From NCBI GenBank assembly GCA_002633005.1, contig NMRA01000021.1, forward strand, positions 753,685 to 817,684: 64,000 nucleotides of DNA. Reading direction: 5' to 3'. Shown in pieces: positions 1-64,000 of this stretch. The DNA is from Phoronis australis (lineage: Eukaryota; Animalia; Phoronida). Within the stretch, counting starts at the first letter, position 1; each line of letters starts with the position of its first letter. The notes beneath the pieces are model-generated. The model did no database searches, was not told where the DNA came from, and saw only the letters and a list, made by a program, of their open reading frames with translations. The position numbers and the translations under genes are program-made.

Positions 1-218
1 AAAAAAAAACGATATACCCGCTTTTCTCGCAGCTGCTTTGTTCGGACAAGCGGGAACGATGCACTACAACATAGCAGCATTCACTCTGCATATGAACCAC
101 TGACGTCGCTAGCGTCGTTTCTCACCTTCCTCACAGGTTAACGCGACACCTCTTGGCAAGGTAAGGTCGACCGATTAAGACGGAAAAAAAGACTAATTAA
201 ATTGGGTGGCATTTTCCT
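1..218 (-). mobile_element. End of a Kolobok-like DNA transposon carrying a decayed THAP-domain N-terminus (truncated by window edge)
   Basis: Minus strand reads TTAA|AGGAAAATGCCAC at 222-206 (TTAA target plus AGG terminus) and encodes ML*CIVPACPNKAAARKAGISF. It aligns in reverse orientation with 36212-36460. Confidence 0.6.
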
Positions 219-3200
219 TTAAAGGTTCACCATATTGATAGAAGTACCTGACAATTAACTTTTAAAACACATACATAACAGTATCCCCTTGATAGTGATA
301 TTCAAGTTCATGTGGTAAACTATAGTGTCCACATACTGCAAGAAGTTTAAAAAGACCGTCAACTGAGAGCAAGAACAGAACAAGATCATGGTCATACATA
401 TTATGATTGATATATGCAGGAGATACTACACAGACGATTAAATAGTCATTCATGTCCTATTTGAAACTACTTCATGGAAGAGCTAAAGCCTCTCGAAAGG
501 ATCCAAAAAGTTTGGCAATGGTCAGTGAGCTGTTGCTTTTATTTACATTTTTAGTTTCCTGGTACTAAAGGTATGCTGCTACCCTGTCAATGACTTTGCA
601 TCACTAATTTCTGGTCTTATAGATTGTCGAACTGAGTATAATTCATTTAAGTTGGACTTGTGAACCTTTGGCTTGACAGGACCTTTTAAAAAAATCTAAT
701 TTGTTGTATTATAGGCATTATAACACTTGAGAACCTTCAGAGCTGTGTCTTATACATACTAATGCAGTATGAAACGTAAGCAACGTTACTTTACTTCTTC
801 CGTTTTGGATATCAGTAGGTCCCAACGTATCGTGGGTATGGGTATGGCGTGTAAATAGATAAAAACGTATATTAATAAAATTTACAAACAGTCGACAAAT
901 CAATTGTTTTCAATACTGCTTCTGCTGGTGAAATCTGCAAAAGAATTCAATTAACACAATTAAGCATGCATTTTGGGGTCTTGAACGTAATTTGGGTTCA
1001 GTCATCCATTGTTTTAGTATGTTAGGGCTTGTATTGGTGTGTTAGTGCAATTGTCAGTCGGGATTACAAAGAGCGCTAGCGTCTGCACAATTGTACCACC
1101 AAGACCTGCAACAAATGTCTAGTGTAATAGATTTGATGGATGTATAGAGATCTATTCATTTGAAGTACATGTGCGTCATCACATCCAAACACTAATATTT
1201 GAGTACAACCCAGAGTACAACAAAACTACAGTCAACCCTTAAGAACTATTGCAATAATCTGGAAACCACACAGTTGTCACCGGTGGAGAGCTGTAAATGC
1301 AAGACCCAAATTTTATCAATAACATGATTTAATCAGCACTATCGTCCTTCATGTATCTGGAAAGATAGCATCTCACAGCGTGCGCTCTCACAGAAGTGCA
1401 ATTTACGGGTCTTTTTTACCTTTCCGTCTTCGGTTTTATTTAGGTTCTCTTTCAGTGGTAGCGAGGTCAGGGTGCTGCTTGTTCAGGTCCTGTATGATCT
1501 TAAAAAGTCTCTATATTTCTCTCTCAGTTTGAATCTTGAAATTCGTCTCAGAAATAACTGTTTATGTAAAACATTAAAATACCAATATTTAAACGCAGTT
1601 CACAAAACGAAAATGAAGTGATCATATTTTAGAACATGAAGAGTATTTCCTAGATCACTTCTGGAAAATTTAGCACTGTAAATTCGACCTTGTTATTGTG
1701 ACCGTTGTTTTACTACTACTCTGTCTTTTGCTTAATACTATGATTTTTGAGAGAATGTGAGAAAGAGTGTAAACTGAAAAAGAGATGCCTGAATTACTGG
1801 CGAGTAGATGTTTCACTTTACTTTTCTATGTTAAACAAACTCGCATGCAGTCGAAACAAGTAACTTCCAGGAGATTTACAGCTTAGCAACACCATACCTT
1901 TTGTCTCTGGTGTCATTAGTGTAAGTGGTACTGCAGCACATTTCGTACCATGTCACCGTTCTCAGCGTCAGATCCTGCATGCTAATGGTATACTAGTCAG
2001 CCAAAGTCCAGTGGATCGACGAAAGGCCAAGTTGCTAAAATCTACAGTGAGGTTAAAAGGAAATCAACACGTCCGAAGTAGTAAAACCTATATGTCCTCA
2101 AATGAAAACTAGGAATGAGTAAAGGTATGACCTGAGGTATAAATTCACGGTTTTTACGTCTTCAAATTCGAAGATCAACACAAGTCCTAGACCCCATTAG
2201 TTCGAAAGCTAAAAGTTCAAACTTTCATGACACGAGGTTCCGAACGGCGATTTCGAGCAAAATTTTCGGTAATTTGGAAGCACATGCCTGTTTGACACTA
2301 GTTCTTCGAAGAGCCTGTGCCTCTGGAAAGAAGGCAAACAAAGTGGTTACCGCCACTAAAGTTTTGCTGTTCCGCTACTGTTGAGGTTTCTGGTATCATA
2401 AATCTTGAAACCAGATTTGATCTAACTAGCTTTCTTTTGTGTCGGAGTCGTGAACACTTGGCCAAATAGGGTCTTTTTAAAAACATTTCATTTTCCGTAT
2501 CATTGGGTGTCAGGACTTGAGAACCTTCAGAGTGCCGGGCTGCATCCAAAATTTATAGTGGCATTAAACGGAAACAACGCTAGTTCACCTACATAATTTT
2601 TGTCTTAAATCTTTCGTCATCCGTTTTGGTTATCCGAGGTTCGCAGCGTATCGTTGATGCACGGTTATACCGCGTAACTAGACAAAAACCTGTATTAATG
2701 AACTTTTCAAACAATCGAGAAATCAACAGTTTTCAATTTGTCACTCGGAAATCAATTGAAAAATCCTGGTCTTTACGCCGATAGAAATCGGTCACGGGAA
2801 CCATTGTTCATCTCCATCTGGTTGTGGCATCTCCAGAGGAATTGAAATAACACCATTCAGCACGTATTTTGTGACCTTGAACGTCCTTTGGATTAATTCA
2901 TGCCGTCTTTCTTGGTATGTTAGGGCAATCGTTGGGCGGGATTAAAAAGTGCGTTAGCGTCAACGCGAAAGCACAAGCAAGAAAAATAACAAACGTCTAG
3001 TCCAAGCGAATTGTAAATACAATTGACAAATGGGGAGATCTATTCATTAGAGTAAATGTGCGTCATCACGGCCCAAGCATTAATACATGAGTAGAACCAA
3101 GGGTACAACTAAAATGCAGGCAACACTTGAAGTCTATTACAACGAAATGGACACCAAACAGTGGTAACAGGTGAAGACCAAAGTGCTATCAATAACGACA

Positions 3201-3280
3201 GTTACCCCTATCGTGCTTCATTCATCGGGTAAGACAGCACCTCATGGCACGTGGCCTGACGCAAGATGCAGCTTCCGGGT

Positions 3281-4190
3281 GCCACAGTTGTCAAAGTCGT
3301 CGGAAAATCATCGTCAGCCGTACACTTTATAGTAAAAACATACATGCCAATTTTCACAATTATCCTGAAAGCGGTTTCATTGATAGATGACTGGACGCCA
3401 AAAACAGAATCGAAAACAGTAAAAATGGCCACTAGAAGGCGCAAACTAGGTCGAATCCATCTGAAAACGGAGAGATAGCGTCACTTAATTCACAGATGCG
3501 TGTATCCCAAATTTTATGAAAATACGTTGAGGACGTTTGAACATACAGAGGTAAACCAAAAAAAAATAAAATTTCCAGTTGGTGGCGCACAGCAGTAGTC
3601 AGATCTGTCCGAAAGTCGTTGTCTTCCGTCGTCAACATCACATAAATACACTTACGGTACTAAATTTATTAAAGATCCTGCGAACGGTTTAGGACATGCA
3701 TCCATAGGCGCAAAACACTGCCACTAGGAAGCGCCATAGTAGTCGATGTCGTAGTAAAATCATAGTCATACATGCCAATTTTCACAATCATCCTTTGAGC
3801 GGTTTGGTTGATAGAGGGGTGGACGCAAAAAACAAACTCGAAAATACCAAAAAAGGCCACTAGGTGGCGCAAACTAAGTCAAATCCATCTGAAAACGGAA
3901 GGTTAGCCTCATCTCACTGATAGGTGCCTATGTACAAATTTTTATGAAAATCCGTTCAGGACTTTTTGAAGTTACAGAGGTAAACGTAAAAACTAAAATT
4001 GCCACCAGGGGTCATACCAATAGTCGGATCCGCCAGAAAGTACGCTCATGCGTCCCATCCACAGAAGATACACATGTGCAAAACTTCCTGAACATACGTT
4101 CAGGCGTTTAGGAGCGGACGCCGGACCCCGAAAGGATGGACGGAGATGACGTCATAATGAGTCCACATATAAATACGTTTGCGCATAAAA
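3281..4190 (+). mobile_element. Helentron/HINE-type non-autonomous element with internal ~428-bp tandem duplication
   Basis: ACATGCCAATTTTCACAAT...CCACTAG..GGCGCAAACTA..TC.AATCCATCTGAAAACGGA repeats at ~3342 and ~3770. The 3' end has a GGAC-like microsatellite (4115-4145) followed by ...CATAAAAA. It interrupts copy 2 of the array. Confidence 0.5.
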
Positions 4191-7100
4191 ACTATAATCA
4201 GGTTCGAAAGAAGTTAATCCCCTCGAAACAATGAACCCATATGATCTTAATTGAAAAATACAAGTGAGAGGTGGGCGGAAGGTATGAAATTACGGAATTC
4301 ATGGCTCCGAAAGTTTACAAGTCGACAAATAAATAATTCCGAAGATAAACAAAAGTCTGAAAGAATATTAGTTGTTTTACTATCAGTTTGATAGGGCTGT
4401 TTTTAGAAACGTTTTTTTTTGCCTGATAGGGTATTTTAAAAAAAATCATTCAATGTTACATAACTTACCTTCAGGCTTGCGAACCTTCGGAGTATCGAGC
4501 TCCATCTTATTTATACTACTGCATTATGACTTGCACGCTACTTTAAATTTCCTTCTTAATTTTAGTCTTCGGTTGTTATTTTTCAGTCTTTCATGCTTCT
4601 TCTTCCGTCTTGGTTTTCTGTGAGTAGGATCGTATCGTTGTGGCGTGGGCATGGTAAGTAAATAAACGAAAACGTTCATTAATAAAATTTACAAACAATC
4701 GATAAATCAACAATTATTTTCAATTTGCCATTCGGAAACTAATTAAAAAACTCTCATCCCTGCCACGGTAGTAATCGATCACGGGAACCACTGTTCAGCT
4801 CCATTTGATCTTGGCATTTAGAGAGGAATTCAAATAACACCACTCAGCATGCATTTTGTGACCTTGAACGTCGTTTGGATTTATTCATGCTGTATTTCTT
4901 GATATGTTAGGATTGGTGTTAGTATGTTAGTGGAATTGTTAGTTGGGATTAAAAAGAGTGTTAGCGTCAACGCGAATGTACCAGCAAGACAGTAACAAAC
5001 GCTTAGTGCAAGCAAATGGTAATGGATATGATGAATGGAGAGCTTTATCTATTCGAAGTACATGTGCGACATCGCAACCCACACACTAATACTTGAGTAC
5101 AACCCAATTATCTGGACACCATACATTTGTCACAGGTGGGTAACTGTAACTGTAAGTGCCAGCCAGACAAAAATGTTATCAAGAACGAAAGTTACACACC
5201 TCTATCGCCCTTCATGTATCGGGTAAGACAAGATCTCATGGTGCACGCCCTCACGTAAGAGGCAACTCCCGGGATTTTTTACCTTTCCGACTGTGGTGTC
5301 ATTTTGTGTTGGTGGTTCAGCGGCATCTTGGCCGGGTGCACTGCCAGTTGTGGCGAGGTCCTGTATGACCATAGTAAAAACGTCAACATTTCTCTAACTT
5401 TGAAGGTTCAAAATCGTGCACATTTCCCCAACTTTGAAGTTTTATATCTCAGAAATAGCTGTCCATATTTATGTAAAACATCCAAATCCAAGGACTTAAA
5501 CATCGTTTACAAAACGAATTCAAAATAAAATCATGATATTTTAGAACATTAATAGTTTTTTTTATTACGTCTTGGAACATTTTCATCAAATGAAATTTGA
5601 ACGTGTTATCGATACCGTTGTTTTGCTATTACTGTGCTTTTCTTTTCTTTTTCGCTAAATTTTACATAAGGGAAATATTCTTGTGAGGCAATCATTATGA
5701 ATATCAGACAATAAAAACCGAAATTTCAAATTTTACTTTGGTTTCTAGTTTCCTATAATATAAACATTTAAGGAGTTAAAATATTTGATTTTATAAAAAA
5801 TTTAGCTAAAATCGAATATTTGGCAATAAAGTCCAATCAACCTTCGAGGACGAATTTAACATACATGAGCCGAGGTGAGTGTATTTCATATTGTGAAGTA
5901 TACACTGGAAGAAATTTGGTTAGGAAAGTAAAAAGATGCCCCAGCAAACTTGTAACTGAAGTGTAAAACATTTTAAATGCTTTTTTTCTTATGAAAGTTG
6001 AACGGTAATACACTTTTTAACTCTGTTGTCAGTCGTATTAGTGGTACTGCAAGAACTTTTTGATGCACTGTAAGCCGTCGTGACGTCGTGGTCCTGTATG
6101 GTCCCGTAAGGATGATAAACCTTATATTGATGATGTCAACCAATCCACTTTCTGTCACTTGCTTTGATTTTTAGTGTCAATCTTCCAAAATAAAAGCAGA
6201 AACCAACTGAAAAAACTTACACTTCCTTCCTCATAAATTGCACGTTGTGGTCCTTGACGGGTGGCCTTCTCCAAAGGTGCTGTGTAACTTGCTAAAAGCG
6301 TAGGTCACGCTTGCCAGTTTAGCAGAATTTGTTAGACGTTTTCAAAATTCCCTCCAGACTTTTGAGGGTTGGCAATAAGTTACAAAGCATTATTTTGTTT
6401 CAGAGAACTGGATGGGGAAAGTCGTTTTTAGTATGTGTAAGTAAGCCAAAACCGAGTTTGGTATCCTTTTAATGATAAACAAAGCCCAGCTATTTAACAA
6501 ATGACATAGTCACTCAAAAAATACAGCAATTAAGACTAAATGTTGTTCACTTCCGAGAAGTGTATTTTATATTGAAAAGATCTCCCAGTTATACAATTAC
6601 CAACGCAATTTTCAGAGACTGCACTAAAACCAGTTGTGAAACCGTGTACTTGAATAAAGACGTATTCCTGAAGTAGATTTTTCATTTCGCTTTTCCAAAT
6701 AAAACAAGTGATTTATCAAGTTTTGATGGCTCAAATGAATACACACATGTAGTCAAAACTGGTAACTGCCAGGATACTGATTTACAGCTGAACGGCACCA
6801 TATCTTTGGCCCTGGTGTCATTCGTGCTAGTGGTCCTTCTGCACTTTTGGTACACTGTAACTGCTCGCGACATCAGGTGCGGTGGGTAAATGGTACACTA
6901 GTCAGCCAAAGTCCACTAGTTCGACGACGTGCCAAGTCGCTAAAAATTGCACAATGAGAAGTGATCAACCTTATATGACCTGAATTGAAAACTTCAAGTG
7001 AGAAAGAATGTGTACAGAGTTTATATGAAATTAAGTATTCATGAGTCGCAAGGTTTGCAAGTCTTAAAATCCATAAATCTGAAGACTTATCCACACAATT

Positions 7101-7801
7101 AAGATAACCCACCGAAGGTTATAAATTTGAACTTTCATGACACTAGGTTCCGAACAGTGTTTTTGAGCAAAACGCTCAGGGATTTATTTGCACACGGCTG
7201 CTTGAAACTAGTTCTTCGAAGAGCCCGTGCCTCTCAAAACGGGATCCAAACATGAAGTTGGGCGATTCACTGAGTTGCTGTAGTTATTTACATGTTCGAA
7301 GTATGGTTTATCGCCGCCAAAATTTTGCTGCTTGGCTGTGGTTGACTTTGAATCGCTGGTTTCTGGCATCATAGACCTTCGGACTAGTTTCGAACTAACT
7401 AGGTTTTTCTTTCTGTCGGATTTGTGAACCTTCGGCCTTATAATGCCTTTTATTCATTTGTGGTATTATTAGAGTTCGAACTTGTGAACCTTTGGGGTAT
7501 CGAGCTGTACACTATCTATACTAATACAGTATGACACGCAAGCAACGTTAGATTACATAAACTCCCTGTTAGATTATCTTCTTAATTTTCCTCTTCCGCC
7601 TTTCTTCCGTCTTGGTTATCCGTGGATCACAGCTTGTCGTTTATGTATGGGTATGGCGTGCAAATAGACAAAAAACGTGCAGTAATGAAATTTAAAGACA
7701 GTCGGCAAATCAACTATTGTTTTCAAGTTGACACTTTGAGATTAATTGAAAAATCTACCAAGGCAGTTATCGATCACGGGAACCATTGTTCTGATCCATA
7801 T

Positions 7802-8486
7802 GTTGGGGGTCATCCTGATGTGTTCCCGTTTTATGCATATCGGGATTCTACATATGTACGTGTCCCGGGTTCGGTATGACCACGTTTCGTTGCATCGGAC
7901 GGAGGTCTATGTGTCCTGGTGTGGTAGCTGTGATTGTCCCCCTGCAGAGAATGTCCTAGCTGCATGTATTTGAATGCCGGTGTACTGGCACGTTAACCAG
8001 TGGATTAGGCGGATGCTTCATCCAAATACATGCAAACCGGACAATTTCTCCAGGGGGGCAATGGCTACTTTCACACCGAGTTCTATGTGTTATTGGTCAG
8101 TGTTCGATGAGCCAAGAAAATTAACATGCCCAAGTTCGCCGTTTGCGACCTATCCGAAATCTCGAAAACTAAAGGCGCATTTTCAAGAAGTGAGCTAGCA
8201 TTCCAAAATTCCAGGGGGTATTGCTTTATCTGACAACGACCAGAATCCAATGCAACTAAGGAGAATGCATAAAAATAACACGTTACTTTATTACTTGTTG
8301 AACTTATGTCCTAAATCAGGATCGAAAAGCACCCGACAACTGTCATGTGGGCCTAAATGGCAAGCGTTGCTAAAACTTGCACACTCGTTCGCTTAGCGTC
8401 TGGACTATTACGCAAAGCACCGGGACACAAAAACCCGGACAGGTAGGATTCGGAGTCTATAAAACGGGACGCATGTTAGGGCCCCA
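7802..8486. mobile_element. MITE-like DNA transposon remnant with imperfect terminal inverted repeats
   Basis: Left end GGGGTCATCCTGATGTGTTCCCGTTTTAT versus reverse complement of the right end GGGGCCCTAACATGCGTCCCGTTTTAT. Absent from the other array copies. Confidence 0.55.
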
Positions 8487-8610
8487 GTTATTATGTTAGT
8501 ACAAATTTTAGTCGGGATTAGAAAGAGTATTAAATTCAGCAAGTCAAGTAACAAACATCTAATGCAAACTGATGATAATACATTTGATAGATGGATAGAT
8601 ATATCCATTT

Positions 8611-8933
8611 AATAATAATAGTAATAATAATAATAAATAATAATAATAATAATATCACTTACTGTACATCGTAGGCTTGGCTTACTCATACAGAAATACA
8701 TAAATTCAAATGTATATTGAGAGTATTTACACGGAGTGCAGGTGCAGCCTCCCGTTCAGTATCGCTAGGACCTAGCTTAAAAGCAAGACTTTGCGAGATT
8801 ACGCGAGATATTGCCGTGTATTTTAAATAAGAGCACGTGACCTTGACTAGCTTTTGGTTAGGTCCTAGCGTAGGTCCTAGCGTCTACTGAACGCGCGCCA
8901 GTTCTTCTCTTAAAGCCATAGTCTTCTCAGTGA
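8611..8933. mobile_element. Short insertion flanked by a 10-bp direct repeat (ATATCCATTT), starting with (AAT)n
   Basis: ATATCCATTT at 8601-8610 and 8934-8943; array homology resumes immediately after. Confidence 0.6.
8747..8899. mobile_element. ~150-bp MITE (GTTCAGTA.CGCTAGGACCT family), nested copy
   Basis: Inverted ends GTTCAGTATCGCTAGGACCT / AGGTCCTAGCGTCTACTGAAC; related copies at 50364-50470 and 51665-51809. Confidence 0.7.
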
Positions 8934-10099
8934 ATATCCATTTGAATAAATGTGCGTCGTCACGACCCGAACACTAATGTATGAGTATAACCCAAAGTAC
9001 AACTACTGTAAAATACAGCCGACACTTAAAACATATACGTATTACAACTACCTGTACACCAAACAGTTGCCACAGGTGGAGAACTGTAACAGCAAGCAGC
9101 CAGACAAAAATGTAATTAATGACAGAAGTTACGCACCTGTATCGTCCTTCATGTATCGGGTAAGACATATCTGATTCATCTCCTCACGGTGCGCGCTTTC
9201 AAGGAAATGGCGGTAATCTGAAACAGCAGGCCGACCCACTCAAAGGTAAACATTCAAGGGTCATGCTATTACTTCTCAGGAGGGGTTATTGCGCTTTCCA
9301 ATGAACTACGAACACACCAAGTAATCGAAGTGCAACAACCAGGTAACCCCGTCATTACAAAATCCAGATAAATAAACTCGCCTTTTAGAGATACTGAATA
9401 CCAAAAGAGTGTTCTCAATGGAAAATCGTGCCACATATGTATAGAAACTTTCAAAAACTAAACCGCATGGGGGCTACGACGAAATTAGATGCAGGTCGTC
9501 CGTCAGTCTCGATTCGTGAACAGAGATTTGCCTTTGGGGTCGTGGTCTCTCAAACGGATAAGTCGGTGTTTTTTGTTTCCTGTCTGTCAACTTTCGATTC
9601 AGGAACTCGTATTGCTTTCCACTATCTGGCTCTGCCCGCCCGTGATTAACGCGAACCCTACCGGTCGTAGCATGAGAATATCCATAGCCAAAAGTGATAT
9701 GTAAAGTGTTGCTTTAAATCTGTCTAAATAGTAAAGTAAATTTGTACAACTGTTTTCTACTTAACCTATTAAAACGAGTCTTAAAATCAAAATTAACATC
9801 AACAGACACACGTGTACAACCTGGGAAGCTCATTTATATTGAGAAGCAAATTGTTGAAGGCACTGTATTCATAAGTCTTCACACAGGTCATATGTTGGTC
9901 ACATCACGTGAAGACGTGTCAAACATGTAAATTGTTACTGTGGCACAATTAATTTTCTATGCAATTTACAAAAAAACAGCGAGTTTAACATTATGTAAAA
10001 TTTGAGCATTTGTTTCAATACTACATTTGTCCAAGGTTTCATTGCAGAGCACGTGTCGGATCGAGTCTACACAGTCATTTGTCTTTGAAAGTTTATTAT

Positions 10100-10770
10100 T
10101 GGAGTTCATGGTGATTATTTAAAAACCTAATGACTTTGTAGAATGTATCAATTCTAGTAATGACGATGGTATTTTTCTATGTCAAAATGTTTCCGATGTG
10201 AAAGTTTTGTGATATGCTGATGATATGGCTTTGTGTACTTAATCTCCAGTTAAACTGCAAAGACTACTTTGTGCCTTAAGTAAGTTCTGCCAGGAATGGA
10301 GCGTGTCTGTAAATTTAGTGAAGGCCACAGTTACATGTATGGTGTTTAGAAACGGAGGTCCATTGAGAAATTGCGAGATGTAGTATTTTGGAGGTGAAAA
10401 ACTCGAAGTGATTTCCATGCCAGCTACATGTATCTTGGTGTTGTGTTCACGCCAAAGTTATTGTGGACTATGGCTGCTCAGACCCTGTCAGCCCAAGCCA
10501 CGGAGGTAGCCATTACAGTCGACAAGCTACAAAGAAGCAGAGCCATATTTCAACAACGTGTGGCTTTTGAGACATTTGATAAAATAATTTACCCCAGCTC
10601 ATGCCATGGAGCCGAAATATGGGGCTTACAAGAATACAACTGGTTAGAATAAGTGCAAATTAAATTTTGCAGGCGTGTATTGGGTGTAGCTAATTCATGC
10701 TGAAACAATGCTGCACTGAGCGCATGTCGGCGGTTGCCGTTATTTACTAATCACTATGTTGCCGTGATCA
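10100..10770 (+). mobile_element. Degenerate non-LTR retrotransposon reverse transcriptase fragment (L2/Crack/Daphne-like)
   Basis: Translates with stops to YADDMALCT*SPVKLQRLLCALSKFCQEWSVSVN...MVFRNGG...YLGVVFTPKLLW...HGAEIWG...VQIKFCRRVLGV. Confidence 0.85.
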
Positions 10771-12782
10771 CGCCAATATTGAAGTCACCATACTCTCCGA
10801 GCGTTCGTGTCGCGCGAAGTCTTGCGTGATTTTACGTTTTCGCGAGATTCTGGCGTCTATGGCAAAATGTAAGAGTTTTCTGCATAGTAGTGATTAGGAC
10901 GGCAGCAGAGTATCACTGTGTTACATGTACCTGCGCCCTAATGGTGTCACATGCCAGGATCAGAGTGTTGGGATGTGGTTATTCGTCTATAGTAAATGAA
11001 CATAATTTCAACCATTTTTCTGCGCAGCATATACCTGAACACAGAGTATGAATGTGCATGCTGCTTTCTTTAAGGGGTGAAAAAGTTGCAGCCCCAAATT
11101 GTAAACCTTTGAGCTTGATGAACTGATCAGTACAGTGCAATTTGTGCGCAACTTGATGTAGGCCACTGGTACCCGTTTCATTTCATGGGAATTAGGATTT
11201 AATCCAGGAACTTCGGCTTACGCCCCACACAACTATTATAGAAAAATAATTTCACCATACCTCAACAAAAAATATGCTCTGTAAAATATACGGTAATTGC
11301 TAGCGGTTCTGATTATTGCTTTAACTGTTTGAGCTTTGGTGTGGTAACTCAGTAATTGTGAAGTAGGGGCGTTTGTCAAAGCGCAATGAAGCCCAACTCC
11401 CATCACCAGTCACTGAACTTTTGATTTAGACCACTTACCGTTATGAAATTCGTCCCAAGTCATTCCTTAGTTAAATTCACGGTTAGAAAGAACTGAGAGT
11501 TCGCCATTGCTCGAGTCTAGGCCGCGAATTGTTTTCCAGTGTCACGGCGTGTCATTTTGCGCGCCGAGGAAGTTGTGATGGAGTAACGAATCGTCAGTTC
11601 TTTACATGCACAAATTCACTTCTCTGCTGTGCACGGTTTGGAACAGTTTTAAAGTCATAAGCATTAGGCAACTCTTACGCTAAAACTGCAGTACAAGCTG
11701 ATTAATTCGACGAATGGACAGATATCAAATGGGTAAAAGGTTCTGGGTGTATGAAAGGCATTATCATACCCCGGCCATTCATCTTGCCTCTGTATCGTCA
11801 AATAAGTTGTCAAACAATAAATGATGCCAGGACCCTCTTCTAGCGTGGTTGAAAGATGCCTCCATCAAATGCCACCCAACGGATGCTAACGTTCACTTGC
11901 GGAAATTCTTTACATTTTAAGGTTGCGTATGGAAGACTTGCGACATATAGCGTATAGAAACATATTACCAACTATGTTTTGGAAATTAAGTTGTGGCGAT
12001 TCAAATTTAAGTATACGACCCGCAAGGATTTTCAGTCTGTGTACATCTCGTTCAAATAGCGAATCATGCTTGTGTTATGCTTCAACAAAGCATTTTGAAT
12101 TTGAATGTAAATTAGAGTTTTAACTACCACTTTGCCATCAAAATTGCAATAACTCACCAGCATAACAAGACATGAATGCACAGGTACATATATGCTTAAT
12201 TTGATATTGATGAGGGACGCTCAAAGTTGTGACTTCGTTTATTGAAATTTACGTAATAAAGGTCGGGGTGCCGTCTTTTACGTTTCATTTTCAATACACT
12301 GTATTGCATAACTTAATAACAAGACAGAACAAGTATGCGATCATTGGCCTACGAACTTGCCTGAGGCACAACATTGTGGTCAAAAAGGCTTTTTCCTTTA
12401 TATCAGAAAAGAGGAAAACATTTCATCATGTTGCATATTACTTAATATGGTATATGTTTTCAATTTTTTTGCACTAGATTAACTCTTTGAGATAAGGTCT
12501 TTAAGTGACCCGTAGTTGAGTTGACACGGCGTACTCCAAGGCGAGAACATGAATGATTTGGCGGCTAGTTTATTCAATTGCATTTTCACACCTTGCCGTG
12601 TGCTGTGAGCTCAGCTACGATTCACTTCAGCTAGCAGATTCCTGTCTGCTCTGGCCTTAATTGTGGCTAATTGTGCATGCATGGAGGACGTAAAAGTAGG
12701 CGTCTGAGGTTTCTCGCTAGTTTTGCTAAATCACGCAGTTTTTCGCGTGATATCACTAAGACATTCACACGAAGCCATTGCT

Positions 12783-13215
12783 TTTATTCGCGAATATTTT
12801 GTGTTACCCGAATGGAACATGAACTGAAATTTGCTTAGCAAGGTCAGGAATGAAGAAAACACGTAATTTATGGTGAATAATGTCAACTAATTTTACAAAG
12901 TTACTAGTTATTCAGTGGCAAACACTGGCATTATAAGTTACTTCATATTGGACATGGCAGCTAATTACGCTTTCACATACAAAAGTTTGTACAAATTGTG
13001 TTTCAGCGGCATACTGAAAATTGCTGCCTACGTGCGTGCTTATGTCATGTGTGAAAAAAACAGAATCAACAATCGATATGATTTCTTTGTCTATTAACAA
13101 GGCATCCACTAAATAGGTGACACCGCTAAATTCATCAATTAGTTTTGGTTGTTGTGGAAAACAAGTTTTAGTCTTTAAATGCCTTTCCTGTACCACGTTA
13201 TCTTTCACGCCAAAC
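12783..13215 (-). other. IGFBP-like gene A exon 3 (last base of split stop codon plus 3'UTR)
   Basis: Acceptor ttttattgttttcag|G at 13216/13215; homologous to gene B exon 3; AATAAA on the minus strand at 12788-12783. Confidence 0.7.
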
Positions 13216-14152
13216 CTGAAAACAATAAAATAGTTATTGAAAAAGAACTAATAGTCAATGCAATTCCGACCTTAATTTCGACAGCAGCGAACACATGAGA
13301 TGCTTCAACTTCCAGGATTCCTCGCAGTGACGTAATCGGATACCAATCAATTTCAGCCGATTCTACCAACTTTTTTCAGAACGCATTAAGCAGTCCCCTC
13401 TGTAGCCAATACGTAGCCATGGTGCAAAGTTGTATTCTAAATATACAGATTTGCGCCGATGTGGGTAAAAAACTGACCAAATAAAACCTGACATAAAATT
13501 ATTGTCATTAAAAACTAGGCTCTTCCTTGAGTGAACTTAATTGTTTACCGGTGTTGGAAAATTGGATTTCTGCCGTTATTCTGCTGCTAAAATTGTGGTG
13601 CGATCTTTTGCGTCGGTTATCGGCGCCATGAAATATTGCGTCACCTATTGGCAAGTTGCCCTTTTCCCCGATTCTTCAATCAATTGTTCTTCTTCCATGA
13701 GGATGTCTACATGTAAATGTCACAACAAATTATGAGAACTGGTTTCATGTTAACTAGAATATAACATAGCCCATCCACACAAGACGGTTCAACTAGGAGC
13801 AAAACCATCCACCCGTGCTGGCGGCACGTCCCTGCCAATCTTTCCTATGAGAGTTAAATCCTCGGTCTAATGCTTTGCTGCGTTCTTTGAAATGCTCATG
13901 TGGGGAAGGACAGATCAGCTCAATTGAAGTACCTAGTTGATAAATCTACAAAGATCTGCATTTCGCTGAAAAATGTTATCTGTCAGTGGCAGACATTATA
14001 AAACAACAGATGACTTCGTCATTTTTGGGTGAAGTTACTCTAAGCCTATAAATTTGTTTTAGAAACCCGACAATTAAATTAGCGTTTGCGAGGAATGAAA
14101 TCGCAGATGCAGTCGCTGACACTAGATTTCAGTAACAGATAATGTCACTTAC

Positions 14153-14323
14153 TATTGAGTCCTTTCAGATGGTGTCATGACATTTCCAAAGACGTCCACA
14201 AGTTTCGGCTTTTTTGTTCTGTTACTGATGTTAGTACACTTCCCCGTAAACGTGCTGTACCACACAATCTCCTCTACCATGGTGTCGTCCTTTTCATTCG
14301 CACAAACTAAGCCGTGTCCGCAT
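14153..14323 (-). CDS. Perlustrin-like secreted single-IGFBP-domain protein, gene A, exon 2
   Basis: Acceptor ttcacttgcag|A, phase 2; encodes CGHGLVCANEKDDTMVEEIVWYSTFTGKCTNISNRTKKPKLVDVFGNVMTPSERTQ; ends TA|gtaagt. Confidence 0.9.
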
Positions 14324-15100
14324 CTGCAAGTGAACGCCAAGTGTCTGACTGACCACATCTCCGCCCCTTCATTACATGTTATAATGACTGCTTATAGACC
14401 TTTTGCGATATAAAAATCATGCAAGGGGGACTTTTTGTCCATTTCTTTTGTAGGCCCGTTTTAACATGTTACTGTACCTTAGGTTTGTAAGACCTCTTTT
14501 CAGGTTTCCACTTGCAGGACTGTAGACGTCATGCTAGGCAATGCTAAAAGATGGCATTCTTTCCTTTCTTTTGCTCAGTTTGAAAACCTACAAGTGTCCT
14601 GTTTTAACCTTAAAAGGTCCCTCGTAGAACGTTATTATACACCAGTCTTTGCTGATACAAGATAGTGTGTAAATAATAATCGCAGACAGAAATTGACGAA
14701 TACAGTACCGTGAGTCAGTGACTAAACGTACTTCCAGTCTACATAACAAGAGGACATTGCTTGGTGTTTACCAAGGTTACGTTCCATGGATCGGTAAGAA
14801 AAGCGCAAATACGAAAGATGACTAGACTCTGCGAGATATCGCCATACATTGCGTGCCTAACACGTGATTGTACTAGTTTTTTTTTCGCATTTTGTGCCAA
14901 CGCTACGCACTCCAGTGTTCCACAAACTCTTATTGAGTGTGCAGACGATAAAGTGAAGTTCTACAAAAGACGTGGAGGAGGATCTAATCTCCGACTCAAG
15001 AGTCAACACTAACCTCACGCGGCATGATTCGAGCCACAAACGTGTAAATTTACTCGGAGCTAGCCCAGCCAATGATCAAATTAAGTACTAGAATACAGGC

Positions 15101-15361
15101 CAATGGATCTGCTTCGTGAGTGTGACTTAGACAGGACTTAAGTCTTAAGCTCTCACTTCCCAAGTATTGAAAAAAGCTTTTAACCAAGTACTTACGAGAG
15201 CCTCACAGTCTAGAAAAAAACTTATGTTGCAGATATAAATTTAGTAATTAGGAGTTACGTGTATTTCCAAAGAATCTGTGCACTTTTGCTCAAGTGAGAT
15301 TTAATTATTTTGCTGAAATAGTCGTGTGAAACGTGAGACCCAATTTCTGAAACAAACCCTT
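15101..15361. mobile_element. PIF/Harbinger-like MITE (same family as 52346-52630)
   Basis: Shares GCACTTTTG.TCAAGTGAGA.TTA.TTATTT and the terminal GAAACAAACCC with the 52.3-52.6 kb copy. Confidence 0.55.
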
Positions 15362-15961
15362 GTATCGTCTATCTGCACTGAATTTCATTGAGGACTAACA
15401 CATTGGGCCTATAACCAACACAGCTAGTTTGTGTTTGTTAACAAAGGCGCCTTCTCCCACCCTTTTTCAGTGAGTCCAAGTTTATTGTAGTGTATCAGAA
15501 AGATTTCTGCGAGAACAGCGAGATCACGCAAGACCATGCAAAATCATGCGACTAAATGAACTCCAGGTACAAAATGGCCACCTCTGAAGTTATTGCTCGC
15601 CGGCGAGGCTTGACTGTTGAATCATGGGATAAAATTGCCGGTTTCAATTTGATAAGCACAGAATTCTCGCCGTCAGTGACCGCCCAGTGTCTTGCCTAAC
15701 AGAACCCAACCCCAGTTTCGGACACAAAGTCAATTAGCATTTGAGCGTGGAAAAGACCATTTGGTCAGATTTTGATGATAATAAGCTGATCAGAACGTTT
15801 ATTTCCACATTTCAAGGTATCCTCATTTTTGCATTCTTTCTGTTGGCATGCACATTTTTCAATGCATTGGTCTAAAGCAATGTTGGGCAGGGGTTCGACC
15901 CTATCTCTGTCAGAAATTCGTTCAATGGTATGAAATCAATTTTAAAATCAGCGCACATGTA

Positions 15962-16010
15962 AACAACGACGTTTCGGTTTATTAGCTTTAAACCATTCTC
16001 AAGACAAAAG
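15962..16010 (-). ncRNA. Penelope-type minimal hammerhead ribozyme-like motif (U3-A8 core variant)
   Basis: Minus strand: c-TTGAGAA-t-GGTTTA-aagctaa-TAAACC-GAAAC-GTC. Perfect 6-bp helix II and a GUC site, but helix I is poor. Confidence 0.5.
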
Positions 16011-17720
16011 TTCACGATACAGTTCTCATATTGGGTCCTGATAAGAACAAAAATATGATCAATAAAATGATATAGAAGAAATTAAAATAATTGGAATGAA
16101 ATTAAAATTTACTTTTTCATTGTCTTTTGGTAGCCTGCAATGTAACATTTTCTTGATTTTAGTTTTAGTGAACCTTGAATTAAAAATTCAGCAGGCAAAC
16201 GCGATTGCAATTGCCGAGAAAGGGTCATTGCAACAATCCAGAATTCCTCTTCAACTTTGGTTTTGTAGTAGCAGTCGGGTGCAATATCAAATGAGTTTAT
16301 ACTCAGGGTACTCAAACAAAAGGGGGTATAGCCGATATCACTGCCAAGTCAGAGAGCATTGAAAGGTAACCCAAACCCGATTACCATCACAAGACCTAAA
16401 GCTCTGGAGTAACAAGGTGTCAGGGGTCAGGCTATCCTCATCCAGGGCCATGGGTTCGACAGGAAGAGGAAATCTAATGACTGTGTAACTGAGGGGCGTG
16501 TTGTCTAATTTTGCCGATTGATCGATAGGTAGCGCTTGATGATACCAATGTGAACAAAAGCGACCATACAAAAAGAAACAACAGAATTAGATTTGTCATG
16601 CATAACTCTATTAAACGGACAACCGGAGATAAACAGTGCAAATTCTCGCGGTCAGTCCTGTGGAATCTCACTTGAATTTTACGGTAACAAAAATAAGTAC
16701 CCTTGATATCATCATTATCGCCAATCCTATTTTAATCCATTCCACACATTTTTTCCATTTTCAGAAGGATAGATTTCATCTTTTTAAACAGAGTTGTTAA
16801 GCTTTCGCGCATTAAGACAAAGGTTGTTGCCACAGCCAGTCAACAACTTCTCAAAAATACAAAATGGGCAAACCTTGCTCACTTGACAAATATCGGTTTG
16901 ATGTAATGAAAATTGATGAACGTTCTTACTAAAGAAGGCAGAAAAGATATGGAATTGGAATAGTGGATCTTCATAACCATCTTGTGTAAGTTAAATGATG
17001 TTTTTAAAACATATCCTTCCCAGTTACACCTATGGAAAATTTGTTACGTGTTAATTTAAATTTATAAGTGACGGCGTGTTCAGTTAGTTAAGGCACGTTT
17101 GCTTACAACTTCAATAACAGACGTGCTTCTGAAAAAACATTGGGAAACAACACTTTTGCAAAACAAAAAATATTGTTCAATAACCATTTTAATCAAAGAT
17201 GAAACCAACTACACTGAAATAAACTAAAATATGTCAATTTTAAAAACTCTAACGCAAGTAAAATTTCACCAGAGTCTATTGGTAACTAAAGTCTACGTAC
17301 CCCTGGGTTGTGTTTTAGCATAGACCCTGCATAGGTGAATCTTACCCGCATTGCCGATTTATGAAAGACGAGTGTTCTTTGGATACCGTATGGAAAGAAA
17401 ATTCTTCAACCCGAGTGGACTGAATAGACTAATATTTCAACCGTCACCGTGCGTGTCTTTCTGATTGCAGTCGACTGTGCCTCAGTTCACAACAAAAAGC
17501 ACTTCTCCACGGGCTGCAGAAACTCGAGCCTCACTTTCAGCACAAAACGAAGAAGTGCTGCGACAGGCAGCTCCTAGACTAGATATGATGAACCACACAT
17601 CATTCTTATCGACGACCGTTTTACTGCGCTGACAAGTTTTTTTCTGAGCAGTGGGCAGTGGCATTGGCACGTTTAGTCAACCATTCAGTTGGTTCTTAGG
17701 GATACTATTTAACACTTTAC

Positions 17721-17920
17721 CTGGCCTCAGTAGCACCGCACGGATCGCCCTCTTCACCTGCGCACACTCTGCAACAAGCACACAAAGGTCCCCAGACGTC
17801 CTCACATCCCGGTTTCAACGCAGGGCACTTTTGCGTTTGGGTTTTACTACATTCACACGTCAGGGCGTCTGTACCTGACAGTGCCAAGGCGGCCAAAAGT
17901 AAAATAAGGTAGAACTGCAT
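17721..17920 (-). CDS. Perlustrin-like secreted single-IGFBP-domain protein, gene A, exon 1 (signal peptide plus IGFBP N-domain); spliced product 123 aa
   Basis: MQFYLILLLAALALSGTDA-LTCECSKTQTQKCPALKPGCEDVWGPLCACCRVCAGEEGDPCGATEAR; CxCCxxC IGFBP motif; donor AG|gtaaag in phase 2 matches exon 2; 12 Cys in the spliced mature domain. Confidence 0.92.
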
Positions 17921-18012
17921 TACCTCGGTCTAAAGCAATGGCTGGATGTTAGACCGTTACGTTACGTCTTAGACAGAATTAATATCAATGTAGGAAATTG
18001 TTATAGAGGTGA

Positions 18013-18056
18013 TTTCATATAGCCGGGTGTGGTTGTAATTTCTAGTAATGGCCGTA
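18013..18056 (-). promoter_or_regulatory. Gene A core promoter: TATA-like TATATGAAA plus paralogue-conserved TGTAATT-N6-AATRGCCRTA motif
   Basis: TATA-like element at 18021-18013; the motif occurs with identical spacing upstream of genes B and C. Confidence 0.55.
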
Positions 18057-19023
18057 TATTAATAATGACATTGTAATTAAAGATCTTACATTCTAATGCT
18101 TGTTATCGAGATCTTTAAAATGATAATTCTAATTAATTAAGACAACTTGGAACCATTTTAAATGTAGGGGGGTTACATAAACATTAGTTTAAAAAGTGTA
18201 GAATACGCAATATTGGGACATTTTTAGACCACGAAATAAAAATAGCACGAGAGATTTCTTAAATTCGGTCACGCATCCATGTTCTATCAATAAACACACT
18301 TTTCAATGTCCACAGCCCCGCATTCTGGCTTGAAGAAGCACTTGCGTGACACCCGCTTTCAACAGTACAAAAGTTGCTCCAAATTTATCTACCCTGTCCA
18401 GTGATGGATGTTACGAATCTTTGTATCATTTTCATTTTTGAGACTCTGTGTATCACTTCCTAATCCCATTATGTGTTTTCCCTCATTGCATGCAATCTAC
18501 CTGTTTCTGATATTGGAAATTTGTTGTTTTCGGTGTTCAAAAACATGTTATTTCTTCATGAACCTTTGAAAGCCCATAAGTAAAGATTTAAGAGGTCAAT
18601 GCAATAAGTGGAAAATCTAGAGTGATTTTTGATTCCCTCGATTTCTCATGGAATTGCTCTTACTTACTTTCTTGTGAACATGATGGCATCTGCTACCCAG
18701 TGTCATCGTCAGATAGGAGTCCATCTTCATCGACCTTGTCCTAGAACCCTCTCTGATGGTAGGTCTGTGAAGGCTGATCAGACTACCAGCCAACGCTGGG
18801 GTTGCTATTTGCTCTCTCGTTGTAACCACAGCCACACGGTTGATTCCTCTGCTGCTCTTATTGTAGACTACCAAAAAGCTTCATTATTCGCTAAATGCTG
18901 CATGCAATAAACCCTCGGCATCCAAATTCTATGGAAAGACAGTTCTAAGCACTTCCAGCCATTCGCTGCACATTCCTGAGATAGCTTTTTGTACTTGAAT
19001 AGTTTTCTCTCGTGAGCCTCCTT

Positions 19024-19458
19024 TGCCTAGTTGCATGAAACAGTCCCAAAAAGGGACTCAACTTAGTTTCCTAAATCTACTGCGTATTTGTGAAAACACC
19101 AATTGTCCTTTCGTCTGCTGTTTTAGTTTCATTACATGTACTTAGTCAACTTTTGGCTTTGATACAAATCGAGAGTGAACTCAACATATAATTCGCGATA
19201 TTATCGAAACTACTTTGGGATCTTTTCATTCAAAGCTCCTAACTTAAGGACTAAGTCCCTATTTATTTTCATTGAATTCAAGGCTCAGTTTTTTATTATT
19301 ATCAGAAATTGTCATAAGTCGATGAGGAGGTCATAATAAAGATGAAATGACAGAAAAAAATTACATGTGTGAGTATTACTAAACAAAGACACAGATAGGC
19401 AAAAGATTTAGGGAACTTTGTCGAGTCCCTATTTGGGACTGTTTCATGCAACCCGGCA
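19024..19458. mobile_element. ~435-bp MITE with ~55-bp TIRs (PIF/Harbinger-like)
   Basis: TGCCTAGTTGCATGAAACAGTCCCAAAAAGGGACTC...CCTAAATCT versus reverse complement of the right end TGCCGGGTTGCATGAAACAGTCCCAAATAGGGACTC...CCTAAATCT. Confidence 0.85.
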
Positions 19459-20599
19459 CTGCATCCTAGTCTCCCAGGGCACAGTTGACTGAATCAGAAT
19501 CACAATTTTTAGTTATCTGACCACAGCACTGGTCTCAACTGGGTAACTGCTATATGACTCGGGAATGAACCCCTATTTACCATACCCTCCACGATTTTCC
19601 AGTCAGCAGCCAGAACACCAGAATCGCACTTCCTAGTGGATCCTCCGCGTTTGTGGAATAATATCGTCTTTGATTTTATCAATTGCTAAACAATGCTGTT
19701 TTATTATTTGTCGCTATGCCCAGCGTGGAAGTGTTATTTGTTGTCGTTTCTATTGTTTTTACATAAGTCACAATACATGTCATTATTTGACTATTCGGTT
19801 CTTGTTTTACTCTGCAACGTACCTCGTCGCATACTCCTGGTAAAATGGATTCCGATAAAAATTCAATTTCTATATGCTTCTGTATTGAATAGTCGCATCC
19901 TCTTTTGTAGATGTAGAAATACGCATACTCTCATAGACTTAGATTCCGAATGGTCGTACCGCTTAACTTATCTGAGCTGAGTCGAGAAAGAAAAGACTGA
20001 TACTTCCAGCTTAGTCATTATTCTGATGCTAGCATTTCAACCTACTGTGCAATGAGTAAAGCCAAAGACTGGGGTAAGTTCTTTAGACGTAACAATTTCG
20101 CTAGGAAGCTAGTACTATCAGGTGCTTCGCATGTAATACATGCGCGATCTTACATTTTTGCGAGGATCTCGCTTTTATGCCTGTGCTAGCCTTAAAATGG
20201 CGAATTGTTGTAATAGTTCTCTGTATAATAGCGATCAGGACGGCAGCAGATTTTCACTGTGGTACTTTTGTCGTAATAACGCGCTCAGAGTGTTTTAGTA
20301 TTTCGGGATGTGGTTATTCGCCCAACTGAACAAAGAAAAGTTTGTTACGAAACTAATTTTCGATCATTTGTCTGTAGCATAGTCACCTGAAAACAGAATC
20401 TAAATGCATTTGCAGCTTTAATTAAAGGGTAAGAAAGTTTCAAATCCAAACTGTCGGTATATTCAGCTTGATGAAGTGATTAGAATTTAGACTTCAAGGC
20501 AATAGGATAGATTAAACCAAGAACTTCATATTAAGTTCCACTCAACTATTTCAGAAAAGCGATTTCCCCTCACCTCAGTAAAAGCTTATGCTCTATGAA

Positions 20600-20960
20600 A
20601 ATATACCGCCAAATTCGTACATTTTCTATGAACGAAATCTGTGATCTTGCGCATAAGCCGTGACGTCACTATTCACTAGCGACAAACAGCAAAAGTTTTA
20701 CTTCCGGCATGTCCATCGTCTGCTAATCATGGTCGGCTGTTGTGCGGTCGGGTGCCAAAAAGTACTCACGATACCAACAGTTGTATTATTGGAAGACTTT
20801 GAACAGCGTTTCAATGCCGAAATTGTTTTTTCTTTCGTAGTGCTGGACAGTAAAATAGAGGCAAGAATTTCCCGTCACAATACACTAACCGGAAACTGAA
20901 ATTGGTAATTTAGGAGAGAAGCGCCTCCTCTAGGATACTACGCAAGGAAATGTCGGAGTT
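20600..20960 (+). mobile_element. Non-autonomous THAP-type (P-like) element fragment
   Basis: The MVGCCAVGCQ start (20729) and upstream ACGAAATCTGTGA.CTTGCGCA.AAGCC match the element at 40264-41086. Its continuation matches ~38250-38315 in reverse. Confidence 0.55.
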
Positions 20961-21724
20961 GCGAGTCTGTTGTCTATAATCTATGTTGTCATTGATAGTG
21001 GCTCTGACTTTATGCGTTAACAACTGCATGAAAAAAAATCGGTAATTATGAAGTAGGACCGTAGTACGTCGAAGCGCCAATGAAGCCTACCTGCATCACC
21101 ATGCAAACCCAGCTTTTGATTTAGATCACTTACCGTTGGTTTCAATTTGTTCTTAGTCAAATTCAAGGGGATTTCAGGGCTTTGCCAGAGATGAGAGATC
21201 GCCATTGCCCAAGTCCAGGTTTTACGAGTTGTCTAGTTCCAGTGTCACATCGTGTCATTTTATGCGCCGAGTATGCATGGCGCTGATCAGCGTCATCTTG
21301 GGGCTTGGGGACGAGGCTGAGTTCACATATATGTGCTCGAAACACGTTGAGACCAATTAGGTAGTGATAAGTGGTTTAAATAAGAAGCCGCTTTATGTCG
21401 CTTTCCATGAAAAAAACTCTGAACTCAAACATTAGCGTTCAGTGAGTGCTAGAATCTTGCGGGTTGTCGCACGGTATTGCCACGCATTATAAAAGATGCC
21501 TGTGACCGTATTATTATGCAAATTTTCACTTGCCCGTGACCTTTGACCTCAAGGTATTGTAAGAGCTAGTACTACAACTGGACCTGCTTAACCTTGAAGT
21601 GAAATTATTTTTTCAACAGTCATTACTTTTCAAAATTTTTCAAAGCTATCGTCATATCGACTGAATTTTAGTACTGATAAGACTAGATGAAACTTGAGAA
21701 ATGTCATTTACGTCAGTAACACCA

Positions 21725-21900
21725 ACAAGCCGACTGAGTACTGAAATGTACCCTCGTGGTGATGTCGGAACTAATGCGATAACTTTTTTGTCAGTTTTCT
21801 GAAACCTCTATCTACACACAGTGATGTCATGCGTCGGAGTGTGCAGGGAGATGATGCGACACGACTTATCAAGCTAAAAAGTCCGGCGTAGCCGGCAATT
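21725..21900 (+). mobile_element. Short Helentron/HINE-like element
   Basis: Starts AACAAG and ends with the hairpin CCGGC-GTA-GCCGG followed by CAATT; absent from duplicate unit A. Confidence 0.4.
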
Positions 21901-23213
21901 ACAGTATGTAGACAGTAGACCAAAGTCGTTTAGGAAATCGTAGACGGGGTTTAACGAGCATTACACTAAAATCCCTATAACGCTATATTACCCCCACCAC
22001 TAACATCGCTGACCACTATTACTACCACCAATACACGAAGACCCAATATCATATGCAAATTCTATCCACATTCAACTGTCCACTTAGTGAGACTCTCGGA
22101 AGGTGCTTTTGCTAAGGGCCATCTCAAACGGATAGTAACGAGCCACGCCATACTGAATTTCAATAATCCGCCAGACGGCGATCAGGCCTTTGGTGGAGTA
22201 GCGTTCAGTGCGCTTACAGATCACATGTAATGCAGACGACAGGAGGTTTCAACCTTGGCTACTGGTATACAATAAAAAAACTTTTTAAAACACATTCAGT
22301 GACATTACAATGCCGGAAAATTTCCACTGTTGTGTTATGTGCCAGGGCTTTATCAAAAAGACAAACCTTTTAAAATATTCATGGATGAACAAGGACAACT
22401 CATCAATACATTTCCCACTGCAAAAATATTGTTGTGACAAAGCCAGTGGCTGCGACTGATAAAGCGCCAGAATTTTGATCCCAGCTGATGTCAAAAAGCT
22501 AAGATAAATTATTGAGCTTATCAAACAACGGTGGGACTGACAGTGGAATTCATTTCTCTGCAATTAAATTTCATGCACTTTCATGCTCTCATGACTCTAG
22601 AGAGCGACAACGTGAAAAGTCGCTTATTGCATTTTCACACTTAGTTGGCATGGGCTGTCAGCTTAGCTATGATTCACTGCAGCCTGTAGGTAACCGTGTG
22701 AGGGGGCCCTATTGGGCATGCGTGGAGGTCGTGGAAGTAGGCGTGTGAGGTTTCTCGCGAGTTTTGCTAGGCCACGCTTTTCTTCGCGAGAAATCACCAG
22801 ACTTTACGAACCGCCGATATAGGTGATCGCAATAACTTTCATTGGCGTCAGGATTTACGAAAATACCTAATTTTTGATACATAATGTCTACAAATTATAC
22901 GAATTTAAATGTACATAGTGACAAACACTGGCATCAGAAGTTACTTCACTGGATGCTGCAACTAATGACAGTAACGCTTTCACATACAAAAGTTTGTCCA
23001 AAATGTGTTCAGAGCGGCATACTGAAATAAATTGCTGCCTGTGTGCGTGCTTATGTCATGTGCGAAGAAACAAAAACGACGACCATTATAATATCTTCGT
23101 CTATTAAGAAAGCGTACACTAAATAGGTGATACCGCTAAATTCATCAATTATTTTTGATTGTTATGAAAACAAGTTTTAGTCGTTAAATGGGTTTCCTGT
23201 CCAACGTTTTCGT

Positions 23214-23224
23214 TCACGCCACAC
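23214..23224 (-). CDS. IGFBP-like gene B exon 3 coding part (G-V-A-stop); 3'UTR continues to ~22.8 kb
   Basis: Acceptor ttttattgtgttttcag|GT GTG GCG TGA; phase 1 matches the exon 2 donor. Confidence 0.75.
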
Positions 23225-23874
23225 CTGAAAACACAATAAAAATAAATTATTGAAAAACGACTACAACAATGACCGAGTCTTTCAACGTCCATTATCCCTG
23301 ATGGCATGTAATCTGCTCACAAACAAATTCCAGCCGGTCTTGTCAACTTTTTTCAGAGCTCAGTATGAACCACCTTTGGTGACACTTTTGATACACAAAC
23401 CAAACACAAAGATATCCACAAAATGTTGAAAACCCAACAGCTCACTTAGAAAACACCAGTCTACTACAGCACATTCAAGCTATTCACTCACGGACGATCA
23501 ACCAGGGACAAACTCTCCCCCAGAGCTGTATGGCGGCCCGTGCCTGCCAATCTCTCCTATTTATGAGAGTTAACCCTCGGACTAACGCATGGCGGAGTTC
23601 TTTGAATGTTGTGGAGAAGGACACGGAGCTCAGCTCAATTGCAGGATCCAGTTGGAAAACCTACGAAGATCAGCATTTGACTAAATAATGCCGTCATCTG
23701 TCAGAGGTAGACGTTGTAAAATAGCAACATATGGAGTGGTCAGTTTTGGGTTAAATATTCCTAGGCCTTTAAATTTATTTCAGAAACCCACAAATTAAAT
23801 CAAATTTTGCAAGGATGAAATCGTAGATGAAGTCGCTGACCATAGGTTTCCAGTAACCTATAAAGTCGCCTTAC

Positions 23875-24041
23875 CATCAAGTAATTCTAATAGGTTGACT
23901 CTTCCAAAGGCGTCTGCAAGTTTCGGCATTTTAGTCCTGTTACTGATGTCTGTACACTTTCCTGTGAACGTGCTGTACCACACAAACTCCTTTGCCATTG
24001 TATCGTCCCTTTTATTGAAGCAAACAAGGCCGTCTCGGCAT
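23875..24041 (-). CDS. Perlustrin-like single-IGFBP-domain protein, gene B, exon 2
   Basis: Acceptor tacttgcag|A; encodes CRDGLVCFNKRDDTMAKEFVWYSTFTGKCTDISNRTKMPKLADAFGRVNLLELLD; donor G|gtaagg. Confidence 0.9.
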
Positions 24042-25229
24042 CTGCAAGTACGCGCCAATATCACAGATAACTGCTTTACACGTATACAGAGCAAGCCACG
24101 TGATCACATCGTGGTGTTTCTTTACAGAAGTTTACAATTACCTCCAAGTTCGTGTACCAGTTCGGTAAAACTCAGACAAGACATTTGTTTTGAGGTCCTC
24201 GAGGACAGGGCACTGATAAATAAAACGTATCTCGTCCTCTGCCGCTCACATTGCTAATTTCAGAATTCTTTCACCTCTGAGTACATTGTGATGATGACAC
24301 ACAGGTTTACTTCTATAGAAATGCTTCTTGAGTGTTTAAGCACCGAAGTTAAACACTCTTCACAATTTGCACTTGTGACAGATTTGTAATTGACTGGTGT
24401 ACTTTGTCAGTTTGGTAATGCATTTCTGTTTACGACTTCCATAAAAGTATAAATTGTTTTATATCTTAGTTCCAAATTTCACAACCTCTTATAAATTCAG
24501 AAATCAGTTTTCAATTGGCATTTTAATGTGAAAAATAGAAAACGTGTGTGGATGTATTGCCTACGGTATTACTCTTTATGGACATAAAATTACATTGTTT
24601 TCAAATACGAAGATGTTCTATCCAATTTGCAGAATTATCCAAATTTTAAAATTTAATTCCATTGAAAGTTTAAAGAGTTTCCACCATGACCATGTGTCTC
24701 AAAAATGTTAATACATCTTAAGCGATTTAATAACCTTTAGTATACCTGTTGTTAAGAAGTCACCCAAAAATTTTTAAAATAATATTTTTCTGTTATCGGG
24801 GCTGTACGTAATATGTGGAAGACTGTTTCAGCCACTGTTGGTTTACCAGTGCAATACAATAAGGAGTTGTGAGGAAAGTCCGCGGAGAGCCGCCTTTAAC
24901 AGACATGTAGAGGCTGTATTTAGTAACAGCAACTTGACCAGGAATGTCTCTATGTTCAAATTAGCTAAAGACGTAAAAGTTGCAGAGAAAAGGCATCGGT
25001 TTGGGCTCTGAAAGAGAATGTGGAATGTCAGCCTTTGTTTGTCACATTTCAAGGAATCGTGTTTCGACCAAACACAAAAGCGGCGTTACGATGAAAGAGC
25101 CGACACCATTTGCAAATAATATGAATAACGAACAAACTAGTTCCATTATAGGGTGAGTGATACCAGGCCCTCATCCTCGGCCCAGATCGAGTCCAACTAC
25201 ACGTAGGCTTATGCAATGTGTTTAGACCG

Positions 25230-25465
25230 CAGAGGCAGATCTACGGGGCGGGTTCAGGGGGTTCAAACCTCCCCTATCGGGACAGGATCAAAAATAAGTG
25301 TTAAAAGAAATGTCGCCAGGAAAACAGAATCAGCAACTAAAAACAAACAAAAAAATGTTACACGAGAGGGGAAGAGCCCCTCCCGACCTTCCCTCGGCTC
25401 GACGCTACGCGCCTCGGATTCTCGCGAATCCTAACCCCCATTACTGAAAACGGAGACTGCCACTG
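25230..25465. mobile_element. hAT-like MITE
   Basis: Termini CAGAGGCAGATCT...AGACTGCCACTG with G/C-rich subterminal tracts; no clean TSD. Confidence 0.55.
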
Positions 25466-26585
25466 GATCGTGCTCATACCATCATGGCAATAGCGAATAC
25501 GAATGAGTCAGGTTTACTGTGGCCTTTGTCAGTGATTATTGAGTGTCTATTTTGCTTAATAGTTGTCCAGTTCTGGCTCAAAATAATGCTCGTTTTCTGA
25601 TCTGCTGTGTTCCGCCATTGCAATTTATTGTCAAGTGACCAAACGTCTTCCACCCATTGCATCATTTGGCGGGAAACATGGAAATGAATTATTTTTCTTC
25701 AAAATAAAAAATCTCGAATATTTGGTATAAAAAGTGTTCACTTAGTTAGTTTTTAAGGTATTCATTTCATATTAGCTAACTGAAACCTCGAAAATTACAA
25801 AAATGTGTTGTGGGAACTATTCAAACACAGAGACATTTACTTTTTTAAACTACGATAGTTTGTGAAATCAAAAACATCAAAACAAAATTCACCTCCCCTC
25901 CCCAAATGGCTGTAGTTTTATACACCTTCTTCGCACCACGACTGCTGTGTTGTCTAACAAGGGTATCAGACGGTAACATATTACAGAGGTGCCTCTGAAA
26001 AACCCTTAGAAACAACGCTTTTGAAAAGTAAAGCGCATTTATTTTTCAACCACCATTATAATCTAACGTAAGATCAAATACACTGAAGGCAACTAATAAA
26101 AAAATGTCAAATTTAAGAAACCTAAAGAATCTTTGGGCCTTAAAGAAGTAGAATTTCACCTGAGTCTAAATGTAACTTAAGTCTGCGTACACCAGGGTTG
26201 TGTTTTAGCACAGGCCCTGTGTAATTGAATCTTGCCCGCTTTGCCGCTTTATGATAGACGAGTGCCCATTCGATGCTATACAGAAAGAAAACTTTTAACT
26301 CGAGTGGACACTTTGACATTCGTCTTACACAACTTTCTGATTGCAAACGACTGTGCACAAAATACCTCAGGCCAGAACGAAACGTAAAGGTGCTTCGCCT
26401 CTTGCTGGAGAAACTTGAAGTTCACTTTCAGCACAAAACGAAAAACAGCTGCATCAGCCAGTTTCTGGACCACAAGGAGGACCACACGTCATCCTAAGCG
26501 AGGACCGTTCTACTGCCAAGTTCAAATGTATCTGAGCAGTGACAATGACACGTTCAGTCAACATAACAGTTGGTTCATACTTTAC

Positions 26586-26779
26586 CTGGCCTCATGAGCG
26601 CTGCATGGATCACCCTCTTCCCCCGCGCACACTTTACAGCAAGCACACAAGGGTCCCCAGACGACCTGACATCCCGGTCTCAACGCAGGGCATTTTTGCG
26701 TTTTTCTACAATTACATGACAGGGCGTCTGTACCAGGCAGTGCCACGGCGGCCAAAAGTAAAATAAAGTAGAACTGCAT
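26586..26779 (-). CDS. Perlustrin-like single-IGFBP-domain protein, gene B, exon 1; spliced product 123 aa
   Basis: MQFYFILLLAAVALPGTDA-LSCNCRKTQKCPALRPGCQVVWGPLCACCKVCAGEEGDPCSAHEAR; donor AG|gtaaag, phase 2. Confidence 0.92.
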
Positions 26780-26866
26780 TACACCAGTGTGAAGCAATAT
26801 CGAGATATTGTACCGTTGCAGCTTAGACAAAATGGATTTTAATGTAGGAAACTGTTTCGGAGATGG

Positions 26867-26955
26867 TTTTATATAGAATGTTGTTCAAATTAGCTAATAA
26901 CATAATAGCAGGTGTGGTAGGCAGGGTGTGATTGTAATTTCTCGTAATAGCCATA
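26867..26955 (-). promoter_or_regulatory. Gene B core promoter: TATATAAAA plus conserved TGTAATT-N6-AATAGCCATA motif
   Basis: TATA at 26875-26867, about 90 bp upstream of the ATG; motif at 26933-26955. Confidence 0.6.
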
Positions 26956-27039
26956 AATTAATAATTAAGTTGTAATTAAAAAGATCTTGTTATCGAGGTC
27001 CAATTATGTCAGGAATCTAGTATATATAAGGGTGGTGCC

Positions 27040-27627
27040 AAAACTCCTAAAAATTTCAGAGGAATTCCCCTTATGCAAGTCACTGCCAAAATATTCGAAA
27101 AAATATTATGCCAGCCACTTCAAAAATGGCTGGAAAGAGAAAGCGCAATTAGTGTGTCTCAAGCTCAGTTTAGGAAAGGGCACAGTACGGTGGATCACAT
27201 GTTTGCTTTATGTACGTTGATAATTAAATACTTGCCACGAGAGAAAAGTGAATTCTATTGTGCCTTCGCGGATTTTAAAGCCACTTTCGACAGTATCTAT
27301 AGAAGTACATTATATTTTAAATTAAAGAACAATCGCATAGAAAGTAAGATGTGTAGGTTAATCAAAGCAATGTACGCTGAAGTAAAAGCGTGCGTGAGAT
27401 TGAATAATGGGAGCTATGCGGAGTTTTTTAATTGTCAGAATGGTCTGAAACAAGGGTCTAGAGCAAGAATTACAATATGATGGCGGTGAATAAATTTCCA
27501 TGAGATCAGCTGAATTACTGCATCTGCTGTTTGCTGATGATTTGGCTTTATTTTCCTATAGGGTTAAAGGACTGCAGAAAAAAATTAATAGTATATATAT
27601 ACATACATTCATACATACATACATACT

Positions 27628-27695
<68 letters not shown>

Positions 27696-28850
27696 TATAT
27701 ATGAACATTGCCAGAAATGGAAATTGATTGTTAACATGTCAAAGACTAAAATAATTGTTTTAAATGGACTTATGGTAAGAATACTCTTAATATTGTAAAC
27801 GCATATAAATATTTAGGATTAATGTTTACTACGAAAAATTTGTGGTCTTGCGCACAGAAAACTAAGGCAGTGAATTTAACGAGGAAAAGTATCAATGGTT
27901 TTAATGCACCCCCATGAAAGTTAGTTTGAAATTATTTGATTGTCAGATACTGCGGAAACTTCATTATGGCTGTGAGATCTCTGGGTTTTAGTGTGGGCGA
28001 AGGTATTGAAATAGTACACCAAAAATTTTGTAAATAAATTTTGAATTTGCCCAGCACAGCAATTTCATTGGCTGCTAGAGGTGAGATAGGTCATTACTTC
28101 TTGATTGTATACCGACTTCCTAGAGTTGTGAAATATTGGTTAAAACTATTAAAAACCGATGCGTCAAAAATTACATATCATTGCCATGAATGGCAGTACA
28201 ATATGAAGGAAAATATTGATAAACCTTGCTGGGTTAATGATGTTAATAAATTGCTAATTCAGATTTGGTTTTGGAGAAGCATGGTACAATCAGGGGTGTA
28301 GGTTTTGAGACAAGCTTCATATCATTTTCTGTAAAAAAAAATGCAAAGATCAGCAAAATGGCAAGAAATTTTGAACAATTCGAATAAGCTGGAAACTAAC
28401 AGAACGTTTTAGTTAAACATATGTTTTGAAAATTATTAAGATGTAATTGACGATGGAAATGTAAGATCTGATATGGTAAGATTAAGATGTTCAGCTCATG
28501 CACTAATGATTGAAAAGTGTGGACACTTGAAACTTAGCAGACCAGAAAGATTGTGCCCTCTCTGTTAGGCCATGTGTCGAGTCAGAATACCATTTTGTTA
28601 TGGAATGTCCATTCGACGATAACCTTTGGAAAAAGGTATTTGCCTGAATGGATCTTAAACAGCCCCAGTTTTTCAAAAATGCAACAGACTCGTGACTAAG
28701 GAGGAAAAAGATAATGGCCATCATGTAAATATGTTCATTTCGCATTCAAGCGAAGAAGAGCTCGTGTTACTTTTAATGTTCGACACTTATTTGTATTGTA
28801 TTTGATGATTTGATTGTAACAAGGGCTGGAGGCCTAGTTAGTTATTGAAT

Positions 28851-28927
<77 letters not shown>
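27040..28927 (+). mobile_element. 5'-truncated degenerate LINE (L2/Crack/Daphne-like ORF2 RT plus 3' end with AATAAA-(CA)n tail)
   Basis: QAQFRKGHSTVDHMF, CAFADFKATFDSI, GLKQG, LLFADDLALF, YKYLGLMF, C-terminal CPLC..ESEYHFVMECP; AATAAA then (CA)n to 28927; internal (TACA)/(CA)/(TA) microsatellite at ~27590-27700. Confidence 0.9.
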
Positions 28928-28929
<2 letters not shown>

Positions 28930-29479
28930 ACTAGTGGTAAATAGACATTTTGTTCCTTATTCAGATTTAGAATGGTTTCCATTCCTGGCAAGAACTATTC
29001 CTGGCAAGAACTACCATGTCGTTTATTGTTTCTGACCACCCTTGTCCCAGAGGCCTTGTTTCATTCGCCAAGGGGAATTACAAGAGATTTATGCAATCAA
29101 TTTCAATTCATTACAAACAAATGTTCAGCGATGACATTGCTGACAGTTGTGAAGGAATATGCCTGCAAAAGAAAGACTCGGACATGGTTGATAGCGTCTT
29201 TAATTATTAATTAAATTAAGTGATTTGTTAATTACTTTTATAAAAAAAACAGTGCACGTGGCCTGAGGTCATTTGCGGTGCATCACACGTGCGCAGACCT
29301 CATGGTTGGACCCATTGCACAAAACACTTGAGCTAAAAGCACGAGAGCCCCGTTATGGTTCCTCGTGAAGGAAGTTTTCAAGTCTGCCTGTCTCCTTTGA
29401 GAAAGCGGACAGACATTTCCATTTCTTGCCATACGCTATATGTTGTAAGCATGTAACAGTGCCATCCAGTAGGTTGCTC

Positions 29480-29880
29480 CTTAGCCTGTAAAAAGCTGGG
29501 CAAGACCGTCTACCTGGTGTGAAGGGGTTTCAACGTCAGTACCACACTCGGAACACACTGGGCTCCCCATATGCCCAATAATGTGTCTGTGTCGAGCTAG
29601 GTTACAGTGACCCGTCAAAATTGGAATGACGTGTCTTATACCCAGTCTATCTAGACTCAGATTTTTTTTAACCTTATATGCATCATTGTGACTTTCAACA
29701 CTGCTGGGATGTTTCATGACTGTTTCCTACCACTAAATTCTTGACAGTAAAACAATTACCATTTCTTAGCTATCTATTCCTCTGAAATCACACACTCTGA
29801 CTGTCCACGTCGTTAGAGCCATCGAATTAGGTTGGGTCGATCAAAAATTGTAATGTAGCTTTTTGGCCAAAATAGTAGCA
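29480..29880 (-). mobile_element. 3' fragment of an I/Loa/R1-group non-LTR retrotransposon ORF2
   Basis: ILTGHCNLARHRHIIGHMGSPVCSECGTDVETPSH matches the TGH...CxxC..ETxxH zinc-knuckle tail typical of these clades. Confidence 0.7.
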
Positions 29881-29924
29881 GGAGTCTATTAATAAGCGCA
29901 CTGGTGAAAGGGATTGACATGTCT

Positions 29925-29972
29925 ATATCCAACGTTTCGATTTGTTACAAATAAACCATCTTCAGGAAGAAG
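29925..29972 (-). ncRNA. Penelope-type minimal hammerhead ribozyme-like motif
   Basis: Minus strand: c-CTGAAGA-t-GGTTT-atttgtaac-AAATC-GAAAC-GTT. Canonical core, but a suboptimal GUU triplet and short helix I. Confidence 0.5.
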
Positions 29973-31276
29973 TAGTGCAACAGCTCTCGAAAACTGTAGC
30001 GACCTCGGACACACTCTTAACCGACAGCTTATTTATTGGAGGCAAGCTTGCTCGTTCCAAATTGCATGTATAATTTATTAACGAAATATTGATTGTTTTA
30101 CATAACTGTTCGTTTTTGTTGGCTGCTTGCGAATGCAGCAAATTGTGTTTTAATGAATTGAGCACAATTCGGTAATTGTTGAATTATAGTTAATACCCGT
30201 ACCCGGTTCACTGTTAATAGTACGTTTATTGTCATTAAAATTGTTCTGAGCTAATTCTCTGTTTGACTTTCTCCCGCTAAACGTTACACGAAACGACTTG
30301 TCTCCTGTCAACTAGACTGTAAAAATGAGCTGTGTCGTGATATAACGCGATAGTTTTTGAGTCGTAGTGGACGATCGCCAACTGGTTTTTAACAAATTAT
30401 GGTGCCAAACCTCGGTATCCCGAATCGTGACGAAGTTTGACTACTATCATGCTACTCAAGCCAACTGTACGTCTAACATAGTAATTTCCGAGTTCCAGAT
30501 TCCATTTCTTGACCCGAGAGTGACACAAAAGAGCTATTTATCAGCGAAGGCGCATGCGTCAAATGGCCAGCAAGTAGAGCCTTTTGCCATCGAAGGAATG
30601 CATCTTACAGTACGAATTTCACGAATTTCTGAAAGACGCCGAAGTTTCATGGTCCGTGTGTTGTCGTCCAGTGTTAGGTTCCTACAACTTCGTGCACAGA
30701 AATCTTCTAGACGACATAGTTTTGTGATTTTAGAGTGTAAAGTAGTGACAATTATAACTGGACGACCGAGCCCTAAAATGTGCGACCAACACAGTTTAGA
30801 CACTTCTACCATAGTTGTTGTTGCAAAGTCCTACAAGCACAAAGCAATTATGAAGGGTGTTGTGTAGATACGTGCCCTATGATCTTGAGTGAGTTTGTTG
30901 TCAAAGGACTGATTCATGCGTCGAGGTGACACTTGCTGAGGTTGTAAACTGTTGTGCAGATTTTTTGGTCAAGGGTTAATTATAATTTCAAAGGCAAATA
31001 TAAGTGTTCAACAATTAACGTTAGTAGTACACCAAACGTTAAAAACAGTATTATTCGTTAATTTGTGTATCTGAAACTACAACACGTTGGGTTTCATTGA
31101 ACCACACCTAACAGGCAAAATGTGTCTGTTTTGTACTCAAATGACCTTTACATATTTCAAATTACGACGCGAGGGGTGCATTTCGGAAGTAAACACAAGG
31201 AATTTAGTTTTGAGGTACGGTGAACGTTTTGTTACCCACTGCTACCCAATCTGAATATATTCCGCAAAAATAGAAA

Positions 31277-31845
31277 TTAAATGCAAACCAACGGGGTCAG
31301 CTTGTGGTGTCCAGATTCTACTTCACTTAAGTCACCAAATGTCAACTTCGTTGCAGGAAGTAATTCTTTTCGCATAATGATCATCTTATCGTATCTCCAA
31401 ACACTGTCGTTTGCATCACATGAACATTTTAAGCGAGGATTATCGCAATAAGAAAAGCGACCACAATCACACACGCATGAGTACCCTTTGCCTCGACCGA
31501 ACCACCGTGCTAAATGCTTGCGTTTGGTGTGCAAAACGGAATTGTAGCACGTGTAGAAAATCTCTTGATAGCACGAAGTTGCAGAACGTATCAATGACAA
31601 AACTTGAGGAAGAGAAACCGTGTATGTAACATTTCGTGAATAGCATTCGGAATGCTAGCAGTTGATCGGAATGGTTATGTTCTTTTCGGTATCATGTCGG
31701 ACAATGGTGACGCAACTTCCTGTGGCAACATCAAACTGACAATCCACTACGAAAGGGTATTCTCCTGCGGCGCCATTAGGATCGATTATGTATTTACCGC
31801 TGTCGTAACAACCAAGATCCGCCCAACCTTTGCAAGAGGCAGGCA
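31277..31845 (-). pseudogene. CASPR/neurexin-IV-type fibrinogen-like domain exon with an in-frame stop and a mutated acceptor
   Basis: One frame: PASCKGWADLGCYDSGKYIIDPNGAAGEYPFVVDC...TIVRHDTE...INC*HSECYSRNVTY...SATSCYQEIFYTC...CDCG...CSCDANDSVWRYD...LLPATKLTFGD...KLTPLVCI*. TAG at 31657-31655; acceptor reads ttttgttttcAA instead of AG; the usual YWGG segment is missing. Confidence 0.8.
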
Positions 31846-32979
31846 TTGAAAACAAAATCAGAATTTCATCGTTTTATGGCATGTATTGTCGCACTCGACC
31901 CCCCGTGCACGTGCAATTTTTCAGGGTACTGTTACGTTCTGTTGCTGCTTTCCAATTCCGGCGGCAACACTGGGAAAACACGAACCAATGAACGAACTTG
32001 CTGCTCAGTGTTCTTATTTGTATATTACAAAAGTTGGCAACAAGGTGGTAGCCTAACATCCACAGATCTTTCTCCGTCCGGGAGCTGAAACGAAAGTTCT
32101 TGGAGGGTAACCGTGAGGCTTCGCAACGAGAGCTTGCGTGATTGCGACACATACATACACATGAACATTCCTCAACCTGGGATGCAATGCAAGAATCACA
32201 CAGTCTTCACAAGTTTTCGTAATACTTTACGAGCACACGATCGCACTTAGCTTTTCTCTGAAGTACTGTCTTGTGTAATAAAAATCTTTTTGACTGCGAT
32301 TGAGAAGGCATAAATAAACGCTTTACTCATATGCACATGGATGACGCACAATTGTCGAGTGTCGAGAAGTCATACGGTTGTTACTATATGTACTTGATGT
32401 GTGAGCAGTTCAGGTATATTTGTAAGGCGTGAGTAGAACTTGGAACCAGCGCCGCCTGTGTTATCCGATTGACATCGGGAGAAGTATGTGCATTGGGGAG
32501 GGCGCCTCTGCGCGTTGACGAAAGTACGCTGAGGTTATGTGTATAAAAAGGTCAGTGATGGCGAGGTGAACTTATTGCTCGAAAGGTGTGTTTCTTTCCT
32601 TAGAGATGGTGTTCCTAGACTCTTCCGTATCCCAAACTTTACTCGAGACTCTGCTAAAAAATTGGTAAATTTAGTGCCATGCTTCTGGTAATCTTTCAAT
32701 TCCATGCTATGTGCCTTTGGTCAGTTTGCATGTCTGGAGTCTTAAGAAAAGTTTAGTAGTCGTGGAGGACCCCTGTGCCCGGTTGCTTAAATTCTTCGCG
32801 TTTTTGTGTCGTTTTTTACTCGTAGATCTTTTATTTTTCTGCCAATTTATTTTTATTATGAGCTCCCTTTCTAATAAAACTAAAAACCGAGACCTCAATT
32901 TCAACGAAAATAAATAGGTACTTAGTCCTTACGTTGGGTGTGTTGCGTGAAAAGATCCCAACCTATTTTCAATGTAGAT

Positions 32980-33368
32980 TTCAGTCTCGATTTGTATCAA
33001 AGCAAAAAATTGATTTAGTAATAAAAATAAAACGACTTAAGAAAGGACAACCAGTTTTTCCAAATATCTACTTGTGCGTAGTAGATTTAGCGAACTTAGT
33101 TGACTTTTTGGGAATATCGTTTGACGACTAAATATCTTGGGCCGAACATAATAATTTGGTGGGAGCAAAAATTGCATAAGCCAGTGGTGCACTCAGCAAA
33201 AGAAATACCTGCTTCTATTTGCACCGAGAAAGATTTACTTCTCCTTGGTCCACACTCACTTAACGCTTGGCTTCTCCTGCAACTATGTCCACCGTGAATA
33301 ACCATTTACAAATTACACCATTGCATAGAAACATTACTGTTTTCACACACAGACGCACACGCGCACGC

Positions 33369-33430
<62 letters not shown>

Positions 33431-33810
33431 ACACACACACGAATGTAGTTACTACTTAAACACAATTAGTCTGTTTATCCCGTTATAATACGTGCATATG
33501 TGCAGCACTCATTCATTTATATTTAGTAAGATGTCAGATTTATTCATATAATTGTTTATTTATTGAAGTACTTACAACTTTCATTTCTTATGTAAGTCTT
33601 CTAATCGAATGTTAGTGTATGAATAGTAAATAATTACTGTCTCGGTTCTTACCATTTCTTACCTGTTTCATGTTGTATTGTATTGTGCTGTACGGTGATC
33701 CTCTTTGAAGAGGACTTTGCCTTCAAGGCTCTCCTGCTTACATTCATATACATCCAATGTATTTCACTAATTTGCTGTAAAACTTAATAAACGCATTATT
33801 TATCTATCTC
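32980..33810 (+). mobile_element. Degenerate CR1/Crack-type LINE 3' remnant with internal (CA)n microsatellite (33345-33440)
   Basis: FLGISFDD*ISWAEHNNLVGAKIA*ASGALSK resembles the post-RT region; the 3'UTR-like part ends AATAAAcgcattatttatctatct. Confidence 0.55.
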
Positions 33811-34044
33811 CATTTTGGAACTCTTTCAGGCACTGGCTGCCGAACTTAATTTCGCAGGGCATCAACTCAAAAATTGACCAATCACATGGTGGGGAGTTTA
33901 CATGAAGAGTGGACCGTAAGCTATTGAAAATTTTCGAGAGTCTCAAGAAAACATTGTAAACCTGCACGATGGGAATTTAGCGCCAACAATTCTTGGTAAA
34001 ACAAAGTCAAGTATTTGATAAAAATGAGGTTCAAAAAGTATTAC

Positions 34045-34135
34045 CAGCGGGAAGCCACTTGTTGCTGGAATTACTACGCGCTGTTACTGTACCAGTGAGT
34101 ACAGCAATGGTGAGCAAAACTGTGCCACTTTCCAT
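34045..34135 (-). pseudogene. Signal-peptide exon, probably exon 1 of the CASPR-like domain (pseudo)gene
   Basis: MESGTVLLTIAVLTGTVTA-RSNSSNKWLPA then G|gtaata (phase 1), joining in frame to TG CCT GCC TCT TGC at 31845; upstream acceptor ctttcag|G at 34210/34209. Confidence 0.6.
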
Positions 34136-36211
34136 TAGCCTTATGCACACGAGCCTGTCCAACTCCAACGTCAGTATCAAATGTTAAGCAACATATACTA
34201 CAGTGTCTCCTGAAAGACCTGGCTTTTTCTGCTGTGATTTCCCACGTTCTATTTGTCTTACAAGCAGGCTATCAAAGTGATTTTTTCACCTGAGGAGTCC
34301 TCATGGACTTTTATAGATAACAGCGACTTGTAGTCTTACGCTAGCCAGTACTTTCGGTAGTCGGTTATTTAGTACTGAAGGTTGCAATGACTCGTGACGT
34401 CACATAGCGAATTTGAAATCAAAGCTGATAGTCCACTAACAAAGTTTTAAGGCATAGCACAAATGAACGCGCTGCTGGCGAGGTATTGCTCGTTGGTCCG
34501 AAGAGGTTTCTCTTATCATGTGTGTTAGTGCTTCCCAAGGATGTTTAATGTTGGCGATACTCGCTTAAGTGCTTCCACAACGACAATGGTGACCTTGTCT
34601 CTGGCTTCACACATCCTGAGTGCAAGACAGGAGATACTCAACAGCTGGTTCTCCAATCTACTCACACTCACTTTTGTCCCAGCCGCCTTCCCGACAGCCT
34701 TAACCTCATCATGTGCACATCGGGTGTTGAATACCGAACAAACTACTCTGAACCAGGTGGACAACTGGATCTAACGAGGTCATCATCAAAATTACAAGAA
34801 AAAACAACCGTCCCAGTTCTGAGCCTATCCATTCGTTCTACCATCGAGACCAGAATGAACCATTGGTTACACCGAAGTTGCTTTCGTAAATAAAAGTCAC
34901 TAGCAAGAAAACCTGGTGTAATCACGTCCCCCGCTTGTTATGTATTTTGTGAATCGACTTGAATGATCTTGAGATTTCTCAAGAAACACTATAAGAGCAG
35001 CCTAATCAACTAAGCCCCACCTCAGTCACTTTCATTGCATCTAAATTAATGTATCATACAGCCAGTTATTAAGTTTCTGGAAGACCACGACTTGAGGAAG
35101 ACAAGATCAGACGAAACCCAGGTGATTCTAACCCTCGCTGGTTCCCTGTGTGCCGCTAGGTGGTCTTTAGCCAGCACGCAGGTATCACTTAATTTTCCTC
35201 GGGGATTTTTTTACACATGCGTTTCTGATTGGCTTGTCAAATTCTCAACAGGTAGTGCTTTACGCAAACAATCTGGCATGACTGATGGATTGAAGTGTAA
35301 ATGTGGTCTGTTGTACATAATAATCGGTGCTTAAAATTTATGTTCAGGATATGTGAATCCTAGAGATTGTGGTTGCGTCTTTTCGGAGTGCATCTTTCTA
35401 CTGTCAATGACTTTTGTTTACGATAGTGTCCTGTATTCATACAGTATGAATAACACACCCGTTAAATCGGTGAAATATGGGTTTATTGTACAGGTATGTG
35501 CTCCAAGCACGCGGTTATTAAACAACACTGCAGAAACGAAATAGTTGCTGCGACGCCACCTGCATGACAAGGATTAAAATCGTCCGTCATTTGTTCACGG
35601 TGTTGTAAAGCTAACCAATGACTGCTGAGGTTACATCAATCAATGCTAAACGGGTTGCCAATGCGTGATACCTACGTGATGGATATGCACATAGGAACCA
35701 GCGAGATTCTAACCATGACATCGTCCAAGCATTTAAAGACCTTATCAACGCCATATTCCTCAATTTCCACAACGTTTCTGCAAATAACTACCCCACAAAT
35801 TCCATCGCCACAGTATCCGGAACAGTACCGTGGTTTAGCTAGTCTCCTTCAAGTCATTTGCAAAAGAACGTCGTCAACGGCGCGGCATCTTATAAGTAAA
35901 AATGTGTAAACATTGCTTTTAACTTGCACATGAAGCACACTTCTTACTACTTTTAAATATTCAACCTTCTCACACACTTATAATATCCTATTTTTCAAAT
36001 CTCTGACACTATAATGACGTAATATAGGCATAAGAAAACATGGCTTGTTACGTTTAATCCTCTCACTATCGTTGATTTTAATAAATTCCTGATTTTTGCT
36101 ACTAAGGTTTACATCAAGAAAACAATTTAACACGCAAAAACTACCACGGAAAAAAAGAACCAAAATTACGGCAAAAGAATTACAGACCTAGTTATTGAAA
36201 ACAATCATTAA

Positions 36212-36600
36212 AGGAGAAAGCCACTCAGACTAAATAGCCTATTTTACTGTCTTAATCGGCCTATATCCACATCATCTCCTTTACGGTCGATCTTACCTCG
36301 CCGAGGGGAGTCACGTTAACATGTGAGGAAAGTCAGAAACGTCGCAGCGACGCCAGTGATTCTTCGGCAGAGTGAGTGCCGCAATGCTGTGGTGAGTATC
36401 GCTCCCGCTTGTGCGAACTATGAAGCTGCGAGGAAAGCGGGTATATCGTTTTCTCGGTTTCCTCGAGAGCCTATAATGCTTCAGAAGTGGCTCGCAGAAG
36501 TGAAGAATGCAGTTAATACCAAGTATGAGTCCGTGAAACTTCTCCGCGTCTGTCAGTGGCCTGCATTTCGTCGGATCGGTTGTTGACCAGTTTTGATTAT
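36212..36600 (+). mobile_element. Kolobok-like element left end with decayed THAP domain (right end not identified)
   Basis: TTAA|AGGAGAAAGCCAC terminus; IAPACANYEAARKAGISFSRFPREPIMLQKWLAEVK...LRVC fits the THAP pattern; homologous to 1-218. Confidence 0.65.
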
Positions 36601-38482
36601 GAAGAATTATAGTTGGCCATGAAAACATAAACATTTACAATTAATTCAAGGCGTGAGAACATAACGTTTTATATTATTTGATTACTGACTCGCTCGTGAG
36701 GCTTCTGTTTGGTCTTCTGGGTGTAGGATGTTTTCGCCAGTGTTTCTCAGCCCTAAAAAAGTCGTAAGCACACGTTTTTAGATGCGGTGCAAAATCAGGA
36801 TGGTACGTGAGCTACATCTGCGCTTCTCCAAAAATTTGTTTCACTTGCGGAATTTCGTGGCAGAAAACAAAAGCGTCAATCGTTTCCATTATCGTGCAGC
36901 TACATGTAGCTGACACCATTACAAGTCATTCCAACGGTTTTCGGAACTAACCACGTGTTCCATTCTTTGTGCACGTTCACGGAGTATCTCTATTATTTCT
37001 TGATCGGTGTATATCTGAGAAACCTAACGATCGACCTGTGAAGTCTTCGGCGGATGAGCACTTGTTTAAGTCGGGATTGCGAGTTGCCCAGACCTTGACG
37101 TTTATGTTGTGCGTTCTGCCGGTTTCAAAATGAATTATTCTCATCCTAACCAATGCTTCTGTAAAAGTGAAACAAAGTCTTTCTCATTAGATACAATTTG
37201 TAATGTTTTTGAGTGTTCGTAAGTGCAAATGTTTTGAGAAGCCAGCAATGAATAAATCACTGTGTTACCGGCTTTAGATGCAATAAACTAACTGACCTGG
37301 CACCGAGGCCGTGTGAGCGCATGCTAATTCAGTGTTTGCTGACAGAAAACTGTTGTGAAACAATGATAACTCGACTTTATATCCTATGGTCAGATGTTAG
37401 GGGAGTATTTATTTAGATATTCAAATACATTATTTGAATCATTGTTACTGTAAAACTTTTGCCCTGGCGGTTCTGTGGAAGGGTAGCCTGACTTCGCGGC
37501 TCCCACGAGCTAGCGAGTAGATTTGTAGTTTCGCAGCTAATTCACCAAAATAATCATGTACACGCTTTTTCTTTGGCTCACTAGCATAGTCTTTTCGTGA
37601 CTGGATGTTTAGTTTCCAACTTTGGCCGGTTTATGTACGTGATGTCTTCAGTCTGGCCGCGGTGGGCCTGGTCGGGTTCCGAGCCACTGGGCGGGATAGC
37701 AAGTGTTTTGTGTATTTAGAACTGAAAAAATCGCAAGTCAAAAAGTAAACACGCAGCTATGCTCTCCTGTCTGTATTTCACGAACGCATAATTTGGTTTT
37801 ATCACCGACAGACCCCAATTTCCCGCGACCGGCATTGGTAAATTGGCCTACCGAATTTTGTAGGCTACGGTAAGTTCAAATACCTAAAAATCGGTAACAG
37901 TGGAATAAAATAACATGTTTGTTCAATGACTCGATTTGTTTTTAAGGTTTTACATCGAAATTTGATGATTTATTGCTGTAAAACGAAGAATTCAAGCGAT
38001 AAGCTGACACCAGTAAGCGTGTTGTCAACTGCTGAACAGACTGCATTCGCACCTCTGACGTCACTGTTTTTTCGGTGGCATCATAGATTATAGACAACAG
38101 ATTCGCAACTCCGGCATTTTCTTACGAGCTGAGTTGAACTCTCCTGACCTATCTGCTGCAGTTTCCGGTCAGTTTTAATTTGACGAGAAATACCTGCATC
38201 TACTTTACTGTCCAAAACAGCGAAAAAAACATTAATTTATATTAATTTCGGTATTGAAACGCTTTTCAAAGTCTTTCAATAGTAGAAGTGTTGGTATTGT
38301 GAGTACTTTTGGCAATGCTACTGGTAATTAATTTCAAAATTCAAACTTCGGTTCCGACCCTTTATGTCGTCTGCTTGCCCAATAGCAGCATAGTTATCGG
38401 ACAGTTTTTGATTTACGGTTCACATAGGCCTACTGAGAAAACTACGAAAGCGTGTTTATAAATCAACATTCTCAAGTGAGCA

Positions 38483-38520
38483 GTTCTTCTGGGCAGTGTT
38501 GAGTGGCCCTTAAAAGGGCC
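38483..38520 (-). terminator. Histone 3'-end stem-loop 2 (38505-38520) plus HDE-like purine tract (38483-38490)
   Basis: Minus strand: ccaac-GGCCCT-TTTA-AGGGCC-actca-acactgccc-AGAAGAAC. Matches the 16-nt SLBP-binding consensus GGYYYU-UYUN-ARRRCC with typical A/C-rich flanks. Confidence 0.8.
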
Positions 38521-38545
38521 GTTGGTTGTAGGTATAGCGTGAAAT

Positions 38546-38561
38546 GGTTCTTAAAAGAACC
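38546..38561 (-). terminator. Histone 3'-end stem-loop 1
   Basis: Minus strand: tcaac-GGTTCT-TTTA-AGAACC-attt, 10 nt after the PHD ORF stop codon; compensatory changes relative to stem-loop 2. Confidence 0.75.
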
Positions 38562-38571
38562 GTTGAATAAT

Positions 38572-38889
38572 TCAACATAAATCACACAGTATGCCATGCT
38601 CACTCAAGTACTGAAGGTCCTCTTCATTAAAGTTTTCATCTGGAAAGGTTGGATGAAAACAGAGGAGATGACAATATCGATGACAGTTGTAACACCTTAG
38701 ATAGATATCACCGTTCACCAACGTTGTCACGAACCCTGCATCGTTCAGTTCTTGTTCCTGTATCCACAAATAATCCTGAACTGTAGGAAAAAAATGACAA
38801 ACAACACAACGAATCAAATTTCGAAAATCATCGCCTTCGTACGATTCCGTGTTGCTGTCACCAGACTGATGTTCTTCTCCAACGTCCAT
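38572..38889 (-). CDS. Intronless stand-alone PHD-type (C4HC3) zinc-finger protein, 105 aa, acidic N-terminus
   Basis: MDVGEEHQSGDSNTESYEGDDFRNLIR-CVVC-(34 aa)-CYNCHRYCHLLC-(24 aa)-CDLC*: CxxC...CxxCxxxxHxxC...CxxC ligand spacing. The ORF is intact and ends at the last Cys. Confidence 0.75.
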   Translation of the reverse strand: MDVGEEHQSGDSNTESYEGDDFRNLIRCVVCHFFPTVQDYLWIQEQELNDAGFVTTLVNGDIYLRCYNCHRYCHLLCFHPTFPDENFNEEDLQYLSEHGILCDLC

Positions 38890-38996
38890 CGTAAAAAATC
38901 GACGTTGCAAGTGATGGAAACTTGTCTACGCTCTCGTCCTTTGTTTCTAACCTTTAACCCATTTTTTAATAAAGGGGTGTACTGTTTTTGGCTCAT
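38814..38996 (-). CDS. Basic 60-aa upstream ORF overlapping the PHD ORF
   Basis: First ATG downstream of the presumed transcription start (caacATGag); contains T_TTT_TTA in phase for a -1 shift into the PHD frame. No recognisable domain. Confidence 0.3.
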   Translation of the reverse strand: MSQKQYTPLLKNGLKVRNKGRERRQVSITCNVDFLRWTLEKNISLVTATRNRTKAMIFEI

Positions 38997-39047
38997 GTTG
39001 ATAGTGCATAATCTATGGTTTTACAATGTATTAATAGTGTTAAATGC

Positions 39048-39215
39048 ATATATATGAACTGGTCTCATTGAGGTGCACAGCAAATAAATTAACTATAACA
39101 AATTAAAGTTTTGAAAATATAAAGAGCAGTAACAGACTCCCTAAAAATTAGGCTTGTTTTCGAAAGGTTTGCGCCATTGGTGATCCGATTGGTTCAATCG
39201 CTTGCGGCGGGAAAA
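39048..39215 (-). promoter_or_regulatory. Cell-cycle-type promoter of the PHD gene: E2F site, two CCAAT boxes, TATA
   Basis: Minus strand: TTTCCCGC at 39214-39207, CCAAT at 39192-39188 and 39180-39176, TATATA at ~39054-39049. Confidence 0.5.
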
Positions 39216-39386
39216 TTGATAGACCCAGTTATTGTGCGCGTGTACACTGTATCAATGCTTTGTATCTTATTCTTATTTGTCTAATCTGTTGATACAGTAA
39301 ATTTCCTTATTTATGCCCATCCTGATTTAACCCCGACTTGAGCTCCTTGGGTTTTACCATATTGGGGCTGTCCAGGGACTCACGTG

Positions 39387-39529
39387 CATGCGCGCACCCA
39401 GTCTTCAAAATGGGGGGCTCGAATTCCTGACGTTATGGAACTGTTGTTAACAAGAGAGCGGGCAGACCTTTTTGCCCACTTTGCCAAATGGGGGGGGCTC
39501 GAACCCCCCCCCTCTGAGTGGCGCGCATG
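39387..39529. mobile_element. MITE with CATGCGCGC(C)AC TIR and 5-bp TSD ACGTG (hAT5-like)
   Basis: ACGTG|CATGCGCGCAC...GTGGCGCGCATG|ACGTG. Confidence 0.7.
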
Positions 39530-39808
39530 ACGTGGTGCTTACTCGAATGAGTTTCATTTTAGCGGCTATTTCCAATTGTGTAGGTGAAGTAAATTAACAA
39601 AGTGGATGATTATCATCACCGGTATTTCATCATTAGTATTTTTGTCGGCCTCTCAAGTTTTCCGTGGCTAGGGATTGTCACATCTGTAAGGTAGACGTGT
39701 TTCAGTGAACCTCCATGTTTGTGGCGTTATTTATACCTGACCAAACTTTGAAAAAGAAGCCCGCGTTTAAACCAGGAGCTGCATTGGGTGCAATTTGTGT
39801 AGACGTTT

Positions 39809-39965
39809 CATGCGCGCACCCAGCCTCTAATACGGGGGCTCGAATCTCTGGCAAAGTGGACCTTTTGCTAACAAAAAGCGTGAGAACTAAAATAAAAAAC
39901 GGGGTGCTGCCGTATTGTGGACTTTCGTCTCTTTCTCTTGGACTTTTCCCCTGGGTGCGCGCATG
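39809..39965. mobile_element. MITE of the same family, 15-bp perfect TIR and 5-bp TSD CGTTT
   Basis: CGTTT|CATGCGCGCACCCAG...CTGGGTGCGCGCATG|CGTTT; a third diverged copy lies at ~42989-43189. Confidence 0.75.
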
Positions 39966-40263
39966 CGTTTGTCTACGTTGCTAGTTTTTATAAAGGTGGG
40001 CCTGTCTGTAGCCAACTACGGTAAATTCATAAAAGGTCACGTGCAGTGCAACTCAAGTTCATTACAAATTAAAAATCCGAACTTTCAAACCGTTTGATCT
40101 GAGTTGACATCTCAAATCAAAATTATGAAAATGCCACATAAAAGTATGAAATTGAAAATTAGCACACGTCAGCTTCACGTCCCTACCACCCCCTTTATCT
40201 TGCTTGCTACCTCTTAGGGTTCATTTCCCTTGCTTCCGAGGTTTTTCGTTATTCTGGTATTTT

Positions 40264-41086
40264 CATAGACTGCAGCGTACTTGGCTAAGATGGTTCAAGT
40301 TTTGTGCGGCATACAGTCGACATAAATAATTGAGTATGTAACCTGCTGTTGAATTGCGGGATAGATTTTGACAGGTCCAGGTATTTATTTCTGAAGTATT
40401 AATGTAATCTTTATTTATGTTAAAGGTTTTACTAGCGTCCTATTTATTTGTACACGAATGTGAATTTGTTGAAATCGCTGATCCAAATCCTGGCCAAATG
40501 TGCGCATTATGCTGAGACCAACCGTCTGATCAGGGCCACCGAAGAGTAATTTGGTTAATTCGCTCACTAGACTATGGCTGAAGGTCCTCGTAAGGACATG
40601 AGTTCACCAGTCACTACCATTGGAAGAAATTTAGCGGACATTTTTCGTCAAAAAGTTTACCAGATAGTTTTCATCAAAATGGAGAAAAGAAAAATGGATT
40701 TGTGAAGACAGGATTAAGTAGTAGGCCTACCAGAGCCTCTTAAAAAACACCCATCTTCGAAGTGACGTGAACAAATGTACAAGTTTTTTTTTGGAAGAAC
40801 AACTTCCATTCACGTCGACGCGAGAACATAACTTTTTCTCCCACAGCGGATTTTGGGGTCTCCGTACACTATGGAAGCTAACGCCTCTGCATTTCGCCTG
40901 CGTAGCCAAACAACCGGCCACACAGCAGCCGACCATGATTAGCAGACGACGTACTTGCCGGAAATTACACCAGATAATTTAGCCAGGTGTCGCCAGTGAA
41001 TAATGACGTAAGGGCTTGTGCGCAAGCTCACAGATTTCGTCCATTGAAAGTATACGGAGTTGGCGGTCCATGTACTATAGTCTATG
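40264..41086 (-). mobile_element. P-element-like non-autonomous transposon with frameshifted THAP domain
   Basis: Inverted termini CATAGACT...GTAC.TGG; MVGCCVAGCLATQAKCRGVSFHS...W...(frameshift)YICSRHFEDGCF at 40936-40740. Confidence 0.65.
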
Positions 41087-41632
41087 GTGGCATTCTCTTT
41101 CATAGACATCAGTAAACCTGAAAGGTTTTGGAAGTTTTTGAGCAATAAAGACTGCAATAAGAAATCACACCTCTCTAATTTCAAGAAGTAGAAGATTGGC
41201 AGCGAAATATTTTGTTTAGCGTCGTCCTATTTTGGCATTTGGCAGGAACAACCTTTCAGCTAACATTCTGCTCTGGCTCACACACGCAAGAAATGTTCCG
41301 TACCGAAAATGACGCCTTTGTTACGATTGATAGGTTATTAGAAACAAACTGTTCATTCCAAATTACAACATTTATGAATACGAAATTAATATATTAAATG
41401 TCATACGTTCGGTGATGGAAATAAACCAATTTTCAATTATATGGTCTCTGTATTTCTGGAGGTCGTATTAGCCCAACTCAATTTGGCTAATTATATACGT
41501 TGCTCAACATGCGTGGTAATAACTGTGGGTTATTATACCTCGATTTGTCATAATCAAACTAATTTAAACGACGACAAAATTTATCGTACACGTACATGCA
41601 AATTTATAATTAAACCACAAACTATGAGTATG

Positions 41633-41814
41633 TACCGCATTTCCAGGAATATAAGGCCACCTCTTTGTAGTAGAATATGCCATTATACTCGAAGACTAGG
41701 CCATGGCCTTGTAGTCTGTGTCATTTGCAACTCTGGCGTGAGCAAAAGCATTAATTCGAATATAAAGTTTTTGCTCTATTTTTATTCAATATTTCTATAT
41801 CCGAAATAACGGTA
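41633..41814. mobile_element. pogo/Tigger-like MITE
   Basis: TACCGCATTTCCAGGAATATA...TATATCCGAAATAACGGTA inverted ends with TA flanks. Confidence 0.5.
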
Positions 41815-44799
41815 TTACCTTATAATCGAGTACAAGGCCGTTGCCTCACAGTTTAGGTCTTTTGCAGTTTGAAGTGTTCTTAAAAACGCCTGTAAAGTCA
41901 TGGCCTTATGTTCTAGGTAATGTGGTATACATGCCACCACATACATGTACATATGGTATATAATGAGACAGGCTGTTTCAGTTTTATATAAGTGAGAATA
42001 ATTCATTTTGAAACAGAACGCACAATAATAATTGTCTACGTGGCAACTCGCAATCCCGTGAAACGCCTTCTTGGAGAAGCGCAGATGTGTCTCATGGACC
42101 ATCCTGAAGTCGGTCACAGCGATAGCAAAAATTTTATAGTTACCTAAGATCTGCGACTTATGACCTAAATACGTCACAGTGTAACAAGTAGCGTCACCTT
42201 CTGGAAGGCGCTCAAATGCAGCATAATAATGTGGATGTCTGTAATGCCAGTGTGTCCCCTGGTGCTTACAAAATACGTTGTTTTGCTTGCCTAAAGATAA
42301 GGAGAGGTAATTGTATATTCATTATATTTTCCAAACTACTATTGGCAAGTGCTGATCGGAGAACAGGAGTCATTACTGCAGTAGAACAATAACAGCATCA
42401 GGCCTACCTATTAGGGATAGTTACTAGTAGTTGACAATACTGAGCCCCACAGCACGGGCGTATGAGACTCTTTCGGTAGTGGCTGCACATCTTCTGCCAG
42501 GAATGTAACAAAATTGAGATGGAGTTGTATCAGCTGTGTTTGGTTAAAGAAGAGTAGTCTGTGTGTAGTATACATTTCAGGTTACAGGGTCAGACCCAGT
42601 GCTCTGGTCAGCTGGCCTTGTTTACTGTGTGAAAACTGGGGTGAGATTTGTGCGAGTTGGGTGCAGAGTATGCACAGATAAGAACTAGCAGGGAAATCCT
42701 TGGAAGAGCTACATAACCTGCGATTGTGTAGTCGCCATATCCAAGAGGAACAATTCACTTATCAATTAAAATAAAAAAACTGTTGATTTAGTATAAACAA
42801 TCTGATTTGATGTGTTAGTATCAAGTTCCCAGGCACTACTCTGCATTATCACAGGGTATGCGTGCCTCAGGGTATCTTGCTGAAGAATATGTACCCTAAA
42901 CAGGGATTATTGAGTCAACTTCTTTCTTAGAACAGTAAAACAATCTTCTTCTTTGATACATTCTGCTGTACCCACGCAGCTTGTTTTCCATGCCCGCATC
43001 CAGGGGGGTCTGGAGCTCGAACGAGCCCCCCTCTTTGGCGTAGTGGACAAAAAGGTTTGCCCCAGTGAAACAAAAACTCCAAAAAAGTAGAAAATGAGAG
43101 AAAAGTCCACTTCCACATATTTTCTTAGTCATAGGTACACATTCTCAAAAATTCGAGACCCCCATTTTTTAAGCTGGGTTAGCGTGCATGTACTTGCTAC
43201 GCTCCACAACCAATCAGAATGTGTCTCTTTCATACTAACTACTTGTGGAAATTGGTCTCATTTTTGTCTGGCAAAACTCTCTTTGAAGTATAACTTTTCA
43301 GGGGCATGTCTATGTGACATCAGAGTTGCTGTACTATTGTATTAGTCCTGGTGAAGACCCAAGCAGAGCGTGTTTAAATTGCAAAACTTAAAATTAAGGG
43401 CTACCGTGAACCTGTTAAACTATATGTTTTTTGATAACTTTGGGGATTCGCATTTACCCTGAGATACAGTTTGAGGTTAATGCCCAAAGAGTTGTATTGA
43501 TACCATTGTCTTCGTATGAAATGGTCAATAGGCATATAACATTGATTGATTAGTCGGAAGTAGACTAATTATATGCAGTATAAGTGGGAAAACTTTTTTT
43601 GGTAACGTTTTTATTGTACCCGATGGTGGTGTATGTTCCCTCGAACCACATACATGTATATTATCCCTGACAACTATTGGTATGTTGGCAAAATCAAATT
43701 GATTATTTTTAATATTGCAATTATTCCAGCACATTAGTACCGTAAAACTGCTAGGTCTCATAGCTGAGATATATGTATTGACATGTATTGTATAATGTTG
43801 TTTTCATACAATTTATAAATTGTGTGTTAAAATTAAAATGCTTGTAATGTCTTTTGAACTGATGTGTTACAAAGTTAGAATAAAAAATGATATTGATCCA
43901 CATGCTCTTATTTATTATTACTCTACTTTTGTTTATGTAGTGAGTATTATTTATTATTCATACTTATTTTATTCCGTGTCTTTCAGCAACAAGAACTATG
44001 ATATAAATATTACGTAATATATGATAAAATATTATGCTAAAATATTATATAAATTACTGTTGCATTTACTTGATTCTGTAACTAGAAAACCATGTGGAAA
44101 ATGTCATGCTATTGAATTCAGGCAGTTGCTTTCATACCAGTCATAGCCCTGGCAAAGTCTTAGTCAATTACAGTTAAATATTATAATAATTAAATATTAT
44201 CATAATTGCATAAACTTCCACGTAAATACAAATGATGTTTCCTCAAGATTGATATTGTATTGTATTGCTATGCTTACAAAGGAATCTGAAATTTTTTGTT
44301 ATTCATTTGAATGGCATTTGCTTTTCATTCTAGTTTTATCGCATCACAATAATTATCATATTGGCCATAACATCAACAAAAATTATGTTTTCCTCAAATA
44401 AATTATAAATCTAACTCATCAAAATTGGTTTTATGTCTAAAAAACCTGGTTTTTGTCCAAGTTAGTTGCAATCTTCACCACAGGCTCAGACCTGGTTTGA
44501 GGGTCTCCGAATACAACTTGGTCTCCCTCTAATAGGTGGCGATGTTCCAAAATGTGTGACACGGCAAATTACACTAGGGCGGCCATCTTGGGATATAGGA
44601 TCTTTGGCGATAGTCGATGTCTCACGTACTTCTTCGGTGCCAACGCCCGATAGATGTCGCTACAGTCCATGACACAATAATATAGGCCAAGACGATTAGT
44701 TTTCCTATCGTCTTTATTGAAATAACAAGGTACCTTACCTGGCACTGAACAGTTAGCTGCAGCCGCAGCCAATGTGCACTCCCAAAATATTAAAATCTA

Positions 44800-45222
44800 G
44801 GAGTGGGCCAGGCTTGGGGGCCTTTTTTAGTTAGAAATTGTATGTAGGCGAAGTGAATGTGTTTTTTTTGTATTTGTGAACATGCTGAGAATGAAAAAGG
44901 CCACTTTCTCGGCTGTAGCTGCACTCTTCTTCACGATTGTGGCCCACTGTTGCAATTGTGCATTGCTGTGTTGCAACTGAGAAATTAGCCGTGATTTCAG
45001 GTAGCCCTCAGACAAATCAGATTTGCAAAAAATTAGTTGGTTGGCAGTACTTTTGGACCACATTTTTGGAATCGGTAGGAAATTTGCTTACGGAATCTAA
45101 TGTCGGCTTTAGTCGAGCATCGGCAGGGAAGTGGTGGTTTTGGGGTGAAAAGTGCCGATTTTGAATTTTTTGCCCTTGTTTTTCTTAGTCTAGCTTGGTT
45201 TTCACTGGGGGTGAAAGGGTTA
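44800..45222 (-). mobile_element. piggyBac-like terminus and subterminal sequence (left boundary uncertain)
   Basis: Minus strand TTAA|CCCTTTCACCCCC at 45222-45206; the other end was not found. Confidence 0.35.
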
Positions 45223-47140
45223 AATATACAAAAGTAAATAAAGTTTCTGTGCTCATCTGTAGGGCTTGTGATGTGAAATGACTCGAACTTTTCTTTATTT
45301 TCATACAGTTTTTGACAGAGTGAAGAAAGGGTGAAGAGTCCATTAACGTGTGCTCTGATAGGCAAAACCCTGTGAGCACTGTTCTGGGGTGCCTCCTTAC
45401 TGGTCGTCCAGTTGTATTTCGCCAAGAGATTTCCGGCATCATTCAAAAGCTGGCTTCTATGACCCTAAAAGGGCCTACTCAGGTCAGTGCATTGTGTGTG
45501 ACGGATATATCCGCCACGGGTAGCAGAGCAACCGTGACTGAGCTTATCGTTCGAAATGTCCAGAATTTTTTCGATTATTGCGACTGATGTATTTGTCCGT
45601 CAGTGGTAGGCTTACATGGTTTACAAAGAGTTGGACGCTGCTTGTCGAGGTGAAGTGCTAGTGCGTGCATAAAACCGTTAACCCAGCGTCCTATGTGTAT
45701 TAAAATTGGTCCCCATGTCTGTTGTAACAGTCCTATAATTTTTGTTCTATACGTTGGAGTTATGACGTCATGCACAGGTTTCTGTGTCCTTAACTGGGAA
45801 GTGGGTACATGAGAAGAACTGAGGTCGAGGTCAATAACTCTAGTGTCTGGCTATAAAGTCAAGAAGTCTCGAGCTTTGGCGGGATATCGCATATTTTCAA
45901 TGAGATCACGGGATTTTGACTAGACTTTTCTCGCCACAAGACAGTTATTGGACTCTGCTTAGATTTTGTCAGCGGCAGCACATTCAATTTTGCACGAGTA
46001 CATGGATTGTAGGTGTTTTCAATAAAATGCTCTTTTGTTATGTTCTCACACAGTTGGTAAATGCTAACTCGTTGGCGCGCACAACACACGGCGTGCCCCT
46101 TGCAACATTTTGTGCCTGCCAGTATGACACTCCAGTGGACTTTTCCTTGTTTTCAACTCAAAAAAGAGAATTTTGGTACATGTGAACATTTGAAGACTTT
46201 GTAATTTCATTTATTTTATGCGATTCCTCTTTGAAAATTTGTGGATTTAATTGAAATGACGTCAGTGATAATTTGTTTGCAGGATGCACCAACGATGTTT
46301 GAGGCTGTTTGTAAGAGGAATGGAAAAGCCTATTGATTGATTGATGACGTCGTAAAACTCACAAAGTTCTCGAAGACAAGCAAGAGCTCAGAACAAATAC
46401 CTGGGATATCATTATGTACAGTTGTATTTGCGCGTGACGATGAACTAGCCGTATATGGCTGCCTCTTCTTACTACGTGTGGGTAAACTTTAATGGCAGAT
46501 ATTCGTTTAACGCGATTTTCATATACAAAACCAAATTTCGAGTCGTTTTAAAAACAAGTATACCCATGTTTGCAAACTGTGACTACTCAGTGGTAGTCGA
46601 TTTTTGTACGTACATGTATCGGAGGTACGATATGATTCCAGAACCAGTGAATAATTTGAAGTACATGGTCTTGCAAAATTCGTAGGTCAGTAGTGGGCCC
46701 AGATGTCGCGTACCAGAGGTAGACTTTTGCACGTCGTATATTTTCACGGTCAGATAAATTCAACCATTTGACAACAGTACAACAAAAAAAAAACGTTGGT
46801 GTACGCCAATGAAGCCATTACAGCTTCGTTTATTAGTAAAGACTCACAGGTGGCGTCATCGCCAGATATGTGCAACATCAATTAACGTATTTTGGTACAC
46901 GCATATGTACATGTAGCTATAATAACACGACCTCGTCTTGCACCAAATTTCCTCTACCAACTTGTTCGTACCAGATCTGAAATCACAAAAAGTTCCTTCA
47001 GAACACAAGAATATCATTTTTGTCGATACGTCAGTCGATCAACGGGCTTATTTTGATTTACATCTGCAAAGCATTAAGAAGCGCAGGAACTGCACATGTA
47101 TAAGTACATGTATATGAATATGTATGTGAATATGTAGTCT

Positions 47141-47205
47141 NGTGTGTGTGTGTGTGTACGTGTGCGTGTGTGCGTGTGTGTTTGTGCGTGCGTGTGCGTG
47201 TGTGT
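47141..47205. repeat. (GT)n/(GTGC)n microsatellite
   Basis: Directly visible. Confidence 0.9.
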
Positions 47206-47674
47206 AAAGGATTGCCGCCTACGCTTATGTTTGTATCTGAAAAAGGCAGTTTAGTTAATTACATGTGGAAGGTGTGGTAAATTCGTAAATTCTGTCAAAA
47301 TTCAACTTTCGCTTGAGAAGTCTTATTGTAATAAGGTTGGTTTTATCCGGGTCCTTCTTGCTCAGACCAGAAACGATATCGAGGCTTTAAAGAACTGACA
47401 ATTAGTTATTGCATCATTACATTATTCTTTGAGGTGCTTTTTGGTTTTGATCACAGAAGCAGTGCAGCCGACATGTTAATCCCTAATCCCTGGGTTTTTA
47501 AACGCCTTTTCAAAAGTGGAACCAATTTCAAACCGAAAAACAGATATGACGTTGCTTTGGAAGAGGAAATGCGCACCTGAAGAAAGTTGTTTTCTGTTTG
47601 TTGAGGAGGGACTAGAGAGTAAACACAATCACCCGAGGCGACGCATGATAAGGTCCGATTATTCAAACGGGCGG

Positions 47675-48010
47675 TGTCGCGTGAAATTTCTTCCCGTGAA
47701 ATTTCTTCCCAATCCGACTTTGCGCATGCGCAGATTGGCCAGGTTGACATCCGGTCTTGAGAGCGTGAAATTTCTTCCCAGGGCACTTCTGTACGCTTCT
47801 GTGAGACAGTTGAGTCGTTATCTGCTACGAACACGAATAATCCAGACGTTTTTTTTTGCAAAGATGCATGATCTCAAGTACAGTGAGAGTGACGTGAAGA
47901 AGTTTTTGGAGGATGGATCCCATCCGTTGACTTTGACGAAGAGTCAGCACAAGGCTTTACGAAGTTGTGCCAAGGCCCAAGGACTTTCGCCGTTTCGGTC
48001 AGGTAAGTCG
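47675..48010 (+). mobile_element. Ginger/Gypsy-integrase-like DNA transposon 5' end
   Basis: TGT terminus; three copies of GTGAAATTTCTTCCC (47681, 47696, 47765); MHDLKYSESDVKKFLEDGSHPLTLTKSQHKALRSCAK resembles the segment preceding integrase H2C2 fingers; donor cag|gtaagt at ~48002. Confidence 0.5.
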
Positions 48011-48786
48011 ACTAAAGTGATAGGCCTACTACTGCAATTATTATTGACTCTGGTTTAAAAAGTTAAGTGAAATCTGAAGTATGTTGGTTGTTGTTAAGCA
48101 AGGTTATCATGTCATTCGTAAGTCAAACCCTGTAGCTGTAGTACTGTACTAGTCTCTGCATTTAGCCAAAATATTTACAGATTACTCCAACCGTGTAGAC
48201 ACTCTAGGAATGATATATTTTCTAATTGTTGAAAGTCAATAGAGTTTGATTTTAGTCTGTATATTTTCTGTGTGGTATTAATTAGCTGAGTAATGCGACC
48301 ATGTATTGTTTGATTTAAATGAAAGTAAAATCACAAAAAACCTGTTACCAGTTTTCTAAATTATCTGGATTAGAACAAACAATTTGAGCAAAAACTAACA
48401 GGCAAGCCCTGCCGTGTTAAAGCTCTTACTAAAGTAAACACTTAAGTTGGTTGTTACTAGTTCTCATAGAGAATATTGTACAGTATTATTCAGCATTCAT
48501 ATACTGTTGTGAGTTAATGAACTTTGTGCCATTTAGTACGCATCTAGTTGTAATGACTTCCTTTGAGTTTAGCAAAAGTTCATAACATTGCTTCGCGAAA
48601 TTTCTCTTGTAGTTGCGGTGTGTATGCTGTTGCTGTTCTACCTCATTAGCCGCTGGCTGAGACTCTGCAGTCGTATAGCATGATGCCAAAAGCTTGTCTT
48701 GCTGCATGAGTTCAATTTGGTATGGTATAATCTGCGGCACTGGGGGTTTGTACGGAAACTTCTTCATGATAATGAGTCGCACATTC

Positions 48787-48802
48787 TCATGTGTTCAGTG
48801 TC
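48787..48802 (-). CDS. Candidate exon 3 coding part of IGFBP-like gene C (W-T-L-N-T-stop)
   Basis: Acceptor aacttaatttcag|G completes TG|G in phase 2. Not visibly homologous to A/B exon 3; the true exon may lie in the N gap. Confidence 0.35.
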
Positions 48803-49390
48803 CTGAAATTAAGTTGTGATATCTGATGGTGATACTCTAGACCGGATCGGGATTTGCCTGCATTAGAATAATTAGGTCATTCTAATTTGGACAGTCTAGG
48901 CTCATGCTAACCATTTGCCATCATTGGCGAGTTCTGAGTGGCACTGGGGACGGTATAGCTAAGTCCATTCGCCAACTTGGCGAATTATTTTGCAGCTTAA
49001 CCATAAAAATTTATTTCGGGGAAACCTACTTGTGTGTCGACTCACTGTTAGTTCAAATCAAGTCGTGCGATGAACAGAAGACTGTTTTGCAGCAGCAAAC
49101 GCAATCCAGTCTCTCAATAACTTTTTACACTCACAACGTGGTGTGAGCGAGTCTGAAGTATTTTAATACCGTTGAAAAGTACACAGGGCATAAAACTGAC
49201 CTGATTTGAGATATCTCAAACATGCAATATGAACTCAACCTTTAAATTTACTATTTTCATTTTACATGAATCTCTCCTTATTCTTTAAGTAACTTTACCA
49301 GTTTCAGCTCACAATTTGTCGGGTCAAATATTAATCGAGACTAGACACTGGTAGTTTTTTTCAAATCAAAATACGCAACCTGTCATATCT

Positions 49391-49960
49391 NNNNNNNNNN
49401 NNNNNNNNNNNNNNNNNNNNNNNNNNNNNNNNNNNNNNNNNNNNNNNNNNNNNNNNNNNNNNNNNNNNNNNNNNNNNNNNNNNNNNNNNNNNNNNNNNNN
49501 NNNNNNNNNNNNNNNNNNNNNNNNNNNNNNNNNNNNNNNNNNNNNNNNNNNNNNNNNNNNNNNNNNNNNNNNNNNNNNNNNNNNNNNNNNNNNNNNNNNN
49601 NNNNNNNNNNNNNNNNNNNNNNNNNNNNNNNNNNNNNNNNNNNNNNNNNNNNNNNNNNNNNNNNNNNNNNNNNNNNNNNNNNNNNNNNNNNNNNNNNNNN
49701 NNNNNNNNNNNNNNNNNNNNNNNNNNNNNNNNNNNNNNNNNNNNNNNNNNNNNNNNNNNNNNNNNNNNNNNNNNNNNNNNNNNNNNNNNNNNNNNNNNNN
49801 NNNNNNNNNNNNNNNNNNNNNNNNNNNNNNNNNNNNNNNNNNNNNNNNNNNNNNNNNNNNNNNNNNNNNNNNNNNNNNNNNNNNNNNNNNNNNNNNNNNN
49901 NNNNNNNNNNNNNNNNNNNNNNNNNNNNNNNNNNNNNNNNNNNNNNNNNNNNNNNNNNNC
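49391..49960. other. Assembly gap (570 N)
   Basis: Run of N. Confidence 1.
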
Positions 49961-50040
49961 ACCTGCCTGACGGACAACTCACTATGGAAGAAATCCCAAG
50001 CAATCAAGGTAATCTAATCTCTCAGAACACTTCGGCTTAC

Positions 50041-50214
50041 CACGAATTCCTGCAATTTCTTGTTCTGATGACGTTTCCAAAGAGGTCTACAGGTTTCGGC
50101 TTCCTTGTTAGGTTTCTGATGTCTTTACATTTCCCGTTAAATTCAGTGTAAAAGACTATCTTCTTTGCCATGGTGTTGTCCTGTTCATTCACACAAACAA
50201 GATTGTCTCGGCAT
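50041..50214 (-). CDS. Perlustrin-like single-IGFBP-domain protein, gene C, exon 2
   Basis: Acceptor ggtcttgcag|A; encodes CRDNLVCVNEQDNTMAKKIVFYTEFNGKCKDIRNLTRKPKPVDLFGNVIRTRNCRNS; donor TG|gtaagc. Not listed in the ORF track. Confidence 0.88.
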
Positions 50215-50363
50215 CTGCAAGACCATGTAGAGTCACTGAGTAAATCTTTTGTATCGCTTTATCACGTTTCTAAAGTGAGATCTTATGCGTGCTTAAACTG
50301 TTAAATGCTTGCTTTTGAATGGCTATAGTATGTCTGAGCATGTGCAGATGAGTCATCCAGGAT

Positions 50364-50470
50364 AGAGTTCAATAACGCTAAGACCTCGCTAAACAGCAAG
50401 ACTTCGCGAGATTAAGCAAGATATTACCGTGAATTTTCAATAAGAGCATGTGAGACGGCTACTGAACTCT
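50364..50470. mobile_element. MITE (GTTCAGTAACGCTAGGACCT family), shortened copy
   Basis: AGAGTTCAATAACGCTAAGACCT...CTACTGAACTCT; internal match to 8747-8899. Confidence 0.65.
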
Positions 50471-50815
50471 CTCTCCCTTGATGAACGCGTCAGTGTATGA
50501 TTTGAAGACTTTTGATCTATTTTGGAGTCACGAAAAAGCTAGTCCTCGTTTTGATACCTAGAACATATTAATGATAACTGCCGACTAAATCTACGGCATG
50601 TAAACCCATTCTCTGTCAAACGGCAGTTTTCATACTGGCGCTCTGTAGAGTAATGAGAGGACGAAAGTGACTTCGGCTCATCAATCCCTCCGGACTCAGA
50701 TTTAGTGGACAGAAATTCAATTACAACATTGTGGTTCATAAAGTTTAAAGTAGAGGAATAAATTCCACTGGTAGCACCTCTGATTGTTTAACCAGTTTAA
50801 GTTCACTATTTCAAT

Positions 50816-51140
50816 TTAGCTTTTTGACACAGGCTGGAATCGAAATTCTCCCACTTTTTCGGCCGCAGCCACTGGCTTTGTCGCAAATTGTTCTTCGCAG
50901 TGGCAAATGTATGGTACACGATGTCCTTGTTCATCCGTTGGCGATTCTAAAGATTTGCCCCTTTCTCGCAAGGCATTAGTATGTCCAACCGCACAGCAGT
51001 GGAAATTTGGCGGCATTAGGAAAGTTGTTTATACCAGTAAGTTGAAATTTCCCGTCCGCATCACATGGGACCTGTAGGCGGCACTGAACGGCTGTCCACC
51101 AAAAACCTGATCGCCATTTGGCGGGATAGGGAATTTCAAT
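50816..51140 (-). mobile_element. THAP-type transposon remnant
   Basis: MPPNFHCCAVGHTN start; upstream 51050-51140 matches ~22150-22240 in reverse orientation. Confidence 0.45.
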
Positions 51141-51664
51141 ATTTCGAAATTTAGCGATAAATCACTTAAACCGTTATAAAACTGGGCACGATGTGTAATC
51201 TTGTACTCTTCTTACGTGCGCATTCAGGATATGTGCTCATTATGCAGGGCTTGAGTATGTTGTAAATTTAAGTAGATGACTGTCTAATAATAGCTTAGAC
51301 TCGGTGGTCTGAACACGAAGTATCGATTTTTACGCGAGTTTCTATTTCGAATCTACATGTAGGAGTTGTCAGACCAGACACTCATTTGCTTAGTCCATGA
51401 AACCTGTCGAAGGCACTTAAATATAATGGAAAGTAACATGTTAAATGGTATTTTTAACTTCGGCTTTAATTCAAAGGCGGAATTAGGCTACATATGAAGA
51501 ACCAAGTGTGGGCTTTTTCGTTATCATGAAATAAGTACCACAGACAGATCTCCGCAAGAAACTACTGTGATCACGTGCTTCCCTTGTAAATCATGCCGAT
51601 ACCGCGCGACGTCTTGCGTAATCTTGCGTTTTCTCGAGGTTCTCGCGTCAGCGGAGGCACGCAA

Positions 51665-51809
51665 GGCGTGCGTTCAGTAACGCTAGGACCTACAGTAGCT
51701 AAAATCTAACCGAATTCACGTGTTCTCATTTAAATTACACGACAATATCTCACGTAGTCTCGCGAAGTCTTGCTTTTTATCGAGGTCTTAACGTTACTGA
51801 ACAGGAGGC
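51665..51809. mobile_element. MITE (GTTCAGTAACGCTAGGACCT family), inverted relative to the 8747 copy
   Basis: GTTCAGTAACGCTAGGACCT...AGGTCTTAACGTTACTGAAC. Confidence 0.75.
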
Positions 51810-52345
51810 AGGTTTGCATGATCATCAGCGTCCCGAACAACGTGATTACGGCGTTTTCAAACATGGCTCAGGGCCCTCTGGCTCTGAACTCTCAATTTCG
51901 TGCAAAAAGCACAATGCGTGTGGAGTGGCANACTACATTGAGATTTAAGTCTCCCGAAAAAAGTTGACGATCGGATAGTGTTTAAAAGTCTAATTCTAAA
52001 TTTCTCCAGTTAGTGCACAAATGAAGTAAAAGAAAGTAGTTCTGCTTGTCGCGTCAGCTGTTGGTATCATTATCTCGATTTATTACCCACAACGCGTGAC
52101 TGGACAAAGCCTTTTCAAATTAGCCGGTGGAGCGTGAGACCCCTGAGGTCCCAATCGATTCCTCACGACAACTCCGCGTTATGCCCCGGAACTGCCAAAT
52201 GGAATCTGGAACAATTTTAGGGGGAGGGGCATGGCCTACCTGACCCCCTGAATCCGCAACTGGATGGTGCAAATGACGACACTCTACACTATCGGTGATT
52301 GATCTCGGTGAACCAGATTTGTGCTTCATGAAAAACTACCAGCGT

Positions 52346-52630
52346 GGGACCCATTTCATAAAAGTGGCCTTAGACTAAGACAAAACCTTGGTCTTGCGAT
52401 TCCACTTCGAAATTGCTAAATAAAGGTTTAGACTCGAAATTACGAGAGCATCAATGTCTAAAAATAATCTATTGACATTGTCTCAGTAACTAGCAGTCAT
52501 GCGTATACTCTCAGAGACTTTGCACTTTTGGTCAAGTGAGAATTACTTATTTATCAGAAGTAGTTGGTTGGAGCATAAGACCAAATTTATGTCTTAGGCT
52601 TAAGTCACTTTTCATGGAACAAACCCCAGG
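52346..52630. mobile_element. PIF/Harbinger-like MITE
   Basis: TGGGACCCATTTCATAAAAGTGGCCTTAGACTAAGACA...TGTCTTAGGCTTAAGTCACTTTTCATGGAACAAACCCCA inverted ends. Confidence 0.65.
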
Positions 52631-52970
52631 GAGACAATTTTCAATAACAAAAAGATATAACAAATAACAATAAAATATGTGATCTGAAGTATTATTGACA
52701 AAAGGTACCGTAGAAGATTAATCAGTTTTATTTGTCTAAGCGTCTTGCTGAATGAGTCGTGAGTCTCGCTCTTACTTTGGGTGCGTAAGTCATTTTTGTG
52801 AGACAGAGCACGAGTTCACAGGCGCGTGAGCCGTGTTAAAGAGCAAAGAGCAACATGCATACCGTAATGCTGTAAGATTCACAGTCGCACCAGGTTGTTG
52901 CCGACGTTTTAAAGCATAGGAAAAATGTCCATTTATGTGTCGCCACAAATGTGGAGGTCTACCAATAGAT

Positions 52971-53121
52971 TATTACATGGCGAAGTCGTTATCTCCCGTT
53001 ATCTAGAGCCCGAGTGGATTTTGTAGAATTATCACACTCGGGGATAACGCCCCTCGGCGATAATTCTCCAAAATCCACTCGGGCTCTAGATAACGGGGGA
53101 TAATGACTTCGCCATGTAATA
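52971..53121. repeat. Near-perfect ~150-bp palindrome (foldback MITE) in gene C intron 1
   Basis: Arms of ~62 bp, TATTACATGGCGAAGTC...GAATTATC / GATAATTC...GACTTCGCCATGTAATA, with few mismatches. Confidence 0.9.
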
Positions 53122-53842
53122 ACATATATTTATCTTATTAAGAAACATCTGCAACAGTGTGCAGAAGGCTGCAACTGCAACACTTATACATTATATGGAG
53201 TAGACGTAACTCGATCAGACTAGAAGTGGCAGTTTCTCGGATTGGAAAGAACTGGCAATTCGCTATTGCTGCGACGCAAATAGCACGTGACAAGTCAACT
53301 CATTGGGGCTTGTCGCAAGCAATAAGCAGCTGTCAGGTTTTCCAAGACCAGGAATCAAAACCTGACTTGAGTACCGAACACGATGAGACGAATGTGGTAG
53401 GCTAAGCGTTAACTCGAACTTTACGTTAATTGACCAAAAGAAAGTTCATAGCAACTTTGCGTGCTACTTTGACAGTGAAGCCTTCTTCCGTTCATTCTGT
53501 CCCTAATCAGTTGCGTGATCCAGCAGTCTTTGCGGTCACCGAGTGATCAAATAGAAGATTTTTTTTCTTAACGTCAAATGACAATGTGAAAGATTTTCAA
53601 TTGATTGCCGGGATATGCTCTTCGATTTTAGCGAAAAGGGGCAACAATGTTTTGTAGTGATGCGACAAAAGACATGAATAAAGAAACTGCACCATCAGTA
53701 AACAAAACCACGTTGCGCAGTCATCAAACACTGAAAGCTCAACCGGAAAAGATCCGGGAAATACACTCGAACGAATAACACTAACTATGCAAAAGCGCAG
53801 ATCTCCGTCTCAAAATAAACGACATGTTTGACAATCAGTTAC

Positions 53843-54045
53843 CTGGGTTCTGTGCGATTACACGGGTCACCCTCCTCGCCAGCACACGCTTGACAGCAAG
53901 AACACAAGGGCATCATAACGACCTGACACCCTGGTCTCAACGTAGGACAGTTTCTGGTGCGATCTGGAGTACAGGGCTCGCACGACAGGGCGTCAATTAC
54001 TGGCAACGTCCCAGCAGCCAAAAGCAAAATTACACAGAACTGCAT
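53843..54045 (-). CDS. Perlustrin-like single-IGFBP-domain protein, gene C, exon 1
   Basis: MQFCVILLLAAGTLPVIDA-LSCEPCTPDRTRNCPTLRPGCQVVMMPLCSCCQACAGEEGDPCNRTEPR; donor AG|gtaact, phase 2. Confidence 0.92.
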
Positions 54046-54137
54046 TACGTCAGTCGGCGTGAAGATGTGCCGGGATATCAAAACGTTGCGCCTTGTAGAC
54101 AGTCTTGGCTTTGATGTAGTTAATTGGCATTATGGCG

Positions 54138-54220
54138 TTATATAGAGTGTTTAAATTAGATAATAGAGTGACGATAATATCGGAGTAGATTTTTATTTGT
54201 AATTACCAGCAATAGCCGTA
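54138..54220 (-). promoter_or_regulatory. Gene C core promoter: TATATAA plus conserved TGTAATT-N6-AATAGCCGTA motif
   Basis: TATA at 54144-54138; motif at 54198-54220. Confidence 0.55.
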
Positions 54221-57059
54221 TCCGTTTGCTATTAATGGTTTCTTAATTGACGATTTATTTAAACAACCATACATGTGCAGTAGTTATTACGGTTTATAAA
54301 GCCAACAACGGAAAAAATGACTTCGTTTGTAACGATAAGAAGCAGACTATCGGGAAATGTTATTGCAGCAAATGCCTGTTGTAGTCAATCGCAGGTGATA
54401 GAACTCTCGCTGTGGAATGCCAAATTCGACCTCACGCTGCTGAGGGTGCGCCGCGCATGCGTTGTATTCATTTGCATTCATTTGTTCCGGTGTTGGTTCT
54501 TGCTATGGAATTTACTGTCTCTAAAACTTTTTGCACCTCCGCCGTTTTTCAACCGAATTACATAAGAGTCCATCATTAGAAAGCCCTTTATCAGTTCTTG
54601 ACAATGATTATACCAGAAGCAAACGATAGTAATTATTATGGTTAATTTTTTAATTCCAAAAACTAAGAACGCTCCCAAGATACGAAAAACATAAAATGAT
54701 GTAGTAGTAGTAGCATAATAAAGAAAATGAACCAGATAGGTTAACTAAATGACAGGTTAGACCAGCTAGGAAAAAATTTCAATAATTCAAAAATTCTACT
54801 CTATGAAGACAAAGATGTTAGAATATGGATCCCTCACAGTTGCTGTGAATAATTTAGACAGGCATTCATCCAAAATTGTGCATCTTTTATTTAATGAACC
54901 TTGGGTGCTGTACATTACAATTAAACTCTGCAGTAAAAATACAGGATGTAGTGATTTGTTTGTAATTTGCAAAAATGTGATCGACTAATTACTCCAACTA
55001 TCTTTCTATCTGAAATTATCGGATAAAGATTTTCTAGTAAACTAAGAAGTGGGCAATCATCTACCACGTAGCTTTTAAATGTACCTTGGGTAGCTTATTT
55101 TCCATAGAAGTTTAGGAATAAACTCGTTTCTCCAGGAAGTAAAAATTAGTTATCCTGATTCACGCAGTGTTTGTTACCGTAAACATTGCAACATGGATTT
55201 TACGACTGTTATGCTACTAAAGAGAGTGGACTCCAGAAAATAACAATATTCATGACAAAGAGACACCATTGTTTTGACACCAGTTGCACAGTTAACACGG
55301 TCATCATTCGAGAATGAACAAATATGACAAATGAATTGAAAAGCAGAGGTCAAATGCCACTTCTTTCCCTAAAATACTGTAACACAATTTCAACAGACAA
55401 AATGTCTTGTTGAAAAGCTCCTGGTATGTAGTTTGATAGACTGTCGAAAGTGGCTTCAAGACTGGATCTGAAAAGATATCAGCGGCCAGACTATTCCCGG
55501 CATCCAGCCAGAGCCAAAGGTCGGTGTGTATAAAGAATATCAGTTTAATTGTTGGCTTTGTCGACTAATTTTGTTGAGGAATCGCTGGTTTTATGGAACC
55601 TTACCGACTACCTCAAGAGCCTAGCTTGATGAACAAAATTGACAAAATGAAAATGCAGTAATGAAATTAGGCTTAATTTTATTACTACAATACTCAGTCG
55701 AGCATACAGCCGGAAATTCAAGGCGCAGCTCTCGTGGCTAGTCTCGGGGACACAAACTCTAATAACAATACAGGTAGGTCGCGAGCGGGAGTTGGCAGCT
55801 TAGTTCTATACTAGGAGGTAATGGTTTCTAGCGCTTTTTGAACTTAATTCTAATTATTGTACATTCTATTTATCGTTATTCTAATAATGTTAAAACATTC
55901 ATGAAAACGGATTATTTCCAATTTTAATTCACTTTCAACTTCATGGAATGATTCGTTGGCTGTGAATCTAACACTCCCTCATGCTGTATTTCATGTAGCT
56001 GTCCCCCGACTCATATTACAAACATAAAACACCGAGAGTACAGAACATCTAAGCTAAAATCAATCTATTTCAATGACTTCATCCTGACGTTTCTCAGTAT
56101 TATTCGTATATTAAACAATTTCTCTTAAGGATTACAGAGCAATGTTTTAGAGAACTGGATGGGAAAGTCGGTTCAATATCTGTTGAAAAGGCAAAACCGT
56201 GTTTGGTATCCCTTTAACTAAAGAATGCGCCTGTCATGGAAATTTTGCGAGGTATGGTCCGCTGTGTGAATTATTTTCTTGACATCTATTTGTATGAATG
56301 TCAAATGTCAGAAATCTGCAGTTTTTTTCAGTCTCGGTTGTCAAGGTCACTCTTGCTGGAATTCGCGTACAAATGAAGTGGCACCGTCTACAAATTTTGT
56401 ACTCAAACAACTCCAAAATCATACGCAAATTGTCAATCAAAAATCGCTCGACATTTAGAAACCATCAGCACTTATTTTTCTCAGTCATCTCACATTGCCC
56501 ACCATAGCATACATTAAGATAAAGATGGCCTGGACATTTGGTAGTTTAGTTAATATCTAACAATATCTAATACTCTTTAAGTAGATGTACTATAATTGCC
56601 ACTCTACCAAGGTATCCTCTCACTGCAGTTTTTGAGACATGCTGCCCAAGACGTTATGAAAGTTGACAACAAAATTAATTGTGCACAATGTCCTTTGCAG
56701 GACAAAATCATCTAATCTGAAACCCGTAATAGTTTGCTCAAACATCTTACTACATTTTCACAAGAAGACTGCGTAGTACTTTTGAGGACAAAATATGCTT
56801 TGTTAATGTTTTCTTCGCCTTAATCAATACACGTTCAGGAGAAAACTCATCACCTTGTAAATAATTTTACTTCGAAGTCGTTATTTTCATTTTTTATAAT
56901 TTCTCAAATATCCCTCTTTTCACATGAAGCTTCCATTAATTGCAATATTTTGATAATTAGTCTCCGCATAGCAATGAGCCGTCTCTGCAACTAGAACCAG
57001 GCCATCTGCAGACAGCAGTAAATATCACTTTAAGTAACCAGTACTTACACTCCAAGCCT

Positions 57060-57480
57060 TTATATTTTGTGAATCTCTTTCCAAGTGATTACCAAACAAG
57101 GATAAGAGAAAGGGAGACAATTGCTGTCTTGCTCGTACACCCATCGCACACTGGAAAAATCGAGATACCTAACCATCTCCCGGAATACCGCGAGACGAAG
57201 ATTCGGAAATATTCATGTAAAAAACGTTTTTGTACTGTGTGTAATGACGAAATTGAAGATGGAATTCATTTCATGTTCAACTGTCCCTTTTAGAAAAACC
57301 TGAGAAAAACACGTTTTCAGGCAATAGTTCGAAACGGTTATAGAGATTTTGGAAACAAAAGATATTTTTTGGGGGGAAATGACAACAGAGACGGATAAAG
57401 GCATTGTAAATGCTACAAAGCTTTATCTTCGTCTGAAGCTTCGTATCAAATGAGTTATCACTGGTTGAATTATTAATAAT
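57060..57480 (+). mobile_element. LINE ORF2 C-terminal remnant (L2/Crack-like)
   Basis: RFCTVCNDEIEDGIHFMFNCPF C-terminal motif followed by a trinucleotide tail. Confidence 0.7.
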
Positions 57481-57632
57481 GATCATAATAATAATTACAA
57501 CAACAACAACAAAAACAACAACACCAACAACAATAAAAATAACTATAATGATGGTGATGATGAAGATTATAATGATATTCTTCTTATTATTATTATCATT
57601 ATTATCATCACCATCATCATTATTATTATTGA
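57470..57632. repeat. Compound (AAT)/(AAC)/(GAT)/(ATT)/(ATC) trinucleotide microsatellite
   Basis: Directly visible; explains the low-complexity ORFs 57277-57708 and 57479-57823. Confidence 0.9.
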
Positions 57633-58099
57633 TGTCATTTATTGTTCTTTTTGGATTTGAAGTGACTTCTAAGACCATGAGTGTGCTGGGTGTATTTGCA
57701 GAGATCAATGTCCCTGATGCGCCAAGGAATGGAAGGTATACATTTTCTCAAATTTCTTTAACTAGAGTTGCTCTTTATGTAAAACATTTCCATGTTTGCA
57801 TATTAATGAGCATCATTGCGTAAACTAATTCACAGCAAATATGGTACGAAAAGCATCACATTCCTTACATGCTAGTATTGCTTCTGTGACAATCTGTCAT
57901 ACATTGACTTTTTCATTCCCAAGTAAACAGGTAACTCCTGAAAAAAAAACAAATGAAAGGAGTGCTGCTGCCGATTGGAAAACCGAAATGTAATTTTCAG
58001 CGCAGATAAATATACGATGTGATGGCTTATAACAAAATGTTATCTATACAAGTCGTGAGTTTGCATTTTATCCTAATTAGTTTTTTAATCCGCATACTA

Positions 58100-61000
58100 A
58101 TCAGCATTTTTTCATGTCAGTAAAACTGCATTTTTTGAACGGCAAAAATCAGACTTTGAAAACTGGTGACAAAGTTTGACATTCATGGTCATAAAAACTC
58201 ATGTAAGGTTAGTCAGAAAATGAAATTTGCAACTCATAAGTACACTTAAATTTTCAGCAGGGGAGAAAACTACGAGACCACGTTTCAGGCCAGTCACAAG
58301 TGGCAAGATGTGGCGTAACCTGCCTGCTATATCAGAATATATTTCAAGTTGATATTCTCAGTGTAGACACTTCTAACATTGAACTTTGATAATTGTTTTT
58401 TAAAAAACTTGTCTCTTATATATTTAGTGCTAAACGTGGCCCTCGAATTTGTGGATTTTTGTGATGTAGCCTTACTCTGACTGACAAGAGAATTGAGGCT
58501 ACTCTTTTAGTTCAGAGATATCACCTAAAATATATGATCTAATATCAACAATGCAATATCACAAAAATTTAAATTTCACTTTTGAGAACCCAATTTTCTA
58601 AACCACTCCGTGCTTTGTTAAACTTTACCAATAGCACTTTAGGGTTCGAGATTACATGCACTTCCTGTCACTGCAACGAATATGGAGCAATTTCCTTCTT
58701 GTACATTTGGTCAATTTTCGTTACATAAGTGTGATCGCGGAGGAAATGTGACATTCATTAGCTGCGTTAAAGACGTCAGAAGTCATCTGAGGTCGTACAA
58801 AGTGCCAGAAAATTTGAAAGTATATCGGAATTACAGTTGATTCTTGCCAGAGCTGGAGAGAGGATGCTGGACTGGCAACACACAGCATATTGTCAGAGGG
58901 ATAAACCAGGACCAAGCAATAGTGGATCTGATGTCATCTCTCACCCACACCAAGTTTTGGTTGTAATGGATTTTGCAATGAAGTTCATACCCATCAGTTT
59001 CTGTGAAACATAGTCCGACTGGTTTGGAAAAAGGGGATCTCATGGCACGTGGCGGTTTGTATCACAAAGAAAGATGAAAGCCATCAGGAAAAAATAAGTC
59101 CTCAATTAGTATTCAAAGTGTTACAAAGTAATACTCATATGTGCCCCATATTAAACAGAAAACCAGTGATGAACAATATTGTTGCCTTTACCTCTTTCTA
59201 GTGTATTGATTTACTGTAACAGTACAAGATACAGGGAGTGTGCACTTAATATCTAGTCTTTTTCTTGCCATTTCCTAACAAAAGTTTGACTGTGATGCAT
59301 TCTTTGTCTCTTAGTAGATTTTGCACACAAACCTTTATTTAAACTGAAGCCTTTTTGTACTTATGGATAATTTTCATATCTTTGTGAAAGGGAAATTTCA
59401 CCCTCTCTAGAAATGTTTTGAAGGAGCTACTGATATAACAAGCGTCTTGAGACGAACCATGTTTGAGGTTGAGTGGTGTGATTGCGGTTTAGTTGGTAAT
59501 AAGATGTAATAAGGTAGTTCTTTAAACTACCTGACCTATTTAAGTTTCATAAATGTTGTATTTCAGGTACATATTTACGTCCATACTCTAGATGCCTGCA
59601 AGCAAGACTGGTTCACTACTTGCTGTTTAACACTAGATGTGCTAAAGCTGGTGAAAGCTAGGGATCCACAAATAATCGAAGCTTTCCTACGCTCCGACAA
59701 TGCCAATTGTTGCCATTCAGCCGCCCTTCTGATTCATTTGTTCTACATGTCTGGTAACACTGGCATCTCCATTCTGCGCCACGACTTCAGTAAAAGTCAG
59801 AAAGGAAAAGACATCTGTGACAGGAAAATCACACCCTTGAAGTCCCATGCCAAGTACTTCGTCAATGAAGGCAACAACGTTCAAAGTGCAGTCAACCTGA
59901 AACATGCGCTAGAGTCTAGAGGAGGTGTCTAAGGCTGCTATATGTTGGCCTGTATTGTGGATGCCCAAAGGTCCTTCCCAAGCACAGTATCCCAGAGAAA
60001 AGTTTGCTGACAAACTTTGAGTATTCCGCCGATGCATTCGAGCATGGAAGGCCTATAGAGTAGGGGAAGGAAAACTTGTCATCAACAAGTCAGGTAAACT
60101 GTTGCCTTTGAAAAGTTTTGACCTTGCAACACTTGAGTGTTTTTTAACAACAAGGGTTGAGTCGGGGCTTGTATCCCGTGAACGTCGTACGAAGTTCACA
60201 TGCACACACCATGGGTGCTCGAAATCTTTTTCTACAGATGATGAGCTAAATGAGCACTTGGATGTTAGTGCTCATTCATCAACACTCCAGAACGAAACGT
60301 TGAATTGAACATGAACTTTTTTATTTGTGCGACAATCGTCCGATTTTTGTTCAGTTCGACCACGTTTCAAGACAATGGTTTGAGATGTTATCTAATACCA
60401 CAGCTGTGTCATCAGTGAGTTGTCTGCCGTTTACGTTGTTGATCAAGTCGCCGCGGGAGAGAATGGATGGGCCCTGAAAAGTACTAGAAAAGTGGTCCAC
60501 TTCTCTGAGAAGGTAAAGACTTAGCTCAGTGATATGTTTTCTGAAGGTGAACAGTCAGGCAGAATGCAACAGCCAGCTGAGGTGTTAAAAATGATGCGAA
60601 AAGACAGGAATAAGCAGGGAAAAGTTTTGTCCTCTGAAGAGTGGCTGCCGGAGCAGCAGATTGCTGAATTTTTCTCCCGTATAGTTGGCGCGTCTCGAAT
60701 CGGAAATATTCAGAATATTGAAGGTGCTGATGCTAATGCTGCCCACGAATTTACCTCAAAGAATTAGTTGGAGCTTGAAGTCATGAATGAGTTATTATCA
60801 TAAACTGTAGGAAATTATGAACATGTTTTAGTTGTTGTCAATTCTTATGATATTGTTGTGGTCATCATTATCGTACACATGTAGCTAGGGGACTGCCGTT
60901 TGGGGAAAATAATCCTAGCCACTGATGGTCAAGATTGAAATCTTCTGTTACTTTTTACTAGCGCTTTTGTTTTATGTTCAGTTTGAGACTCGTAAAGCAT

Positions 61001-61561
61001 ACTTTTTACATGATTGATTCTATTGAAACACCTGAGACTTTTAAAAGAGTGATTATTTAGTTTTGAGAAATGTCTATCTTAGACATGTGTACTGAGCAAA
61101 ATAAAAGGACTCTGTGTTTCAGTAGCTTTTGTTTTCTTCAAACAAAATGCAGTTTTTTGAAATATTTGGGAGAGTGATAAAAATGTGTAAAATGGCCTTA
61201 ATGGCAGTGAAATTGATATTTTTTTGTGGGATAAACTGAGAGGACATAAAAAATCAATAAATCCATCCGAACTAATTTTCTTATATGTTATTCTTTCTTC
61301 TTTCTGCTATATAGTTATTTTTCCAATAGGGTGAAGCGATGATGTGCTGTTGCTGACAAAAAGTCATCTATTTTCCAAATCTATTATTTACCATTTTTCA
61401 GAAAAATACAAAGTGGTCGTAAAAAAGTTTTAAAAAACTCAGAAACTCTTAAAAAATCAGGCTCAGGTTTCTTTTGACAAGGCCAGCTGATGTTCTAAGT
61501 TTCAAAAAATTGGTGATTTTGCATATATAGCCCATCATCTGGTTTTTATATGGAATTGCTC
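58100..61561 (+). mobile_element. Sola3-type DNA transposon, internally deleted, with degenerate intron-containing transposase
   Basis: Motifs SELQLILARAG, MDFAMKF...SDWFGKRG, FLRSDNANCCHS, HDFSKSQKGKDICDRK, a C2H2 finger CTHHGCSKSF...HLDVSAH, GWALK, EWLPEQQIAEFFSR; acceptor tttcag|G at ~59567; right end GGAATTGCTC|TTAA fits Sola3 GAG..CTC termini with a TTAA target. Left end not resolved. Confidence 0.75.
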
Positions 61562-64000
61562 TTAAAACCACCATTTACTTCGTTTTCATAAGTGACTTCA
61601 CTGTCATTAAATCTTCTATAACATTGCATATCACAGCCGTGACTTTAATATCCCCACTACGCCAAAATGGAAGGAAAGGCGACTTTAATTGAAAGTTTCT
61701 TAGCCCTACGGACATGGGTGTGACGTATGAACGTGCCCAGCACCAATGTGTTGTGTCCACCATCACAAGTTTCTAGTACAAACTTGAGCCACATTCGCGC
61801 TAATTCCATGATGTCCATCAAAAATGAAAAGAGCCACAACGTGTCACAAGCAGCACTAACGCAACAACTCGTAACAGCTAATCAACATATCGTCAGATAG
61901 TGTTTGTAACGTTCTATTTTGACAGGTGATCGACAGGTGGCGTTGTTGTTTTAGTGTTTGGATATGAAATAAGTCAGTTTAGGCGCTTTAAGACTATGTT
62001 TGAGAACATGCACATAACTGCTAGTTACTAACATACCGTAAACTCGCGAGTTAACGACCCGAGCCCTTAAATTGGAAACCTTGAGATAAGTGGTGGCGAT
62101 TACCCGGTCATAAGCGTTAAACCGCGAGTTGACGCTAATTTGTAAAAAATATCTGTAGGCGGTAATGCGTTCATAATTACTTGTCTAAGCCTTCAGAAAT
62201 TGTGAAGTGGGATAGTAAGACCGAATTTCAGTGTTAAATTACTTTCCATGAAAGAGACCCCTGATTTTCTCTTTGTTAGTACACTACCAGGGGTTCTGAG
62301 GCTGTCGGTTATAGCCAAAAAAGTTCAAATGGGCGTGTCGTGTTCGAATAAAACAAGACAAACAGGAGATGAATAACTGTTACATCATTTTCCAAAGAAA
62401 CTAAGTGTCCTTAATTATTAATTACCAAACGTCCTTAAGCACTCGCGCTTTGTCTCATAACACGAAGCTCTAAACTTAGATAAATCATTTTTGGAATTTG
62501 GGTTTCTTGTGGTTTGAATACTCTCGTACAAGTGGACAAAACCACGAAATACCATCTCAAAAATTTATTATGTTCGTTTCCGACTATTCGCACATTCTGT
62601 GGTGGTAAACTCGGAAAGTAAAAGACATTCTATCAATGACAATGTCAGTGCTTGCATAAGTGTCGCGGACACTCCCGGGTCAATTTATGTATGAAATATA
62701 CTTTGCTATGGCTTGCTGTTTACAAAACTAATTTCCATTTATTAGAGACAAACTCCTCATTTTCAGTTCTGCACTATTTGAGTAACAAATGACGTATATT
62801 ATCTAATTAACTTCTTCATTTTTGTGATGGTAATCAGTCATAGATAAACTTATGTGTACACTGCAAATTGCACTGTAATTAGTTCAACTTGATGATTGGT
62901 AAAGGACACGCAACACTGATGTACGGCTGTTCTTGATTTAGTCCTCTGGTTCAATCTGCTAAGACATCTGATGCATTCCTGATGGTATCTTCCGCGGTAC
63001 AAACTAATCACACGCCTTAGCCTGTTGACCGGCGGAGAAAATCAGTACAGCTTGTGCTTTATTTCACTTTGGTTGTAGTAAAACGTTGATTGAAGTTGAG
63101 ATGTCTTACAACCTCTGTTGTGGCGATTTTTACTGCACATCTTTTCAAAGATTATTGTTTTATGTTTTGTATATATTAGATTTCATTCTTGTACTTTATG
63201 TCACTATCCTGTCACAGTAAATGGTCTTTATTTCACCCCGGCGCTTTTTGTCTCTCAAAGTAGCCTGAGATACCAATTTTTATTGTCGAACATATATTGT
63301 ACATCACTCGTTAAATATAGCGTAATTTAAGCCGCTCGTCATTATCTTACATCGCACTTGTCCAGCCTTCGTAGCGGTCTTCCATTTCCTTTTGAGCGGG
63401 GCGTAGATGTGTTCTCCCTGAATTCATGTAACTCTAGTGCAGTCAAGTACCACGAATTTATATAATTCGTTGCTCATATACTTGGTCGTTGACTGTCACA
63501 GGACCGTAAGAATTCCTTTGTTTTGTAAACAACACGTTTTAGGTCCATTTCTTTGTGTCAACAACGAAGACGTACGAGTACAACCCTTCTTCAAATTTAC
63601 CCACCAACTACCTCTCCAACCTATACAGTGTAGTGGCGTAATTTCTCGTTCTTATAGGTTACGCTCTTTGTTGCCTACTTCCCAGAGGTTGTTATATATT
63701 AATACTTTGTACCACTGTGTCATCATAATAAATTACGTCTATTACGCCATCTCACAATTTATTGCTGTAACCCATATCTTGCTCAGCCCTCTTATATGGT
63801 CGGGACATATGTCGAACATAAAAACTAATATTACCACTTTGTGTTGTGCAAATGTGGGTAAATAAATTGAAGTGCAATGAATTAATCACATTTTGCGTCA
63901 TTACTGTGTTACTTTTATATCAAGACTAAACAAAAGCATAGCATGTTTCCAGTAAATCGCCGTGAGCACTACACGTACATCAAGCATAAATTACTTAAAG

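Follow-up and report, generated by a model that had tools for sequence, protein, structure and literature searches.

The window, a stretch of 64,000 nucleotides (64 kb) of the Phoronis australis contig NMRA01000021.1 that was analysed at its full length, contains on its minus strand a short PHD-like zinc-finger gene followed by two histone-type stem-loops and a purine tract. The gene is carried by an element with terminal inverted repeats and a target-site duplication, which we call a P-superfamily-like DNA transposon. The features are listed in Table 1.

Table 1. Features of the finger gene, its flanks and its carrier element (positions are those of the window).
Feature	Position	Strand	Basis
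Left target-site duplication, GTGGCAT	38075-38081	+	Identical to right copy
Non-autonomous P-superfamily-like DNA transposon, 3,005 bp, carries the finger gene	38082-41086	.	Terminal inverted repeats, 7-bp target-site duplication, read and contig ends
Terminal inverted repeat, CATAGATTATAG	38082-38093	+	11/12 identical to other end
Purine tract AGAAGAAC, candidate histone downstream element (HDE)	38483-38490	-	Position and partial U7-box pairing
Histone-type stem-loop 2, GGCCCT-TTTA-AGGGCC, then ACTCA	38505-38520	-	Rfam 34.8 bits, E=2.4e-6
Histone-type stem-loop 1, GGTTCT-TTTA-AGAACC, no purine tract behind	38546-38561	-	Rfam 22.8 bits, E=0.0037, consensus pattern, folding
Acidic PHD-like C4HC3 zinc-finger ORF, 105 aa, intronless	38572-38889	-	ORF translation, weak PHD matches
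Upstream ORF, 60 aa, from the ATG at 38996, overlaps main ORF out of frame	38814-38996	-	ORF list
Candidate promoter motifs: TTTCCCGC (39214), CCAAT (39192 and 39180), TATATA (39054)	39049-39214	-	Motif match, weak
Nested MITE-like repeat, located upstream of promoter region, inverted ends of 16 bp	39386-39966	.	Inverted ends
Decayed THAP-domain ORF, frameshift and stops	40700-40936	-	Pfam THAP E=0.086, 14.1 bits, cut-off 23.9; MxxCCxxxC, W and CSRHF across two frames
Terminal inverted repeat, CATAGACTATAG	41075-41086	-	11/12 identical to other end
Right target-site duplication, GTGGCAT	41087-41093	+	Identical to left copy
Internally deleted short copy of the element, no gene or hairpins; THAP start fused to far end	20605-20985	+	Joint also in reads and contig

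The finger gene and its flanks

An earlier note on this DNA had described an intact, intronless 105-aa ORF with C4HC3 spacing, and we found the ORF where the note had placed it. The reading frame is continuous, and 0 RNA joints are listed in 38400-39120 in 2/2 RNA runs. Its ligands follow the order C4HC3 (C28-x2-C31-x34-C66-x2-C69-x4-H74-x2-C77-x24-C102-x2-C105), in which the second and third cysteine are separated by 34 residues, a longer spacer than that of the usual PHD finger. The note had named the protein a PHD finger; the ligand order and the best matches agree with that name, but the Pfam PHD model (PF00628) gives 10.1 bits (E=0.88), below its curated cut-off of 24. In a PDB search with the C-terminal 52 residues, five of the seven matches (E 0.09-2.9) were PHD-finger chains, which we take to be the PHD fingers of 1wev, BAZ2A, KMT2D and KMT2C. 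The ten best family matches in the Atlas all belong to the PHD family or clan, with scores below 0.9, which is lead level. The ORF shares with PHD fingers the C4HC3 order and differs from them in that it falls below the Pfam cut-off, stands alone, is acidic (20 D/E vs 4 K/R) and has lost the first CxxC in some of its relatives. The name PHD-like suits the protein, but its PHD identity is weak, and binding of a histone tail is only putative.

Histone identity of the protein was indicated by none of Pfam, PDB and Atlas. Single-sequence structure models, made with regard to the two-zinc cross-brace fold of PHD fingers, were of low confidence (pLDDT 53 and 55) with 0 fold matches, and a PDB search with a 3-sequence profile returned mostly unrelated rows. 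Word-based protein searches gave only two relatives, both unnamed singletons (P0001, 96%, and P0002, 68%), and 0 of 10 longer candidates scored. The first CxxC is missing in P0002 and apparently also in one expressed subfamily (32 X9 reads, read from a loose end). Three metagenome loci (L001-L003) were dismissed as chance, being weak partial matches with no hairpin. A search of viral contigs for relatives gave 0/3 and 0/100 candidate stretches.

Read on the minus strand, the ORF stop is followed after 10 nt by hairpin 1, after a further 25 nt by hairpin 2 and after 14 nt more by AGAAGAAC, the arrangement and spacing that the earlier note had given. Histone genes have the same spacing of stop, hairpin and tract. 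Both hairpins are perfect 6-4-6 structures, and the minimum-energy fold contains both (z = -4.2). The gathering score of the Rfam family (RF00032) is 34 bits, so that hairpin 2 lies above it and hairpin 1 below. They are the sole two matches in 64 kb to the histone consensus GGYYCTTTTHAGRRCC with at most one mismatch; 0.03 would be expected by chance, and none of 100 shuffled sequences had two. Four stem differences separate hairpin 1 from hairpin 2 and amount to two compensatory base pairs; the chance that four random changes spare all six pairs and the loop is 0.001-0.004. Within AGAAGAAC, at 15 nt after stem 2, GAAGA can pair with one G-U to the conserved U7 box, given in excerpts of PMC5054213 as UCUUU. 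As an HDE, the tract is a weak candidate.

The note had seen no AATAAA within about 250 nt of the stop, and the nearest one downstream is in fact 598 nt away. The variant hexamer TATAAA, 112 nt past the stop and altered in 23 of 60 X9 reads, could act as a weak poly(A) signal. Judged by the rules of histone mRNAs, the predicted RNA cut falls at about 38500. The window contains no histone ORF, as the note had stated: eleven short histone motifs searched in six frames gave one chance match, far from the locus. The note had itself raised the possibility that the flanks are a decayed histone gene. This was rejected, as no histone coding remnant is present in the flanks of the hairpins and the ends, size and content of the element also speak against it. 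A 20-nt hairpin pattern has two exact matches in the viral contigs, both inside coding regions and put down to chance. Elsewhere in the window, at 45461-45475 on the minus strand, a hairpin comes close to the histone type but has a loop of 3 nt and one G-U pair; it has no Rfam match and no ORF ending before it, and is probably due to chance.

The motifs of the histone-like promoter that the earlier note had proposed are present, but they are common in the window, upstream ATGs intervene and the TATA motif is not conserved, and the reading is weak. On both strands of the window CCAAT occurs 114 times and TATA[TA]A 101 times, and the E2F-type 8-mer has 5 occurrences. The distance from TATATA to the closer CCAAT is 126 nt and that to the ORF start 165 nt, with three ATGs in the latter interval (39009, 38996 and 38962). 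A loose end at 39022 (7 X9 reads, also in X1) shows that TATATA is apparently changed or lost in one subfamily.

Eight listed differences between copies fall in the 60-aa upstream ORF; 6 of them affect the third codon position and no more than 3 are synonymous, and selection is not significant. Copies also differ within it by indels at 38890 and 38924-38926. A TTTTTTA run at 38891-38897 on the minus strand is placed such that a -1 slip there would fuse this ORF to the finger. Against a programmed -1 frameshift are the indels between copies at TTTTTTA, the non-significant selection on the upstream ORF and one subfamily with its own start codon, in frame and a few codons further upstream (loose ends at 38883).

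The carrier element and its copies

The chance of an identical 7-mer flanking the element is about 8e-5. At the edge 38082, 267 and 235 reads from two RNA runs and four contigs end, with varied flanks (agreement 0.53-0.55), as is expected of the end of a mobile element. Outside the other end, at 41123-41926, depth is zero in three of four runs. The THAP-like ORF lies at the 5' end of the element, on the same strand as the finger gene, and is probably the start of a lost transposase or of a THAP gene. No transposase family, including the P-type DDE, was found in the 15 read-through frames of the element, and no autonomous partner of the 3,005-bp element in the data examined. THAP domains occur also in other transposon superfamilies.

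Like members of the P superfamily (P, 1360/Hoppel, Galileo), the element has terminal inverted repeats, short deleted derivatives and a putative N-terminal THAP domain, and its target duplication has the 7 bp known from 1360 and Galileo. Excerpts of PMC3698922 give the target duplication of the superfamily as 7 or 8 bp, and those of PMC3698922 and PMC4168063 describe a 7-bp duplication and an N-terminal THAP domain for 1360 and Galileo. The 7-bp duplication together with the putative THAP domain fits the P superfamily. Unlike the members of that superfamily, the present copy has no transposase core, and its placement comes from the ends and a weak THAP match. We call the element P-like and not a P member because the copy contains no transposase. 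The earlier note had suggested a gene of host or of virus or transposon origin, with Polinton-like cargo as an example; the transposon part of this was borne out, but instead of a Polinton or a single host gene there is a 3-kb, THAP-bearing, P-like element with a 7-bp duplication. Polinton and Academ readings of the carrier were rejected on the ends, size and content of the element. Academ elements have TAG ends and duplications of 3-4 or 9-10 bp, to which the present ends and 7-bp duplication do not fit.

The MITE-like repeat predates the spread of the subfamily, because a contig with 0 differences (39290-39477) crosses the edge of the repeat. The deletion joint of the short copy, from 38312 to 40914/40918, recurs in 17 X9 reads, 17 X10 reads and one X5 contig. 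At a distance, the 3-kb element is bracketed by a pair of inverted repeats that are 74-84% alike (36795-37206 and 41943-42107), which could represent the termini of an older element or a different repeat present in two copies.

The element family has many copies at 80-100% identity. For the region 38400-39120, two DNA runs gave 61 and 85 contigs, of which 30 and 27 are less than 90% alike. Near-identical X5 contigs cover 38145-38358, 38463-38758, 38896-39183, 39290-39477 and 40269-40522 at depths of 19-54. One X1 contig, 85% alike, runs gap-free from the ORF end across both hairpins to 38415, and an X6 contig links 38248-38457; divergent contigs thus form a chain from the ORF end through the hairpins to the element end, with no one piece covering all of it. 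The likeness of a divergent 749-nt X3 contig is confined to 38470-38685, from the C-terminal half of the ORF onwards, and ends 13 nt beyond the purine tract. In one divergent contig a gap of 79 nt takes out hairpin 2 together with the purine tract. At the loose ends 38453-38457 the cassette is joined to other downstream DNA (13 X9 reads and three X3 contigs), and the downstream DNA is also joined to other upstream DNA. Judging from these sequences, the finger gene is a family trait of the element and not of the copy at 38082-41086 alone. In X6, a run with a different species label, contigs are 98-99% alike to the promoter and leader (38814-39320); a close relative, contamination or transfer could each account for this likeness.

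Selection was counted on the best-supported 40 of 204 differences between copies, each change being classed singly, and 23 of the 40 fall in the ORF. Among these best 40 of 204, 18 of the 23 ORF differences are at third codon positions (p=1.3e-5), with shares of 13/16 in the C-terminal part and 5/7 in the N-terminal part, and 14 of the 23 are synonymous and 9 not, where 27% synonymous are expected (p=6.5e-4). This concentration at third codon positions indicates that the protein is under purifying selection among copies, which may act at the level of the element's lineage rather than of the host. In 38495-38592 there are 0 differences among the best 40 of 204, which is suggestive only. The 5' part of the ORF is unstable between copies, with indels at 38795, 38805, 38890 and 38924-38926 and a different start in one subfamily; the 1-nt deletion at 38795 is found in 15 of 94 X9 reads, two X1 contigs and four X3 contigs. 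One listed ORF change makes a stop codon if it stands alone. From the 5' indels, the altered start and the lost CxxC it follows that some copies are broken or shorter.

Transcription and the proposed processing of the RNA

The ORF is covered by reads in all three confirmed RNA runs (X9, X10 and X11), in both directions and at modest depth; the RNA runs were chosen by species label. The depth of reads with the first mate on the plus strand falls from the ORF to beyond hairpin 2 (57.7 to 25.8 in X9 and 4.4 to 0.5 in X11), whereas the opposite read direction is flat across the hairpins (38.1 to 39.0 in X9 and 7.3 to 6.6 in X11). The drop in one direction fits a sense transcript that ends near the hairpins, if the libraries have the usual stranded chemistry. 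In X9 the drop begins at about 38600, ahead of the hairpins, and could be caused by divergent copies ceasing to align. In 200-nt bins, X10 has a depth of 34.5 at 38510-38710 and of 45.8 at 38309-38509, with no drop. RNA read ends do not pile up at the hairpins, and reads run past both. The loose end at 38457 was considered as U7-like and discarded: it has this look in X9 but differs in X3 (agreement 0.74-0.79).

A multi-copy, P-like cargo gene with two canonical histone stem-loops suggests that its mRNA is likely to be made by the histone route. On balance we favour the explanation that the mRNA of the finger gene is cut by SLBP and U7 at hairpin 2, which would tie a transposon gene to S phase or oocytes. 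In this scheme SLBP would bind hairpin 2 of the mRNA and the AGAAGAAC tract would base-pair with the U7 snRNP; a cut near 38500 would then leave an RNA that bears no poly(A) tail. SLBP is active in S phase and in oocytes, and such processing would be expected to confine the mRNA to one or the other. As a speculation, the acidic PHD-like protein may bind a histone tail and aid the transposase of the family or its targeting, or may shield the element from silencing. Equally speculatively, a cut-and-paste element would gain copies if it moved during or after replication, and this would select for S-phase timing. Against histone-type processing are the three upstream ATGs and the 165-nt gap between TATATA and the ORF start, unlike the compact 5' end of histone genes.

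The hairpins might instead be inert passengers, if an ancestral element took up histone 3'-end DNA once or twice and its RNA is read through or polyadenylated. Transposons do take up host fragments, reads cross the hairpins both ways with no pile-up of ends, and one contig is without hairpin 2. Both stems are natural histone variants, so that two captures would mimic compensatory change. We nevertheless regard passive capture as unlikely, given that no histone coding remnant lies beside the hairpins, that hairpin 1 is only 10 nt behind the stop of a selected ORF and that the likeness to the divergent contig stops just beyond the purine tract.

A role of the hairpins without a U7 cut of the finger mRNA seems rather improbable to us: hairpin 2 has the flank of a histone end and, at the distance to be expected, a purine tract behind it, and there is no AATAAA for 598 nt. 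Under that explanation SLBP would sit on a longer polyadenylated RNA, or the hairpins would terminate read-through from the THAP ORF; it would account for reads that extend beyond 38500, for a hairpin 1 with no purine tract and a score below Rfam gathering, and for the imperfect match of AGAAGAAC to the U7 box. H2AFX makes both stem-loop and polyadenylated forms, according to excerpts of PMC4604434. It is also improbable, and slightly more so, that the gene and hairpins form a cassette of their own, either mobile or viral in nature or copied from a host gene, that is nested in the THAP element as one of several carriers. The loose ends at 38453-38457, which join the cassette to other DNA, and the short element copies without the cassette would be explained in this way, but the cassette is not bracketed by direct or inverted repeats of more than 8 nt, the viral contigs contain no relative, and divergent copies retain the link to the end of the element.

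Beyond SLBP/U7 cleavage at hairpin 2, we propose more tentatively that the transposon family has an accessory gene dedicated to reading chromatin, and that SLBP and U7 truly act on the mRNA of this gene. The gene would then be a timing helper that couples the element to replication or oogenesis, avoids poly(A) surveillance and possibly competes for SLBP. If true, this would break the rule that such ends are histone-only, and selfish DNA would be a route by which non-histone genes obtain histone-type ends.

Relation to known systems and other features of the window

The gene shares with metazoan replication-dependent histone genes the 6-4-6 hairpin, its flanks, a purine tract about 15 nt on, the lack of introns and the absence of a near AATAAA. 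It differs from them in its non-histone ORF, its two hairpins and its location inside a transposon. Histone mRNAs are called the only ones processed by the stem-loop and U7 route in excerpts of PMC5054213, and in HeLa cells SLBP bound only histone mRNAs and that of H2AFX, according to an excerpt of PMC4604434. A second gene with a histone-type end does not appear in the excerpted accounts of the P superfamily (PMC3698922 and PMC4168063). Excerpts of PMC13525598 and of bioRxiv 10.64898/2026.08.17.745202 contain nothing on non-histone ends. The earlier note knew of no described example, and likewise searches of the open-licence PMC and bioRxiv literature turned up no case of this end on a gene that is not a histone or that belongs to a transposon. 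A survey of histone 3'-end evolution by Davila Lopez and Samuelsson (2008) reportedly exists and may bear on prior art.

AcademHP, in which a PHD finger is fused to the transposase, and hAT elements with histone H3 cargo are mobile DNA with chromatin-related genes. In contrast to these, here a separate non-histone ORF has the histone RNA end. In sum, a well-formed histone 3'-end signal stands behind a PHD-like gene that is under selection and travels as cargo of a P-like transposon. This transposon setting suggests a new means by which mobile DNA may link itself to S phase. A selected, multi-copy and transcribed non-histone ORF with the full signal is a direct test for other clients of the pathway, and such messages would escape transcriptomes made by poly(A) selection.

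Apart from the element, the window contains a gene for a small, secreted and cysteine-rich protein in three dispersed copies on the minus strand (17700-17960, 26570-26884 and 53825-54060); the protein has a signal peptide and, at its N-terminus, a domain like that of IGFBP (for the copy at 26.6 kb, Pfam IGFBP gives E=1.3e-4). Roughly 800-9200 is occupied by tandem units in a degenerate state, which are about 1.9-2.0 kb long, 65-85% alike and without a long ORF. A 125-aa open frame at 31277-31654 on the minus strand, for which Pfam gave no family, presumably resembles an exon of a contactin-associated or fibrinogen-like protein. At 26980-27480 on the plus strand there is a reverse transcriptase fragment (Pfam RVT_1 E=8e-15), likely a LINE remnant.
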